Positions 1 to 64,000 of a stretch of DNA of 64,000 nt are shown here, in pieces; positions within the stretch are counted from its first letter, which is position 1; each line of letters starts with the position of its first letter. The stretch is taken from NCBI GenBank assembly GCA_034189385.1, contig JAXHVD010000001.1, positions 32,001 through 96,000 of the forward strand, in the 5' to 3' direction. The notes under the pieces are model-generated. The model was not told the DNA's origin. It did not search any database and worked only from the letters and a program-made list of their open reading frames with translations. Source of the stretch: Thermodesulfobacteriota bacterium (GTDB lineage: Bacteria > Desulfobacterota > Desulfobacteria > Desulfobacterales > C00003060). The position numbers and the translations under genes are program-made.

Positions 1-905
1 TGGCAGGGATCCTGGACTGTAAACTTGATCTTAAGGTCTTTGTTCCAGTCCGAGTTGACCTTGAGCTTGCCTTCCCGGATCCATTTGGCGTAAAGCCTGA
101 TGATGCTCTCGATTTTAAAGTTATGAGCAATGTTGAATTTTTGCAGTCCCGTCCGGACCGCATACATTTCGTGTCCTCATTCTGTATTGAGCCAGTATTG
201 ACACTCCAAATCATCCACTGTTTTTGCCTTCAGACGAACCGTCTTTTCCCATGCCTCGCTGTCGGCCAGAAACATGCAATAGTTCTCCGCAGCCCAACCT
301 GCGGTGGCATAAGTCCAGTCCGCACCGACAAGGTGGAGGATCTTCCACAGGGGAATCAGCTCGTCGGGCTCGGTGACGGGCTCCCTAGAGTTCTGGTTCA
401 ACAAGTACATGGCCCCTTTTTTGTTGATGGGGACCTCGAGATTCTCCCAGCCCGGCTGGGTGTCCTTCACCTCCTCCAGCACGTCTTCCACGACAAACTG
501 AAAGTCCTCTGGACTGCATCCCATGGCGCTACAGCTGTCGTTCCTGAGCGCCATGTCGCATGAACCGACGATGCCCTTGGGCCGCTCTTCCCGGGGCCAC
601 GAGGCACGGGCATTGTAAACCAAAGCGGGAATGTCGATCTTCATGGGGCAGGCATAGACGCAGCGCTGGCACTGGGTACACATCCATACCCAAGGCGATT
701 TTGTCGCCTCTTCGTCCAGACCGAGAAGGATCATTCTCAGAAACTTCCTGGGATCCATGTCGGCAAGCCCTGTCGCAGGACATCCCGCAGCGCAGGTCCC
801 ACAGGTGAAGCAGAGGTCAAAATGACCACCTCCTGGTACGAGACCCTTCACTTTGTCGCAAAACTCTCCCTTGACGCTTTGAACGTCTATTGGGTTTTCT
901 GCCAT
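1..905 (-). CDS. Heterodisulfide-reductase-like (HdrC/HdrD, GlpC-type) Fe-S oxidoreductase, probable selenoprotein; 3' end lies outside the window
   Basis: Two 4Fe-4S motifs (CFTCGTCAAGCP, CTQCQRCVYACP). In-frame TGA at 177-179 in the context NTE*GH, matching the ECGH motif of CCG domains. The frame stays open for 58 more codons to ...TVQDPC at the window edge. Confidence 0.88.
142..162 (-). promoter_or_regulatory. Putative bacterial SECIS hairpin
   Basis: mRNA UGCGGUCC-GGACG-GGACUGCA forms an 8-bp stem with a G-initiated loop, beginning 14 nt after the UGA. Confidence 0.7.
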
Positions 906-1448
906 TGCAATTCGCCTCCCTTCATGTATTCCACGAAAATGCCAAGGTCATTTCCTACACTTTCCCAGGGCCAAAGACCGTTTATGCCCATCGGCATGGT
1001 GGGAAATTGCCTCAAAAATGTCAATCTTTTTTTAACCCCCCTCCAACTTTTGTCACGTTGCCCTCTTTACAAAAATGGAATCCATTCATTGTTGCATTCG
1101 ATTCAGTGCCCTAGGATCGCCAGACAAAAAGAAGTTTTTGTCTAAATAAACGACATGTTGCATTGGCTGAACTGCGAGACTCACTCCCTTCTAATCTCCT
1201 GATATTCTACTATTGGAGAGATGTGATGTGGCACCGAGGCATCGCCGTGCATACCACAATCGCCTCCACTGCGTGCTTTGGGGAAGGTTGCTTTCCTGCC
1301 TATATATTGGTTTTTCAGCAAGTTAAGGTTTGAGATACAGGTTACATTTCGCCAAAATTGCAGAGGGAGAAGATGACAGGCCTTAGGCGGTTGACCATAA
1401 GGTGTGTGGTCCCTGCACTTGCTTCGGAGGCCGGTTGGCGCGAGTCAC

Positions 1449-1662
1449 CTACAGATGAGGCTGCCGTACGATCATGCCCGACAACTGGAAAGGGAGGGCA
1501 GGGATGTGTATGGATCGTGTTCTATTTTTATCTATGAGTCTTTGCAGAACGCTGGGCAGGTCCGGGCTGGATTCCATCAGGTAGGGAAATTCATCAAGGG
1601 CCAGAACGGCCCCGGGCGAGGCGCGACTTCTCGTTCTCACGATCGAGGAAATGGAGGCCCAT
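1449..1662 (-). pseudogene. Remnant of an archaeal-type (AAA/STAND-like) ATPase gene
   Basis: N-terminus MGLHFLDRENEKSRLAR (ATG at 1662) is joined out of frame to a Walker-B-like segment AVLALDEFPYLMESSPDLPSVLQRLID. Walker A and the C-terminus are missing. Confidence 0.65.
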
Positions 1663-1694
1663 CCTTTCGGTCCGAGTATAATGTAATTGAAACA

Positions 1695-1713
1695 TTATGC
1701 TCCCAGAGCATAA
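1695..1713. promoter_or_regulatory. Palindrome TTATGCTC-CCA-GAGCATAA upstream of the ATPase remnant
   Basis: Perfect 8-bp inverted repeat about 30 nt upstream of the remnant's ATG. Confidence 0.4.
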
Positions 1714-2186
1714 AGATGGATTTTTCAATCGAAAATGGAGCTGCTCTTTGGGAGGGACGATAAGAGACAGGGCCAGATCCGGGTCGTCAACTATCAGACT
1801 TCGCGGCGCGTCACGAACCTTTCCAAATCGTTGTCAAAGGGCCCCCCAAGTCGTAAGCACATAACCTGTCGATGTTCTAAAGAAAGTGTGCAGAAAGGAG
1901 GGTTCAAAATTAAATTCACTTATATATAATTAATTATCATATACATTAAAAATGAACTGAAGAGCATATCTATTATTTATAAAAGTAATGTAGGTATATG
2001 ACAGAACGGACGGGGCATAGGGCACAAGGGGCAGGGCGCAAGGCGGAGGGATGACGGACGACAGCTGACCTGGGAAGGGGGCGGTGGGGAAAAATGAGAA
2101 CTGAGGTGTGACAAGTAACGGGTGATCCGTACAAATCGACGGAAAAGGGAAAGGGGAGTGACAGGTTCTGGACAATTGACTATGTC

Positions 2187-2215
2187 GTCGTCATTTTTAG
2201 TTGAAAAATGACGAC
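2187..2215. promoter_or_regulatory. Palindrome GTCGTCATTTTT-AGTTG-AAAAATGACGAC, putative operator
   Basis: Perfect 12-bp inverted repeat between a TTGACT -35-like hexamer (2176-2181) and the ATG at 2230. Confidence 0.5.
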
Positions 2216-2229
2216 ATGGTGGTCAAGAT

Positions 2230-2391
2230 ATGTTCCCGAGAAATCTTAAAGTCCCGAAACAGAGCTTCTTTCTCATGGGACCCCATGGGTCCGGAGGAGT
2301 CTACAGGATGTCCATTTGTAAATTAGTTGAGGCATACTATGTTGATGATATGAGTTGTCTAGAGACCTCTGGCGTGCTGGTGAAAGATTGA
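2230..2391 (+). pseudogene. 5' remnant of an AAA_14/DUF4143-type ATPase
   Basis: MFPRNLKVPKQSFFLMGPHGSG resembles the family N-terminus (SFFLxGPRxxGKS). Resemblance stops inside the Walker A after about 22 codons. Confidence 0.5.
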
Positions 2392-2412
2392 AAGGTCTCT
2401 ATCGGAGGGAGC

Positions 2413-2775
2413 ATGTCAAAGACAAGTTTTCTGAAAAGGGCACGTGATATGCGCCAGGCGCCTCTTGCAAGGTGTCATGACGGTGAAGGGGAGTTGCAGT
2501 GGACGGAGGTCCTGGATTGTTCTTCCGACACCACCCGAAGGCTCAACTTTTTTCACGATGATGTCCTGAAACCGGGCGTATCCGTGGGCGTTCATCACCA
2601 CCAAAATGATGAAGAGTATTACTACATCATTTCCGGCAAGGGAATCATGACCCTTGACGGCGAGGAATTCGAGGTGGGGCCTGGAGACATTGCAGCCGTG
2701 TATCCAGGGGGCTCACACGGGTTGAGAAATCATGCTGACGATGATCTTCGAATTCTTGTGGTGAGCGTATCGTGA
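2413..2775 (+). CDS. Cupin domain protein
   Basis: HHHQNDEEYYYIISGKG...GDI...GGSHGLRN cupin motifs; GGAGG RBS. Confidence 0.9.
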   Translation: MSKTSFLKRARDMRQAPLARCHDGEGELQWTEVLDCSSDTTRRLNFFHDDVLKPGVSVGVHHHQNDEEYYYIISGKGIMTLDGEEFEVGPGDIAAVYPGGSHGLRNHADDDLRILVVSVS

Positions 2776-2853
2776 CCCGCTCGTGGGGGCCAAAGAGGAA
2801 GAGATGGGATGAAACGTTCATATTCTAGAAGGGGTTCCATGGAAGAGAAATGC

Positions 2854-3753
2854 ATGATCGATCCTGGGTTGGAGGGTAAGGTCGCGCTGGTCACAGGGGG
2901 AAATAACCCTTTTGGCATTGGGGCGGCTATTGCACGGGCCTTGGCGGGCCATGGGGTCCGTGTGTTTGTCCATTACTATCGTCAGCAAACGGACGTTCCG
3001 GTGGAAGATACAGATGTTGGCGATAGAGAGACTCCGGGGCTTACCTTCTTTTTCAAACAACAAGAAAAAACGGCTGATGAAGTGGTTGCCTCTATTCGAG
3101 AGGCCGGCGAAGAAGCAGCGTCCTGGGAAGGGGATCTTGGGAAGGCGGAGAACGTTGATCGGCTCTTTGAAGCAGCGGAGAAGGCCTTTGGCAAGATAGA
3201 CATCCTGGTCAACAACGCAGCCGCATACATGGCAGATACCTTTCTTCCGGCCCATGCCTTGGGAAAAGGCGGCGCGGTGTGGGAGGGCGGGCCCACCATA
3301 TCGACCATCGACGTGGAAAGCCATGATCGGCATTTTGCGGTAAACTCACGGGCCGTGGCCATGCTTACGGCAAGGTTTGCCCAAAGCATGATTGAAAGAG
3401 GGGCCCATTGGGGCAGAATCATCAACATCAGTGCCGATTGCGCCTGGGGATGCCCCAAAGAGATCTCTTATCGAGCCAGCAAGTATGCCTTGGAGTCTTA
3501 CAGTCGCAGTGCTGCGGCCGAACTGGGGCCCTGCGGCATCACAGTGAACGTGGTCTCGCCCGGGCCGGTGCAGTCCGGCTATATCAGTCCTGAAATGGAA
3601 AAGGCCCTGGTCCCGGATATTCCCGTCCGGAGGGTGGGGCGGCCGGAAGATATTGCCAATGCTGTCGTCTTTTTCGCCTCAAAGCAGGCAGCCTGGATTA
3701 CGGGCCAGGTGCTCTTTGTTCATGGCGGGCACAGGATGGCCTTTGGCCAATAG
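2854..3753 (+). CDS. SDR-family NAD(P)-dependent oxidoreductase (FabG-like)
   Basis: VALVTGGNNPFGIG, DILVNNAA, catalytic YRASK, VNVVSPG. Start chosen at MIDPGLEGK; 2809 and 2839 are alternatives. Confidence 0.9.
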   Translation: MIDPGLEGKVALVTGGNNPFGIGAAIARALAGHGVRVFVHYYRQQTDVPVEDTDVGDRETPGLTFFFKQQEKTADEVVASIREAGEEAASWEGDLGKAENVDRLFEAAEKAFGKIDILVNNAAAYMADTFLPAHALGKGGAVWEGGPTISTIDVESHDRHFAVNSRAVAMLTARFAQSMIERGAHWGRIINISADCAWGCPKEISYRASKYALESYSRSAAAELGPCGITVNVVSPGPVQSGYISPEMEKALVPDIPVRRVGRPEDIANAVVFFASKQAAWITGQVLFVHGGHRMAFGQ

Positions 3754-4067
3754 GGCAACCTTATACATGGTTATCGGCCAACAGGGCCAGATTTCCTTTG
3801 TCGAGTGGAAGTCTATTTTGATGGCGCGCTGCCCGGAAAATTCTCCCTGACCGGCTCAGACAATTAGATTCTCAAGTTTGCGCCGCACGGCTTGAAAAGA
3901 GGCTCACCCTTATCAAAAACCGTTTGAAATATCGGTCAGAGGCGTACTGAGGCCTCTAGAAAACAGCAGGGGCCAGGTTTGGGCTTCGAGACGGCCTATG
4001 GTTGGGGTTCCCCTATGGGATTGTCCGGCCCCTCGTCGCTGGCTGACGGAAGAAGCCGGACGTCCCT

Positions 4068-4478
4068 TTACTTTTCGTCGACCGGGTATTTTCCTCTAAA
4101 CCACTCGTGCCAGCCGCCCTTTAGTGCGGAAACCTTGGTAAAACCCATTTCAATGAGTTGCTGTGCTACCCGAGCACTGGTGTGTTCAGCGGGTCAGGCG
4201 CAATAAAGGACCAGGGCCTTGTCCTTGGCGTACTTATTTGCCCAGGACGCCACCTGGGAAGGGTCTTCCCTCACGGCCGTGTGGATGATGTATTCGCTCG
4301 ATTTCCAGTCCCTGCCGGACCTCACATCCACAACAGTCACCTGACCCTTTTCTATCAAGGCCTTGAGTTCGTCCTTGGTCATTCTCGCTACGTCTGCCGA
4401 CAGGGCCGACGTGAAGAGGGCAAAGACCAAGACCATGGAAAGGGCCATCCCTACAAACGTTGGTGCCTTCCCTTTCAT
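4068..4478 (-). CDS. Exported rhodanese-like selenoprotein (136 aa with Sec)
   Basis: Signal peptide, VVDVR motif and active-site loop LYCA*P with TGA at 4194-4196. Readthrough gives PAEHTSARVAQQLIEMGFTKVSALKGGWHEWFRGKYPVDEK, the canonical rhodanese C-terminus, ending at TAA 4068-4070. Confidence 0.9.
4163..4177 (-). promoter_or_regulatory. Putative bacterial SECIS hairpin
   Basis: mRNA GUGCU-CGGGU-AGCAC starts 16 nt after the UGA. Confidence 0.6.
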
Positions 4479-4517
4479 TGTTGTACCTCCTTTTTTCTGG
4501 GGGTTGCCAAGCGTTTT

Positions 4518-5804
4518 TTAGGACTGGGTCAGCCATCCCTTCTTGCTGCTAAAAAAGATCCAGAATGCCGCAAGAAAAAGGCCCATAGCAAGAAGGACAA
4601 TGACAGGCCCGAGAAGGCTCCAGTCCTTTTCCAGTAAGATCATGGCTATTGCCGCAGACACCATGGCCGCCAACCCTGAAATGGACAAAACCCAATCTCC
4701 GGCCTCTTTCTGAATACCGGCCCCTGGCCCAAGCCTGGCCATGGTGGCCAAAAGGGCGCCTTGGATGACGGCATAATGGAGCAGCCAGAACCAGGTGCCT
4801 GCCTTCATATAAGTTTCAAGAATCGGTTCTCCTGCCATACCGAGTCCCATCATGGCCGCTACAGCCGCCGCCAGCATAAAAAAGGCGATCGTGGCATGGC
4901 CCCTTCCCTTTGCCAGGAAAGGGGGCAAGAGCCCGTCAGCCGCCATGGCCGTCATCATTCTGGATACGGCCATGAGCAGGGCGTTCACCGCAGCAGAGGC
5001 GCCTGATAGAATGATGAGGCCCATCCAGATTCTGCCCCACTGGCCGAGCATTGTCCTGGCAACCTTGACATAAGGGATGCTCGTATGGGCCAGTTTGCCT
5101 GCCGGGACAAATCTCAAAGACACCGATCCCCAGCAGCAGAAAACGAGCCCTGCCAAGAGGATAGCCGCCATCATGGCCCTGGCGGAATGGTGTTCAGTCT
5201 TTCCGGAAAACCCGGCCAGGTCAAAGCCTACGAAAAGGAGGAGGCAGGCAAGTCCTGCCTCTGGCATGTGGGCCAAAGGGGTTGGCGCCTGAGGTATGGC
5301 CGGAGGGGGATTTCCCCACTCCAAGAAACCCACAAGAGATAGTAAGAGGAGCCCTCCCGCAGCCAATCCCACAAAGAAAAGCTGTCCTATGGCCGCCGCG
5401 TTTTTTCCCAGGAGATTAAGAAGAAGGAGGAAACCGAGGAGGCAAAAGGAGAACCCCAGGTTTGGGAACCAATAGAGAAAGACCTCGTTAAATACATAGC
5501 CTGCCGTGGCCAGCAGGGCTGTGGAGGCGCAGACTGCCATGGTCACCCTGGCGCACACCGCAGAGACGACTGCAGCAATGGCACCAAAGGCCTTTCTGAT
5601 AAAGCGGGCCTCTCCTGAGGGGCCGGGATAAAGGGTGAATGCTCTTTCGTACGTGCGGCTTACGAGAAGGTGAGCCAGCCCTGCCAGCAAGACAAACCCC
5701 ACAAACCCATGGCCTGCCCGTCCCGTGGCGTTTCCCGCCACTGTCAGGGCCTCGGGAGAGAGCAGCAGGCCCATGGCCACACTTATACTGAAGAGTCGTG
5801 TCAC
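4518..5804 (-). CDS. APC-superfamily amino acid/polyamine permease
   Basis: About 11-12 hydrophobic segments; FVGFD and AVSRMMTAMAADGLLP motifs. Confidence 0.8.
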   Translation of the reverse strand: MTRLFSISVAMGLLLSPEALTVAGNATGRAGHGFVGFVLLAGLAHLLVSRTYERAFTLYPGPSGEARFIRKAFGAIAAVVSAVCARVTMAVCASTALLATAGYVFNEVFLYWFPNLGFSFCLLGFLLLLNLLGKNAAAIGQLFFVGLAAGGLLLLSLVGFLEWGNPPPAIPQAPTPLAHMPEAGLACLLLFVGFDLAGFSGKTEHHSARAMMAAILLAGLVFCCWGSVSLRFVPAGKLAHTSIPYVKVARTMLGQWGRIWMGLIILSGASAAVNALLMAVSRMMTAMAADGLLPPFLAKGRGHATIAFFMLAAAVAAMMGLGMAGEPILETYMKAGTWFWLLHYAVIQGALLATMARLGPGAGIQKEAGDWVLSISGLAAMVSAAIAMILLEKDWSLLGPVIVLLAMGLFLAAFWIFFSSKKGWLTQS

Positions 5805-6238
5805 CTAGATGGCCTCCCTTGAGATCTGGGCAGAGGTCCTTTTCAAAGCAATGTACCACGGGCTTCAGGGAATGGAAAGAGGGTAAAGGGGTTCTTATCG
5901 ACTCAAAAGGGGGCCTGCGTTGCAGACTCGCTGGCCCTGGGCTTGGTCTTGCGGGCATACCGCACGCTGCCATGCCGAGACCCTGGCCCAAATGGCTTCT
6001 CCCCCAACAGTGAAGCCGAGCGCGATCGATTCCGGGCCTAAAGGCCCGGTGCTTGGTTTAGGCTTTATGGTGAGCGACCTTTGATCAGGCCTTTCAGGGC
6101 TGTGATCATCCTAGCCCCTGGAGTCTTATCCAATTTTTCTTGTGATTCCGCTTTATATCGGTGTAAAGGTGGAGACAGAATCGGACAAAGGGGTGAAGTC
6201 GGGACCGTACAATCACAGACTTCCGAAAAACACGGGAA

Positions 6239-6439
6239 ATGACGTGCAAATGGCTTACCATGTGTCCCTTACGCAGGTTGGAACAGCAAGGCGTGATCGG
6301 TCTCACTTGGCGTCGCAGGTACTGCGAGAGTGATACGGACTGGAAAAGATGTGAAAGGTACAAAATGGAAGAGCAAGGCATTCCTCATGCCGACGACATG
6401 ATGCCTGACGGCAGCTTTGTTGACCCCAATGTTGCATAA
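6239..6439 (+). CDS. Small Cys-rich protein (CKWxxxCP...YC...C.RY...PH.D.M.PDG)
   Basis: 66-aa ORF with four spaced Cys and a PHxDxMxPDG tail, a pattern I recall from a small family of unknown function. Confidence 0.6.
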   Translation: MTCKWLTMCPLRRLEQQGVIGLTWRRRYCESDTDWKRCERYKMEEQGIPHADDMMPDGSFVDPNVA

Positions 6440-6649
6440 GAAATATGGCAAGGAATCTTCAAAAACAGCAATGGCCTGCGTATGCGGTTGTTACGAGCGG
6501 CACCGAGGAATCAACTATTGGTGATGTCCAGGAAGCAGGTAAAAGACAGCCATATTTCTTATGCAACTTGGGGTTTATCTGGCGTCGGAAGAGGTCTGAG
6601 GACAAAAGGGTTGGGCCGGCCCGGAAGCTTCGAACAACAAGGAGTCAAC

Positions 6650-7768
6650 ATGGACAGGCAAGTCATTCATAAATCCTTTGTGTTTGCACTGGTGTTGTTT
6701 ATTTCCGTGGTCTTTTTGTCCATGATCCGCCCCTTTCTCATGGGGCTTTTGCTGGCCGGCATCTTTTCCGCCCTGGGCCATCCGCTTTACAGGCGGCTCT
6801 GTGGCTGGCTGGGCGGCCGCCAGGCACTGGCCTCGGGCCTTACCCTACTCATCGCGGTCCTGGTGGTCCTATTGCCCCTCACCGGTCTTTTGGGTGTTGT
6901 CACAGCTCAGGCCGTGAAGGTGGGGCAATCGATCACGCCGTGGATTCAAAAGCAGTTGGCCACGCCTACGAGCTTCTCCGAATGGCTGGGCCACCTTCCC
7001 TTTTATGAGCATGTGGTGCCCTACCAGGAGACCATTCTTCAAAAGGCCGGAGAGCTGGTCGGCACCTTGAGCAAGTTTCTCATCAACGGCCTTCAGGCCG
7101 CCACCATGGGCACGGTAAACTTTGTCTTCATGCTCTTTCTCCTGCTCTATGCCATGTTCTTTTTTCTGGTAGACGGTGAAAAGCTGCTGGAAAAGATCTT
7201 ATATTATATGCCCCTGGAAGACGCTGACGAACGGCGACTCCTAGACAGGTTCACTTCCGTGACACGGGCCACCCTCAAGGGCACGGCCGTCATCGGCGTG
7301 GTCCAGGGAGGTTTGGCCGGCGCGGCCTTTGCCGTGGTGGGGATTCCAAGCGCTGTTTTCTGGGGAACGGTGATGACCGTGCTTTCCATCATCCCCGGCA
7401 TCGGCACGGCACTGGTGTGGGGACCGGCGGCCATCATACTGGCGGCACAGGGGCATTGGGGAAAAGCGGCAGGCATTGCCCTCTTTTGCGGTGTGCTGGT
7501 GGGCAGCGTGGACAACTTCCTCCGGCCCAGGCTGGTGGGCAAAGACACGGAGATGCACGATTTGATGATCCTCTTTTCCACCCTGGGCGGCATTGCCATG
7601 TTCGGAATCATCGGATTCATCATCGGCCCCATTGTGGCCGCCCTCTTTGTCACCGTCTGGGAGATATACGGCGTTGTCTTTAAAGACGCCCTGCCAGAGG
7701 TGGCACCTCTGCTCGCCCACAGGGGACCTGATCACGGGTCCGAGGAAGGGGAAGAAGAAAGCGATTAA
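6650..7768 (+). CDS. AI-2E family transporter
   Basis: Multi-TM protein with SIIPGIGTALVWGP, DNFLRPRLVG and FGIIGFIIGP motifs; AGGAG RBS before ATG 6650. Confidence 0.92.
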   Translation: MDRQVIHKSFVFALVLFISVVFLSMIRPFLMGLLLAGIFSALGHPLYRRLCGWLGGRQALASGLTLLIAVLVVLLPLTGLLGVVTAQAVKVGQSITPWIQKQLATPTSFSEWLGHLPFYEHVVPYQETILQKAGELVGTLSKFLINGLQAATMGTVNFVFMLFLLLYAMFFFLVDGEKLLEKILYYMPLEDADERRLLDRFTSVTRATLKGTAVIGVVQGGLAGAAFAVVGIPSAVFWGTVMTVLSIIPGIGTALVWGPAAIILAAQGHWGKAAGIALFCGVLVGSVDNFLRPRLVGKDTEMHDLMILFSTLGGIAMFGIIGFIIGPIVAALFVTVWEIYGVVFKDALPEVAPLLAHRGPDHGSEEGEEESD

Positions 7769-7869
7769 ATCCTCGCCCCTTTGGCTGGAGGAAAGGGGGC
7801 CAGGGGCCGAGGTGTGTACATGACAAGCGACAAGCAGGAATATTTCGGGAAAAAGGAGAGCTGCTACCC

Positions 7870-8328
7870 ATGAATGAGAGCATCATCTGTTTTACACTGG
7901 GATTAACCCAAAGGGAGATAGAAGCAGGTGAGACGGCCTTTAGGGCCATGGATCCAGGTGCCAAGAGACTGGAAGTCACCACCGTGACAGAAGATCTCTT
8001 GACGGCAACAGTGGGTGACACAGTGGATAGAAAGGCCGAAGCATTGAGCAGTGGGCAGACTGATCCTGCGTTGGGATTCAAAGGGGCAGCAGCCACCTTG
8101 GGCCATTTGCGAGCAGTGGTCATGGAGGCGGAAGACAGAGAGCAGGTGGTCCAGGTCATGAGAAGCTTCAAGAGTGTGTCTCCCAATCCGCAGGATCTCA
8201 TTTTTGCCATGATTACGGAAACGGCCCGGACCTGGACCTTTCAGGACTATTTTCAACACCTCGCCAAAGAGCATGAATATATGAAGACCCATTCTCCGGC
8301 ACATGATCCTGATATGAAACGGATGTAG
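7870..8328 (+). CDS. Hypothetical protein (DUF3783-like C-terminus)
   Basis: IFAMITETARTWTF...LAKEHEYM pattern; AGGAG RBS. Confidence 0.65.
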   Translation: MNESIICFTLGLTQREIEAGETAFRAMDPGAKRLEVTTVTEDLLTATVGDTVDRKAEALSSGQTDPALGFKGAAATLGHLRAVVMEAEDREQVVQVMRSFKSVSPNPQDLIFAMITETARTWTFQDYFQHLAKEHEYMKTHSPAHDPDMKRM

Positions 8329-8554
8329 AGGGTCTCCTGGGGTTAAATGCAGGTCTGACTTTTGTTCACCTTTGGCAGGGATAGCCCAGAATCATAGAAA
8401 GGGCGGGCTGTTCCCGTGAGTAGGACTCGCATGATGACGACCATAACGATCAGGGAGATAAAAGGTTTACAGAGGCCCGTAGCGCCCGGAAAGCCAAAGC
8501 AGTGAGGGCAGGAACGTTGATGATGGGGTGGAGAAGAAAGGAGGGGCTCGATCC

Positions 8555-11500
8555 ATGGAGTTCAATTTTGAAAACAAGCTGATCGGTGTGGCCAATCGGG
8601 GCATTCCGGCCCTTCGTGTGGGACGAACGATCAGAGAGATGGGTGCTGTCTATGCGGCCTTTTTTACGCCAATAGACAAGACCGCGCCGCATGTGTCCAA
8701 GGCAGATAAGGCCTTTAGCCTCTCTTCAGTGGGGGGTTATTTGGATATAGAAGAGATTGTACGGATTGCCAAAAAGTATGGGGTGGCGGCCCTTCATCCC
8801 GGCTGGGGCTTTGCTGCCGAGGACAACCATTTTCCTTCTATGTGTGAAGCCCACGACCTTGTCTTTATCGGCCCCTCAGAGGGGCCCATGAAGAGCCTGG
8901 GCAACAAGGTCAAGGCCAGGGAGCTTGCCAAGTCACTGTCCGTTCCTGTGGTGGAGGGCTCTGACGGGGCCGTGTCTCTTTCAGAGGCACGGGGGCTCGC
9001 CGAAGAGATCGGTTTCCCTGTCATGATCAAGAGCGAAGGGGGCGGCGGCGGCAGGGGCGTTGTGGTGGTCCACTCCCAGGAGGAACTAGAAGGCCAGTTT
9101 CCCAAGGCCTCTGGCATGGCAGAGGCAAGCTTCGGCAACCCCAATCTTTACATTGAGCAATTCCTCCCCGTGGTCCGGCACCTTGAGATACAGGTCCTTT
9201 GCGACAAGCTCGGAAACGCCGTGGCCCTTGACGAAAGGGATTGCTCTTCCCAGAGAAGGTATCAGAAGCTTTTGGAGATTACCCCGTCGCCATGGGAAGG
9301 GGCTACCCCGGAGCTGCGGGCTGCCTTAAAAGAGGCGGCCCTGAAGATGGCCACTGCCGTGGGGTATGATTCGATCATCACCATTGAGTTTTTAGTCGAT
9401 GACCAGCAGAACTTTTACTTCATAGAGGCCAATACCCGGCTTCAGGTGGAGCACGGCATTTCAGAGCTTCTCTACGGCATAGATATCGTGGAAGAGATGA
9501 TACGAATTGCCTTTGGTGAAAAGCTCCGTCTGAGAGAAGGGCAACTCAGGCCCAGAGGGTTTGCCATGCAGTGCCGGATCAATTTCGAAGACCCCCAGCG
9601 TGATTTCATGCCCAATTCCGGCACCATCACCCGGTATCTCTCCCCCGGCGGTGAAGGGGTTCGCCTCGATTCCTGCGTTTTTGGCGATTATGAATTCCCC
9701 AAGGCCTATGACTCCCTGGGTGCCTTGCTCATGACCTATGGCGACACCTGGGCAAAGACCGCCTCCACCATGGAAAGGGCCCTTTCGGAATACTTCATCG
9801 GCGGGCTTAAAACCACCATACCCTTTCACAAAAAGATCGTCACCCATCCCGTCTTTGAATCGGGCGGTGTCCACACCAAATTCATTGAGAACACACCGGA
9901 CCTCATTTCTTATGAAGACGTTGTGCCGGAACACCTTCGGCTGGCAAGGCTCATGGCGGAGATCACGGCCTTGGGGCATAATCCCTATATCGGCCTCGGC
10001 CCTTATAGAAAGCGTGCCCATGCCAGGGTAGGTCCCATGGCAAGGGTGGAGGTCTCATCATCGAAAGAGCCCTCAAGGGTGAGCTATGAGCCGCCCTTTA
10101 AGCCCGATGACCACAGAGAGGTGGTGCTGGCCTATCTTCGAGACTCGGAGTTCGTGGAGTTTGCCAACACCACCCCCAGAGACGTTACCCAGTCAGAGTC
10201 CGGAAACAGGTTCAGACTCTTTGACGATCGATTGGTGGGTCCACTGATCGACCAGTGCGGGTATGTGTCCATTGAAAACGGGGGAGGAGCCCACTACCAC
10301 GTGGGGATGTTGGGGTGTATGACGGACCCGTGGGCCGAAGCAGAGGAATGGAATAGCTTTGCCCCACATACCCAGAAAATGATCCTCATCCGGTCTACCA
10401 ATATCCTGGGATATGCCCCCCAGGCAAGGGAGGTCATGGAGCGAACAGGCAGGCTCATCATCAAGGATTATCATGTCATACGGTGCTTTGACTTTTTGAA
10501 CCACATTGACAACATGGTCCCCTTTGCCAAGATCGTGCTTCAGGCAGAAAACCGTATCTTCCAACCGGCCATCAGCCTGAGTTGGGCTGAAGGGTTTACC
10601 ATCGAACATTACCTTTCCGTCCTGGATGAGATCCTGTCCATGGTGGGTCGCATCCTGGGTTGCGATGAGACCGGGGCCTCCAAACAGATTATTTTTTGTC
10701 TCAAGGACATGGCCGGTGTCTGCCCCCCCCGCTTCGTCTATGACCTCATCTCCGCCATCTTGGACAAATACCCGGAACTGGTCATCCAGTATCACAGGCA
10801 TATCACCGATGGGCTGGCCGTGCCGGCCCTGGGCAGTGCAGCAAAGGCCGGGGCCAAGATCCTGGACGTGGCCGACGGCCCGGCCGTGCGGTTTTACAGC
10901 CAGGCGGCGGTCCTGCCGGTAGTTGCCTACGTGGAAGGGGAGCTGGGCCTGAAAACCCGCCTCGACAAAGACAGGATTCGGGAGGCGGCCTTTGTCCTAA
11001 AGCAGATCATGCCTATTTATGATCACTACTGCCGGCCCACCTTTCTGGGTCCGGATCACGATGTGACCCGCCACGGCCTTCCCGGGGGCGCTACTTCGAG
11101 CAGTCAGGAAGCAGCCTTGAAGCAAGGATACGCTTTTTTGCTTCCCCATATTTTGCTTATCCTTGAACTGGTTCGAAAGCTTATCCGCTACCACGATGTG
11201 ACCCCTGGCTCTCAGATTACCTGGACAAACGGGTACATGATGGCCGTGAAGGCCTACGAGCGCGGGGGATTAGGAGAAGTTGATCGGATGATCGATCTTC
11301 TAAAGACCGTTACCTCCACAAAGGAGGCCGCACTGGACGATGACGTGAAGAAAGACCGCCTGGTCCTATTTTCCCATGCAAACGATGCCTTAAAGAACCT
11401 TCTTTTGGGAAAGTTCGGCAAGCTTCCCCTTGGCTGGCCTGCTGACTGGATCTACGAGTCGGTCTTTGGTGAAAACTGGCCCGACGCACAGGCCCAGCGT

Positions 11501-12229
11501 ACAGAGGAGAGTCCTCTTACCTTCTTGCCTCCCGTGGACATGGAGGCCATTGAGAAAGAGCTGGCCGGGCACATCGGACGAGCGCCCACGGAAAATGAAA
11601 TCGTCAACTATCTTAATCACCCGGGAGATGCCCTGAAGCTCATAAAGAACCTGGAGAAGTATGGAGAGCCCAACGTCTTGCCCGATGACATCTGGTTTGA
11701 AGGGCTTGTGCCTGGGGTAGAGCGGGAGTTTGTCAAATCCGATGGAAAGGTGCACACCGTAAAGATCATACGGGTGGGTAGAGTCCGCCCCAGCGGCACA
11801 AGAAGGGTGCGGTATAAGCTCGACTATGAAGTCTTTGTGGAAGATGTGAAAGTGGCCGAGTCGGTGGAGGCAGGGCCCGGGCGTGAAATGGCTGACAAGA
11901 AAAACCCTTATCATATTGCGGCCCCCTTTGATGCAGACCTGTGGCTCGTGCACAAAAAGGAGGGCCATTCTGTCAAGGCCGGAGAAGAGGTCTTGAACCT
12001 CTCTATTATGAAGACGGAGTGCGCTGTTACTTCCTCTGTAGACGGGGTAGTAAAAAGGGTCGTGGTTTTTGCCGATTACAAGGCCGATAAAAAAATGGTT
12101 TCTGTGAAAAAGGACCAGCTCCTCATGGAGCTAGCCCCGCCTCTTGAACGATGCCCCAGTTGTAATGCTGGCATTGAAGAGGAGTACAGATTTTGTCCGA
12201 AATGTGGGCACAACCTCAAAAGCCCGTGA
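8555..12229 (+). CDS. pyc: Pyruvate carboxylase (single chain) with C-terminal zinc ribbon
   Basis: Biotin carboxylase (ANRGI, HPGWGF, GGGGRG, EANTRLQVEH), carboxyltransferase (TTPRDVTQS, KDMAG, HRH), biotinyl IMKTE, and terminal CPSC...CPKC. Confidence 0.93.
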   Translation: MEFNFENKLIGVANRGIPALRVGRTIREMGAVYAAFFTPIDKTAPHVSKADKAFSLSSVGGYLDIEEIVRIAKKYGVAALHPGWGFAAEDNHFPSMCEAHDLVFIGPSEGPMKSLGNKVKARELAKSLSVPVVEGSDGAVSLSEARGLAEEIGFPVMIKSEGGGGGRGVVVVHSQEELEGQFPKASGMAEASFGNPNLYIEQFLPVVRHLEIQVLCDKLGNAVALDERDCSSQRRYQKLLEITPSPWEGATPELRAALKEAALKMATAVGYDSIITIEFLVDDQQNFYFIEANTRLQVEHGISELLYGIDIVEEMIRIAFGEKLRLREGQLRPRGFAMQCRINFEDPQRDFMPNSGTITRYLSPGGEGVRLDSCVFGDYEFPKAYDSLGALLMTYGDTWAKTASTMERALSEYFIGGLKTTIPFHKKIVTHPVFESGGVHTKFIENTPDLISYEDVVPEHLRLARLMAEITALGHNPYIGLGPYRKRAHARVGPMARVEVSSSKEPSRVSYEPPFKPDDHREVVLAYLRDSEFVEFANTTPRDVTQSESGNRFRLFDDRLVGPLIDQCGYVSIENGGGAHYHVGMLGCMTDPWAEAEEWNSFAPHTQKMILIRSTNILGYAPQAREVMERTGRLIIKDYHVIRCFDFLNHIDNMVPFAKIVLQAENRIFQPAISLSWAEGFTIEHYLSVLDEILSMVGRILGCDETGASKQIIFCLKDMAGVCPPRFVYDLISAILDKYPELVIQYHRHITDGLAVPALGSAAKAGAKILDVADGPAVRFYSQAAVLPVVAYVEGELGLKTRLDKDRIREAAFVLKQIMPIYDHYCRPTFLGPDHDVTRHGLPGGATSSSQEAALKQGYAFLLPHILLILELVRKLIRYHDVTPGSQITWTNGYMMAVKAYERGGLGEVDRMIDLLKTVTSTKEAALDDDVKKDRLVLFSHANDALKNLLLGKFGKLPLGWPADWIYESVFGENWPDAQAQRTEESPLTFLPPVDMEAIEKELAGHIGRAPTENEIVNYLNHPGDALKLIKNLEKYGEPNVLPDDIWFEGLVPGVEREFVKSDGKVHTVKIIRVGRVRPSGTRRVRYKLDYEVFVEDVKVAESVEAGPGREMADKKNPYHIAAPFDADLWLVHKKEGHSVKAGEEVLNLSIMKTECAVTSSVDGVVKRVVVFADYKADKKMVSVKKDQLLMELAPPLERCPSCNAGIEEEYRFCPKCGHNLKSP

Positions 12230-12261
12230 CGATAATCATTGCCCGGGTCCCAGGGAGGCGT

Positions 12262-12517
12262 ATGTTAGCCGGGGCCATGAGAATAAAGGATTTAGGGAAT
12301 CAAAAGCTTCCAACGGCGCCAGGAGAAGGCCATCAAAGGCATTCGCGGGGAAAAGGAGAAAGACCAGGCTGTGAAAGAAGGCCGAGCTAAAGGGCGCAGC
12401 CTTGAGGCTGTTTTGCTCAAGGCAGCTTTCGTTGTGATCCTTTTGGCGGCTGCGGTCCTCTTTGTGCTCAACAACTACTTTCCAGCGGCTGCGGACCGTC
12501 TTTTCGGCTCTATGTGA
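12262..12517 (+). CDS. Small single-TM protein, frameshifted or with a later GTG start
   Basis: A frame not in the ORF track reads IKSFQRRQEKAIKG...LLKAAFVVILLAAAVLFVLNNYFPAAADRLFGSM*. An RBS-backed ATG at 12262 is one base out of frame at GGG 12295-12297. Confidence 0.4.
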
Positions 12518-13545
12518 GGCATTGCCACGTGGCGAAAATGGCTCGGGCCTTCATACTAAGCTTTGTGGTCCTATTGATGCACATTTGGGCGGAGCCGGCC
12601 TGGGGCAATGCGGCAGGCCATATATGGGGGGTGCAATTTGAAAACGATTTTTTTGGCGGCGGCACGGACAGACATTTTACCCATGGCACGCGTGTGAGCC
12701 ACCTTACCAAGCCCATCCCGTGGATGACGAAGGCTGCTGACAGACTTCCCTGGTTTAGCGCTGAGGAGGCCCGTGAGGATGACGCAGGCCGATTGAAGGC
12801 ACGGGCCACCATCTCTCTTGGTCAGAACATTTATACGCCGGAAGATATTGCTGTTCGCGAAATGATAAAAGAGGACCGTCCTTATGCTGGCTGGCTTTAC
12901 GCGGGCTTTGGACTGGTCATCAATCGAGATGACAAGCGCTATGATCAGGTTGAACTGGATGTGGGCGTCGTTGGCCCCTCCTCGTTTGCCGAAGATGTGC
13001 AGAAGAAATGGCATAGCATATTCGGATTGCAGCGTCCCAATGGTTGGAACCATCAATTGGACGACGAGTTGGGTGTTGCCCTCTTCTATGAACAGGCGCG
13101 TCGGTTTCATACAAAAGAAGCGATCTGCGGCCTACAGTGTGATGTCATCCCCCATCTTGGCGGGGCCGTGGGTAATGTTTTTACCTATGCTGCCGCAGGG
13201 TTGACCATGAGGCTAGGACTGAACCTCGAAGATGATTTCGGCTCGCCCCGCATCCGGCCAAGTCTGCCGGGCGCCGGGTATTATCAGCGCCAAGACTTCA
13301 ACTTTTACCTGTTCGCTGGTGGGGAGGCGCGTGCGGTCTTGCACAACATATTTCTTGACGGCAACACCTTTGCCGAAAGCCATTCCGTGGACCGGAAGCC
13401 TTTGGTCGGGGACGTTCAGGTAGGCATTGCCGTGCAGGTAAGCCGTTTTCGCATAACCTACACCCAGATATACCGGACCAAGGAGTACGACGGACAAGAC
13501 AGCGCTGACCAGTTTGGCGCCCTGAGCCTTTCGTTAGAGTTCTGA
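12514..13545 (+). CDS. lpxR: Lipid A 3-O-deacylase LpxR family outer-membrane protein
   Basis: FENDFF...TDRHFTHG, GQNIYTP, DRPYAGWLY, GWNHQL and NIFLDGN motifs; C-terminal Phe. Confidence 0.88.
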   Translation: MRHCHVAKMARAFILSFVVLLMHIWAEPAWGNAAGHIWGVQFENDFFGGGTDRHFTHGTRVSHLTKPIPWMTKAADRLPWFSAEEAREDDAGRLKARATISLGQNIYTPEDIAVREMIKEDRPYAGWLYAGFGLVINRDDKRYDQVELDVGVVGPSSFAEDVQKKWHSIFGLQRPNGWNHQLDDELGVALFYEQARRFHTKEAICGLQCDVIPHLGGAVGNVFTYAAAGLTMRLGLNLEDDFGSPRIRPSLPGAGYYQRQDFNFYLFAGGEARAVLHNIFLDGNTFAESHSVDRKPLVGDVQVGIAVQVSRFRITYTQIYRTKEYDGQDSADQFGALSLSLEF

Positions 13546-13640
13546 CGCGGGATACCTTAGATTTCCCGTACCCTCGGCGTTTCTTGGGTTGGGGGTCATC
13601 ATACCTCTATCTTATTGCTAGGGTGCAAGGAGGACTTACT

Positions 13641-14543
13641 ATGAAGACGCTTATATGTGTGGACGGAGGGGAGAATGCCCTGAAGGCTGTCAGACTGGCA
13701 GGGCGGTTTGCCTGTACCGTAAGTGAAGAAGCCACTTTTCTTCATGTGCAGAGACACAGGTCCCAGACTCGGACCCAGCCCCTTGTACCCCAAACGATCG
13801 CCATATCTGCGGAGCAGTGGAGGCAGACTCCGGAGATGAAATCTCTCCTTGAGGCCGAGGACGTTTTTAAGAAGACCCGCACATGGGAAGAACATAGGGC
13901 CGAATTGGGAGAGCCCCAGACCGCCCTTATACAAGTTGGCGATGGCGTCTTGGAAGTGGGAAGAGTTCAGCTGGGATCTGACTCGGGAGTCCATCTGAGG
14001 ATCCGGCCAGGGGTTCCTCAAGAGGAAATACTGGCCGAATTGGAAGAGGCCCGATATGACCTTGCGATTCTGGGCGCTCATCGAATCCCTGGATGCGCAT
14101 GGTCTGAGATCGAGAACGGCCCCCTGTATGTGGCCCAGAAGGCTCAGCTCCCAGTTATGGTGATAGGTAGGGAATTTGAAGAAGGTCAACCGTTGTTAGT
14201 CTGTGTTGGAGAAAAGGACCCTCCAGAGTCCACCCTGGAGCTGGTTCGGGTCGCAGCCACAAGGATGAAGACGGACATTGATGTCCTGAGGGTACTCAAG
14301 AGCCCAGACCCCGGCTTCTCCTTTAGTGAAAAGGTCTCTTTCATGATGGAGAGGTGGTTAGCCAGTGGGCTGAAGGTAACGCCGAAGGTTGCGGCAGGGG
14401 ACCCTGTCACCATGATTTCCGAAATGGCGCCTGACTATGGCCTCATTGTATGTTCTTTTGCTGACAAACATAAGAAGGGGCGCCTGGGGAAGGTCACTAA
14501 GAACGTCCTTTGCAGTCAGTTCAATCTACTTGTTACAAGATGA
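13641..14543 (+). CDS. Universal stress protein (tandem USP domains)
   Basis: MKTLICVDGGENALKAV start, G.P.EEIL...YDLAILG, GRLGKVTKNVL; AGGAGG RBS. Confidence 0.8.
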   Translation: MKTLICVDGGENALKAVRLAGRFACTVSEEATFLHVQRHRSQTRTQPLVPQTIAISAEQWRQTPEMKSLLEAEDVFKKTRTWEEHRAELGEPQTALIQVGDGVLEVGRVQLGSDSGVHLRIRPGVPQEEILAELEEARYDLAILGAHRIPGCAWSEIENGPLYVAQKAQLPVMVIGREFEEGQPLLVCVGEKDPPESTLELVRVAATRMKTDIDVLRVLKSPDPGFSFSEKVSFMMERWLASGLKVTPKVAAGDPVTMISEMAPDYGLIVCSFADKHKKGRLGKVTKNVLCSQFNLLVTR

Positions 14544-14559
14544 TGTCACCATAGGGCCT

Positions 14560-14654
14560 CATCTTTGTGATGGTGGCGCATCTTTGTGATGGTGGCGCAT
14601 CTTTGTGATGGTGGCGCATCTTTGTGATGGTGGCGCATCTTTGTGATGGTGGCG
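14560..14654. repeat. Perfect tandem repeat, 5 x 19 bp (CATCTTTGTGATGGTGGCG)
   Basis: Five identical contiguous copies with no spacers. Confidence 0.98.
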
Positions 14655-14664
14655 CCGGGGGGAT

Positions 14665-15072
14665 GTGCGCATGATTACTGTGACGGCAGGGGTGCTGTTC
14701 AGAGAGACCAGGGTCTTCATTGCCAAAAGGAAATCCGTGGGAAGGCTTGCCGGCAAATGGGAGTTTCCCGGAGGCAAGGTTGAGGACGGTGAGACGGCAG
14801 AGGAAAGCCTAAAGAGGGAACTGAAAGAAGAGCTTGAGATAGAGGCCGTGGTGGGAGATTGCCTCGGAGAGCGTATCCATCGCTATGACTTTGGCACCGT
14901 AAAGGTGTTATTTTTCAGGGTCCACTGGGCCGGTGGAGAGATTCACTCAAAAGACCATGACCAATATGGCTGGGTCCCTTTGGATGAATTGAGTCGCTAC
15001 GATTTCGTCCCAGCAGACCGGCCCTTCGTAAAAAGGCTTATGAACGGAGACTGTGGACGAGGGGATAGCTGA
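14665..15072 (+). CDS. mutT: NUDIX hydrolase, MutT-like (d)NTP pyrophosphohydrolase
   Basis: GKWEFPGGKVEDGETAEESLKRELKEELEI Nudix box; C-terminal PAD. Confidence 0.85.
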   Translation: MRMITVTAGVLFRETRVFIAKRKSVGRLAGKWEFPGGKVEDGETAEESLKRELKEELEIEAVVGDCLGERIHRYDFGTVKVLFFRVHWAGGEIHSKDHDQYGWVPLDELSRYDFVPADRPFVKRLMNGDCGRGDS

Positions 15073-15289
15073 TGCCATCGGGGGCCATTGCAAGATAACG
15101 CCGGATCGGAATAGATGTTGACCTGACAGGCTGTGTAGAAAGTGGCAAGAAGACTTTTTTGCAGAAATGTTGTGGCCTTTGGGTACCAGACACGCTATAG
15201 AAAGAGCGTTGCCTCTACGTAGGGGTTTTCCTCTACACTTATCTGCTGAGAGACAGAAGGCCCAAGACCTTTTCTGGGATGAGAGAGAC

Positions 15290-16642
15290 ATGGGCATCGC
15301 CGCACACGTTGAAGAGAGAATCGAACAGAAGAAGACTGATTACACCCATTACGGGTTCACCAGTGTTGAGAGCCAAGCCCTGAAAACGTATTTTGACCTG
15401 GCTCAGGAGTTTGAGAGGCTTGAGGACATCTATCAGGTGTCTGTGGCTATACCAAAATTGTATTTTGACCTGGAGGCCAGACTCTATCTGATGGACCTTG
15501 AGAAGAAGCGCCTTTGCCTGGTGGCAAAAACGGATGAAGGCGAAGGGGAGATCGGTGGTCCTCCTCCCACAGAGATCAAGCCTGCCCAGGGTGCATATCG
15601 CGTAAACCGCTCCATGATCCTTACCATAAGAGGGAACAGGCAGTTTGTAGAACAGTTCCCCTTTGGGCCAGAGAAAGATCTCATCGGCATCCTGGAAGTG
15701 TATCCGGTCGAGGAGCAGAATACCCACCAGGAGCTTTTCTTTGAAAAATACGCCAATCGCATCGGCTTCAGTCTACATATTCGTTCTTTGCTGCGGAAGA
15801 ATATGGAACACTTAGAATTCATCCAGGGATTGGTAGCCGATATCGAACACAATGTGATTGTTCCCAATATGTTGTACCGGCTGTTCTTGAGACGTCTGAG
15901 CGGCAAGATTCAGAAAAACAGGGAAATTGAAAAACTGCTGAAGTCCTTTCCTTTGGGAGATACCCCATTGTGTAAGAAAGAGCTGGAACCCATTCTGGCA
16001 GAGTTGGCAGAAGTCAATCGTGGTCTTACGGAGGAGTTTCGGAGTATTAAAAAGCATTATCACAGCACAAGCCTTTTCCTTGAGACCTTGCTTCGAAGGA
16101 GTCATTTTGACGAAGGCAGACTCACTCTTCGGACCAAGGCCTGCAACATGAAAAAGGCGGTGGTGCAGCCCCAGCTTGAAAGATTTGAGGAACGGTTTGC
16201 TGAAAGGGGCATAGCAATAGACGACAAATATAGTGGCATCCCTGACGAAGAGACGATATCTGTAGTGGACATCGGCTTGATGGCACAAGTGTATGCCAAT
16301 CTTTTTTCTAACGCTCTGAAGTACACTCACGAAATAACCAATGATGCAGGGGAACAGAAGAAATACATCGCCTATGGAAGGGAGTTCATGAAAGACTATT
16401 TTGGTCCGGGAAAAGATGGTATCAAGTATAATGTCTTTAGCACGGGGCTTCACATTGCACCTGAAGAAAGAGAAAGGATTTTTGAGGTGGGTTACAGGGG
16501 TTCCAACGCCTCCAATAGGCCGGGCACCGGACACGGCCTGGCATTTGTGCGAAACGCAGTAGAAATACACGGTGGGGTGGCAGGCTACGAGGCGAGTCCT
16601 TCTGGAAATAACTTTTACTTCATCCTTCCTGTGCGGCATTAA
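15290..16642 (+). CDS. Cytoplasmic sensor histidine kinase (atypical H-box)
   Basis: DIEHNVIVP H-box, YANLFSNALKY N-box, RIFEVGYRG, GTGHGLAFV G2-box. Confidence 0.85.
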   Translation: MGIAAHVEERIEQKKTDYTHYGFTSVESQALKTYFDLAQEFERLEDIYQVSVAIPKLYFDLEARLYLMDLEKKRLCLVAKTDEGEGEIGGPPPTEIKPAQGAYRVNRSMILTIRGNRQFVEQFPFGPEKDLIGILEVYPVEEQNTHQELFFEKYANRIGFSLHIRSLLRKNMEHLEFIQGLVADIEHNVIVPNMLYRLFLRRLSGKIQKNREIEKLLKSFPLGDTPLCKKELEPILAELAEVNRGLTEEFRSIKKHYHSTSLFLETLLRRSHFDEGRLTLRTKACNMKKAVVQPQLERFEERFAERGIAIDDKYSGIPDEETISVVDIGLMAQVYANLFSNALKYTHEITNDAGEQKKYIAYGREFMKDYFGPGKDGIKYNVFSTGLHIAPEERERIFEVGYRGSNASNRPGTGHGLAFVRNAVEIHGGVAGYEASPSGNNFYFILPVRH

Positions 16643-16677
16643 GAAGGGTATCTTGTTACGGACAAACAGGGTTCCAC

Positions 16678-17172
16678 ATGTTTACGATTAGAGACATTAT
16701 TGATTTGGCCATCCAGATAGAAGAGAACGGCGAAAGGGTCTATCGAAAAGCCGCTCAAAAGGTCTCTGCCACGTCCATCGCTGCCTTGCTTCTCCAGCTG
16801 GCCGATGATGAGGTGAAGCACGCCAAATGGTTCTCCGATATGAAAGAGAAGGTGACGAGGAGCGTAGACGATTCCGAGGTAGAGGAAAGAGGGAAGAGAG
16901 TCTTGCAGGGCATCCTCGGAGACCAGAGCTTTTCACTCAAAGACGCAGATTTTGCAAGTATCGAAGAGGTGGAAGGTCTCCTTAGGGTGGCCATTGAGTT
17001 TGAAGAAGACACGGTGCTCTTCTATGAGATGATTCGGTCCTTTGTTGATGATAAAGAGACGTTGGACCATTTGGACACCATCATTGAAGAAGAAAACCAC
17101 CATGTCTCACTCTTAAAGAGGTCTCTGCTGACGCTCCATGACTCATCCGTTTTGGCGAAGACTTCTCAGTGA
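16678..17172 (+). CDS. Ferritin-like/rubrerythrin-domain protein
   Basis: AIQIEENG...LADDEVKH and AIEFEEDT...EEENHH diiron motifs. Confidence 0.9.
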   Translation: MFTIRDIIDLAIQIEENGERVYRKAAQKVSATSIAALLLQLADDEVKHAKWFSDMKEKVTRSVDDSEVEERGKRVLQGILGDQSFSLKDADFASIEEVEGLLRVAIEFEEDTVLFYEMIRSFVDDKETLDHLDTIIEEENHHVSLLKRSLLTLHDSSVLAKTSQ

Positions 17173-17556
17173 CGTTGTCTCCGCAATGTGTCTTAGTTTG
17201 TACGACAGGTCTGCTGCTTTAAAAGGCTTTTCGATAAACCCGTGGATGCCTATACGAGCTGCCTCGGACACGAGGTCGCTGTCTCCATAGGTCGTGACCA
17301 GTATCTTCATAATATCGTAATGAGACGCTCTTACCAGCCTGAATAGCTCTAGCCCATCCATGTCCGGTAGCCTATAATCGGTGATGACGATGTCGAAATC
17401 CTGGCCGCGAAGAGCGTTTAGTGCTTCTTCGCCAGTCTCAAAGGCGAGAAATTGGCACCACTCTCCCTCAAAAAAGAGACTCAAAGAGTCTCTTATCCAC
17501 TCGTCACCGTCTACAAACAGGATCTTCGGCTTTCTCAACTTGGTCTTTAGGCCCAT
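17143..17556 (-). CDS. Stand-alone response regulator receiver
   Basis: ILFVDGD, ITDYRLPDMDG, FIEKPF. Confidence 0.85.
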   Translation of the reverse strand: MGLKTKLRKPKILFVDGDEWIRDSLSLFFEGEWCQFLAFETGEEALNALRGQDFDIVITDYRLPDMDGLELFRLVRASHYDIMKILVTTYGDSDLVSEAARIGIHGFIEKPFKAADLSYKLRHIAETTSLRSLRQNG

Positions 17557-17831
17557 AACGTAAGATGCCGTTTACAGAAGAAGCAGAAAGGGTCGGCACT
17601 GCCCATTTGGATCTGGCGTGCCATGAATTGGTAACGTTCAAAAGTTGAGGCAAAGGCCTTCAGCGGGCAGTTAGAGAGATAGGGATGATCGCTGAACGCA
17701 GGCATACAGCCGTTGCCATCTACACAAATGGCATGGGCTACCTAAAGGCATTGGATGCCGAAGAGAAGCGATTATCCCTATCTCGAAGTTGGTTGTCCAG
17801 AAATCCACTCAGTCAACACTTTTGAACGTTA

Positions 17832-19268
17832 CTACTTGATTAGAACTTTTGCTCCACCCTTATGATTCAGCCTTCTACCATCCTTGAAATAGAGGAAAAC
17901 CAAGGTACCCAGGGCGATTGTGCCCAATCCGAACAATGAGGTTATTGGTTTGCTCTTAATGGAAAAGTAGACAATCCAGATGTTGCCTAAGATGAATAGA
18001 AGGGGGGTGATGGGGTATCCGAAGGTCTTATAGTCTCTTTTCAAGTAGGGCTGTTTCATCCTAAGAAGGATCATCCCTATAACGGTGAACATAGCGCACA
18101 GGGAAAGGGTGAAGCCGATGTACAGCAAGAGCTTGTCAAAAGTTGTGGTGAATGCCATTGCAATAGCTATACCTGCTTGCAGCAATATGGCGTACGCAGG
18201 CGTTTTGTGGAGTTGGTTGACCTTGCCAAAGAGCTCGAAGAAAACGCCGTCTTTTGCCATGGCATAATAGACCCTTGGCCCAGCCATGATCATGGCGCTT
18301 AAGACAGAGAGTAGACCCACAGCAATGGCCCCGCTAAAATATTTACTCATATGGTCTCCGAAGAGGGAAACGGCAGATGTTGCTCCCACTTCCAGCACAC
18401 CGGTCATCTCATTTGTCGGAAGGGCGTAAATGTAAACAACGTTCAAAAGCAGATAAAGACACATGACCACAAATGTCCCGGTGAGAAGGGCAAGTGGGAT
18501 ATTCCTGCCCGGCCTTTTGATCTCTCCGCCAAGGTAAGCAGCGGCGTTCCACCCACTATAGGCAAAGGAGATGAAGATCAAAGAGATAGCAAACTTGTCT
18601 TGAAAGACTGAGCCTATGTCCAGCCCTCCGGCGAAATGGGCTGTAGAGCCGCTGCCCAGAAAAAGCCCCGCCGCGATAAAGACGGCAATGAGCCCGATTT
18701 TGAAAACGGTCAGTATGTTTTGCACCCTGCTGCCCAGGAAGACACTATGGTAGTGTATGAGTGAAACAACAACGATCACGGATGCTGCCAGTATGGTGAT
18801 CGGCGATATGGTGAGAACATGGATTCCCAACAGGGGAACGCTGTAACCCGAAATGGGAACGGCTGGCAGTAGACGGAAGGAATAAGTGGCAAAGGCGATG
18901 GAGGCTGCGGCAATGGGGGCAGAAAAGCCTACGATCAAAGAGATCCAGCCAGATAGAAAGGCCACGCCTTTGCCGAAGCTTTCTCGCAAGAAGATATACT
19001 CCCCACCTGCTTTGGGAAACATGGCTCCAAGCTCCCCATAGCAAAGGGCTCCGGATAACGCGAAAATTCCCCCAACAAACCAGCAAAGCAGCATGGTCTG
19101 AGGATTGCCGAGTTCGGCTATAATGAAGCCGGAGGTGGTGAATATCCCCGTCCCCACCATGTTGGCAATGACCAAGATCGTTGCCGTAAAAAAACCGATC
19201 TCTCTTTTCAGGCGGTGGTTATTTAAAGTATTTTTCAAAGCTTCTCTTAGTAGCCGGGAACGACCCAA
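17832..19268 (-). CDS. APC-family amino acid permease (LAT/SteT-like); true start possibly TTG 19238
   Basis: ANMVGTGIFTTSG, YGELGAMFPKAGGEY, FAYSGWN, GPRVYYAMAKDG. Confidence 0.92.
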   Translation of the reverse strand: MGRSRLLREALKNTLNNHRLKREIGFFTATILVIANMVGTGIFTTSGFIIAELGNPQTMLLCWFVGGIFALSGALCYGELGAMFPKAGGEYIFLRESFGKGVAFLSGWISLIVGFSAPIAAASIAFATYSFRLLPAVPISGYSVPLLGIHVLTISPITILAASVIVVVSLIHYHSVFLGSRVQNILTVFKIGLIAVFIAAGLFLGSGSTAHFAGGLDIGSVFQDKFAISLIFISFAYSGWNAAAYLGGEIKRPGRNIPLALLTGTFVVMCLYLLLNVVYIYALPTNEMTGVLEVGATSAVSLFGDHMSKYFSGAIAVGLLSVLSAMIMAGPRVYYAMAKDGVFFELFGKVNQLHKTPAYAILLQAGIAIAMAFTTTFDKLLLYIGFTLSLCAMFTVIGMILLRMKQPYLKRDYKTFGYPITPLLFILGNIWIVYFSIKSKPITSLFGLGTIALGTLVFLYFKDGRRLNHKGGAKVLIK

Positions 19269-19296
19269 AACGCCAAGGCATGTTGAGCTGTCTCTT

Positions 19297-20280
19297 TCAT
19301 TGTTTGGTGAGGTCTAACCATTTGTAAGGGTTCGTCTCTGCTGTGGTCAATCTTTGCAGCATCTGGGGCGTTACGTCAAACTCTTTTACTACGCCTACGA
19401 AGGCATCGGGCCTTTCCAGGTAGGGGAGCATGCCCAACATGGTCTTCAGCTTGTCCATGTCCTTTCTTCTTGCCTTGTCCCAGTTGAAATCGAACACGAC
19501 GCCCTTTCCCTTGCCTTTCTTCTGGTTCCACACCACGAGAATTCCGGCGGGATTCTCAAATGCAATGTTCTTTTCTTGAGATTCTGTGAGCTTTTCCACA
19601 ATAAGGCTCTTCTTGCCTGCAGTGACGTCCAGGAGCATCTGCACGGCGTCTTCCTTGCAGAAGGCAGGGCTTGCGATCCAGGTATAGCGTTCTCCTTTTT
19701 TAAGGGGATATCTGTCCCTGATCACCTTGGCGATCATATATCCTGAGGAAACGCCCGCGCAGAGGTGATTGTGGAATTCGGCGCATTTCAATAGATCCTG
19801 CGGTGCACCGGAAGCCCAGGCGTGGGCAATAGTGCCAACAGTGAAGGCGTCTGGGGCAAGGGGACCGCCTACCTCCTTCCAAAACCCTGGCTTGGAAGTG
19901 ACCTCTAGGCCAAGGTCGTATTGCTGCGTCTGCACCTTATCCCCGTCGCAGTCTATCACAAAGCATTGTTTGTTCTCCTTGCGAAAGAGGGCTATTTTCA
20001 ACGGGTGGCACGTGGCCCTGTGGAAAAACAGAAGATTGCCCTTGCCAACCGAGCACCCAGTTTCTTCTTGGATCACATCGACATAGGCTTCCGATGTCTT
20101 CCCGTTGACCCTCACATAGGTGGCGTCCGTTATGGCGCAGAGCTCTGTGCTCCCCTTATCAGCCTTCAGCTCTTTGAGCCCTTTTTTTATAGCATCCCTG
20201 ACATTGGCGGCGTGCACATTGCTGCTGACAACTAAGCATAAGGTTGCGGCCACGGCGATGAGTCGGATTGTTCGATTCAT
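19297..20280 (-). CDS. Exported FmdE-family protein
   Basis: Signal peptide (...NVHA-A); AEFHNHLCAGVSSGY and CKEDAVQ FmdE metal-ligand motifs. Confidence 0.82.
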   Translation of the reverse strand: MNRTIRLIAVAATLCLVVSSNVHAANVRDAIKKGLKELKADKGSTELCAITDATYVRVNGKTSEAYVDVIQEETGCSVGKGNLLFFHRATCHPLKIALFRKENKQCFVIDCDGDKVQTQQYDLGLEVTSKPGFWKEVGGPLAPDAFTVGTIAHAWASGAPQDLLKCAEFHNHLCAGVSSGYMIAKVIRDRYPLKKGERYTWIASPAFCKEDAVQMLLDVTAGKKSLIVEKLTESQEKNIAFENPAGILVVWNQKKGKGKGVVFDFNWDKARRKDMDKLKTMLGMLPYLERPDAFVGVVKEFDVTPQMLQRLTTAETNPYKWLDLTKQ

Positions 20281-20299
20281 TTTAAATCCTCTATCGTCT

Positions 20300-21061
20300 C
20301 TAAAGACCAATCGTCAAAGATGCGCGATAGGAGTAATCATCACATTCGGCCTTGTCTGGATAAGACTCCTTGTGAGTGGTCGTGAACAGCCAGGGCCCCT
20401 TGGCAGTGAGCTTGATCTGGACAAGGCCATCGGCATTGGTCTCCGCCTCCTGAGCCCAGTGATGCTTCTCTTCTGTAAAGCCTTCGTAAACTGCGCTGAG
20501 GGTTGCACCTGAAAGGGGTTTTCCTTCAAACAGGACCTTTAGGGGCAAGGTGTCGCCGACTTTAAGATCGGCAGGCGATGTCATGGCCACGATTTCCAGT
20601 GGATTTTGAGTCCTCTCTGAGAGATCTGCCTTCTTATCCCCGACGGTGATGAGCGCTTTGGCGCTCATCCTAAAGGCAAAGCAGTAGGGCGCGTCGGGAA
20701 AGTCGTTCTTGTTACCGAGCTTGTGACCATCTGCGGTCCTGGAGACAAAACCGGGCTTGACTGCGGCAACGATCTCATAGGCCCCTTTGGTCTTGGGGGT
20801 AAACTTGTAAAAGGAAGGAAAGATCTGTTCAAGCGGCAATTCTTTTCCCTTCGGATCCAGGGCGTAGACGCGGTCAAGGCGGCCCTTTTTTAGGATCTCA
20901 TCGCGGGGATACTTGTGCCCGAATCCGAGCTCGATCCATATGGTCTCTCCTGCCTCGGGAGCATATTTGCTTGCATTGAGCCAAAACATATGCGCCTGGG
21001 CTGAAGCAGCTATCCAGACAGGTAATAAGGCCAGCGCCACAACAACGTACCATTTTCTCAT
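20300..21061 (-). CDS. DUF4198 (NikM-like) periplasmic protein
   Basis: AQA-HMFWL mature N-terminal His; GFGHKYP, PLEIV, KVLFEGKPL, TNADG, GPWL. Confidence 0.88.
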   Translation of the reverse strand: MRKWYVVVALALLPVWIAASAQAHMFWLNASKYAPEAGETIWIELGFGHKYPRDEILKKGRLDRVYALDPKGKELPLEQIFPSFYKFTPKTKGAYEIVAAVKPGFVSRTADGHKLGNKNDFPDAPYCFAFRMSAKALITVGDKKADLSERTQNPLEIVAMTSPADLKVGDTLPLKVLFEGKPLSGATLSAVYEGFTEEKHHWAQEAETNADGLVQIKLTAKGPWLFTTTHKESYPDKAECDDYSYRASLTIGL

Positions 21062-21199
21062 TTCCCTTTTCCTCCTTCTCTTTAACCTTGCTCAATCGTG
21101 TCTTTCTTTGAGCGGCCTGTCCATTAGATCTGCCCAGGCAGAGTAAACTCGAAGCCGAGGCCGCTGTCCAGCTTTTTCTTGACTGTTGGCTGACGGGCG

Positions 21200-22081
21200 C
21201 TAACTTGCGGTCTTGTAACGCTTCGTCAAAAAATCTCCCACATAGATCAGGTGTTCAAATGGCAGCTTGCCCCCCGTCTCCCTCACAATCGTGTCAAGGG
21301 TGCCGCAGACAACCTTTTCTTTGTCCTTATAACCGGCATAGAGCACAATGGCTATAGGCGTTTCAGGGGGATAGTGGGTTTTCAGTTTGTCCACGACCTT
21401 TTCCAAGTCCAGGAACATGGTAAAAAAGACCATGGTGGCCTGGTGACGAGAGAGTTCTTCAATGCTGTCAGGTCCGGCATATTCCTCCCGTCCAAAGGAG
21501 GCCGTCAGGATGACCGAATGGGCCTTGACTCCTCGCGTCACGCCCTTGACCAGAGCCGCGTTGGCGGCATTGAAACAGCTTATACCGGGAACAATCTGAG
21601 GATCCAGATCTTCAAAGGCCTCCGCATACCACATATTCGGGCCATAGATCGTAGGGTCTCCGCTGCAAAGCACAGACACCACCTTGCTTTCTTTCACTGC
21701 CGTGCGAACAATCTTTGTGATGTCGTCAAAGGCCTTCATCTTCTCTTCATAACGGAATCGTTTATTCCTTCTTGCCTCCTCAGGAGACTTGCCATAGATG
21801 GCAAATATTCCAAAACCGGGATCATGGATTTCCTTCCCCTGCAAAAGGTCGGGAAATTGGTCTGGTATTTCTTTTCTGCAAAAGATGATGTCCGATCCCT
21901 TGATCGTGCTGACTGCGCGCAAGGTGAGGTTATCTGCGTCGCCACTGCCCATGCTGACGAGATAAAGCCCCGACTTCAACGTAGCTGGCTTCTTGTCCGG
22001 GCCGCAACCGACGGTGAGCATCATGAGGAAAACTGCTAGGGTGGTGATACCTATCCAACTGTGAACAAGGAACCTGTGCAT
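21200..22081 (-). CDS. Tetrapyrrole (corrin/porphyrin) methylase homolog, CobM/CbiF-like, with lipoprotein signal
   Basis: LYLVSMGSGDADNLTLRA, LCSGDPTIYG, VPGISCFNAA, YPPETPIAIV, GTLDTI; hydrophobic N-terminus ending in TVG-C. Confidence 0.82.
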   Translation of the reverse strand: MHRFLVHSWIGITTLAVFLMMLTVGCGPDKKPATLKSGLYLVSMGSGDADNLTLRAVSTIKGSDIIFCRKEIPDQFPDLLQGKEIHDPGFGIFAIYGKSPEEARRNKRFRYEEKMKAFDDITKIVRTAVKESKVVSVLCSGDPTIYGPNMWYAEAFEDLDPQIVPGISCFNAANAALVKGVTRGVKAHSVILTASFGREEYAGPDSIEELSRHQATMVFFTMFLDLEKVVDKLKTHYPPETPIAIVLYAGYKDKEKVVCGTLDTIVRETGGKLPFEHLIYVGDFLTKRYKTAS

Positions 22082-22199
22082 TCAAGCCTCCTTTTTGGAA
22101 TTGTTTGCCCGGTCTCACGTGACCTGGTATCTCTGTTTTTTCACTATAGGTCGCCGAAGTTTAGATCCTGGCTGTGATCCGGTTTTCAAGAAGTGTGTA

Positions 22200-24263
22200 T
22201 CACAGCCTGACTTCGATCCCGCCGTAGAACATGCGATCCGGCATGGGATACTCGTAGTCTTCTTCGTAGTCCTCATCCAATATATTCTCGCAGCCCACAA
22301 AGAGATAGGCCGTGTCCTGGATAATAGGATAGGTAATGATGCCGTTAAGGAGGAAATAGCTATCCATTTTTCCCGTTGCAGCAGTGCTCAGGTCCGACTC
22401 CCCTAAAGGGACCTCCCGGGAATCCACCCATTTCAAGGTCAGCTTTGCCAGCAACCCGTTATCCCTGTGGTAGGCAATGCCAATATTGAATTTGTGATCG
22501 GGCAGCTCGCTGATCTCATCTGAGACATTGGTGAGATCCAGGATGTCGCCCTCCTTGTCACTGGTTTGAAAGGTGTAATTGGCAAATAGAGAGACATTGT
22601 CATGAATCTGTGATTCCAGGTCCAGCTCGAAGCCTGTCAGTTCAACATTGTCGATATTGTAGACCACGCGGCTTGGCTTGTAGCCGAAGATCCATCTTAA
22701 GTAATCATCAATATCATAGTAATAGACCTTCGCCGACAGGGTCGTGTTCCTGATGCCCTTATAAGTGGCTCCTATTTCGTACTGCATGGCGTCTTCAAAG
22801 GTGAGGCTTTTTCTGTCAGGCGGCTGGTATCCGTTGTAGTACCAGTAGTACTTGGGAAGGGTTGGGAAATTAACGGCCCTTGCCACAGTAACAAAGGTCT
22901 CAAGATCGGATGTGGGAAAATAGAAGAGGCCGAACTTGGGAGAGACGGGGGTGTCTTCTATCACCTCAGCGTCCTCGTCATCGTCGCCCTTGTAGTCGTC
23001 CACCCTAAGACCCAGGTAAATGTCCAGATTCGACAATGCAGACCAGCGGTCCTGGATGAAACCTGAGTTGACCTTGGAGAGTTCATGCTTGTCCCCGGAG
23101 TTCTCGAAGGTGCCCGAAAGGAAGGTTGTGTCCACATACTTGTAGGTCGTTCCTCCATAGCCCAGGTAATTCCCCTCGACCCCAGCCTTCAGGGCATGGT
23201 CTGACAGGATCTTTTCACTTTTGAGACTCCAGCCCCAGGAGTAGTCTGACGGACAGTCCCTCTCCAGGGCAAGATACCCCGTGGCACGCTCAGAGATGTA
23301 GTCCGTGCGGTCTTCATCGTTGAGGTAATACCGTGCCTGCCAGTCGACCCCCAGCAAGCTCTTTTCCACGAGAACGTCCCATTCATATCTCTCCTTCCAA
23401 TAATAGCTTTCATCTCCGTGGGTTGTGCCCCCCTTCCATCTAAAGCCTGGTCCCACAAGCCGGTCTCCGGTGCTTTCCGGGTAGTCGTTATCGTAATAGG
23501 GCGAATCCTTCTGGTTCTCAACAATCATGCCGTACTCTCCCTCGTTGTAGCGTAACCCTGCCTTGAGCTTACCGTCACCAGGTAAATAGTAAGTGAGAGA
23601 GAGGGAGGCATCTTTTCTCTCCAGAAAATTATTTCGGAGATACCCATCGCTTTCACGATAACCGCCGCCTGCCACCAATCCAAATTGCCCTATCCGTTTT
23701 GAAATCAATGCCTGGGTATCATAGGTATAATACTCTTTGGCCCCTGCTCCCAATACGACCTCCAGTTCTTCCGATGGCTCCTTGGGGACAATGTTCACCA
23801 CACCGCCCAGGGTATTGCCATATTCGGCTAAGGCGGCCCCTTTTATGACCTCAATGCTTTCCACATCCTGAAGGGAAAGCATGCTCCAGTCCACGAAGTA
23901 GCCTCCACGCACGCCTGCACCGGTCAGTGGCCTGCCGTCAAGGTTCACAACGTACCTGTGCTCATCTAGCCCTCGTATTTTCACCATAGACCCGTCGGGC
24001 GTGCCGAGGCTCTGCCTGCCGATGTCGATGCCGGACATGGTGTCCAGGACATCTACTGCCGTGGCACCGACCTGATAGGTGGATTCTTGAACAGGTACCT
24101 CCACTGTCAGCTCGTCCATCGCCTTGGGGGCAGTGACCACAATATGTTCTAGCTTGACAGGTTCTTCATCTCCATCCATTGTCTCTTCCGCCCAGCTCGT
24201 CTGGGCCAGGAGCAAAAACACCATTGCCACAAAGACAGAAACCAGTTTCAACCTCTTCATCAT
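22200..24263 (-). CDS. TonB-dependent receptor
   Basis: Signal peptide, TonB-box-like EHIVVTA, plug motifs IRGL...LDGRP and IEVIKGA...YGNTLGGVVNIV, C-terminal ENILDEDY...PDRMFYGGIEVRL; AGGAGG RBS. Confidence 0.95.
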   Translation of the reverse strand: MMKRLKLVSVFVAMVFLLLAQTSWAEETMDGDEEPVKLEHIVVTAPKAMDELTVEVPVQESTYQVGATAVDVLDTMSGIDIGRQSLGTPDGSMVKIRGLDEHRYVVNLDGRPLTGAGVRGGYFVDWSMLSLQDVESIEVIKGAALAEYGNTLGGVVNIVPKEPSEELEVVLGAGAKEYYTYDTQALISKRIGQFGLVAGGGYRESDGYLRNNFLERKDASLSLTYYLPGDGKLKAGLRYNEGEYGMIVENQKDSPYYDNDYPESTGDRLVGPGFRWKGGTTHGDESYYWKERYEWDVLVEKSLLGVDWQARYYLNDEDRTDYISERATGYLALERDCPSDYSWGWSLKSEKILSDHALKAGVEGNYLGYGGTTYKYVDTTFLSGTFENSGDKHELSKVNSGFIQDRWSALSNLDIYLGLRVDDYKGDDDEDAEVIEDTPVSPKFGLFYFPTSDLETFVTVARAVNFPTLPKYYWYYNGYQPPDRKSLTFEDAMQYEIGATYKGIRNTTLSAKVYYYDIDDYLRWIFGYKPSRVVYNIDNVELTGFELDLESQIHDNVSLFANYTFQTSDKEGDILDLTNVSDEISELPDHKFNIGIAYHRDNGLLAKLTLKWVDSREVPLGESDLSTAATGKMDSYFLLNGIITYPIIQDTAYLFVGCENILDEDYEEDYEYPMPDRMFYGGIEVRL

Positions 24264-24393
24264 TAACCTCCTGATTACCTCCTGACATCCTGCCCCTCGT
24301 CCAAGACCAGCGTGGCCCGCGTAGTAGCAGACAGTGCACAACAAACCATTTGAGGCCTCGCTCAGACCCACGTAGCTTCCTTTTGCTCTCTTC

Positions 24394-25080
24394 TTATGTG
24401 AGCTCAAAGACCATGGTGAGTTCCAGGGGTATCTCGCCCCTGAACAGTTGTCGAGGCGGTTTCGGGAAAGGGGCGGCATCTCGGACGGCCCTGAGGGCCG
24501 CGTCATCCAAGGCGCAACAGCCGGAGGCCTTGGCCAGCGTCAAGGCTTGGACTTCGCCTTTAGGGGTAATGACAAAGCGTATTACGACCTCTCCTTCTAT
24601 TTGTCGCAATCTTGCTGTGTCAGGGTATTGCTTATGTCTTTCTACCTGGAATCTTACCATGTCGAAGTAGCTACGGGAGGTTGCATAATCGACGGCATTC
24701 TGTGTCAAATCCACGGGGTCCCAACTGGCTACGTCCAACTTGGGCATGGCCGGAATATTCGGCGTGGCTATTGGTTCCACAAGACTTTCGGGCTCAGCCC
24801 TTTCAACCGGTTCCATTTTCGGGGGCTTCAGCCGGGGAATGACTGGCTGGGTGGCCTGCAATCTCTTTATGTCCTGCTGTTCAGGCGGTGTCTTGGGCCT
24901 GTGGCGCGGCCTGGGAATGCTTCTTGAGAAGGGTTTAGACAGGTCTTCAACGGTCAACTCAATGTAGCTCAGGGCATTTGACGTATAGATCCCCGATACG
25001 TGCAGAAAAAGGAGAAGATGTATACAAGCAGAAAAGCCGATCAGACTGCGAAGAAGCCAGTTTGGCTTTCTATTACTCAT
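24394..25080 (-). CDS. tonB: Energy transducer TonB
   Basis: N-terminal TM with SxxxH, Pro-rich linker, YPDTARLRQIEGEVVIRFVI...SG...LDDAALRAV..A.PFPKPP. Confidence 0.92.
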   Translation of the reverse strand: MSNRKPNWLLRSLIGFSACIHLLLFLHVSGIYTSNALSYIELTVEDLSKPFSRSIPRPRHRPKTPPEQQDIKRLQATQPVIPRLKPPKMEPVERAEPESLVEPIATPNIPAMPKLDVASWDPVDLTQNAVDYATSRSYFDMVRFQVERHKQYPDTARLRQIEGEVVIRFVITPKGEVQALTLAKASGCCALDDAALRAVRDAAPFPKPPRQLFRGEIPLELTMVFELT

Positions 25081-25089
25081 GGTTCACCT

Positions 25090-25497
25090 CTACAATTCCT
25101 TTTCAGTAGCCAGGCAAAGCCTCCCGGCCCCAGCGGCCTTGGCGATGTCCATCACCTTTACGGCCTTATTCAGGATGACCGCACGGTCAGCTCGAATAAC
25201 GACTAATTTGTCTTCCCGGTTTCTCATCATCTCCGTCAGCCGGTCAAAAAGGCTGCCAAGAGAGACTTCTTCGGCACCGAGGAAGGCCCTGCCTTGCTCA
25301 TCCACGTATACGGTAACCACTTCCTCGGTTTGAGGGGCAGCAGCCTTGGCCTGAGGCAGCTTGATCTTGATGCCCTCCTCCACCATAAAATTGGTGGTCA
25401 AGAGAAAGTAGATAAGAAGGAGAAAGACAATATCAATGAGCGACGTCAGGGGCACCTGCGGCGCAATACGGTTTCTGCGTTTAGGATGCACGAGCAT
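25090..25497 (-). CDS. exbD: Biopolymer transporter ExbD/TolR
   Basis: LTSLIDIVFLLLIYFLL; IRADR...VKVMD. Confidence 0.93.
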   Translation of the reverse strand: MLVHPKRRNRIAPQVPLTSLIDIVFLLLIYFLLTTNFMVEEGIKIKLPQAKAAAPQTEEVVTVYVDEQGRAFLGAEEVSLGSLFDRLTEMMRNREDKLVVIRADRAVILNKAVKVMDIAKAAGAGRLCLATEKEL

Positions 25498-26191
25498 GAT
25501 GACTTTCCTTCAGGGTTGGTTCTGTGCAGACAGGACGAACGACGCTCTTTGCCGGGCTCTGCTGGACATGTCCTGTGTGGTTTCCCGGCCGCTTGCCTAT
25601 GGCCTTGATGAAGGTCACGATCCCGTCGCGGAGTTGGGCCTCGTATCGGTCCACCCTGGAGACCAGGTAGCTATGGGCCACCATGGTGGGAAGGGCTACG
25701 GCCAGACCCAGGGCCGTGGTGAGCATGGCCTCCCAGATGCCTCCGGCAAGAACGGCTGCATTGACCTTGCCCCCCATTTGCTGAATCACCATGAATGCCT
25801 TGATCATGCCCAAAACGGTTCCCAAAAGACCCAAAAGCGGAGCGATGTTTCCAATGGTTGCCAGTGCTTGGAGGTACCGGGAGAGTCCTCTCACTTCCTC
25901 CTCTGTAGAGTGAACAATGACCGTCTCCAGGGTTTCACGGTCTTGATCCACCACCTCTATGGCGTGGGCCAAGATCCGGCCCATGGGAGACCCGCTTCCG
26001 CCTGCAAGTGTTAGTGCCTCCTTGTGCTCACCTTTCCTGATGTGGTGGGCGACATTTCTCACCAACCCAAAGCCTCGAATCTTGACCTTGGCAAAACGGA
26101 TAAGCCTTTCCAAAAAGATCGCCAGAGCGAGGACGGAACACGTTAAAATGGGCCCCACCAAGATGCCCCCTTTTGCGAGAAAGTCCATCAT
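25481..26191 (-). CDS. exbB: MotA/TolQ/ExbB proton channel
   Basis: APLLGLLGTVLGMIKAF; GIWEAMLTTALGLAVALP. Confidence 0.93.
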   Translation of the reverse strand: MMDFLAKGGILVGPILTCSVLALAIFLERLIRFAKVKIRGFGLVRNVAHHIRKGEHKEALTLAGGSGSPMGRILAHAIEVVDQDRETLETVIVHSTEEEVRGLSRYLQALATIGNIAPLLGLLGTVLGMIKAFMVIQQMGGKVNAAVLAGGIWEAMLTTALGLAVALPTMVAHSYLVSRVDRYEAQLRDGIVTFIKAIGKRPGNHTGHVQQSPAKSVVRPVCTEPTLKESHHARAS

Positions 26192-26251
26192 GTTGTTAAG
26201 CCTCCTGTATCCATAGTTCCATAGTAACGTTAGAACTTGAGATAAGCCCCT

Positions 26252-28075
26252 TTAGCCCTCTGCCGAGGTCTTTTCCTCCACAGCGGGCGTGTCCACCGTG
26301 TCTGGTTCCCCATCGAAATTCAGATCTCTTGACCGCTTTACCAGGGCCTCTGACTGGTCGTATTCCTCCCACAGATCTGGTTTCCCATCGCTGTTGGTAT
26401 CTTCCTCCACGCTGGTGAGGTTCCCCTTGTCGTAGTAATACCAAGTGTCCAGGCGGCCATCTCCGTCGGTATCCTTTTCCGCCCGGATCGCCTCTTGAGA
26501 GTCGTTGTAATGCCAGGTGATGGTCAGGCGCCCGGCCCCCTCGTCATCTTCCTCGCTCTTTGTAAGCTTGCCGTCAGCATCATATTGCTCTCTTAGGTTG
26601 AGGCATCCGTCACTGTCTTCATCGATCTCTCTTGACCGTAACGTCCCGTCCTGATAGCAGTAACGACCCTCAGGCTTGCCGTCACCATTGGCGTCCAGCT
26701 CGGTCACCATGGACCAGGGAGGTCTCTTGAACCACTGGGTGATCTCAAAGCGGCCGTCACCGTCTTTGTCTTGAATCAGTTTCTGTTTCTTACCCTTGTC
26801 GTAAAAGACTTTCAGGCTCACCCTCCCACCGCCTGTGGGGTCTCTCTCCATCCTCGCCAGCGCTCCCTCTTCATAGTACTCCCGGGTGTCGATGGTTCCA
26901 TTGAGGTCCGTGTCGCTTTCCACACGCTCCTTTTCGTGTTTGGCGTTAAAGTAGATGGTTACGTCCGGCCTCCCATCTTTATTGTTGTCCCGGCTCTGCA
27001 AGGCAGGCTGGCCGTTCTTAAAGAGGGTCGCGGTTTCTTTGAAGCCATCCCCGTCTCCGTCATGGACCATCTTGACGGGCTCCCCTTTGCTATAGGTCGT
27101 AATCCGGTCGATCTGGCCCGTATGGCTGGTGTCTTCCTCCATCTTTTCCGCATGGCCCTGGGCGTCAAAATGGATGAACACGTCCTTTCTGCCATCAAAA
27201 TTCGTATCCTTTTCCTGATAGGTGGGCTGTCCTGCATCAAAGCGGGTGATGACGTCAAATTGTCCGTCGCGATTTCCGTCTTTCTTCTGTTCAACCGGCT
27301 CCCCGCCATCAAACCGAGTGACAAGCTCAAACCTACTGTCCTGGTCGGCATCCTTTTTCTGCTCCCACAACTCGCCCTGGCGATAGAGGCGGACCACCTC
27401 CATCTTACCGTCTCGGTCCAGGTCGTGACGGCTCTCTTTGGCAAGGCCCTCTTGGTCAAAAAGGGTGACCTTCTCGACCTGGCCGTCGCCGTCTTCATCC
27501 CTACGACTTTCAACAGGTTTGTCATCTTGAAAGGTCTGCCAGACGTTGACTCTCCCATCGCCATCGGTATCTTTGGAAGAAAGGGAGAGACGGCCTTCCC
27601 GGAAAACGTAGACGGTGTCGAACTTGCCATCTTGTGTCGTGTCTTTTTGCACTTTCAAGGGACGCTCTTGTGCATCAAAGGATATGATCTGTTCTACCCG
27701 GCCGGTCTGGGCAGAGGCACGTTCGCGTCGGATTCTTTTACCGCTTTTGAAATAGTCCCAAGTATCTACCTTGGTGTCATGATCGGTGTCTGTTTCGATC
27801 CGTTTGATTTGATCGCCTTCGTAGTACTGCCAGCGGTCCATGACCTGGTCTGCATTGCCGTCAATCTCCAGCTTGACAAGGGTCCCCTCTTCGTCAAAAT
27901 GGGCGACCTGGTCTATCTTCCCGTCCCCATCGCTGTCCTGCTCCACGACCTTGACCTCCCCAAGGAGGGGTATAGGCCAAAGGACAATGGCCAAGGCACA
28001 GATGACCGTGCAGACAATCCCACAGTGTTTGACGTAACATCCTGTCATCGCTTCTTTTTTTCTGAATGGGTCCAT
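26252..28075 (-). CDS. Exported repeat protein with 23 tandem ~24-aa units carrying Dx[DN]xDG-like motifs
   Basis: N-terminal hydrophobic segment, then periodic units (e.g. DSDGDGKID, DTDGDGRVN, DKDGDGRFE, DTNSDGKPD), each followed by aromatic beta-strand-like residues. Confidence 0.85.
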   Translation of the reverse strand: MDPFRKKEAMTGCYVKHCGIVCTVICALAIVLWPIPLLGEVKVVEQDSDGDGKIDQVAHFDEEGTLVKLEIDGNADQVMDRWQYYEGDQIKRIETDTDHDTKVDTWDYFKSGKRIRRERASAQTGRVEQIISFDAQERPLKVQKDTTQDGKFDTVYVFREGRLSLSSKDTDGDGRVNVWQTFQDDKPVESRRDEDGDGQVEKVTLFDQEGLAKESRHDLDRDGKMEVVRLYRQGELWEQKKDADQDSRFELVTRFDGGEPVEQKKDGNRDGQFDVITRFDAGQPTYQEKDTNFDGRKDVFIHFDAQGHAEKMEEDTSHTGQIDRITTYSKGEPVKMVHDGDGDGFKETATLFKNGQPALQSRDNNKDGRPDVTIYFNAKHEKERVESDTDLNGTIDTREYYEEGALARMERDPTGGGRVSLKVFYDKGKKQKLIQDKDGDGRFEITQWFKRPPWSMVTELDANGDGKPEGRYCYQDGTLRSREIDEDSDGCLNLREQYDADGKLTKSEEDDEGAGRLTITWHYNDSQEAIRAEKDTDGDGRLDTWYYYDKGNLTSVEEDTNSDGKPDLWEEYDQSEALVKRSRDLNFDGEPDTVDTPAVEEKTSAEG

Positions 28076-28140
28076 ATTCCGCTCTTAGTACACGAGGCAC
28101 TTAACCCGCGTCTTGTGCGCACTTTGCCCCTTCCCCTACA

Positions 28141-28156
28141 GCATCAAGTGTGCCAA
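28141..28156 (-). promoter_or_regulatory. Sigma54 (-24/-12) promoter
   Basis: TTGGCACACTTGATGC has GG-N10-GC spacing, 65 nt upstream of the repeat-protein ATG. Confidence 0.85.
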
Positions 28157-28240
28157 GAGGTATGAAGTGAATAATCGCCATAAATTTTAAAGAGTTAGTC
28201 CAGTTAGCCCTTTCTTGAGGTCCTGTGTCAGAGGGCAAGT

Positions 28241-28278
28241 TTAGAAGAATTGCGAACAAGGATTAGAAGAATTGCGAA
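28241..28278. promoter_or_regulatory. Tandem 16-bp direct repeat TTAGAAGAATTGCGAA, putative enhancer (UAS)
   Basis: Identical copies at 28241-28256 and 28263-28278 (22-bp period), about 85-120 bp upstream of the sigma54 site, with an AT-rich tract between. Confidence 0.72.
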
Positions 28279-28313
28279 ATAGGTGAGGGCGAACCTGGAT
28301 TGGGACAAAAGGG

Positions 28314-29699
28314 CTACTGGATTTGAAGCTTCTTTTTGCGGTAGCGAAAGGTGTGGTGGTTTAGGTTCAGGAGCTTTGCGGCCTTGCTCTCATTGCCTCC
28401 AGCCATCTTCAGGGCTTCTTCGATATAGTGTCTTTCCAAAGATTCTTGCACAGCGGTAAGGTCGATGCCGGTAGCCGGAAGGGGGGGGGACTCTGCCGCC
28501 ATTGGGCTATGGGCGGTTTGACCTCCACGGGAAGCCTCAATCCCAAGGTCCTTCAGTGCAATCTCCGACCCTTTGCCGACGAGAACTGCCCGTTCTATCA
28601 CATTTCTCAACTCACGGACATTGCCCTCCCAATGGAGTTCATTCAAGGCGCCTTCGGCTTCACCAGAGAGTCTGCTAAAGGGTTTGCCGTGTTTCTGACT
28701 GAATTCTACCAGGAAGTGTCTTGCAATGGGAACGATGTCGTCACGCCGCTTATCAAGGGACGGCACCTCTACTTTAATAACGGCGAGGCGATAGTAAAGA
28801 TCTCGTCTGAAATCGCCTTGTTGTATCATCATCTCCAGGTCCTTGTTGGTGGCAGATACGACCCGGGTCTGGACTCGCAGCTTCTTGGTCCCCCCCAACC
28901 TGTAAAATTCCCCATCTTCAAGAAAACGCAAAAGTTTTGCCTGGGCTGCCAAGCCCAGGTCGCCCACCTCGTCTAGGAACAGGGTCCCCTTTTCCGCCTC
29001 TTCTACCAGCCCCTTTTTCCCGGATGTATTTGCCCCGCTGAAAGCCCCCTTCTCATATCCAAAAAGCTCGCTTTCAATGAGGTCGTGGGGGATAGCCCCG
29101 CAATTGACAGTTATCAGGGGGCCCTCAAAATGGGGGCTCCTGTAGTGTATGGCATTGGCAATGAGTTCCTTGCCTGTTCCGGTCCCACCAAGAATCAGGA
29201 TCGGCGTGTCAGGGCTCTTGGCCACCTTTCCTATAAAGTCCATCACGTCTTGGATGACGTTGCTCTCTCCTATGAAGCAAGGCAGGTTCTCCCTGAGATA
29301 TTTCTCTTGCAGGAGCTGCACTTCTTTCCTCAGGCGGACCGTCTTGAGCGCGTTTGTGATGGTCACCTCTAGGCCGTCCATATGAATCGGTTTTACCACA
29401 TAGTCGTAGGCCCCCAGCTTCATTGCAGAGACTACGGTTTCGATATCCTCATAAGCGGTTATCATGATGACCAACACATCAGGATGGCGCTCTTTCACCT
29501 TGGCAAGGGCTTCAAGCCCGCTCATGCCGGGAAGTCCTATGTCAAGCAATATGAGATCAGGGGGGGTCTTTCCCATGGCTGCAATGGCCGTTTCAGCCGA
29601 GGCAAATCCCTCCATCAGGTAATCCGGCTCAAGGGCCATGGTGATGCCTTCCCTTATGGTTTCTTCGTCGTCCACGATGTATATGGAATATGAGATCAT
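28314..29699 (-). CDS. Sigma54-dependent response regulator (NtrC family)
   Basis: REC domain, GGTGTGKE, ESELFGYEKGAFSGA, LFLDEV, WEGNVREL, C-terminal HTH. Confidence 0.96.
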   Translation of the reverse strand: MISYSIYIVDDEETIREGITMALEPDYLMEGFASAETAIAAMGKTPPDLILLDIGLPGMSGLEALAKVKERHPDVLVIMITAYEDIETVVSAMKLGAYDYVVKPIHMDGLEVTITNALKTVRLRKEVQLLQEKYLRENLPCFIGESNVIQDVMDFIGKVAKSPDTPILILGGTGTGKELIANAIHYRSPHFEGPLITVNCGAIPHDLIESELFGYEKGAFSGANTSGKKGLVEEAEKGTLFLDEVGDLGLAAQAKLLRFLEDGEFYRLGGTKKLRVQTRVVSATNKDLEMMIQQGDFRRDLYYRLAVIKVEVPSLDKRRDDIVPIARHFLVEFSQKHGKPFSRLSGEAEGALNELHWEGNVRELRNVIERAVLVGKGSEIALKDLGIEASRGGQTAHSPMAAESPPLPATGIDLTAVQESLERHYIEEALKMAGGNESKAAKLLNLNHHTFRYRKKKLQIQ

Positions 29700-31894
29700 C
29701 TTTTTTCAACCCTTTTTTCCACGGGGATTTCAATCCTAAACTCTGCACCGCCCCATTTACTCGAGTTAACAGATAATGATCCGCCGTGGTCTGATATGAT
29801 TCTATGGCTGAGGCTCAGCCCTATGCCTGAGCTGTCGCTTTTGGTAGTAAAGAAGGGATCGAATATCTTTTCTCTGTCGCTGAAAGGCACACCAGGCCCG
29901 GAGTCTGAAACCTTTATGACAATGTGGTTGTTCTTCTCAAAGGAGGCTATCTCCACTTTCTTGGGTCCCGCTGCTTTTCTCATGGCTTGGGCAGCATTGG
30001 TGACCAGGTTCAAGATCACCTGTTCAATCAGATGGCTGTCCGCATGGCACTGAGGTAGCGCCGGGGACAATGCCTTTTCAAGCTCAATTCCCCTTTTTCG
30101 CAGCGTCACCGCAGAAAGATTGATCGCCTCTTCAATGGATGTATTGATGTTTGTCAAAGCCAGCTTGGGCCGACTCGGTTTCGAGAAATCCATCACCCGT
30201 CTTACGACCGACTCTATTTTCCCTGAAGCAGACTGGATTTGTTCGACGATTCTTTTGGCCTTTTGCAGGCCTTTTTGACCAATGCCCTCAGAATCGCCAA
30301 GAAGTTTTTTCAGGGTCGCCAGATAGATATTGATGCCCGATAAGGGATTTCTGATTTCATGGGCAATGCCGGCAGCTACGTGGCCCAGGGAAACCATCTT
30401 TTGCTTGGTGAGGACCAGTTGCTCGAATTCCTTGGCCCTGGTAATGTCCATCATGTTCACCAGTACCGCTCGCTTGCCTTGGTACTGGATTAGACTGGCT
30501 CGGCAGTGGACCCATCTCATGTCAACGGCGTTGCCTATCCTGTCCATTGGATAGAACCTTAGTTCTGTGTCCAGGGCCTGGGCAGCCCCTGACAAGACCT
30601 TCTGGTAAAAGCGGCCAAAGGCTTCTGCATCATGGGGATGAATGCTTTGGAAATCTTTGAAGCTAAAGGGTTCAGGCAAAGGCCCAAAAAGCCTTTCCTG
30701 TTCGGGATTCTTATATACGATTTTGTCTTCTTGTATAATGAATATACCGGTCAGGGAGTTGTCCACCAAATCACGCGAGCGGCGCTCGCTTTCCCGCAAG
30801 GCGTTAGCTGATGCAGCCATTTCCTTCAAGTACTTGGCTTCTGTCTCAAGCTCTGCCTTTCGTCTTTGGGTCTTCAATAAGAACGCGCCGCCAATTCCAA
30901 AGAGAAATACGACAATGACTGCAAGGGCAAATATGTTCCTTGCATGTTTATTGATCGGTCCTGCAATCTCATCATATGGCAAGGCGACGACCAAATTCCA
31001 ATCCCTGTCTCCTATGGCCACTCTCTTATAGGCTACCAACTCATTTTCATTGGTCTCACAATTGACGAAGAGACCAAATCCGCTGTCTTCTACCTTCAGT
31101 CTATTGAGGTAATTATGATCCTTCAGAATGTGCTCCTTCAGGCCGTGTTTGTGAAAACGTTCCCCCCTTACCAGATGCATCTTCCTGATGACGTCTTCAA
31201 TGGACAGCCCAATGAACCTCTTTTCGGGGTGTGAAAGAATGACATCTTTGTAATCAAACATCCACGCACAGCCTCGGCCTCCCAGCTTGACCGGCTGGAT
31301 GAAACGCTCTGAGATGGCGTCCAGAGTAATTCTGCGTTCAATGATTCCCCTAAAGTGATTCTCATAGAACACAGGCTCCAACAGTGAGATAGTAAGGGTC
31401 CCTGCCTGGTTGAGGAATACGTCACCAACATACGGTTTGTGCTTCTTGAGGACATAGGCGACACTGGGCCTTTCAGCCAAGTTCTTTCTGCCTTCAGAAC
31501 CGTTCCCTTGCCAGGGTGGAGATCGATGCAACATCACCCCTCGAGCATCGAACAGACAAATGGCATCAACATCGTTCTTGTGGACTTCGTAGAAGAGCTC
31601 CAGTCTAGAATAGCCGAGGTCTGCCAAGTCACGGGAGGTAGCCGTCCCCTTTTCTGCCTGTAAGAGTGTCTCTTGTGCCATCGTCTGCAGGGCCTCTGAA
31701 TGCAGCGTGACGAAACCTTCAACGCTTCTAGCCGTTGCCTTTGCAATGGTGAGCAACTGCTGTTCAGTCTGGTAGACCATTGTATCTCTAAACTCCCTTT
31801 GGGAGACGTATGCAAGGCCAAGGACGACTGCGATGACAACCACACCGATGACAATGCCTATTGCCACGGTCACAGATGTTCTTATCATTCTCAT
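29696..31894 (-). CDS. Membrane sensor histidine kinase (Cache-like, PAS, HisKA, HATPase)
   Basis: Two TM helices flanking a periplasmic domain; AHEIRNPL, NLVTNA, DSGPG, FFTTK, GIGLS; stop overlaps the regulator start. Confidence 0.93.
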   Translation of the reverse strand: MRMIRTSVTVAIGIVIGVVVIAVVLGLAYVSQREFRDTMVYQTEQQLLTIAKATARSVEGFVTLHSEALQTMAQETLLQAEKGTATSRDLADLGYSRLELFYEVHKNDVDAICLFDARGVMLHRSPPWQGNGSEGRKNLAERPSVAYVLKKHKPYVGDVFLNQAGTLTISLLEPVFYENHFRGIIERRITLDAISERFIQPVKLGGRGCAWMFDYKDVILSHPEKRFIGLSIEDVIRKMHLVRGERFHKHGLKEHILKDHNYLNRLKVEDSGFGLFVNCETNENELVAYKRVAIGDRDWNLVVALPYDEIAGPINKHARNIFALAVIVVFLFGIGGAFLLKTQRRKAELETEAKYLKEMAASANALRESERRSRDLVDNSLTGIFIIQEDKIVYKNPEQERLFGPLPEPFSFKDFQSIHPHDAEAFGRFYQKVLSGAAQALDTELRFYPMDRIGNAVDMRWVHCRASLIQYQGKRAVLVNMMDITRAKEFEQLVLTKQKMVSLGHVAAGIAHEIRNPLSGINIYLATLKKLLGDSEGIGQKGLQKAKRIVEQIQSASGKIESVVRRVMDFSKPSRPKLALTNINTSIEEAINLSAVTLRKRGIELEKALSPALPQCHADSHLIEQVILNLVTNAAQAMRKAAGPKKVEIASFEKNNHIVIKVSDSGPGVPFSDREKIFDPFFTTKSDSSGIGLSLSHRIISDHGGSLSVNSSKWGGAEFRIEIPVEKRVEKR

Positions 31895-32343
31895 AGACGT
31901 TGACGGGATATGGTCATGGCTTAGGCGAGTCGGCCCATGGACAGATAGAGCAAAATGGGCATCCTCGGCTCTCCCTCGATTCAGGCACTAGTCAATCGGG
32001 AAACGCTATGGTTCTTGGAGGCGTGAGAATCAATGATAGACAGATATGGGTGTGGGGCTTTTGAACCGAATAAGCGAGCGCAGCCCCCGCAGGTTCTGCC
32101 CGTTGGCAGTGCTGGCGCGGCGCAGGCTGCGGGGGTAGCAAGCGTATAGTTAAAAATACAACAACCTTGCGGTGAACATTCCCCGTGCCTTGACTTCGAC
32201 GAGCTCCATTCGGCCCGAGCTCATGGCCGAGGGCAGTCGAGTCGCCACGGGGAGGGTTCAATCCTTAAGGAGGACACTACTCGTCCCGCTTCATGCCTTC
32301 GGTTCACAGTTTCTTCAAGAGCCCCCTTTCGCGTTTGGACGCA

Positions 32344-34878
32344 TCAGTCGTCGTCCAGCACCCTCCGGACGGTTTCCGCCATCTCACGTTTGACCATAGG
32401 CTTTATGACAAAAGCGCGGACTCCCATTGCCGTGGCCTGCCGTTCATTCATACGTTCGCTGTAGCCCGTGCAAAGTATCACAGGAATGTCGGGACGGACC
32501 TTCAGGACCTCTTTGGCCAAATGGTCCCCCGTCATACTTGGCATGGTCATGTCTGTGATCACCAGATCGAATTTGTCAGGTTGTTTGCAGAACACATTCA
32601 AGGCTTCCAAACTGCTGGTCCTGGAAACCACTCTATAGCCCAGGCTTTCCAGCATCTGTTCTCCCACTTTCGCCAAGGCGTTCTCGTCGTCGACAAAGAG
32701 TATCCGCTCATTTCCCCTGGGCAGCGGTTCAAGGCCTGAACGTTCGCCCGTCACCTCCGAATCAACACTCGGCAACCAGACACTGAACGTGGATCCCTTG
32801 CCAGCCTCGCTATCCACCGTCACAGCCCCACCATGGGTTCTGACGATGCCATGGACTACTGCAAGACCCAAGCCTGAGCCTTCCCCTACTCCCTTGGTGG
32901 TGAAATAGGGATCGAAGATACGGTCTAGGAATTGAGGTTTTATACCGTAGCCTGTATCACTTACTGTCAACTTGACATAGTCTCCCGGCATGAGTTCCTG
33001 TTGCCCAGACACACCATCCTCATCGAGCTTCGTGTTTTCTACAGTTACCTCCAGGATGCCCCCGTTTTCTGCCATGGCATGAGCCGCATTGCTACACAGG
33101 TTTATCAACACCTGGGTAATCTGGGTGGCATCTGCAAGGACGGTATGCGATTCAGCAGGGATGTTTGAGCGAATGTCGATGGTTCTTGGAATCGATGATC
33201 GCAGCAACTGCACCGTATCTTTTAAAATACGACCCATGTTGACTGGTCTCTGCTCCTGTTCTGTGTGGCGGCTAAAACCCAAAATCTGCTTCACCATGTC
33301 CCTTGCTCGCAAGCAGGCCCTCTTCACCTCTTCTAGACTCTTCTGGGCCGGGTTTTGCTCAGGGATGTCGTCCATGGCCAATTCTGTATTGCCCACAATG
33401 ATACTGAGGACATTGTTGAAGTCATGGGCAATACCTCCAGCCAAGGTCCCAATGGCCTCCATCTTCTGGGCTCGTTGAAGGTGGGCCTGACATTCCTTGG
33501 TCCCGGTGATATCCGTAAGGTTCACCACCATCCCTGACGGCCTTCCTGTCGACTCCCAGATGAGTGCAGCGCTTGCGAGGATATGCAGGCTAGCCCCTCC
33601 TTTGGTCAGTCTCTGTGTTTCAAAGGTAACTGGTTCACCAGATTCATAGATCTCCTTAATCTTTAGAGCAGTCATCTCCTTCTGATTGTCTGCGACAAAA
33701 GGGATAGTCTTGCCCCCTAATTCATCCAAAGACCATCCAAAAACCCGAGTAAAGGCAGGATTCAGGTATTCTGGGTGTCCTTGGGTGTCATATACCACTA
33801 CAGGATCAGGGCTGGCCTCAAAAACGGCCCGCATTCTCTCCTCGCTTTTCCGCAATGCCTCCTCGACTTCCTTGCGCTCGGTGATGTCAGTGCAGACACC
33901 TATCCACCTGCAAGGACGTCCTGCCGCGTCTAACACTGGCAGAGCTCGATCGCTCCAGTATCTCCAAGACCCATTGTGGTGCCTAATCCTGTATTCATAA
34001 GAGATGGCTTCTGTTGAGGTCCTGTGGAGTTCCACGGCATCTTCCAGACCGGAAACGTCGTCAGGGTGGATGAGGCCTATCCATCCTTTTATGGTTTTTG
34101 GTATCTTGTTGGCGTCGTAGCCAAGGATGCCATCTATGTCGCCGAACCATTCCAGGCTATCATCTTGAGCATCCCATTCGTAGATCAAGTCATAGGCTAC
34201 TTTCCCGGCAATTTTAAGACGTTGCTGGCTCTGCCGAAGTGCCTTCACCGCCTGTTTTCTTTCAGTGATCTCTCTGGACACACTGCCGATCATCTGGTTG
34301 GTGACTTCCCTCAGGGACTCTAACAATTCCACTTCTGAAATCCCAGATACCCGGGCAGTGAGATCACCCGACGAAACCCTGTGGAGTACGTCGAAGTGCT
34401 CAGCAAGACCGATGGCAAATTCGTGAGACATATCCACGATTTCTCCAAGGTTCTGGGCAGTCAAGTTGACCATATGTTTCAGCTTGGCAATCAACTCCAG
34501 TTTCGAATCTTTAGAAACCCTTACGGCAGGATCTCCTGAGGAAATCCTTTTCAAGGCCTCGAAAACCTCAGACAAGCCCATGGCCAGTTCCATGCTTGTG
34601 CTTTCGAGTTGCCTGTCTCGAAGATCACCCATCTTCCTGAATTCTGTGAATTGCCTGTGGACGACCTTGAGCGTTTCTTTCGCTGAATCAAGATCCATGT
34701 TCGCCCTGAGGACCTCACAGTTGATACACATCTCTATCTTTTCTACACACCTTCCCTGGATCTCATTTCTACAATGGGTGCCTGAGATGAGCCAACACCT
34801 TGGGTCTTTTGATTTGTAAACTGGGCATGCCTCTTCATTACAATCAAAGAGAGCCCAGCAGTTCTTGTTTTTTTCCAT
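32344..34878 (-). CDS. Hybrid histidine kinase: Cys/Trp-rich N-terminus, HAMP-like repeats, 2 PAS, HK, REC
   Basis: NCW...C...CPV...RCW...GTHC...CINC; AHDFNNVL; FDPYFTTK; C-terminal ILFVDDE...ITDMTMP...KP. Confidence 0.93.
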   Translation of the reverse strand: MEKNKNCWALFDCNEEACPVYKSKDPRCWLISGTHCRNEIQGRCVEKIEMCINCEVLRANMDLDSAKETLKVVHRQFTEFRKMGDLRDRQLESTSMELAMGLSEVFEALKRISSGDPAVRVSKDSKLELIAKLKHMVNLTAQNLGEIVDMSHEFAIGLAEHFDVLHRVSSGDLTARVSGISEVELLESLREVTNQMIGSVSREITERKQAVKALRQSQQRLKIAGKVAYDLIYEWDAQDDSLEWFGDIDGILGYDANKIPKTIKGWIGLIHPDDVSGLEDAVELHRTSTEAISYEYRIRHHNGSWRYWSDRALPVLDAAGRPCRWIGVCTDITERKEVEEALRKSEERMRAVFEASPDPVVVYDTQGHPEYLNPAFTRVFGWSLDELGGKTIPFVADNQKEMTALKIKEIYESGEPVTFETQRLTKGGASLHILASAALIWESTGRPSGMVVNLTDITGTKECQAHLQRAQKMEAIGTLAGGIAHDFNNVLSIIVGNTELAMDDIPEQNPAQKSLEEVKRACLRARDMVKQILGFSRHTEQEQRPVNMGRILKDTVQLLRSSIPRTIDIRSNIPAESHTVLADATQITQVLINLCSNAAHAMAENGGILEVTVENTKLDEDGVSGQQELMPGDYVKLTVSDTGYGIKPQFLDRIFDPYFTTKGVGEGSGLGLAVVHGIVRTHGGAVTVDSEAGKGSTFSVWLPSVDSEVTGERSGLEPLPRGNERILFVDDENALAKVGEQMLESLGYRVVSRTSSLEALNVFCKQPDKFDLVITDMTMPSMTGDHLAKEVLKVRPDIPVILCTGYSERMNERQATAMGVRAFVIKPMVKREMAETVRRVLDDD

Positions 34879-35348
34879 TTCTTTCGCGCTATCTCCGAGC
34901 CCCCTCTGCCCTTGCCGTCGTCCTTGATGGATATTGGACGCCCGTAAAAATTCAGTGGCCTTGGGTGCTATTTTCGATTATATGCCCTCTGGGGGTGTCT
35001 GTGCATCTGCGTCCTGTGGCATGCTTCAGAAGGCAGTATATGCCATGGCCTCAGGCATCGTCAAGCCGGCCGGCGGACAGGCCTTGCCCACTAAACCCTC
35101 GACTGTGGCCCCCCAGGCCGAGGATGAGCGTCAAAGGTGGCGCCTGACGGCTTGAAGACGGGCAGTTGGTTTCGCTCCGTGTCAGGATGTAGGGGGCCTC
35201 TCCCTAGAGCGTCAACAGGTTCATATACCAGTGAAAGGGGAGTCATAAGGGTTTCACAATAAGATGATTTTGGTGGAAGGGCAGATGGGGTTGAGGGGAG
35301 AGCCGGTGTGACATGTTGTAAGCCCGCAGCTTGCTGCTAGGGGCATCT

Positions 35349-35729
35349 TTACACCTTTATGTTCACCCGCGGTTTATTAAGAGGGAGATACCCCGGAGGG
35401 GTCTCCCGAAGGAGTCTGCCATCATTGCTGTAGACTCTGACCAGCAATTTCCCATTTTCCAGCCCAAAATCACGCTTTTCTCCTATAAATTCAGGTTGCT
35501 GCTGAGGAGCCATTCCTTCTTCGGGAGTCTTGTTTCTTGTTTCCTGGTCGTTGTGAGCGTTCTCTTCGTAGTCAGAAGAACGGCCTACAGCCTGTGGCCG
35601 GGGCGAGGCTTGCTCTGTTTGCCCCTGTGGGACGGTGCCTGCATGATGATGTGCCGTGTCCGCAGAGCGTTTGTTCGTAGCCTCGTTGCTGGTGGTGACG
35701 GAAGCTACCGTAGTGATAGGGTTCACCAT
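35349..35729 (-). CDS. FlaG-like protein
   Basis: Low-complexity N-terminus and LLVRVYSNDGRLLRETPP tail; upstream sigma28-like promoter. Confidence 0.6.
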   Translation of the reverse strand: MVNPITTVASVTTSNEATNKRSADTAHHHAGTVPQGQTEQASPRPQAVGRSSDYEENAHNDQETRNKTPEEGMAPQQQPEFIGEKRDFGLENGKLLVRVYSNDGRLLRETPPGYLPLNKPRVNIKV

Positions 35730-35981
35730 TTCTCCCCCCTTATCCAGTGAAAAATTTGTCCTGTTGAATGGTCACGCTATATCATACGTGCGTCTGGCCT
35801 TTCGTTTTTGCCCAAAGGGCGGGTCAGAGGTGGGACCTGACGAATACATCCAAGCATCCAGTGGCCATGAGAGTTCCACTTCGTTCCACCTCATATGGTA
35901 ATCGTGGCCCAAGGCCACCTGCAAGGGATGTGGTTCCTGTGCCCCCCATGGAGACCCAGAGGGGATGATCCCTCAATCCCC

Positions 35982-36009
35982 TTATCGGCATTTGTGGCAG
36001 AAGACTTTA
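35982..36009 (-). promoter_or_regulatory. Sigma28 (FliA)-type promoter
   Basis: TAAA-N16-GCCGATAA on the minus strand, facing the FlaG-like gene. Confidence 0.7.
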
Positions 36010-36121
36010 GGAAAAAAATGCAGACGGTCTGGCAAGGAGTCCCTTTTACATGTCAGCGGGCTAACATCTTGATTGCACGCATATCCGAGCTATGGTATGA
36101 GAGTATCGGGCCTTACGATCC

Positions 36122-36844
36122 ATGACTTGGCACGAGAGACTAGAAGATTTTGGGGAAGAGATAGAGCCTGGAAGCAAATTTCACTTTGAATGCCACCCGG
36201 GTCTCAAGTGCTTTGGCACCTGTTGTGCCACGGACGTAACCCTTACGCCCTTTGATATCGCTCGCATGCGACGCCATATGGGCATAGACACCCACCGGTT
36301 TCTCGCCGACTATTGCCAACCCTTTGTAGAGGCCATCACAGGATTTCCCTCCGTGATTCTGAAACACGGCCAAGACGGAAGGTGTATTCTCTTGAACAGC
36401 CGTGGATGTAGCCTGTACGAGAGCAGGCCGAGTTGTTGCAGGTACTATCCCCTGGCAAGGGTCATAGGAAATGATGGCGGCAGCAGGTCGGCCACCTATT
36501 ACCTTCAGCGCCGTGTGGACTATTGTAATGGGCTGGGCAGAGGCCCCAAGTGGACTACAGAGGCCTTCTGTGAACAAAACGGTCTTGGGCCTTACGAAAA
36601 GGCTAATGACATCTTCTTACAGATCCCCTTTGCTTTTGACAAAATCCCTTTTAATCTCAGGCACGACAAAGAAGTGCAGACGATGGTCTATCGAGCCGTC
36701 TTTGACTTTGACCGATTCTTTGAAGAATACGCAAGATTCGGGCAAGCTGTTCCCAAGGCAGATGACCATGAAATGGTTGCCATGCTTACCAACATTGTTC
36801 TGAAGCTGCTCGAGAGGACGGCCGAGCTGGCGTTTAAGCAATAG
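36122..36844 (+). CDS. YkgJ-family (CxxCxxCC) cysteine cluster protein
   Basis: FECHPGLKCFGTCC, LTPFDI, C..L...GCSLYESRPSCCRYYP. Confidence 0.9.
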   Translation: MTWHERLEDFGEEIEPGSKFHFECHPGLKCFGTCCATDVTLTPFDIARMRRHMGIDTHRFLADYCQPFVEAITGFPSVILKHGQDGRCILLNSRGCSLYESRPSCCRYYPLARVIGNDGGSRSATYYLQRRVDYCNGLGRGPKWTTEAFCEQNGLGPYEKANDIFLQIPFAFDKIPFNLRHDKEVQTMVYRAVFDFDRFFEEYARFGQAVPKADDHEMVAMLTNIVLKLLERTAELAFKQ

Positions 36845-37063
36845 CTACCGATGGCCGATATCCTGTGACCAAGAGGAAAAAGACCCTCATGCTCAAGCCT
36901 ATCCCTTTCTCACATCCATCTTTACCGAGCACATGGGACGGGAGACCGTGGCAGGAATGATCAGCGGTGCCTTGGAACAGGGCGACATGTCTGCCGAGGA
37001 AGCCCCAAGAAGGGTCACAGAATTTGTCGAGGTCTTTAGGAACGACAGGAGTTGGGGGGGAAC

Positions 37064-37801
37064 TCAGCGACTAACGTGCCCCACCAATTCGGGAAGGATC
37101 TCTCCAGCCCTTCCTTCAAAAGAGATGTCGAAAAGGGGGCTTTGGGGGGTCCTTGAGCGGTTCACTTCCACGACAAAGGCGCCGGCCTTTTTTGCCAGCA
37201 GACCAAGAGAGGCCGCCGGCTGGACCTTGCCTGATGTCCCCACGACCAGCATCACCTGAGCCTTCTCCACGCGATGGGAGATAGTGTGTAGTATATCCAC
37301 GTCAAGGGCCTCTCCGAACCATACCACATCCGGTCGAAGGAGCCCGCCACATGCCTTGCATTTAGGCAGAATCTGGATAGGAACGTCCCTGTTCTCGAAG
37401 CGTTTCTTGCATTGCAGGCACCTGACACGCCATAGGGTCCCGTGCATCTCGATAGGGTTTTTGCTACCAGCGGTCCTATGTAGGCCGTCCACGTTCTGGG
37501 TCACCAGGGTAAACGCTTCTATCGACTTTTCCAACTCGGCCAGGGCATAATGTCCCGGGTTTGGTGCCAATGGCTTGATGAGACTTCGCCGCCAGTCATA
37601 CCACTGCCACACCGTCGTAGGGTCTCTTTGGAAGGCTTCAGGGGTGGCTAGGTCTTCGGCCCGGAAATTCTTCCAAAGGCCGTCAACCCCCCGAAAGGTA
37701 GGTACCCCGCTTTCTTGGGATATCCCAGCCCCGGTGAGGGCCAGAACGCTCGTGGAGGCCCTCAGCCTCTCTGCAACTTCAGCAAGGCCTTCAGCTTTCA
37801 T
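37064..37801 (-). CDS. cobB: NAD-dependent protein deacylase (sirtuin)
   Basis: LTGAGISQESGVPTFRG, TQNVDGLH, HG, CxxC...CxxC, RPDVVWFGE, GTS. Confidence 0.95.
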   Translation of the reverse strand: MKAEGLAEVAERLRASTSVLALTGAGISQESGVPTFRGVDGLWKNFRAEDLATPEAFQRDPTTVWQWYDWRRSLIKPLAPNPGHYALAELEKSIEAFTLVTQNVDGLHRTAGSKNPIEMHGTLWRVRCLQCKKRFENRDVPIQILPKCKACGGLLRPDVVWFGEALDVDILHTISHRVEKAQVMLVVGTSGKVQPAASLGLLAKKAGAFVVEVNRSRTPQSPLFDISFEGRAGEILPELVGHVSR

Positions 37802-37879
37802 GGGTCCTCCCGAAGAATTTCTACGTGGAACGTAGGGGATTTCAATGGATCTAACGACGGGGAAAGGTTTAGTCAAGAA

Positions 37880-38074
37880 TTAGTCGTCAGGGCCCTGGTG
37901 TTTTTCGAGGATCTTCTGAATGGCGACGGCGCATTCAGCCTTGTTTTCACCAGGACATTCAATATCCAAGACTTGGTTCTCCAAATCGATCCGCTTCACC
38001 TTGGCTTTCCACTTTTCCGCTTCCTGTCTAACGAGCCTTATGATCGTGTCATCCTGCTTGGCTACAATCGGCAT
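37880..38074 (-). CDS. Small hypothetical protein
   Basis: 64-aa ORF, co-oriented between the CoA-binding gene and cobB, with GAGAG RBS. Confidence 0.6.
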   Translation of the reverse strand: MPIVAKQDDTIIRLVRQEAEKWKAKVKRIDLENQVLDIECPGENKAECAVAIQKILEKHQGPDD

Positions 38075-38125
38075 GGGTTGCTCTCCTCTGCATCATACCC
38101 TGGGTTGTCGGTTCACAGTGAGGTT

Positions 38126-38566
38126 CTACTTTGCCAGGTTTATATGTTCAATCTTCATGCACTTGTTCATGACGACTTGAAGGCCAGCCTCACGGGCCTT
38201 TTCTGCGGCCTGATTGTTGGCGATTCCCAATTGCATCCACACCACCTTGGCACCCATCTCTATGGCATCGTCCACGATGGGAGGGATGGCCTCAGGCCTT
38301 CTGAATATGTCCACAATATCTATAGGGAAGGGTATGGCTTTTAAGTTAGGATAGGACTTTAAGCCCAGAATCTGCTTTTGGCCTGGATTCACAGGAATAA
38401 TCTCGTAGTCCTCCTCTTTGAGGTAGCTCGCCACCTTGTGACTGTCTCTTTCTGGTTTAGGAGAAAGCCCGACGACGGCAATGGTCTTATACTCTTTAAG
38501 GATGGTCTGGACCTCTTCTGACGGGGGGTTGTATTCGGGCAACTCGCACTGTATGGTGGCCATCAT
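38126..38566 (-). CDS. CoA-binding protein (YccU-like)
   Basis: TIAVVGLSPKPERDS, IPVNP, DIVDIFR, VWMQLGI, MNKCMKIEH. Confidence 0.93.
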   Translation of the reverse strand: MMATIQCELPEYNPPSEEVQTILKEYKTIAVVGLSPKPERDSHKVASYLKEEDYEIIPVNPGQKQILGLKSYPNLKAIPFPIDIVDIFRRPEAIPPIVDDAIEMGAKVVWMQLGIANNQAAEKAREAGLQVVMNKCMKIEHINLAK

Positions 38567-38681
38567 CCGCTTCCTTTTCCTTAGTTTTGTTCACCATATT
38601 AGACTAGGTCTTCAGGGTCAAGCTGCAAAGGAGCCTTTGGAAGCTTTCATCGGAGGTTCTGCATTTCAAGGAGCACAGACG

Positions 38682-39458
38682 ATGGGGATTCTCTCGTTCG
38701 TGAGAAAAGTGCGGCAAATACAGAGGCAAAGGCCAACGATACCTAAAGCCTTTGAAAAGAATAGAGTGGTGAAGACCATATTGCATCGCAGAAGCGTCAG
38801 AAAATTCCAGAAGCACGATGTCATGGATGAGGAAATGGCCCTTGTCCTGGAGGCTGGGAGGCTCGCGCCATCGACGGTGAATATGCAGACATGGTCTTTG
38901 GGGGTCTTTACGGAGAAGACCTGGAAGGAGACTTTTGGTCGTTCTATCCCCTATGGGGCCAAGAGAGCTGTCATAGTCCTTGGCGACGTGACCAGGATCA
39001 AAGAGGCCACGGACATTTTTCCGGATACGCCTCTGGTCCAATACACGGTGAGCGCTATTAACGCCTCGCTGGCGGCCATGAACATGACGATGATGGCAGA
39101 AGCCCTTGGCATGGCCAGCGTCATGCTTTCTGACACGGGAAAGACAGGGTTCTTTAGTGCTGCCTACCTGAAAGAGACGTTGCAGCTTCCGCACGGGGTC
39201 TATCCTCTCATGACCGTGGTCTTTGGCTACCCCAGGGGGCAGCATCCTCCCATGCCCCCGAAGTTCAACTTGGAAGATGTTACCTTTGCCGGCACCTATC
39301 AACAAACGGATGGCCAGAAGATCATGGAGTGGTTTTCCCTCATGGAGGCAGGATACAAGGCGAGCAACCCCTTTTCTTCCTTTAAGGCAAAACTCAGGTA
39401 CTACAGGGACCATCTGAGCCGAGCTGAAAAAGAGCTAGAGGACATGATCCTGGGGTGA
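38682..39458 (+). CDS. Nitroreductase family protein
   Basis: RRSVRKF, APSTVNMQTW, AEALGMAS, VFGYP; AGGAG RBS. Confidence 0.9.
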   Translation: MGILSFVRKVRQIQRQRPTIPKAFEKNRVVKTILHRRSVRKFQKHDVMDEEMALVLEAGRLAPSTVNMQTWSLGVFTEKTWKETFGRSIPYGAKRAVIVLGDVTRIKEATDIFPDTPLVQYTVSAINASLAAMNMTMMAEALGMASVMLSDTGKTGFFSAAYLKETLQLPHGVYPLMTVVFGYPRGQHPPMPPKFNLEDVTFAGTYQQTDGQKIMEWFSLMEAGYKASNPFSSFKAKLRYYRDHLSRAEKELEDMILG

Positions 39459-39621
39459 GGGGTTGAGGGCTAAGCATGTTTCCAATGCATAAATGAGGAC
39501 CTTTTCCCATGAGCAAGGTCTCAAAAGGATTTTCGTCGAGGCGTACACATAGGACGTCGCAGGCCGAGGTCCGCGGAAAGACTGCCGATGAAGAAAAGGA
39601 TCGTTGATGGAAGGAAACTGG

Positions 39622-40491
39622 CTAAAGGGCCCGCAAATACTCTGGTTTTAGAGGAATACCGCCAGTCAGGGCCTCTTCTATCAGGCCGATGGTCCTTTCC
39701 TTGTCCCTGGGCAGCCTTGCCCTGATGGGAAGATAGTTGGAGGCGTGATTGGCATGGAACAGTCCTGAGGAAAGATCCGTATGAGCAATCATAGATTGCA
39801 GTTCCCTGAGCATTTCCATAGGGCTGATGAGCTTGAAGCGGCCTTCTTTGAAATCCCGTCCCAAGGGGGTGTTGGGAAGGAGCATCAGGCTTAGGGCACC
39901 TATGTAATCAGGGTCCATATGGGTCAATGCTTGGCCTGTGGCTTCGGCGTGCAACTGAGAACGTTCAGGGCCTGCTAGGCCGAGGAGCACCGTCACGGAC
40001 AACTTGATCCCCGCCTCAATGACTTTTTGACCCATTTCCACCATGGTCTGAACTTTAACGCCCTTTCGAACGTTCAAAAGCGTGGTGTCATCACCGCTTT
40101 CAAGGCCCATGTAGACAATCCCAAGGCCATGGTCTCGGAGGATCTGCAGGTCTTCCAGGGTCTTGGTGCGAATGCTTTTTGCATTTCCATATATCCCCAC
40201 GCGAGTCACCCAAGGTAGAGACTGGCGAACGGCCTGTAACAGACCTAAGAGCCTGGCCTGAGGCAAGATCAGGGCATCGCCGTCGGTGAGGAAGACCCTT
40301 CGCTGTCGCTTGCAGTAACGTGCTGCAAAGGCAATATCTTTGTTGATAACGGACTCTGGCTTGATCCTGAAGCGCACTCCCTTATAGGTTCCGCAGAACG
40401 TGCACTTGTTATGAGAACACCCCACCGTCACCTGAACGATGATGCTGTTTGCCTCACTGGGAGGTCTAATGATGATCCCTTGGTAGTCCAT
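39622..40491 (-). CDS. Radical SAM protein
   Basis: IRPPSEA...GCSHNKCTFC (CxxxCxxC), GLESG, NHASNY. Confidence 0.92.
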   Translation of the reverse strand: MDYQGIIIRPPSEANSIIVQVTVGCSHNKCTFCGTYKGVRFRIKPESVINKDIAFAARYCKRQRRVFLTDGDALILPQARLLGLLQAVRQSLPWVTRVGIYGNAKSIRTKTLEDLQILRDHGLGIVYMGLESGDDTTLLNVRKGVKVQTMVEMGQKVIEAGIKLSVTVLLGLAGPERSQLHAEATGQALTHMDPDYIGALSLMLLPNTPLGRDFKEGRFKLISPMEMLRELQSMIAHTDLSSGLFHANHASNYLPIRARLPRDKERTIGLIEEALTGGIPLKPEYLRAL

Positions 40492-40661
40492 TTAACCCTT
40501 TTTGCCTTGACACTCTCACAGCTTCTTTGTACTCCGGACAGAGCCCATATTCGCCTTCGTCAGGATACCCTGCAGGTGAGGACGGGGAGCTCCAGTATTG
40601 TTTTATTGCCACAGATAATCAAGACTAAAATGGCGGCAGGCATGGTGGGGCAAGGAGATAG

Positions 40662-42059
40662 ATGATGATTGGCAAGGATGTGGCATATAGAATCGAAAAA
40701 GACACCATGGGCGAGGTGCGTGTCCCTCAAGAGGCCTACTATGGTGCCCAAACCCAGCGTGCTGTGGAGAACTTTCCCCTGAGCGGAAAGCGGTTCCCAA
40801 AGGTTTTTGTGCGGGCACTTGGCCTGATCAAGAAACACGCGGCCGTGGTCAACCAAGACCTCGCACTCCTAGATGGGAGACTTGCCGTGCCGATCATAGA
40901 GGCTGCTGATGAAGTGGCTACGGGGAAGTTGGACGAACAGTTTGTGATAGACATTTTTCAAACGGGCTCAGGCACTTCGACCAACATGAACGCCAACGAG
41001 GTCATCGCCACAAGGGCCAATGAGATTCTTACCGGTCACAAAGACACCAGAGGCCCGGTCCATCCTAATGACCACGTGAATATGGGCCAATCGAGCAATG
41101 ACGTTATCCCCAGTGCCATTCACGTGGCCGCTGTGACCTCCATAGGCGACAGTCTTGTGCCGGCACTCAAGACCCTGCATGTGGCACTGGAGAACAAGGC
41201 CACGGCCTTTGACAGTATTGTCAAGATTGGGCGGACCCACCTTCAAGATGCCGTTCCTATCAGGCTTGGTCAGGAGTTTTCTGGCTATGCACGGCAGATC
41301 CAGTTAGGCGTGGAAAGGGTCCAGTGGGTTGCGGGACACCTGGCGGAGTTGGCCCTCGGGGGCACGGCAGTTGGGACAGGCCTAAATACGCCCCTGGGAT
41401 TTGCCTCTCGCGTGATCAAAAGGATTTCTGAGGAAACAGGATACCCCTTCCGGGAGGCCGACAATCATTTTGAGGCCCAAGCGGCCCAGGATAGCGTTGT
41501 TCAAGCCAGTGGTGCTCTCAAAACGGTAGCCGTAAGCCTAATGAAGATTGCAAATGACATCAGATGGCTCTCGTGTGGGCCGCGATGTGGCATTGGGGAA
41601 ATCGACATCCCCCCTCTGCAGCCAGGCTCTTCCATCATGCCCGGAAAGGTGAACCCGGTGATCCCGGAAGCGGTGACACAGGTTGCTGCCCAGGTCATGG
41701 GCAATGATACGGCAATCACCATAGGATGTCAGGCAGGCAATTTTGAGCTCAATGTGATGCTCCCTGTCATGGCATACAACTTGCAAAGTTCCATTTCACT
41801 ACTTAGCGCAGCGGCAAGGATCTTTGCCGAGAAATGTGTAGATGGCATTTCCGCTAATGAAACAAGGTGTAAGGCCTTTATAGAAGAAAGCCTTGCCATG
41901 TGTACAGCCCTTGCACCAGTAATAGGATATGAGCAGGCGGCCGCCATCGCCAAGGAGGCCTATGCAACGGGCAAAAGGGTCAGAGAGGTGGCCATGGGGA
42001 GAAAGGTCATTCCTGAGGAAGAGCTGGAAAAACTCCTCGACCCCGCGAACATGACTTGA
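40662..42059 (+). CDS. fumC: Class II fumarate hydratase
   Basis: RIEKDTMG, QTGSGTSTNMN, GRTHLQDA, GSSIMPGKVNP. Confidence 0.96.
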   Translation: MMIGKDVAYRIEKDTMGEVRVPQEAYYGAQTQRAVENFPLSGKRFPKVFVRALGLIKKHAAVVNQDLALLDGRLAVPIIEAADEVATGKLDEQFVIDIFQTGSGTSTNMNANEVIATRANEILTGHKDTRGPVHPNDHVNMGQSSNDVIPSAIHVAAVTSIGDSLVPALKTLHVALENKATAFDSIVKIGRTHLQDAVPIRLGQEFSGYARQIQLGVERVQWVAGHLAELALGGTAVGTGLNTPLGFASRVIKRISEETGYPFREADNHFEAQAAQDSVVQASGALKTVAVSLMKIANDIRWLSCGPRCGIGEIDIPPLQPGSSIMPGKVNPVIPEAVTQVAAQVMGNDTAITIGCQAGNFELNVMLPVMAYNLQSSISLLSAAARIFAEKCVDGISANETRCKAFIEESLAMCTALAPVIGYEQAAAIAKEAYATGKRVREVAMGRKVIPEEELEKLLDPANMT

Positions 42060-42200
42060 GGGTTCGGCTACTTTGTCAAATGCATGGATATAATAAATGT
42101 TTGGTCCGTTCTGTCGGTCTATACGAGTGTGCGGGAGAGAGCTTAGTGTTGTGAGTGTTATCTTCTAAAGAAGGACGAGTCTCGGAAGGAGGTTGGAGCT

Positions 42201-42509
42201 ATGCACGGGGGGACAAGAACATTGATAGCTCTGGTAAGCATCACAGTCCTGGTGGCAACTTTCGCTGGATATCCGGCCGTGGCCCAGGATGAGATGCCGG
42301 GGGAAAAGGGCTCTGCGGAAGCCATGATTGGCGACCTGGTCGTCGTCAGGCCACTAGGGATTACGGCAACGGCCTTGGGTGCCGTCTTTTTTGTTGCCTC
42401 TATGCCCTTTAGCTTAGCAGGCATGAACACTGAGGAGGCCTTTAAGAAACTTGTGGCCGAACCGGCCGATTTCACCTTTGCCAGGTCTCTCGGGGACGTG
42501 GACTACTAG
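42201..42509 (+). CDS. Small exported/membrane hypothetical protein
   Basis: Signal peptide; MIGDLVVVRPLG...PF...LVAEPADFTFARSLG; GGAG RBS. Confidence 0.75.
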   Translation: MHGGTRTLIALVSITVLVATFAGYPAVAQDEMPGEKGSAEAMIGDLVVVRPLGITATALGAVFFVASMPFSLAGMNTEEAFKKLVAEPADFTFARSLGDVDY

Positions 42510-42961
42510 AGGATTTTTGCGACAGCGGCGGGATCCTTGTATTTGAGGTACGGTCAAGAGGATTGGACTGTGGAAGTCCGTCCATGAAGAGAGCTTTGCA
42601 TAACTCTTTCTTGCGTTCATAGGGGGCTTTCGGGGTACCCATTCCCGACTCCGTCGGGATGAGCGGCCCAAGAGAGTGGGCAAATCGTGAACTGTTTGAG
42701 GCTGCTAGGCCGAGTATGAGCGCTGACGCTTCACTCCGTGTCGCGATTCAGCGAACAAAGCCGAAAATGGATCAAAAAGCTCACAGAACCAAGCAAGAAG
42801 AGGTTGTGCAAGGCTCTAATGAAGAGGTGCCCCAAGAGAGTTTTTCCTTGCTTGCCCTGTCATTCCTGTCCGGACTGCCGGTTCTTCAGAACCTTTCATG
42901 ATGCTCCAGCACGCCGCCGTCACCACAGCCATTCAGCACTTGTCGGCTCGCCACCCTAGCC

Positions 42962-44143
42962 ATGTCTAAACCAGAACCTGCCGAGACATCCTATTCTGCA
43001 TTCCAAACCAGCCAGGTCTTGACCGTGGCTGCAGGGCACTTTGTCCACGACCTCTATAGCAGCTTTCTTGCCCCCTGGCTTCCCCTGCTCATTGAGAAGT
43101 TGAGCCTTTCCCTGACCCTTGCAGGTTCTTTGATTCTATTCATACGTCTGCCTTCACTGTTGAATCCCGTCATTGGTGTGGTGGCCGACCGCATTGAGGT
43201 ACGCTACATGGTCATTGCAGCCCCCGCTGTCACTGCCGTGTGCATGAGCCTCATCGGCTTGGCGCCAGACTACGCCGTAGTGGCTTTGTTGCTTTTTATC
43301 GTCGGGTTGAGCGCTGCGGCCTTCCACGTGCCAGGTCCGGTGATGATTGTGCGTATGTCTGGCGCACAACTGGGCAAAGGGATGAGTTGTTTTATGGCGG
43401 CTGGTGAATTGGCCCGGACCGTTGGCCCACTGGTGGCAGTGGCCGCCGTCTCCTTGTGGGGCTTTGAAGGGAGTTACCCCGTCATGATCTTTGGGTTGGT
43501 GGCTTCGGCCTTTTTATACTGGCGACTCTGTGACGCGAGGGTGCACAGAAAAAGGGTGGTTGGCACCTCTATAGCCAAGACGTGGCAGGCCATGCGACAT
43601 GTGCTGGTGCCCTTGACCTGTCTTGTGGTGGCCCGGGCCTTGATGGTTGCCTCGCTTACAACGTTTCTGCCCACCTTCATGGCGGTTTCGGGGGAAAGCT
43701 TGTGGGTAGGTGGCACTGCTCTGGCCGTCCTTGAGTTTAGTGGTGCCTTTGGAAGTCTGGCCTCAGGCACATTGAGTGACCGTTTGGGCCGGCGTTTTGT
43801 TCTCCTTGCCGCCATGATGGCATCCCCTTGCCTCATGCTGACCTTTCTCGTCGCCCGCACGTGGGCCATCTTTGCCGTGCTGGTGCTCCTGGGATTCACC
43901 GTCTTCGCGGCCGCCCCGGTCATGCTGGCTGTGGTTCAAGAACATGCACAGGGGATGCGAGCCACAGCCAACGGGCTTTACATGGGGATCAACTTCGTGG
44001 TTATATCAGCCATTACGGTATTGGTGGGCTGGATGGGGGACATGATGGGTCTTCGTGCAGCTTTTGCATGGAGCGCTGTGTTGGCCTTGGCCGGGGTGCC
44101 GGTGATTTTTTGGCTTCCCAAACAGACAAGGGAGAAGAGGTAG
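42962..44143 (+). CDS. MFS transporter (Fsr-like)
   Basis: GHFVHDLY, G.VADR, AAFHVP, GTLSDRLGRR; about 12 TMs. Confidence 0.9.
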   Translation: MSKPEPAETSYSAFQTSQVLTVAAGHFVHDLYSSFLAPWLPLLIEKLSLSLTLAGSLILFIRLPSLLNPVIGVVADRIEVRYMVIAAPAVTAVCMSLIGLAPDYAVVALLLFIVGLSAAAFHVPGPVMIVRMSGAQLGKGMSCFMAAGELARTVGPLVAVAAVSLWGFEGSYPVMIFGLVASAFLYWRLCDARVHRKRVVGTSIAKTWQAMRHVLVPLTCLVVARALMVASLTTFLPTFMAVSGESLWVGGTALAVLEFSGAFGSLASGTLSDRLGRRFVLLAAMMASPCLMLTFLVARTWAIFAVLVLLGFTVFAAAPVMLAVVQEHAQGMRATANGLYMGINFVVISAITVLVGWMGDMMGLRAAFAWSAVLALAGVPVIFWLPKQTREKR

Positions 44144-44352
44144 TGTTAGAGCACTGAGGGAAGGGAGCGGGAGGGCAAATTGCTTGACAAAGGCGAGTGA
44201 CTCCCCTAGAGATTACGAGCTGTGGGAAAGGCTGACGCGCCGGTGACGTGTAACAGAGTATCCCAGGTCCTGGGGTGACAAAGGAGAACCGTCCGGTATG
44301 TCAGGTGTTGGTTTGAAAATCTGATGACTCATATCCAGTAAGCGAGTGATCC

Positions 44353-46779
44353 ATGAGAGTAAGTCTGAGCTGGCTCAAAGACTACGTAGCCATTGAAGAG
44401 GATGTAACCAAACTTGCCGATGCCCTCACTATGGCAGGGCTTGAGGTGGATGCCCTGGTTGACCGTTATGCCTATTTAGCATCTGTGGTGGCAGGGCGGA
44501 TTGTTGAAATAGGCCCCCATCCCAATGCCGACGCCCTGTCCGTATTAAAGGTAGATGTGGGCTCCGGCACAAAGACTATTGTGTGTGGGGCGACGAATAT
44601 CAAAGAAGGAGACCTTGTGCCGGTGGCACTGGTTGGATCCGAGCTTCCTCCGGGAGATACCATTGAGGCCGGTCATATTCGGGGCCAGGACTCAGAGGGG
44701 ATGTTGTGCTCCGAGGCAGAGCTTGCTCTTGGAACAGACAGGTCTGGGATTCTGTTACTGCCCGGGTCCACCACTCCTGGTGCCGGGGTGGCCGATGTTC
44801 TCGGTCTTTCAGACACCATTATGGAGTTTGATCTGACCCCCAATCGCTCTGATTGCCTGAGCATCATCGGCATCGCCAGAGAGGTGGCGGCGATTCTTAA
44901 GGTGCCGTTGAAACACCCGGAGGTGAAACTGCCGAGCGGTGATGTGGCCATAGAAGGGCTCACGTCAGTAACCATAGAGGCCCCTGATCACTGTCCGCGA
45001 TATGCGGCAAGGGTGGTCCAGGGGGTCAAGATCGGGCCATCTCCTTTCTGGATTCAGGACCGGCTCCAATCGATTGGCCTTCGGGCCATTAGCAATGTGG
45101 TGGACGCGACCAACTTTGTGATGATGGAAATGGGACAGCCCCTCCATGCCTTTGATTTTGACCGTCTGGCCGAACACCGGATTGTGGTGAGGACCGCCCG
45201 GACAGGCCAGGTCTTTTCCACTTTAGATGGCATGGAACGGACCTTAGCAAGTGATATGCTCATGATCTGTGACGGCAAGGACCCCGTGGCTCTGGCCGGG
45301 ATTATGGGCGGACTGGAATCTGAGATCGAAGATGACACAGTGAACGTGCTCATAGAAAGTGCCTATTTTGACCCCATCTCCGTTCGGCGTACGGCCAAAC
45401 GCCTTGGCCTGACAACGGAATCCTCATACCGCTTTGAGCGTGGCGTCGATCCGGAAGGCATCAGAACAGCCTTGGACCGTGCCGCCCAACTCATAGTGCA
45501 AACGACAGGGGGGCAGCTTGCCGAAGGTGTGATTGACAATTATCCCCGGCCAATCCCTCAAAGGACAATAGAGCTGAGCGTGAAGCGGACCAACCGCCTG
45601 CTGGGGACAGAAATAGACCGCGATGAGATCAGCCGGTATTTGGAATCGGTAGAACTGGACGCGGAACCTGTGGATGAGGATAGACTCAGGGTGGTCTCTC
45701 CCACTTTCCGCGTGGACCTCAAACGCCCTGAGGACCTGATGGAGGAAGTGGCGCGCCTTAAGGGCTATGACCAAATCCCCACAACCCATCCCCTGACGCA
45801 GGTAGTGGCATGTGCCGAGGACAAGAACCTTCGAGTCCGAAGGAGGCTGCGTCAGACTCTTTCGGGCTGCGGGTTTTCGGAGATTGTAACTTACAGCTTC
45901 GTCGATGAAGAGGCCTGTGACAGGCTCCTCATTGACGCTGATGATCCTAGAAGACAGATGCTGCCCATCCTCAATCCTCTCACCGAAGACCAGACTGTCA
46001 TGAGGACCTCTCTGCTGCCCGGCCTCCTAGCTACCATGTATCTAAACAGTACCCAGCGCAACGAGGATTTGAGAATATTCGAGGTCGGTAAGGTTTTTTT
46101 GAGCCCCTCACCTGGAGATAAAGATCTGCTTCCCAAGGAGGTGCAGATGGTATCCGGTCTTTGGACCGGCGCACGGTGTGAGAGAACTTGGCATGCAAAG
46201 GGAGAAGAGGTGGACTTTTACGACATCAAGGGTACGGTGGAGTCTTTGTGCGCAGCCATGCATGTCCAGGCCCTGCATTTTGCTCCCTCAGACGATGGTA
46301 ATTCTCCTCATTTGAGATTGGGCCGCGCCGCGAAAGTTTATGCAGGCAGGGAACCACTCGGTGTCGTTGGTGAATTGAAGCGGCAAGTTCTGGAGCATTT
46401 TGACTTAAAACAGACAGCCTATTGTTTTGATCTCAATTTTGACATGCTGGTCCATTGTGCCACAGAGGAAAAGCGTGCCAGGCCTCTTTCCAGGTTTCCT
46501 TCTACTACAAGGGACCTTGCCCTCATTGTAGATGATGGAGTGGAGGCCCAGAGGGTGCTCGATTTTGTGGATGCCCTGGGTGAAAATCTGATAGGTGGGG
46601 GAGAGGTATTTGATGTCTACAAGGGGAGAAGAATCCCTCAAGGAAAGAAGAGCGTGGCCTTTCGGTTCACCTATCGTTCTTTTGAAAGAAGTCTTACTGA
46701 CACCGAGGTGAACAGGATTCACGAAAACATTGCTCGCCAGGTGTTGAAAGAGTTCCGCGCCGAACTACCGTCATCGTGA
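44353..46779 (+). CDS. pheT: Phenylalanine--tRNA ligase beta subunit
   Basis: MRVSLSWL, HPNAD, LTPNRSDC, GQPLHAFD, RFERGVD, DLMEEVAR, NPL...MRTSLLPG, RDLA. Confidence 0.98.
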   Translation: MRVSLSWLKDYVAIEEDVTKLADALTMAGLEVDALVDRYAYLASVVAGRIVEIGPHPNADALSVLKVDVGSGTKTIVCGATNIKEGDLVPVALVGSELPPGDTIEAGHIRGQDSEGMLCSEAELALGTDRSGILLLPGSTTPGAGVADVLGLSDTIMEFDLTPNRSDCLSIIGIAREVAAILKVPLKHPEVKLPSGDVAIEGLTSVTIEAPDHCPRYAARVVQGVKIGPSPFWIQDRLQSIGLRAISNVVDATNFVMMEMGQPLHAFDFDRLAEHRIVVRTARTGQVFSTLDGMERTLASDMLMICDGKDPVALAGIMGGLESEIEDDTVNVLIESAYFDPISVRRTAKRLGLTTESSYRFERGVDPEGIRTALDRAAQLIVQTTGGQLAEGVIDNYPRPIPQRTIELSVKRTNRLLGTEIDRDEISRYLESVELDAEPVDEDRLRVVSPTFRVDLKRPEDLMEEVARLKGYDQIPTTHPLTQVVACAEDKNLRVRRRLRQTLSGCGFSEIVTYSFVDEEACDRLLIDADDPRRQMLPILNPLTEDQTVMRTSLLPGLLATMYLNSTQRNEDLRIFEVGKVFLSPSPGDKDLLPKEVQMVSGLWTGARCERTWHAKGEEVDFYDIKGTVESLCAAMHVQALHFAPSDDGNSPHLRLGRAAKVYAGREPLGVVGELKRQVLEHFDLKQTAYCFDLNFDMLVHCATEEKRARPLSRFPSTTRDLALIVDDGVEAQRVLDFVDALGENLIGGGEVFDVYKGRRIPQGKKSVAFRFTYRSFERSLTDTEVNRIHENIARQVLKEFRAELPSS

Positions 46780-46892
46780 CAGTGGGAAGAGGGTCCCGGT
46801 TTCAGGGTGTGTTTTACACAGGGCTGAACTTATAGGAAGGACGCAACCAATCATTCGCCAAAGGGGCAGTGCAACCGGCAGATGGCTATGCA

Positions 46893-47213
46893 ATGAACAA
46901 GAAAACCATCGTTGAGGCCATTCATCAGAGAATAGGCTTTTCCAAAAGGGAAACAGCGACCTTGGTTGACGCTGCCTTTGAGCTCATCAAGACGGCCTTG
47001 GCCAAAGGCGAACCGGTCATGATTTCGGGCTTTGGCAAGCTTTCAGTGCGTGAAAGAAAGGCCAAAAAGGGGAGGAATCCGCAGACGGGTGACACCATGA
47101 TGATCCCTGCGCGGAAGGTTGTGACTTTCAAGGTCAGCCGGGTGCTGAAGGAGGGAGTCAATGAGGCCCAGAGACGCCGAGATGCCGGAAAAGCGGTATT
47201 TCAGGATCGGTGA
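46893..47213 (+). CDS. ihfA: Integration host factor subunit alpha
   Basis: ISGFGK...GRNPQTG...ARKVVTFK; located directly after pheT. Confidence 0.88.
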   Translation: MNKKTIVEAIHQRIGFSKRETATLVDAAFELIKTALAKGEPVMISGFGKLSVRERKAKKGRNPQTGDTMMIPARKVVTFKVSRVLKEGVNEAQRRRDAGKAVFQDR

Positions 47214-47511
47214 GGTAAGTGCCATTACGGGCATTCAGCCTTACGTCCTGCGGTACTGGCAGACGGAGTTTGCAAAGATTAGTCCTACCAGGTCTCGTTC
47301 CGGCCAGCGCCTTTACAGGAGACGGGACATAGAGACCATTCTGGAAATCAAACACCTGCTTTACAAAAAGAGATTTACGATTGCCGGGGCCAAGCAGCAC
47401 CTCAAGGGCAGCCAACAAGTGGCCTCTGTTACCCACAGCGATAGCCAACCTCTCACACTTCAAGAGCTCAGAGAAGAGCTGACAGCCATAAGTGACCTGC
47501 TGAGCCGGTGA
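47161..47511 (+). CDS. MerR-family transcriptional regulator
   Basis: YFRIGEVS...YVLRYW..EF...GQRLY; conserved position after ihfA. Confidence 0.92.
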   Translation: MRPRDAEMPEKRYFRIGEVSAITGIQPYVLRYWQTEFAKISPTRSRSGQRLYRRRDIETILEIKHLLYKKRFTIAGAKQHLKGSQQVASVTHSDSQPLTLQELREELTAISDLLSR

Positions 47512-47541
47512 AGGCATAAAGCTCAATGCCAAAGAGCCATG

Positions 47542-48576
47542 TCAGCGAGCTTTGACCCTGTTGCTTCTCTCACTTTGAGCCTTGAGCTTTGGGCCTTGAG
47601 CCCCTTTGTCCATAGATCTGATGATCCACCGGGATAAGGTGTTGGGGTCCTCGTAGGGAACCACGCCTTCCAGGTTTTCCAAAGGGACCTCTGCCCGTGC
47701 CATGGCCTTGTGCCCACCTGCTTGGCCCAGGGGGCCAAAGCCGTCAGATAATACCTTCCCTGCATTTTTGCGAACACCGTCGTTTCTTACGATGATGACC
47801 AGGCGGCCCTTGTGGGTGCCTGACACGACAGACCAGGCAATATCATGAATTTTCATGAAAAAATCTGCGATGGAGACGCAAATATCTGGGTTCGTCACAG
47901 GCCCCAGGTGGACCTGAATGCGTTGTTTTCTTATGCGCATCTCTTCTAAGGCTTTCTGGTAATATTTCAAGAAATCACGGGGGATTTCTGCCTGGTCGAT
48001 CCTTCGTGCCATGTGGACATTCACATAACGAAAGAGAAACTGAAAAGCGTTCACATCCTCCATGACGGCCTTTCGTTGAAAATCCCTTGTGTCCGTCTTG
48101 ATACCGTAATACAGCGCCGTGGCAAGACGCATGGAGGGCTTGATGTTGGCGGCCCGAAGGTACTGGGTCATGATGGTGGAGGTGGCACCGTATTCCGACC
48201 GGATGTCCGAGAAAGAGGCCTCAGCCCCCGTAGGGGGGTGATGGTCAATAATCACATCAAAATGGAAACCTTCAAAGGCCTCGTGATGGGACGGCTGGGA
48301 GTCAACGATGGCAAACCGCGTGAATTCGTTGGGGTTCACCTTGCCTATGGGAAGAAGGTTCAATTTGAGCAGACGGATCATGGCCAGATTATCAGGCCGG
48401 CTGATGGTATTGACGTGGCAAATGGTAATGGCAGAGACTTGCCGCCACAAGAGCCGGCTCAAGGCCATGGCGCTGGCCATGGCGTCGGGGTCTGCGTTGA
48501 TGGCGATCAACAGCCGGTCTTCCCGAGCGAAAAGGCTAAGCAGACGCCGCAGTCTTTCTGAAGCAGAAGTGGCCAT
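47542..48576 (-). CDS. DHH-family phosphoesterase
   Basis: ADPDA, IVDSQ, IDHH, GIKTDT, GGH. Confidence 0.92.
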   Translation of the reverse strand: MATSASERLRRLLSLFAREDRLLIAINADPDAMASAMALSRLLWRQVSAITICHVNTISRPDNLAMIRLLKLNLLPIGKVNPNEFTRFAIVDSQPSHHEAFEGFHFDVIIDHHPPTGAEASFSDIRSEYGATSTIMTQYLRAANIKPSMRLATALYYGIKTDTRDFQRKAVMEDVNAFQFLFRYVNVHMARRIDQAEIPRDFLKYYQKALEEMRIRKQRIQVHLGPVTNPDICVSIADFFMKIHDIAWSVVSGTHKGRLVIIVRNDGVRKNAGKVLSDGFGPLGQAGGHKAMARAEVPLENLEGVVPYEDPNTLSRWIIRSMDKGAQGPKLKAQSERSNRVKAR

Positions 48577-48600
48577 GATAAGAAAAACTCACTCTATCGT

Positions 48601-49530
48601 TTAGAGCGCTCTAGTCAAGAACGCATCTATCTCTTTTCCCATGAAGTCAACCTCTTCAGGCTGCCTCCATTGGATCTCTGGATCCGCCCTGAACCAGGTA
48701 AACTGCCGTTTGGCATACCGCCGGGTATCTCTTTTAAAGAGTCGGACCGTCTCATCCCAACCCACATTTTCCAGCAAAAATGCTAACACATGGCGGTAGC
48801 CGATGGACTGCATGGACTTGAGGGCCGGGCCGTATCCTCTTTCAAGCAACCCTTTCACCTCGTCCAAAAAGCCTTGGGAAAGCATCCGCTCCACCCGTTC
48901 GTTGATGCGATGGTACAGGATCTCGCGGTCCATGAAAAGGCCAATCTTCAAAACCCTGTACGGCTTGTCGGAAAATTCATGGGTCATGTGGTGCTCAGAA
49001 ATGGGTTTCCCTGTAAGTTCAAAGATCTCGAGGGCCCGGATGACGCGGTACGTGTCCTTGGGATGGATCTTCGCTGCCCCTTTAGGATCTGCACGCTTGA
49101 GGCGTCCATAAATGGCTTCAAGGCCCAAGGTGTTGGCCTCTGCCTTTAGCCTTTCGCGGATGGCACTGTCTTCTCCTGGGACCTGAAAGAGTCCTTGCGT
49201 AAGGGCCTTTATATAAAGGCCCGTTCCGCCAACGACAAAGACCGCTTTCCCCTTTTCATGCAGATCAGCGATGATGGACCCTGCCATGGTCCTAAAGCTT
49301 GCTGCACTGAAGGGCTCATCTGGGCCCAACACATCGATGAGGTGGTGGGGCACCCGGGCCATCTGTTCTTTGTTTGGCTTGGCTGTACCGATGTCCATGT
49401 ATCTGTATACCTGCATGGCATCGGCACTGATGATCTCGCCCCCCAAGCGTTCGGCCAAGGCAATGGCCACTTCTGTTTTGCCTACACAAGTGGGGCCCGA
49501 GACAATGATGACAGACGGTTTTTGGACCAT
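48601..49530 (-). CDS. miaA: tRNA dimethylallyltransferase
   Basis: GPTCVGKT, MDIGTAKP, VGGTGLY, YAKRQFTWF. Confidence 0.97.
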   Translation of the reverse strand: MVQKPSVIIVSGPTCVGKTEVAIALAERLGGEIISADAMQVYRYMDIGTAKPNKEQMARVPHHLIDVLGPDEPFSAASFRTMAGSIIADLHEKGKAVFVVGGTGLYIKALTQGLFQVPGEDSAIRERLKAEANTLGLEAIYGRLKRADPKGAAKIHPKDTYRVIRALEIFELTGKPISEHHMTHEFSDKPYRVLKIGLFMDREILYHRINERVERMLSQGFLDEVKGLLERGYGPALKSMQSIGYRHVLAFLLENVGWDETVRLFKRDTRRYAKRQFTWFRADPEIQWRQPEEVDFMGKEIDAFLTRAL

Positions 49531-49755
49531 GGCTCTCCTTTTTTCCTCTTTCCTTTATTGCTGTTTTTTGCTATCAGGCTTTTGGCTAATTGCCGTTCCT
49601 GGTCTGATCGATCTTATATTTCAGATACCTTCAGGGATTTCAAGCTTTTGAATTTCGGTAAGACCCCCTGTGACACCCAGGTCGGCCACTTCTTGGGACG
49701 GATCGCCGACGACTTGCCCCACACGAGGAAAACCAAAAGGAGGAGGATTGGGCGG

Positions 49756-51069
49756 ATGAAGAAGTGTGTTGGTGTTCTTTTCTTGTGCATACTCTTCTTG
49801 TTGACCGCGGTTGTGAACAGCCACGCCGAGCTCTCATCTGACGAATTGCTTCAGATTCTGATGGAAAAAGGGATCATTACCGAAGAGGACATCGACAAGG
49901 CCAAGGCGTCTCGCAAAGAAGAGGATAAGGTGGCTGAAGAGAAGGAAGAGGTGGTCGTCAAGGGGGCCCGCCGTCCCATGAGTGTCAACTTCAAGGGCCG
50001 GGTCCAGGCACGGTACACGTCTATTGAAAACGGTGATCTAAGCAAGGTCACACCGCAAAAACCCTTTGAATTGTCTGAATTTGACGGATTTGTGCTCCGC
50101 CGTGTGCGTCTTCGGTGGTACGGAAACGTCACGGATCAATGGAAATACCACGTACAGCTCAGCGTAGATGGCGACCACAATGATGATCGACTGGACCCCA
50201 AATGGCCCGATTATCAACTCAGGAAGACCGATGTAGGGGTCATGCTCCAGGATGCCTTTTTCACCTATGACGCCCATCCTTATTTCAATGTCACAGTCGG
50301 GCAGTTCAAGTCACGCTTTTCACCCTCCTATCTCGTCGCAGGACCGGTCCTGCCCCTTTGCGAGCGTCCTCTGGTCATTGACCTCCTTGCGCGGAAACGG
50401 GAAATCGGCATCAGCATAGAGTCGGCCCTGGAGGGTCAATTGGACGCACGGGGGCCGACAGCAAGGCTCTATGACAAACCGATCTTTTATGCAGTCGGGT
50501 TGTACAACGGCAATGGATTTAACAAGATGCGTAATGATAACGAAAATTTAATGGTAACCGGCATGTTAGTTTACCGCCCGCGGCCATACATCAACTTTGG
50601 TGTCAGCTATGCCTACGACCAGATTGGCTATGATTACGAGACCACCGTCCTTGGTTTGGCCGAGCTTTCTGAAGACGGCACCCACTATGAATTCCCAGTT
50701 AGGGATCGCATAGCCGTAAAAGACGTGCACATCTGGGATTTCAACTCTGCCTTGGACGCAGGACCAGTGCATCTCCAGTTTGAATACGTGCAGCAAGACG
50801 GTCATGACGTGAGCCGGGCCTGGGGGTACGGTATACAAGGACAGTACGACCTATGGGATAACTTCCAGCTCACCGCCCGATACGACGAGTTTGATCCGAA
50901 CGTGGACAAGGACAACTCCTTTGACTCCCGCTGGTATACCCTGGGATGTAACTGGTTCATCCATGGACAGAGCATAAAGTGGCAGACCAATTACAGCTTC
51001 CGGGAAGAGATGCATGGTGAGGATGTGGACAACGACATCCTTATCACCCATTTTCAGGTCCTGTTTTAG
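49756..51069 (+). CDS. Phosphate-selective porin (OprO/P)-like outer-membrane protein
   Basis: Signal peptide, LRRVRL, LQDA, GQFK, YNGNG, ARYDEFDP, C-terminal Phe; AGGAGG RBS before ATG 49756. Confidence 0.82.
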   Translation: MKKCVGVLFLCILFLLTAVVNSHAELSSDELLQILMEKGIITEEDIDKAKASRKEEDKVAEEKEEVVVKGARRPMSVNFKGRVQARYTSIENGDLSKVTPQKPFELSEFDGFVLRRVRLRWYGNVTDQWKYHVQLSVDGDHNDDRLDPKWPDYQLRKTDVGVMLQDAFFTYDAHPYFNVTVGQFKSRFSPSYLVAGPVLPLCERPLVIDLLARKREIGISIESALEGQLDARGPTARLYDKPIFYAVGLYNGNGFNKMRNDNENLMVTGMLVYRPRPYINFGVSYAYDQIGYDYETTVLGLAELSEDGTHYEFPVRDRIAVKDVHIWDFNSALDAGPVHLQFEYVQQDGHDVSRAWGYGIQGQYDLWDNFQLTARYDEFDPNVDKDNSFDSRWYTLGCNWFIHGQSIKWQTNYSFREEMHGEDVDNDILITHFQVLF

Positions 51070-51332
51070 GGAGCTCAAGTTTCGAACAACTGTCAACAAC
51101 TTGAAATAACAGCTAGAAACGTTCCATGGCTTCTGGGAAGCGGCAGGGCTCTGGTTTGGGTCTTTTCTATGTAATTGAGGCCTCGCGATGGGGGAATCCG
51201 CTTCTCTTCAGCCTCCAATGCCTTTAGTAGCTGTGCAAAGATGGAGGGTGGCAATGGCTGTAGGCTTTCGTTCAGCTGATTTCCCCATCCCTCTATTGCC
51301 AAATCGGAGGGAACAAGTCTTGACACACCTAC

Positions 51333-51461
51333 TATTTCATCTGCACCAAGCTTCACCCGCCCCACCTACTATAACGACTCGAGCAGCGCCGCCATGGGCC
51401 ATTGACCTTGGTCTTGGCCGCGGCCGGATACGGTAAAGGCACGCCACGGGGGCTGGGGTAG
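51333..51461 (+). pseudogene. Remnant of a MalT-like LuxR/STAND regulator N-terminus
   Basis: Single frame reads ICTKLHPPHLL*RLEQRRHGPLTLVLAAAGYGKGT (compare TKLxxP...LTLVxAPAGYGKT), with an internal TAA at 51372 and termination shortly after Walker A. Confidence 0.6.
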
Positions 51462-51604
51462 CTCTCCTGTGGAGAATGGGCTCGCTTATTCGGTTCGATC
51501 AGATCCTTTCAAAGGGGCCTCCCGAAGAATTGATGAAAATTCTACGCAGGAAGGTAGATAACGCATAGATACATGACACAAGGATAAGAGGAGCGAGAAA
51601 GCCC

Positions 51605-52441
51605 ATGAAGTGTGTAACATGTGTTGTCGTCTTAGGTGCGTTGCTGGTCATCCCGACTTCGAACGTGAGTTCCCTGTCTTTCGTGGCACGGGCAGAGGCA
51701 TCAAGCCATGAGAGTAAAGCAAGAAGAGATGCATTTGCGGATCAAGCCTTGTCAACGCCCATAGAAATCGTCCAAGCAACGGCAGATGAGGCCCCTTCGG
51801 ATATGTGGGAAGAATATGAGGAAGAAGAAGAGGTAGTAGACATAGCAGACCCGATCTACTACTGGAACAAGGGGATGTATCATTTCAATGACAAGTTCTA
51901 CTTCTGGGTCCTGAAGCCCGTGGCAAGGGGGTACCGATGGGCCGTGCCAGAGGAAGTCAGAGAAGGGGTGAAAAATTTCTTCCATAACCTTTCCTTTCCT
52001 ATCCGTTTTGTGAGCTGCCTATTGCAGGCAAAGGGCAGTCGGGCAGCAGGTGAATTTGGAAGATTCTTTATGAATACGACATGGGGGATTCTTGGCTTTG
52101 GCAATCCGGCCAAGGATTGCCCGAGACTCAATCCGCCTGAGGAGGATTTGGGACAAACCTTTGGCGCCTGGGGCATGGGCAACGGTTTTTACATTGTCTG
52201 GCCCTTTCTGGGCCCCTCCACGGCCCGTGATTCTGTGGGACTCGTGGGAGAGACTTACTTAGATCCCGTTCGCTATGTAGAACCGATGGCAGCGTCTCTG
52301 GCCATCACCACCTGGGATACTATAAACGAGACCTCCTTTAGGATCGGAGACTACGAGGCTTTAAAAGATGCGGCGATTGATCCCTACACATCCATTCGAG
52401 ACGCCTATGTTCAGCATCGGAAGAAGCAAGTAGAGGAGTAA
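51605..52441 (+). CDS. mlaA: VacJ/MlaA family protein
   Basis: DP...WNK.MYHFND, NFFHNL, RFFMNTTWG, EDLGQT, PFLGPSTARD, DPYTSIRDAY. Confidence 0.9.
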   Translation: MKCVTCVVVLGALLVIPTSNVSSLSFVARAEASSHESKARRDAFADQALSTPIEIVQATADEAPSDMWEEYEEEEEVVDIADPIYYWNKGMYHFNDKFYFWVLKPVARGYRWAVPEEVREGVKNFFHNLSFPIRFVSCLLQAKGSRAAGEFGRFFMNTTWGILGFGNPAKDCPRLNPPEEDLGQTFGAWGMGNGFYIVWPFLGPSTARDSVGLVGETYLDPVRYVEPMAASLAITTWDTINETSFRIGDYEALKDAAIDPYTSIRDAYVQHRKKQVEE

Positions 52442-52643
52442 ACCTGACGTGCCCTTGAAAAAGCAACACTTCTGAGGGGGAGCGTTTTTGCCTTTTTTGT
52501 GATATCGGACTGTGTGGACGGCCTTCTCAGACCTTTGCGCCAACTGCTGGTCAAATCGAATCCAGAGGAACTTGTGAGGGCCGGTGACGGCCGGATCGCT
52601 GTTGGCGTCACAAGAGGCAAACTGAAAGAGGAGGGACAGGGAG

Positions 52644-53330
52644 ATGGACGTTAGAGTGGCGCAAAGAATCAAATGGTGGCTGGTTGTCGTACTGGCAGGA
52701 AGCTTTCTTTGGGGATGTGGTTCAGGGCAGCGGGTTTCACGGCGTTATACTGAGCAGGTAAGGGATATCAAAACCGTTTTGGTCCTCCCCTTTCAAGCCG
52801 CTACCGAATACTACGATGCAGGGGCAACGGTTCAGTGTTTTGAATGCGAGTATTTCGTGCAAACAGGGACCATTGAGGCAGGGGCCGATACGTTCATGAA
52901 CGAAGAGCTCATGGCCTTTCTGGAGTCAGACACCCCCTATAAGCCTATTCCTTTCTGGACGGTCCAGGGTGTGACCTCCAAGATGCCCTCTCAAGACCTT
53001 CGTGGGGCAGATCGCTCTCTTCTCATCCAGATGGGAAAGAGCCTTCAGGCAGATGCTGTCATCGGCGGGACCCTTTACCGCTTCAGAGAACGTGCAGGGA
53101 CATCCCTGTCCGTGACCACGCCAGCGTCCGTTGCCTTTGCCATAGAGCTGATCCGTGTCTCTGACGGTCGTACCCTATGGGGCCGTGCCTTTGATGAGAC
53201 CCAGCGCAGTCTTGACGAGAATCTTCTGAAATTGGGCAGCTTCTTGAAAAGGGGCGGCGGATGGCTCACCGCGGAAGAACTGGCTGCGGCTGGATTCAAG
53301 GAGGTGATGGCCAGCTTCCCCGTGCCGTAA
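52644..53330 (+). CDS. Putative lipoprotein (CsgG/LpoB-like fold)
   Basis: LWG-C lipobox; VLVLPF, GKSLQADAVIGG, ELIRVSDGRTLW. Confidence 0.7.
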   Translation: MDVRVAQRIKWWLVVVLAGSFLWGCGSGQRVSRRYTEQVRDIKTVLVLPFQAATEYYDAGATVQCFECEYFVQTGTIEAGADTFMNEELMAFLESDTPYKPIPFWTVQGVTSKMPSQDLRGADRSLLIQMGKSLQADAVIGGTLYRFRERAGTSLSVTTPASVAFAIELIRVSDGRTLWGRAFDETQRSLDENLLKLGSFLKRGGGWLTAEELAAAGFKEVMASFPVP

Positions 53331-53554
53331 ATTCCCTTGTAATGTCGAAAATTAGCCTGACTTCATCCCGCGTTTCTACCCCTGGTCATCATACAGTGCC
53401 CCGGTCCGTTGGCAGTCTGGACCAGTTTCTCCCTTTTCACCACAAGACCGTAAGGTTACTATTTCACTGCGTACTTTTAGATAAGCCTTCCGGCATTCAC
53501 TGCCACTTGGATGACGAAATTTCCTGTGATTCACTGTTGAAATAATTGAAATGC

Positions 53555-53583
53555 TTGACAACTGAACGGCAACCATGTATAAG
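53555..53583 (+). promoter_or_regulatory. Sigma70-type promoter of porin 1
   Basis: TTGACA-N17-TATAAG. Confidence 0.7.
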
Positions 53584-53747
53584 AGCCGAGTCCCGCGGTT
53601 TGCATGTTAAAAAGCATTGTAATTCTGGTTTGTTACAACATAACCACCAAGAAAGGGGGTGGGGTTTCCTTGTTGCCGAGTGTCGCAGCCGATGTCCTTT
53701 TGGACATGGCTGCATCAATCCCTTAAACACTAACAGGAGGAGAAAGA

Positions 53748-55355
53748 ATGAAGAGAATTGGAATAAGTGTGTCTGTACTCGTATTGGCTCTCTTTTTGGC
53801 CGCACCAGCCATAGCTGGACCAGGCACGGTAGAGGTAACGGTGCCCGGAGACATTTCCCTTAGGATGGGCGCACAGGTCCGGATCATCCCCACGGCTGAG
53901 GTGGATCGGGACTTTGGACTAAGCGATGACCTCACCAGTGCGCAGGAGCTAACAGCCGCCAGGGCCTTGGCTCCTATGGCCTGCCTGGGCGACAGCCCAA
54001 AGAGCCATCTCACTGAGGGGGCCGGCGCGGTAAAGGACAGCTACATCCGCGGTGAGCATCGCCTCTTCTTTAACTTTGCCCATGAGCAGGATTGGGACGT
54101 CTACTTCATGCTGGAAGTGGACACCCTCTTTCAGAGCCATACGGCAGACCGCACAGACTTTGCCTGGGGGCGCCAGACCCAGCAGTTTGGTGTAGAGCGC
54201 TTGAATGCCAGTTTTAATCTGCCTGCCATCAACTCACGCCTCTGGGGTGGATGGGACGCCCGTGGTGTGGACATCGGCTATGGTGGGTTCCTTTACGCAG
54301 ACGATGATCCGGGTCTGGGCCTGAAAGGCGCTGCAGACAACTGGATGTGGGAAGCCGTCTGGATCAAGAAGATTGAGGATGAATCCGGTTACGCCGATGA
54401 AAAGTTTCTCGGCGTGGAGATCAATCCCTTGGGGGCACCAGACCAGGGCCAGGATCAAGACCGGGACTTCTACTACGGCAAGCTCGGGTATGACTTTGGC
54501 GACAGCAAGGTCCTGGAAGGCTTCGGCATGTACCACCGGAACCGCGTGGGGGGCAATGATGTAGACCACTACGTCTTCGGCCTCCAGGGAAAATGCACCC
54601 AGGGTAGACTAAATCCCATGTTTGAGGTGGCTTACGCCACGGGTGACTTTGACCGTGCCGACGGCCTTGAAGCCGACATAGATTCCATGGCAGCCTTTGG
54701 AGATGTGGCCATTGACCTGAGTGACACGGTGGGGCTGAAGAAGTTTGAAGCCCACGTTGGTGGCTATTGGTTGTCAGGTGATGACGATCCCGCCGACGAT
54801 GACCTGGAAGGCTGGACCGAGGTGGTGGGTATTACCCGGTTCTCGCCGCGGTTCGGGACCGAGCAGGGGATCGCCCATGACGGCAATCCTCTCCTGGGAC
54901 AGATCGAATATAGCTTCTTCCCCGCATACTACGGTACACAACTTTGGAATGGCGGCGGCATCAACGGTGGCGCCGACTATGACAACCCTGGTTTCATCAT
55001 GCTGGGTGGTGGCGTGAAGGCGGCATGGGGCAAGTTTGGCCTCAAGTCCAACGTCATGGCCATGTGGTTTGAGGCCGAAGAGTCTGTAGAGGCATTCTAT
55101 GAGCGCGCTGCTATTGGGCTTACCGGTGTGGAAATTGATGAATTCATGGGTGTGGAGTGGAATAACGAGCTTTCTTACAAGCTCTATGATCAGGTGACCC
55201 TCAAGGGTGGGGCATCGTTCCTCTTCCCGGGTGATGGTGCAGAGGACATTACCCAGGCCCTGGACGCCTATGCCCGTGGGGTGGACTTCGCCGATGGAGA
55301 AGCATCGGATGATGTCTCCATGCGCTTTGCCGCGGAGCTGATCTGGTTCTTCTAG
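53748..55355 (+). CDS. Outer-membrane beta-barrel/porin
   Basis: Signal peptide (AIA-G), acidic Gly/aromatic-rich alternating strands, terminal ELIWFF; AGGAGG RBS. Confidence 0.8.
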   Translation: MKRIGISVSVLVLALFLAAPAIAGPGTVEVTVPGDISLRMGAQVRIIPTAEVDRDFGLSDDLTSAQELTAARALAPMACLGDSPKSHLTEGAGAVKDSYIRGEHRLFFNFAHEQDWDVYFMLEVDTLFQSHTADRTDFAWGRQTQQFGVERLNASFNLPAINSRLWGGWDARGVDIGYGGFLYADDDPGLGLKGAADNWMWEAVWIKKIEDESGYADEKFLGVEINPLGAPDQGQDQDRDFYYGKLGYDFGDSKVLEGFGMYHRNRVGGNDVDHYVFGLQGKCTQGRLNPMFEVAYATGDFDRADGLEADIDSMAAFGDVAIDLSDTVGLKKFEAHVGGYWLSGDDDPADDDLEGWTEVVGITRFSPRFGTEQGIAHDGNPLLGQIEYSFFPAYYGTQLWNGGGINGGADYDNPGFIMLGGGVKAAWGKFGLKSNVMAMWFEAEESVEAFYERAAIGLTGVEIDEFMGVEWNNELSYKLYDQVTLKGGASFLFPGDGAEDITQALDAYARGVDFADGEASDDVSMRFAAELIWFF

Positions 55356-55481
55356 TCTCATAATCCAACAAGGGCTTTTGCCCTTTTGCATGAACCAAAG
55401 GCCCAGTTCTGGTAGATGCCAGGCTGGGCCTTTCTTTGCTTGCAGGAGATTGCTCAACCACGCCCGTTGGGGGATTTCTCC

Positions 55482-55510
55482 TTGACATATGAGGGGGCTT
55501 TTCCCATACT
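55482..55510 (+). promoter_or_regulatory. Sigma70-type promoter
   Basis: TTGACA-N17-CATACT, 60 nt upstream of ATG 55570. Confidence 0.6.
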
Positions 55511-55569
55511 GCCCCGAAAAAAGGGAGGACTTCTTCTCCCTTTGGTTTGCGTAAAGAGAGGGTGATCCA

Positions 55570-56724
55570 ATGCTATTTCCTAGGATGCGATTCGCGATCA
55601 TTGGTCTTCTGGTTTTGTTGTGGGGTCTCTCGACTGCCTGCGTTACGGGGAAGGGCGCCGCTCAGGCCAGGGAACCAAAGGAAGAACTGACGGCAGAGGA
55701 AAAATCGCGCCAGGCTTGGGACGAACAACTCCAAGAGCATCCCTGGATGGTCTCGGGCGAGTACTTCAGCCAAAAAGAGAAAGGGACAGGGGTTGACCTC
55801 CGGGAGTGGATAAAAAGCCGAGAGGAACAGGAGGAAAAACAGAAAGATACGGAAAGACGTCTGGAAGCGTTGGAGCAGGCTGTTCAAGAGGGGCAAACAT
55901 TGGAGCCACCTGGAAAGGAGCCACGGCCTGTGGTTGCGGCGGCCAAGCCTTCTGCAGTGCCTGCGATGCCTCTGAAGACTGCAGGGGCGTCATCCTCACG
56001 AGGACTTCCATTCAAGGCGGCAATGGTCGTCTATCCCAAGGTGTATGAAGCAGCGCCAGATGTGAAAGAAGCCCTTCTTGGGGCCCTGGGCAGCCTGTCT
56101 GCCAGGCGTTCTCAGGTTCTCTTGATGGGACCTGGGGAAGTGGAAGAGATCCTCATGCAACAAGGCTTAGTTTCCGGTCCTAAGAACATGGAAAAGGTTG
56201 CCCAGGCCCTGGGAACCTATCCGGCTGCCCGCTTGGTCGTCTTTGTGGAGAAGCTGGGATTGGACGCCAAGGGGAAGAAGGTTGAGGGCAGCCTGGAATA
56301 CGCCATCGTAGATGGCTTTTCCGGAAGGTCCATCACAACGGCCCAGGAAGCAGCATCAGCCTCTTCAGGCGCTGCCGGAACAAGGAAGGTCTTGGGCGAG
56401 CTCGTGGCTGCCATGGCAGAGACTCTAGAGAAGAAGGCATCCAAATATGACTGGTACTCCCGTGTTGCTATGGTGGAAGGAAAACAGATCTACCTTACCG
56501 CCGGTGCTGCATCTGGATTGAAGGTTGGGGACATCTTATCCGTGTACGGCCCTGGCAAAGAGATCGTCCACCCTGTTGCCAAGGTCTCCATGGGGTTTCA
56601 ACGGGGTCCCTATAAAGGCAAGGTCAAAGTGCTCAAGCTTTTTGGCCGTGATGCAGCAGAAGCCGCCCTTGTGAGCGGTAAAGGCAAGATAGAAGGCAAT
56701 GACCTGGTGGCTCCCCCCGACTAG
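55570..56724 (+). CDS. Lipoprotein with FlgT-C-like C-terminal domain
   Basis: STA-C lipobox-like site, coiled coil, IYLTAGAASGLKVGDILSVY...GKVKV. Confidence 0.7.
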   Translation: MLFPRMRFAIIGLLVLLWGLSTACVTGKGAAQAREPKEELTAEEKSRQAWDEQLQEHPWMVSGEYFSQKEKGTGVDLREWIKSREEQEEKQKDTERRLEALEQAVQEGQTLEPPGKEPRPVVAAAKPSAVPAMPLKTAGASSSRGLPFKAAMVVYPKVYEAAPDVKEALLGALGSLSARRSQVLLMGPGEVEEILMQQGLVSGPKNMEKVAQALGTYPAARLVVFVEKLGLDAKGKKVEGSLEYAIVDGFSGRSITTAQEAASASSGAAGTRKVLGELVAAMAETLEKKASKYDWYSRVAMVEGKQIYLTAGAASGLKVGDILSVYGPGKEIVHPVAKVSMGFQRGPYKGKVKVLKLFGRDAAEAALVSGKGKIEGNDLVAPPD

Positions 56725-57023
56725 ACAGAGTTGCCCAAAGCATCCATAAATCCATTCTCCCTACACCATGACTTGCCACGCCCCAATCTCTGTTCTTACA
56801 TCCAGATTGCGATGACACCCTTTTCCTGAACATTATCATGGTCTCTTTGGGACTAAAAAGCTGTCGATTCGGCGTAGAGGCCTATTGGTCAATGGGCATA
56901 TCCATTTGATATAATACAATAAAATCCCAGAAAATCTCTCTGTGGCAGGTTCTACCCCTGGATTTATATGAGGTTGCTCCTGTCAAAAGAGCTCCGTAAT
57001 TGCGAATTTCTTGAAGATTATGC

Positions 57024-57052
57024 TTGACATGTGTATTGGTGAAGGCTAAAAG
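57024..57052 (+). promoter_or_regulatory. Sigma70-type promoter of porin 2
   Basis: TTGACA-N17-TAAAAG. Confidence 0.6.
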
Positions 57053-57230
57053 TTGGGCCAATCAGGGCACTATCTCAAGAAAATGCCGTAATATTAGAAA
57101 GTTAAGGGAGCAAGGCAGAAGAGGAGGTGATGCCTGGTCGGCTATGGGGCCTCACCCTTGAGGAGGGGCGAGGCATTGGAACTAACCGAAAAAACTTTCT
57201 TTTTTCACTAACAGGAGGAAAGGAAAGAGC

Positions 57231-58355
57231 ATGAAGAAGTTAGCAATAGGTTTTTTGGCAATTACGTTACTGGCTCTGTTTGCCATGCCTGCCGTGGCAG
57301 GTTTTGAGCCCTATGCCTCCATGAGGCTGGCTGTGGGCTGGTGGGACACTGAACCAAACGACACTGGGACTGGAGCCGACTATGACACCATTATGGTAGA
57401 GCTCGGAGACTTTAGTCGGTTCGGGGCTAAATGGAAAGGTGAAGAGTTGAGCGGGCACTTTGAGCTTGGCCTCAAGGGTGACGGCCGGGGCAGTAACTCG
57501 GCATACACTCGCCTCCTTTACGGCACCTGGAAATTCAACGGCGGTAGCCTCATGGTGGGTCAGAACTACGACCCTTACACCTTCATTTCAGACCAGATGG
57601 CGCCTCGGCTTAAGGATCTTGGCGGCGTCCATGTTCGTGAGATCGACGCTGAGAACTACTTCATCGGGTACGGCTGCCTCTGGGATAGCCGCCAGCCCCA
57701 GATCAAGCTGACCCTTGACAGCGGGCTCTACCTGGCTGCCATCCAGCCGGACCCGGAAGACGGCGGCATAGGTGTGGACCTTGGTGAGGCCGACTTCCCC
57801 AAGCTCTGCGTGGGCTGGGAGATCAAGCAGGACAACCTGTTTCTGAATCCTGGTTTTGCTTGGAACCAAATTCAGGCCACGGAAGCGGGTGTCATGGATG
57901 AAGAAGACCTGGATTCCTGGCTTCTTTATCTGAACGGCAAGTTCGCCCTGGGGGCTGCTGATATCAAGGGTAGCGTCCATTACGGGCAGAACTTAGGTAA
58001 CTTCGGCCTCTGGAACCGGGAGGCCGCCGCCTATGCGCAGGTTGACTTTGCTGATGGCGACTTCGAGGACAGCGATTGTTACGGCGGCTATGTCCAGTTG
58101 GCTTTTCCTCTGGACCCGGCAACCATTACCCTGGGCGTGGGCTACACTGCGTCTGAAAACGATTTGCTGGCCGACGGGGACGAGGATGATCAGATGTCCT
58201 ATTTTGTCAATGCAAAGATCCCCTTTGCGGACAATTTCTGGGTCATCCCGGAATTCTCCTACTACGATCATGGGGATGATCCTGTGAACAGCGTGGATGA
58301 GGCCGACGGGCCTGAGGCCTGGTTCGCTGGCGCGTTGTTGAGGATGGACTTCTAG
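57231..58355 (+). CDS. Outer-membrane porin
   Basis: Signal peptide; SRFGA, TRLLYGTWKF, LMVGQNY, RQPQIKL; terminal RMDF; strong RBS and terminator. Confidence 0.85.
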   Translation: MKKLAIGFLAITLLALFAMPAVAGFEPYASMRLAVGWWDTEPNDTGTGADYDTIMVELGDFSRFGAKWKGEELSGHFELGLKGDGRGSNSAYTRLLYGTWKFNGGSLMVGQNYDPYTFISDQMAPRLKDLGGVHVREIDAENYFIGYGCLWDSRQPQIKLTLDSGLYLAAIQPDPEDGGIGVDLGEADFPKLCVGWEIKQDNLFLNPGFAWNQIQATEAGVMDEEDLDSWLLYLNGKFALGAADIKGSVHYGQNLGNFGLWNREAAAYAQVDFADGDFEDSDCYGGYVQLAFPLDPATITLGVGYTASENDLLADGDEDDQMSYFVNAKIPFADNFWVIPEFSYYDHGDDPVNSVDEADGPEAWFAGALLRMDF

Positions 58356-58384
58356 TTAGGTCCTTTTGTAATCTCTCTAACAAG

Positions 58385-58416
58385 AGCCCCGGGGAAAATT
58401 CCCCGGGGCTTTTTTT
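58385..58416 (+). terminator. Rho-independent terminator
   Basis: AGCCCCGGGGA-AAAT-TCCCCGGGGCT followed by a T tract. Confidence 0.92.
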
Positions 58417-58638
58417 GTGCCTGTTAAGATGGAAAGAACAAAGAACAGAAGAGTGTGGGAAAGGGAATCTCGAACTGCAGAACCATGGTTTTCTATTTGA
58501 CGGAGCGGAAGCCAGCCGTTCTTTCTAGTACTTCAGCAATTTCTCTGTTCGTTATTGGACATTCATCGTTCACGACGGTACAATCGAGGGAATTCTGCCC
58601 TATTTGAGCGTCCATGGGATTCAACACAGGACGGATTT

Positions 58639-60375
58639 TTAATCTCGGCCTGATGACGCGCCCGTGATCTCGTAGCTGATGATAGAACTTGAGACCCCGC
58701 CGAACACAGGGATCCGTGCCTTGCCCACGTGGGCGACGACCACTTCCTTTGCGCCGTCATTATCAAAGTCACCAATGCCGAAATCGCTGATATAGCCTTC
58801 CAGCTTGGGGGTTTGTAGCTCTGGTACCAGTGTGAGACCGTTCCAGGCCAGGGATGTCATGTGACCCGAGGAGAAGGATCGGAGCTTGGCGAACAGGCGG
58901 CCCATCTGACCCTCATTGGAGGGAACTACGACTTCCTGCTTACCGTCCCCGTCCAGGTCAAGAACGTAGATCCGTTGGGGGAGATAGAGCCTGTCTGCGA
59001 TGTCGGAGTTTTTTACCCAAGACTCCACATAATTCATACTCCCGCCGAAGACCTCGCCGCTCCTCCATTTTTCGTCGCCCGAGAGGCTGAACAAACGAAG
59101 ATGGTCTTCTCTGTCAAAGGCCACAGTGGTTTGCAGTCCCTTATTGGTCACATCACCTTGCGCAAAGCCAAAAAGATTGGCCCTTTTGGGCAGGGTTACA
59201 GGCTCTTGCGGTTGATATTCACCGTTTTGCCATGTGAGGGCAGACACCCGGTCTGCAAAGGGCTCATCCATGGCGCGTTTTTGTCCTAGAAGGACTCGGC
59301 CTTGGTAAGGCAGATCTGCTACGCGGTAATACCAGTTGGCGTCTTCGCTGATCCGTTTGAAGGCCCTTCCGTCCCATTCCAGCACAAAGGAGCCGAGACG
59401 ATCCCCAGGGTTCTTGACGTTCGTGACAAATATTTCTGCCAGGCCATTGTTGTTTACGTCACCCACGTCAACAGCTATGTATCTGCACCCCCTATCCCCG
59501 CTCTTTTCCCATACCTTGACAAGGCCCTGGTCCTGAAAGCGATGGACAAAAACGCGCCGGTCAGTGATGAAGACCACTTCCGTCTTCTGGTCGCCATCCA
59601 CGTCTCCAAGGGCGATCCCGTTGATGGTTGCCCTAAAGTTTCTGCTGGCCCAGAACGCAGATGGCTTTTTATAAGCAGGCGATGTGCCAGGAGGTTCAGC
59701 AAACCCTCCTTCCTGCACGGAAGGGGCAGGCTCAGCGAAACCGCGTTCCAATGTGGGAGCAGGTTCAGGCTTCGAAGACGCTACTTCTTCCCTTGGTTCA
59801 CTGGCCAAGAGGGTTTCGGGATGGGCATAAATGCCGGGCCGAGGGGCCTCGGCAGGGGTTTCTGCTATCTTGGGGGCCGCAGTCACAGGGACGCCAAAGA
59901 CCTTCTCCTTAATCTCTTTGGCAAAAAGGCTGATTTGAGGGATCACCTCGTCGATCTTACGGCCCTCCTTGAACAAGGTGACAACTGGCCTTTTTCCGTG
60001 AACATCCAAAAGCTTGCCATCTAGACTTAGGCTTTCGCCAAGCATGGTCAGACTTCCAAAAAGAACGTAATCTGCCTTGAGGTTCTGGCCCAGCGTCCGA
60101 GCAGCAGGTTCGTTGACGGGTCCCGGTGTCTTCCGGAGCCCCGCTGCCGTCTCTCCCCTTGAAATCACTGCTACCTTGCCTTCCACTGAGAGTCGCGACG
60201 TGAGCATGTCAAGGATGCCCTCTTTTAGGAATGAAAGATCCCTGTCTGCGTTTATCTTGAAAGGCACGATGACCAGCCGGTAAGGCTCCCTGGCCGTCGC
60301 CCCTGAAGTAGCAAGAAAGAGTAAAGACAACAGCAGAACGAACCCATAGCATCGTCTTTTCCTGTCAGCTTTCAA
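58639..60375 (-). CDS. Exported FG-GAP/VCBS-repeat protein with TolB-N-like domain
   Basis: Signal peptide; IVPF...MLTSRL...ADYVLFGSL; GDVDGDQK, GDVNNNG, DLDGDGK and GDFDNDG repeats. Confidence 0.85.
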   Translation of the reverse strand: MKADRKRRCYGFVLLLSLLFLATSGATAREPYRLVIVPFKINADRDLSFLKEGILDMLTSRLSVEGKVAVISRGETAAGLRKTPGPVNEPAARTLGQNLKADYVLFGSLTMLGESLSLDGKLLDVHGKRPVVTLFKEGRKIDEVIPQISLFAKEIKEKVFGVPVTAAPKIAETPAEAPRPGIYAHPETLLASEPREEVASSKPEPAPTLERGFAEPAPSVQEGGFAEPPGTSPAYKKPSAFWASRNFRATINGIALGDVDGDQKTEVVFITDRRVFVHRFQDQGLVKVWEKSGDRGCRYIAVDVGDVNNNGLAEIFVTNVKNPGDRLGSFVLEWDGRAFKRISEDANWYYRVADLPYQGRVLLGQKRAMDEPFADRVSALTWQNGEYQPQEPVTLPKRANLFGFAQGDVTNKGLQTTVAFDREDHLRLFSLSGDEKWRSGEVFGGSMNYVESWVKNSDIADRLYLPQRIYVLDLDGDGKQEVVVPSNEGQMGRLFAKLRSFSSGHMTSLAWNGLTLVPELQTPKLEGYISDFGIGDFDNDGAKEVVVAHVGKARIPVFGGVSSSIISYEITGASSGRD

Positions 60376-60576
60376 TACCGATCCTCCTCATAACCTGTTG
60401 GTGGCGTCTTGGCGATAGCCATAAGAAAATGGATGAAGTCGCAAAAAGCCCCTTTTGCTCTCTCCGTCCTGTTCGCTTTGGCCTCTGTAAGACCATCGCG
60501 GCTATCAGCGCATCTCCTTAAGCAGCGCAAGGATAGGAGAAGGCCCCTTGCCTGTCAAGTGGCAAAGCAGAAGAGG

Positions 60577-61320
60577 TTACCCAAGGATACGATTCACCCT
60601 TTCCTGCATTTGCGAAAGGGTTTCCTTAGTGAAGGGCTCCACGTCCTTGAGGGCAGGCTCAAAGGGATCCGCAGGATCGAAACTCTGGAGGGTTAGGGAT
60701 GGAGCCATATGGACACCCAAGAGATTCTTCAGCTCTTGGGCCAGGCAGTAGATGTCGGTTTCGGTTAGGAGTGAGGGGACGACTGTGCATCGAAATAGGT
60801 GCGGAATGCCTGCCGTGGTGATGACCTTGATGGATTGCTCTATGATGCTCATCGGTACAAACACACCAGCACAGCGTTCGTAGGCGGCCTCATCCAATGG
60901 GGCTTTAAGATCCATGGCCACAAGGTCCAGAAGTTGGTGTTCAATAAGATGCTCCAAGACTTCGGGTTCCGTGCCATTGGTGTCGACCTTGGTCTTGTAG
61001 CCGGCCTCACGAATCATCCTGAGCAGCCCGGGCAGGCCGCGGTGTATGGTAGGTTCCCCGCCTGTGACGCAGATGCCGCAGATAGAATCCTTTTTAGATT
61101 CAAGGTGTTGGAGTATCGTTTCAAGTGGAAAAGACTCCAGGGTGTCTGGCTTTAAGACGAGCTCATGGCTGTGGCAATAAGGGCATCTCAAGTTGCAGTA
61201 CGGGAGATAGACGACGGCACAGGTGTACCCAGGCCAATCTGTGGACGATGTTTGAACAAAACCTTTTATTGGGGGTTGGAGCATATGCTGTTCCATTCTC
61301 TGAAGCGCTGTGCATGACAT
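60577..61320 (-). CDS. Anaerobic ribonucleotide reductase activating protein-like radical SAM enzyme
   Basis: IKGF...STDWPG, CNLRCPYCH, TGGEPT, KVDTNG, MDLKAP. Confidence 0.85.
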   Translation of the reverse strand: MSCTALQRMEQHMLQPPIKGFVQTSSTDWPGYTCAVVYLPYCNLRCPYCHSHELVLKPDTLESFPLETILQHLESKKDSICGICVTGGEPTIHRGLPGLLRMIREAGYKTKVDTNGTEPEVLEHLIEHQLLDLVAMDLKAPLDEAAYERCAGVFVPMSIIEQSIKVITTAGIPHLFRCTVVPSLLTETDIYCLAQELKNLLGVHMAPSLTLQSFDPADPFEPALKDVEPFTKETLSQMQERVNRILG

Positions 61321-61409
61321 GGGCAGTCGGGCACAGAAGGATGTTTCCCGTTTTTCCGGATCAAGGGGTGCCCTGAAATCTGCAAATACAAGCGGCTTCT
61401 GTTGCTCAA

Positions 61410-61703
61410 TCAGTGTTTCGTGAATGAATGAAAACCGCTGGGTGTCGGCTCCGGGGCCGCTTCGACCTGGCCAAAGGACTGCTCGTACTTTTTCATGTTT
61501 TCCTGCAACGCAGCGATGACGCGCTTCATGTGTCCAGGGCTAATAATCACCCTGGCGGTCACCGCCCCGGTAGGTGGCGCCACCACGAGGAAATCCATGA
61601 TAAACTCCTCTCTTGTATGCCTCACAAGCATGTTGTTGGCGTATACTCCCCCATGCAAACGCTCTGGAAAGTTGACTTTGACTCCCTGTTTTTCCTTAGA
61701 CAT
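61410..61703 (-). CDS. DUF3467-like protein
   Basis: GVYAN...HTREEFIMDF...RVIISPGHMKR...YEQSFG. Confidence 0.85.
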   Translation of the reverse strand: MSKEKQGVKVNFPERLHGGVYANNMLVRHTREEFIMDFLVVAPPTGAVTARVIISPGHMKRVIAALQENMKKYEQSFGQVEAAPEPTPSGFHSFTKH

Positions 61704-61851
61704 TATGTCGCCCTTTCATGATGGTTTGGACAAAAGTCAAAGATTGCTACTTGCAGTCATCCCAACAGACCCTGAAGGCTCAAAGGGGTCTTGCTGTTCC
61801 CTTTTCCAACTGCATGTCCGCCAGGTAGGGATACCTATTGAACCGCAACCC

Positions 61852-62910
61852 CTATGCCGTGCTGAAAAAACCCCGTATCCTGGCCTTGAAGGGAGGGGGG
61901 ATGATCCCCTTTTCGGTGATGATGGCAGAGACATATCGGTGAGGGGTCACGTCAAAGGCGGGGTTCTGGGCACCTGCGCCATCCGGTACGATTCTTTTTC
62001 CGCGGAAATGGGTCACCTCTTTCTGATCCCTTTGCTCAATGGGGATCTGTTTGCCGGTCTTCGTGGAAAGATCTATCGTCGACAGTGGGGCGGCCACATA
62101 GAAAGGAACCTTGTGAACCTTGGCCAAGACAGCAACCATGTAGGTACCGATCTTGTTGGCCACATCCCCGTTTGCTGCAATGCGATCAGCACCCACAATG
62201 ACGGCGTCTATCTGGCTCTGCTGCATCATATATCCTGCGGCATTATCTGTAATGACCGTGACAGGAATGCCTTCGTGCTTCATTTCCCAGGCTGTAAGGC
62301 GTGCCCCTTGAAGAAAGGGACGGGTTTCATCAGCAATAACTTCTACACCCTTTCCAGCCTCAACAGCGGCCCTGACCACACCCAGTGCCGTTCCGTAGCC
62401 GCCGGTGGCCAATGCCCCTGCATTGCAGTGAGTCAATACCCGGTCTCCGTCCTTTAGCAAGGACTGGCCGTGACGTCCCATGAGCTGGTTGATGGCTATA
62501 TCTTCTGCTAGGATTTGATTTGCCTCTTCTACAAGACGACTTTTTACTCCTTCCACGCCCCCGTCCCTAGTCTCGTCTGCTACCCGTCTCATCCGCTCCA
62601 CCGCCCATGCCAGATTTGCAGCTGTTGGCCGAGCGGCGACCATTTCACGGCAAATCCCATCAAACTTGGCCATGAAAGGCACGACTTGAGTAGCACGAAG
62701 CTTGAGGGCACCGAGAGTCACCCCCATGGCCGCAGCCACGCCAATAGCCGGTGCCCCGCGAATAACAAGATCCTTGATCGCACGAATGACTGATCTGTGA
62801 TTGTTACAGACCACGTACTTTTCCTGAGCAGGCAGTTTTCGTTGGTCGATCATAACGACCTGATTGTTTTTCCAAGCGATTGTGTCCACCATGGGTTTGT
62901 GCCTCGTCAA
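61852..62910 (-). CDS. mtnA: S-methyl-5-thioribose-1-phosphate isomerase (start possibly 62892)
   Basis: IDQRKLP, RGAPAIG, RPTA, THCNAGALAT, ETRPFLQGARLT, NKIGT, NPAFDVTP. Confidence 0.96.
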   Translation of the reverse strand: MTRHKPMVDTIAWKNNQVVMIDQRKLPAQEKYVVCNNHRSVIRAIKDLVIRGAPAIGVAAAMGVTLGALKLRATQVVPFMAKFDGICREMVAARPTAANLAWAVERMRRVADETRDGGVEGVKSRLVEEANQILAEDIAINQLMGRHGQSLLKDGDRVLTHCNAGALATGGYGTALGVVRAAVEAGKGVEVIADETRPFLQGARLTAWEMKHEGIPVTVITDNAAGYMMQQSQIDAVIVGADRIAANGDVANKIGTYMVAVLAKVHKVPFYVAAPLSTIDLSTKTGKQIPIEQRDQKEVTHFRGKRIVPDGAGAQNPAFDVTPHRYVSAIITEKGIIPPPFKARIRGFFSTA

Positions 62911-63061
62911 TGATGGTTCTGTCTCTTGATAGACCTTCTAGCAGGACGTGTCTTATAGAACGCCAAAAGATGGAATTCCCCCTCCCTTGCTTGCAGCTAA
63001 GCGCCGGGAGGGGGAGCTATTCGACTTTTTCAAAAACCGTTGGGACGGAAGAAAGGCCCAG

Positions 63062-64000
63062 CTAGAATGTGTAGCCCACGCTCACGCCCACTAGGTGGGT
63101 GTAGCCGTCTTCAAATTCGGAAGGAAATATGCCTTCGTCAGGCCTTGCAGCCACCGTGCGGGTGTCACTTTCCAGGTAGGTGTACGACAAATCTACAACC
63201 CAGGCATCCCAGTGGATGCCGCAGCCGATGCTATAGAGCTGGCGATCTTCCGTCGGTATAAGATAGTCTGCTGTCTCGTCCGGGACAGGTGACTCATCGA
63301 AGACATACCCGAGGCGAAGATCTAGCCAATCTGTGGCCTTGTACTCCACGCCAACTTGAAACCGCCACACATCATCCCAGTCTTTCTCTCTCGCGACCTT
63401 TGTTATTGGCACACCTGTATTCGGATCCACAGCAATGAAACTATCATATTCTATAACAAGGGCATCATAGTCGCTCCAGCCGGTCCATATGGCGTCGAAT
63501 TCCAGGCTCCACCGGTCAGCAGGATAAAGCGTTACACCCATAAAGACCATATCAGGCAATGTGATGTCTCCCCTCACCCCGGTGTTATTGAAGACCGGGT
63601 CAAGATCGGGGATTGCTGGTTTATCGAACTTAGCGTCGCCTCTGGCTTTCTGGTCCACTTCACTTGTATAGGACAGGCCCAGAGTCATCCAGTCGCAGGC
63701 CTTATAGTGGGCGGCCAGATTGTAGCCGTAACCCCAGTCATCGCCGGTGAGTTCCTGGTCAACATCCCCTGCAGGGGTGAGGATCTTTTGTTCCAATTCC
63801 AGGTCAAGCCACACGGCAGAAACGCCGGCAGCTAAAGAGAGTTCATCACTGACCTTAAAGGCCACGTTAGGATTGACGCTTAAGGTTTCTACAAATGCTT
63901 TGTAGATGTTGTATTTACCCGGCCAGTCGTCGTCGTATTCAGTACCCAACCCAAAACGCGAGTAGACTCCAAGGCCCAGCCAGACGGACTCGCCCATCTG
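63062..64000 (-). CDS. OmpP1/FadL family outer-membrane transporter (5' end outside the window)
   Basis: GLGVYSRFGLGTEY, NPNVAFKV, WTGWS, LRLGY.FDESPVP, terminal GYTF. Confidence 0.9.
   Translation of the reverse strand, partial: QMGESVWLGLGVYSRFGLGTEYDDDWPGKYNIYKAFVETLSVNPNVAFKVSDELSLAAGVSAVWLDLELEQKILTPAGDVDQELTGDDWGYGYNLAAHYKACDWMTLGLSYTSEVDQKARGDAKFDKPAIPDLDPVFNNTGVRGDITLPDMVFMGVTLYPADRWSLEFDAIWTGWSDYDALVIEYDSFIAVDPNTGVPITKVAREKDWDDVWRFQVGVEYKATDWLDLRLGYVFDESPVPDETADYLIPTEDRQLYSIGCGIHWDAWVVDLSYTYLESDTRTVAARPDEGIFPSEFEDGYTHLVGVSVGYTF

Follow-up and report, generated by a model that had tools for sequence, protein, structure and literature searches.

Organization of the locus

The window (the whole 64-kb stretch of DNA that was analysed) carries eleven intact, co-oriented open reading frames on the minus strand, in the order that the earlier note had given. 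The eleven genes are two systems: (i) a kinase-regulator-promoter unit and (ii) a nine-gene uptake cassette that extends from a repeat protein to a permease. The first includes a histidine kinase in which Pfam recognises dCache_1 and PAS domains (29696..31894) and which belongs to a host regulatory unit outside the cassette, and an NtrC-type sigma-54 enhancer-binding response regulator with a GAFSGA variant of the loop (28314..29699, NCBIfam). Both are followed on the same strand by a 16-bp direct repeat in two exact copies, spaced by 22 bp, that form putative regulator sites (28241..28278) and by a predicted sigma-54 (-24/-12) promoter (28140..28156), just downstream of which the left breakpoint of the cassette would lie.

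The cassette genes, all on the minus strand, encode an exported all-beta DxDxDG repeat protein (26252..28075, described from a structure model and co-occurrence), ExbB (25481..26191) and ExbD (25090..25497) by NCBIfam, TonB (24394..25080) by NCBIfam and Pfam, a TonB-dependent receptor of 687 aa (22200..24263, likely start 24263), an exported homologue of the class III (CbiF/CobM-fold) SAM-methyltransferases (21200..22081, PF00590), a DUF4198 protein (20300..21061, PF10670), an exported FmdE-domain protein (19297..20280, PF02663) and an APC permease assigned to the LAT/BasC type by PDB search (17832..19238, PF13520). The right border is a 207-bp MITE with terminal inverted repeats (17628..17834), beyond which a single-domain receiver gene on the minus strand (17143..17556) is putatively the original target of the sigma-54 promoter. 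The extent first assigned to the cluster holds for the eleven genes and stops one gene short, with the MITE and the same-strand receiver gene following the permease.

No ABC component is scored among the eleven proteins and zero Rfam families reach the gathering score within the window, in agreement with the absence of an ABC transporter and a cobalamin riboswitch noted before. A repeat search left four intergenic gaps without a notable palindrome, the sigma-70 scan stayed at chance level with no such site in the gap before the repeat protein, and the terminator scan was likewise at chance level.

Conservation and protein families of the cassette

The cassette is a TonB-dependent system with a conserved core in bacteria of the sulfate-reducer type. 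Among 86 non-planctomycete loci with an exported methylase, the receptor is found in 70, DUF4198 in 54, the permease in 53 and all three in 32; the subset of 50 loci with at least 4 kb on each side gives 41, 35, 36 and 25, respectively. As the loci are seeded by cassette genes and many are kin, these counts are not independent; four duplicate loci (L150, L158, L194 and L197) were removed before the 86-locus count and the 29-locus count of the repeat protein, while the permease-seeded set (n = 19) still includes two duplicate pairs. FmdE (18/86) and the repeat protein (11/86) are accessory, and the full nine-gene type of set occurs elsewhere only in L048 and L149. The receptor, methylase, DUF4198 and permease thus form the core, to which FmdE and the repeat protein do not belong. 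The permease is itself not obligatory for methylase loci: it is absent from all 18 planctomycete methylase loci, an intact exported methylase is nearby in only 6 of the 19 permease-seeded loci, and a sample of 401 genomes includes 30 with the permease, 30 with the methylase and 13 with both, at thresholds that miss divergent members and with a few methylase matches uninspected.

The repeat protein adjoins its cognate ExbB in 27 of 29 loci and, from this co-occurrence, is probably an accessory of the ExbB/ExbD/TonB energiser. Its model (pLDDT 92.5) is a predicted extended beta-hairpin sheet, for which Foldseek returns only local matches of the Rhs/YD type (teneurin; TM at most 0.16, rmsd above 40), so the label of an Rhs protein or adhesin was dropped. 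A match to Lsa25.6 falls below the cut-off, and the protein forms its own unnamed cluster in the Atlas.

The receptor is, judged by its sequence, a Sec-free relative of the selenoprotein TonB receptor families NF049944-NF049947 (PMC12013277, PMC13188914). These are its best NCBIfam matches and share its clade; however, it scores 204-252 bits against cut-offs of 700-850, below all four, and has an aromatic loop without Cys, Sec or His where its kin carry CxxU or PCPU. As the frames of both the receptor and the methylase are open, with no in-frame TGA in the receptor, selenocysteine is rejected for both. Across 85 operon receptors this one loop is CxxU/PCPU in 8, CxxC in 3 and PDxHG in 24; a hairpin follows the TGA in 8/8 of the Sec-motif receptors, and two operon receptors pass the NCBIfam selenoprotein cut-offs. 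Selenoprotein receptors of the PCPU and FCYXU types sit in the cassette module of relatives, a gene context that is absent from the available text of deep-Sep and of the review (PMC12013277, PMC13188914).

The methylase has the class III methyltransferase fold, with CbiF/CobM as its nearest solved structures (4E16, 1CBF, 3NDC; Z 18.8, rmsd 2.9, 222 aligned residues), and keeps the SAM-site motifs GxGxG, GDP, PGxS and AG, which are retained in all eight methylase groups. By contrast with CbiF/CobM, it adds a signal peptide and a lid of about 25 residues and is located in an uptake operon, outside any cobalamin biosynthesis pathway found. Identity as CbiF was rejected: the score is 108.5 bits against a TIGR01465 cut-off of 259.65, the signal peptide is present, and the GSL and TR stretches of CbiF are altered. 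These stretches have a role in substrate binding. A hydrophobic leader, scored with a hydropathy heuristic and not with SignalP, is found in 109 of 110 full-length members, a count that omits four truncated exported-type rows and a CobA-like control. The protein described as a lipoprotein is a probable one in this lineage; a lipobox does not characterise the family as a whole, a lipobox-like pattern appearing in 21/110 members with a search that missed the LTVGC of the window's own protein. The methylase is also found fused to DUF4198 (L156, P0253, P0263 and P0294) and to FmdE (L075 and P0315), and other fusions join it to rhodanese or sulfite-oxidase-like domains.

The DUF4198 protein begins with a His after signal cleavage, as in the His1 metal binders; a second invariant His, His26 of the mature chain, is a candidate counterpart of His18 in IsDUF4198 (9GCB). 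Both residues are present in 51 of 52 sequences and invariant in 43 rows. The Zcp triad His29/His31/His142 is absent, with Asp aligned to His142 and no His pair at 29/31. One DUF4198 homologue binds Ni through His1 (PMC12537917), and another binds Zn (PMC12663993). The exported FmdE protein has a predicted His-x-His-x-Cys...Cys metal site, in which H170, H172, C174 and C208, aligned to 2GLZ, are conserved in 16/16 sequences; the same four residues bind Zn/Ni in the FmdE protein of PMC2954224.

The permease has BasC as its best PDB match (E 3e-50) and retains the LAT/BasC site, composed of the TM1/TM6 backbone motifs, the TM5 Lys (32/35) and the TM7 Tyr (34/35). Equivalents of Lys154, Tyr236, Phe199 and Ala200 of BasC (6F2G; PMC6472337) are shared, but Ser replaces Asp202, and the permease differs from other BasC/LAT proteins in forming a distinct clade (50-77% identity) tied to methylase operons.

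Metal-linked context and candidate functions

A leader of the hairpin/terminator type is common to the cassette of relatives and to cbiMNQO-like genes. The model of this leader matches 19 of the 27 loci with the repeat protein, and also L102, where the closest receptor is encoded; it has zero matches in the window and only two sites in this genome, both in a metal locus of cbiMNQO-like, DUF4198 and ABC genes. NikR, above its cut-off, is directly upstream in L192, an MntR-like gene is found in L193, and a cobalamin riboswitch precedes the operon in L042. The neighbours of cassette relatives include cbiM/Q/O-, modABC-, tupA- and cbiK-like genes, and Mo/W rather than Ni/Co is indicated at some loci. 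Thus, from the leader, NikR, the MntR-like gene, the riboswitch and the Sec-receptor context, the cassette probably scavenges nickel or cobalt, and the proposed TonB uptake module, which has no ABC transporter and combines the exported methylase with DUF4198 and the APC permease, stands as conserved and metal-linked. TonB-dependent Ni/Co loci (DUF4198, FmdE, NikR and CbiMNQO) share with it the receptor, the periplasmic His and His/Cys metal proteins and, in cassette relatives, the NikR, MntR-like or riboswitch context; unlike them, the cassette is without an ABC or ECF transporter. The available text of PMC12537917, PMC12663993 and PMC2954224 makes no mention of a LAT-type permease or an exported methyltransferase for Ni/Co loci.

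The preferred reading, given somewhat less than an even chance, is that the cassette imports a Ni/Co chelate which an exported SAM methyltransferase helps to unload in the periplasm, and that it is here inserted at a foreign promoter. The receptor is energised by ExbB/ExbD/TonB, as is established for these families, and would take up a metal complex, with Ni/Co the likely metal. The methylase, with its retained motifs, may bind SAM. If it then methylated one of the chelate's ligands, possibly a thiolate or sulfide, the metal could pass to the DUF4198 His site and the His2Cys2 site of FmdE, a step that is possible but doubtful. Similarly doubtful, taken jointly, are the exchange of an amino-acid-like solute by the LAT-type permease, which would supply SAM and remove SAH or cycle an amino-acid ligand, and entry of the metal by way of cbiMNQO-like genes that lie elsewhere on the same contig. 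Exported nucleoside-hydrolase genes in four loci and MFS/spermidine-synthase fusions in 20/86 methylase loci are consistent with a SAM/SAH theme. Against this reading, SAM is not known as a periplasmic metabolite, the permease is not obligatory for methylase loci, the loop of the window's own receptor is free of Cys, Sec and His, and Mo/W is indicated at some loci.

The cassette might instead salvage a corrinoid or metallo-tetrapyrrole, in which case the methylase fold would bind a tetrapyrrole in the periplasm, much like the chelatase fold of the periplasmic CbiK of Desulfovibrio. This is unlikely. CbiF/CobM are the closest solved folds, the L042 operon is riboswitch-led, CbiK, FecCD and the permease are joined in L135, and a nucleoside hydrolase could act on the lower ligand of a cobamide. 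The four PF00590 matches of the 90%-complete genome are a CobA-like fusion, an RsmI-like protein and two exported proteins; no cytoplasmic CbiF-type methylase is among them, and therefore the genome may need corrinoid salvage. No corrin ring-contraction pathway was found in the genome. However, contig C56 has another receptor, which stands behind a riboswitch together with BtuFCD-like genes, the window receptor scores 62.9 bits against a BtuB cut-off of 836, and the methylase keeps its SAM motifs with the CbiF GSL and TR changed. Cobalt transporters are also under cobalamin riboswitches. The cassette has in common with BtuB-BtuFCD a TonB receptor and, in one relative, a leading riboswitch, which it lacks here. 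Of the import of a metal chelate or tetrapyrrole suggested in the earlier note, the metal part is sustained by the leader, NikR and the MntR-like gene and the tetrapyrrole part is disfavoured by the BtuB score and the C56 locus.

Quite unlikely is a metallophore cycle in which the permease exports an amino-acid precursor, exported methylases finish a periplasmic chelator and the receptor re-imports it loaded. The conserved LAT-type amino-acid site and the MFS/spermidine-synthase fusions fit such a cycle, as does the presence at single loci of more than one methylase subfamily, in the extreme as tandem fusions, which suggests multi-step chemistry, and the methylation of peptides in borosins by the same fold (Z about 13). 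Against it, no NRPS, NIS or nicotianamine-synthase family is found among the scanned neighbours, the pairing of methylase and receptor subfamilies is shuffled from locus to locus, and the problem of SAM supply persists.

Probable insertion behind a sigma-54 promoter

The sigma-54 site scores 11 of 13 against the consensus, a score that is weak by itself because 179 genome sites reach at least 11. The site recurs behind 4/4 orthologues of the regulator (64-79% identity, all GAFSGA) and a near-identical repeat pair lies behind the closest, L229; the call is therefore credible, and the enhancer-like repeats and promoter described earlier are borne out by recurrence. The repeat copies in the window (28241-28256 and 28263-28278), with a repeat length of 16 bp reached in 0/1000 shuffles and 4/2000 random 238-nt windows, occur only twice genome-wide and, lying upstream of the -24/-12 site as activator repeats, are likely binding sites of the response regulator.

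A small receiver gene follows the kinase-regulator-promoter unit in 4/4 of the regulator orthologues. In the window the cassette stands between the promoter and this gene, which is the genome's best match to the receiver behind each of the four orthologues (59.5% to the L225 counterpart); reciprocally, its best same-genus match is the gene behind a regulator orthologue. Between the regulator stop and the promoter the DNA can be aligned to L225, with a score of 122 where shuffles reach 75 at most; DNA downstream of the promoter does not align (279/300 shuffles equally high), and the 71 bp upstream of the receiver gene align weakly (23/300 shuffles as high). Thus, the cassette was very likely inserted behind the sigma-54 promoter of another gene, and its native leader was most likely lost on insertion. 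Signal control of the cassette would therefore be local, with transcription from the sigma-54 promoter reasonably probable.

Misassembly of the junction is unlikely, as depth is even in X1 (perhaps the sample of origin) and a contig piece of a second sample (X2) spans 28097-28370 with no differences. Two further runs, X3 and X4, carry small shares only and were left out of any reading of habitat. A joint at 17750-32061 was set aside, since it rests on 22 letters between repeats. The MITE has many genome copies (best group above 92% identical), and read depth spikes with loose ends at both of its borders.

The cassette could alternatively have landed leaderless as a poorly expressed passenger, with the methylase a catalytically dead scaffold. 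The loss of the native leader, the MITE abutting the permease stop codon and the isolation on contig C2 of the methylase type that follows the receptor clade in L102 would fit; yet none of the nine frames is broken, GC3 is like that of the flanking DNA and the methylase subfamilies all conserve the SAM motifs, and we regard this as decidedly unlikely.

A single evolved pathway of all eleven genes, induced by a kinase that senses the cargo, is very improbable and, as a conserved design, largely refuted: the promoter and repeats are intact, the gap lacks a sigma-70-like site and all genes are co-oriented, but kinase/regulator orthologues occur in 0/86 non-planctomycete methylase loci and 0/29 repeat-protein loci, the regulator orthologues precede the receiver gene that is here beyond the cassette, and in two same-genus genomes that have both, the repeat gene is on another contig than the kinase homologues. 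Kinase homologues are present in 7/36 same-genus genomes, with no uptake gene recognised beside those inspected. The claim that the two-component pair is part of the system is thus not supported, nor is that of a pathway built as signal-induced; control in relatives is by a leader of the Ni/Co type, by NikR, by an MntR-like gene or by a cobalamin riboswitch.

Implications

The module is undescribed in the literature searched, which comprised openly accessible papers judged on titles and abstract openings. What is new is the link to the permease, the link to Sec receptors and the insertion; the window gives a clear example from nature of an enhancer-dependent promoter that a cassette has probably separated from its gene. 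Exported methylases mislabelled as precorrin methyltransferases can inflate predictions of cobalamin synthesis, and a periplasmic SAM methyltransferase, if active, would be very surprising. The cassette occurs in the cultured strains Desulfonema magnum (L030), Desulfosarcina variabilis (L072) and Desulfocarbo indianensis (L068).

Ni and Co demand is high in sulfate reducers, and sulfide precipitates both metals in their habitat; how these bacteria acquire the two metals is poorly known. The module supplies a gene context for the selenoprotein TonB receptors. A broader and rather unlikely reading is an extracytoplasmic SAM cycle of anaerobes in sulfidic habitats. In it, Sec-bearing TonB receptors would capture imported Ni/Co (or Mo/W) complexes at the cell surface, exported enzymes of the CbiF fold would methylate their sulfur ligands and so strip the metal onto His and His/Cys chaperones, and a LAT-type exchanger would export SAM and recover SAH. 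If true, metal acquisition would include a chemistry of a new kind, and the selenoprotein receptors would gain a function.

An uptake cassette within a regulatory unit

The window holds two systems: (i) a regulatory unit of a histidine kinase (29696-31894), a sigma-54 response regulator (28314-29699), a repeat pair and a sigma-54 site (28140-28156), and (ii) a nine-gene uptake cassette (17832-28075), located inside the regulatory unit. All 11 ORFs named in the earlier note were found unbroken on the minus strand, and Pfam/NCBIfam-type profile matches place them in the families read there. The 16-bp repeat pair, proposed to be enhancer-like, exceeds chance (0/1000 shuffles; 4/2000 random windows), and a pair of this type is also present at the closest regulator orthologue. 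The proposed sigma-54 promoter is likewise upheld, with a site score of 11/13; because 179 sites in the genome score equal or higher, its support comes from similar sites at the regulator orthologues. A promoter search of the 238-bp gap ahead of the cassette turned up no other candidate, and an Rfam scan of the whole window gave no RNA family match, in agreement with the earlier note, which saw no cobalamin riboswitch.

The regulator has four close orthologues, spread over 3 of 36 same-genus genomes, and behind every one of them come, in this order, a sigma-54-like site and a gene for a single-domain receiver. When these four receiver genes are compared with the present genome, each finds its best match at 17143-17556, in a gene just past the permease (59.5% to the receiver gene of L225, a locus with a regulator orthologue). 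The top same-genus match of this window gene is the receiver gene that accompanies the closest regulator orthologue. The DNA from the regulator stop to the promoter aligns with L225, while the DNA past the promoter does not. Between the permease and the receiver gene lies a 207-bp MITE (17628-17834) with terminal inverted repeats and many genome copies, one end of which overlaps the permease stop codon; the 71 bp remaining before the receiver gene match in length the promoter-to-start distance of L225, to which they align only weakly. A sequence piece from a second sample crosses the promoter/cassette junction with zero differences. These comparisons make it likely that the sigma-54 promoter of the regulatory unit was the entry point of the cassette, and this promoter may well now drive the cassette. 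The single signal-controlled system proposed previously is not supported, as kinase/regulator orthologues occur at 0/86 methylase loci and 0/29 repeat-protein loci and the regulator orthologues precede a receiver gene.

Other features of the window include a degenerate -24-like stretch in front of the receiver gene (17557-17627), which lacks the -12 GC and may be due to chance, and another repeated element (about 32060-32262), which lies on the upstream side of the kinase, is present in many partial copies and shows a spike in depth. The ORF list also holds a 1233-aa fusion (8528-12229) with a Cys-rich C-terminal tail, which we take to be biotin-carboxylase/carboxyltransferase-like.

Recurrence of the cassette in relatives

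A methylase query retrieved 72 loci, mostly of Desulfobacterota and Planctomycetota (assigned from record titles), with DUF4198 at 47, permease at 40, receptor at 39, FmdE at 14 and repeat protein at 6. In a wider set of 148 non-duplicate loci, seeded with the methylase, receptor, permease or repeat gene, an exported-type methylase is found at 86 non-planctomycete loci, accompanied by the receptor (70/86), DUF4198 (54/86), permease (53/86), a small His1 protein (35/86), an MFS/spermidine-synthase fusion (20/86), FmdE (18/86) and the repeat protein (11/86); with loci chosen by seed genes and related by descent, these counts describe recurrence and are not statistics. The receptor, DUF4198 and the permease are the most frequent companions of the methylase; the complete gene set of the window is seen elsewhere in the 148 loci only at L048 and L149. 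The repeat protein (26252-28075) tracks its ExbB clade (27/29 loci) and is found in 14 of 36 same-genus genomes.

Planctomycete loci (n = 18) carry DUF4198 (10/18) and CbiQ (4/18), with receptor and permease each at 0/18. A DUF1559 gene lies immediately upstream of the methylase at 16 planctomycete loci (L053, L056, L062, L066, L101 and others), and some of these pairs continue with DUF4198 and cbiM/Q/O-like genes.

The partnership of permease and methylase is not fixed. In one sample of 401 genomes, each occurs in 30 and both in 13, and an intact exported methylase is missing from 13 of 19 permease-seeded loci. Several of these orphan permease loci adjoin cytoplasmic SAM enzymes, which is weak evidence because such enzymes are common.

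The exported methylase and its partners

The predicted model of the methylase (21200-22081; pLDDT 79) best matches CbiF/CobM (Z 18.8); the fold is alike, but the sequence scores below the CbiF/CobM family cut-off. Export signals are detected heuristically: of 110 full-length members, 109 have a hydrophobic leader. With a profile, 178 representatives were retrieved at E <=1e-30, ordinary cytoplasmic enzymes appearing in the lower ranks. A quick-method tree, in which long branches were flagged, divides 138 domains into several subfamilies, tandem fusions among them. SAM-site motifs are retained in all groups and the lid varies. Of the four PF00590 matches in this genome, none is a cytoplasmic CbiF. 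Fusion partners are DUF4198, FmdE, rhodanese and sulfite-oxidase-like domains (some with CxxCH); the sulfite-oxidase-like fusions of L139, L141, L143, L146, L160, L165 and L169, mostly with CxxCH, adjoin the same permease and a receptor. A second exported methylase of this genome (G000:C2:3458-4354) is an isolated gene of a different subfamily; in L102, the locus of the closest receptor, the receptor of the window's clade is followed by a methylase of this subfamily. At four loci (L102:13344-14489, L132, L191, L047), a gene for an exported nucleoside hydrolase also encodes an FmdE part, and in one case this gene lies immediately between the closest receptor and the methylase of that locus. The hydrolase domain retains a complete DxDxxxDD motif; SAH, adenosine and a cobamide nucleoside are possible substrates.

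The DUF4198 protein retains His1 and a second His; a homologue is reported to bind Ni (Kd 18 nM) via His1 and His18 (PMC12537917), and Zcp to bind Zn by a different triad (PMC12663993). FmdE retains the four ligands through which the Desulfitobacterium protein coordinates Zn/Ni in its solved structure; the same paper describes fmdE genes as mostly adjoining metal transporters (PMC2954224). Another exported FmdE protein of this genome (G000:C64:98808-99797) shares 51% identity with that of the window and has no receptor nearby. The permease is closest to BasC and retains the Lys and Tyr described as marking LATs, which are obligatory exchangers (PMC6472337); an exchanger would suit a co-substrate or ligand shuttle better than net metal import.

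Receptor, native regulation and probable cargo

The top models for the window receptor are four selenoprotein receptor families, each below cut-off. Among 85 receptors, the loop after a presumably FRAP-like motif is CxxU/PCPU in 8, CxxC in 3 and PDxHG in 24; that of the window receptor is aromatic. ORF calling splits selenocysteine TonB receptors at TGA within methylase operons (L030, L036, L038, L044, L046, L050, L051, L095, L121); translated through TGA, those of L095 and L044 exceed the PCPU and FCYXU cut-offs, and a hairpin lies 12-13 nt past the TGA in 8/8 CxxU/PCPU receptors. A selenoprotein receptor from Desulfosarcina is reported by deep-Sep (PMC12013277), and a review lists such a family (PMC13188914). 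Directly downstream of CxxC/CxxU receptors, L049 (8501-9859), L030, L042 and L045 encode a 450-residue exported protein with zero Pfam/NCBIfam matches.

In relatives, a conserved CCAyGAAGG hairpin with an overlapping terminator sits upstream of the cassette. A leader model seeded with 24 copies has 43 matches in 38 sources, L102 and 19 of the 27 repeat-protein loci among them, and nine of the loci matched were outside the seed; it has no match in the window, the four regulator loci or five orphan-permease loci. In the present genome it marks solely a metal locus (G000:C1:344742-353782; L236, L237) with two leader copies, ABC genes, DUF4198, a porin-like gene and cbiM/Q/O-like genes. Leaders with the ANGAA loop (L048:3737-3815, L193:1995-2071, L102:8743-8823 and others) often have a second hairpin upstream and gave no Rfam match at seven loci scanned. 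L192 has NikR above cut-off, L193 an MntR-like gene and L042 a cobalamin riboswitch. This native regulation points to Ni/Co, which is the probable cargo. The methylase or permease has modABC- or tupA-like neighbours at L161, L159, L153 and L140, a hint that the module may also exist in Mo/W versions.

Tetrapyrrole salvage by the cassette is improbable, though the strongest alternative; B12 uptake in this genome seems to be served by a riboswitch-led receptor with BtuFCD-like genes on contig C56. A metallophore cycle is less probable still, and a stranded cassette, cut off from its native leader, is slightly less probable again. A dedicated signal pathway is very improbable given the loci that lack kinase/regulator orthologues.

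The observations made here concern the anatomy, conservation, heuristically detected export signals, retained motifs, fusions and regulatory contexts of the cassette and its position inside the regulatory unit; for this module no published description was found in the open literature searched. As an Ni/Co importer, the cassette would work like TonB-dependent Ni/Co uptake, but two of its parts, the exported methylase and the permease, are without known counterpart there. Tentatively, the exported methylase might assist metal unloading by methylation, and the permease could conceivably serve as a shuttle for SAM or ligand.
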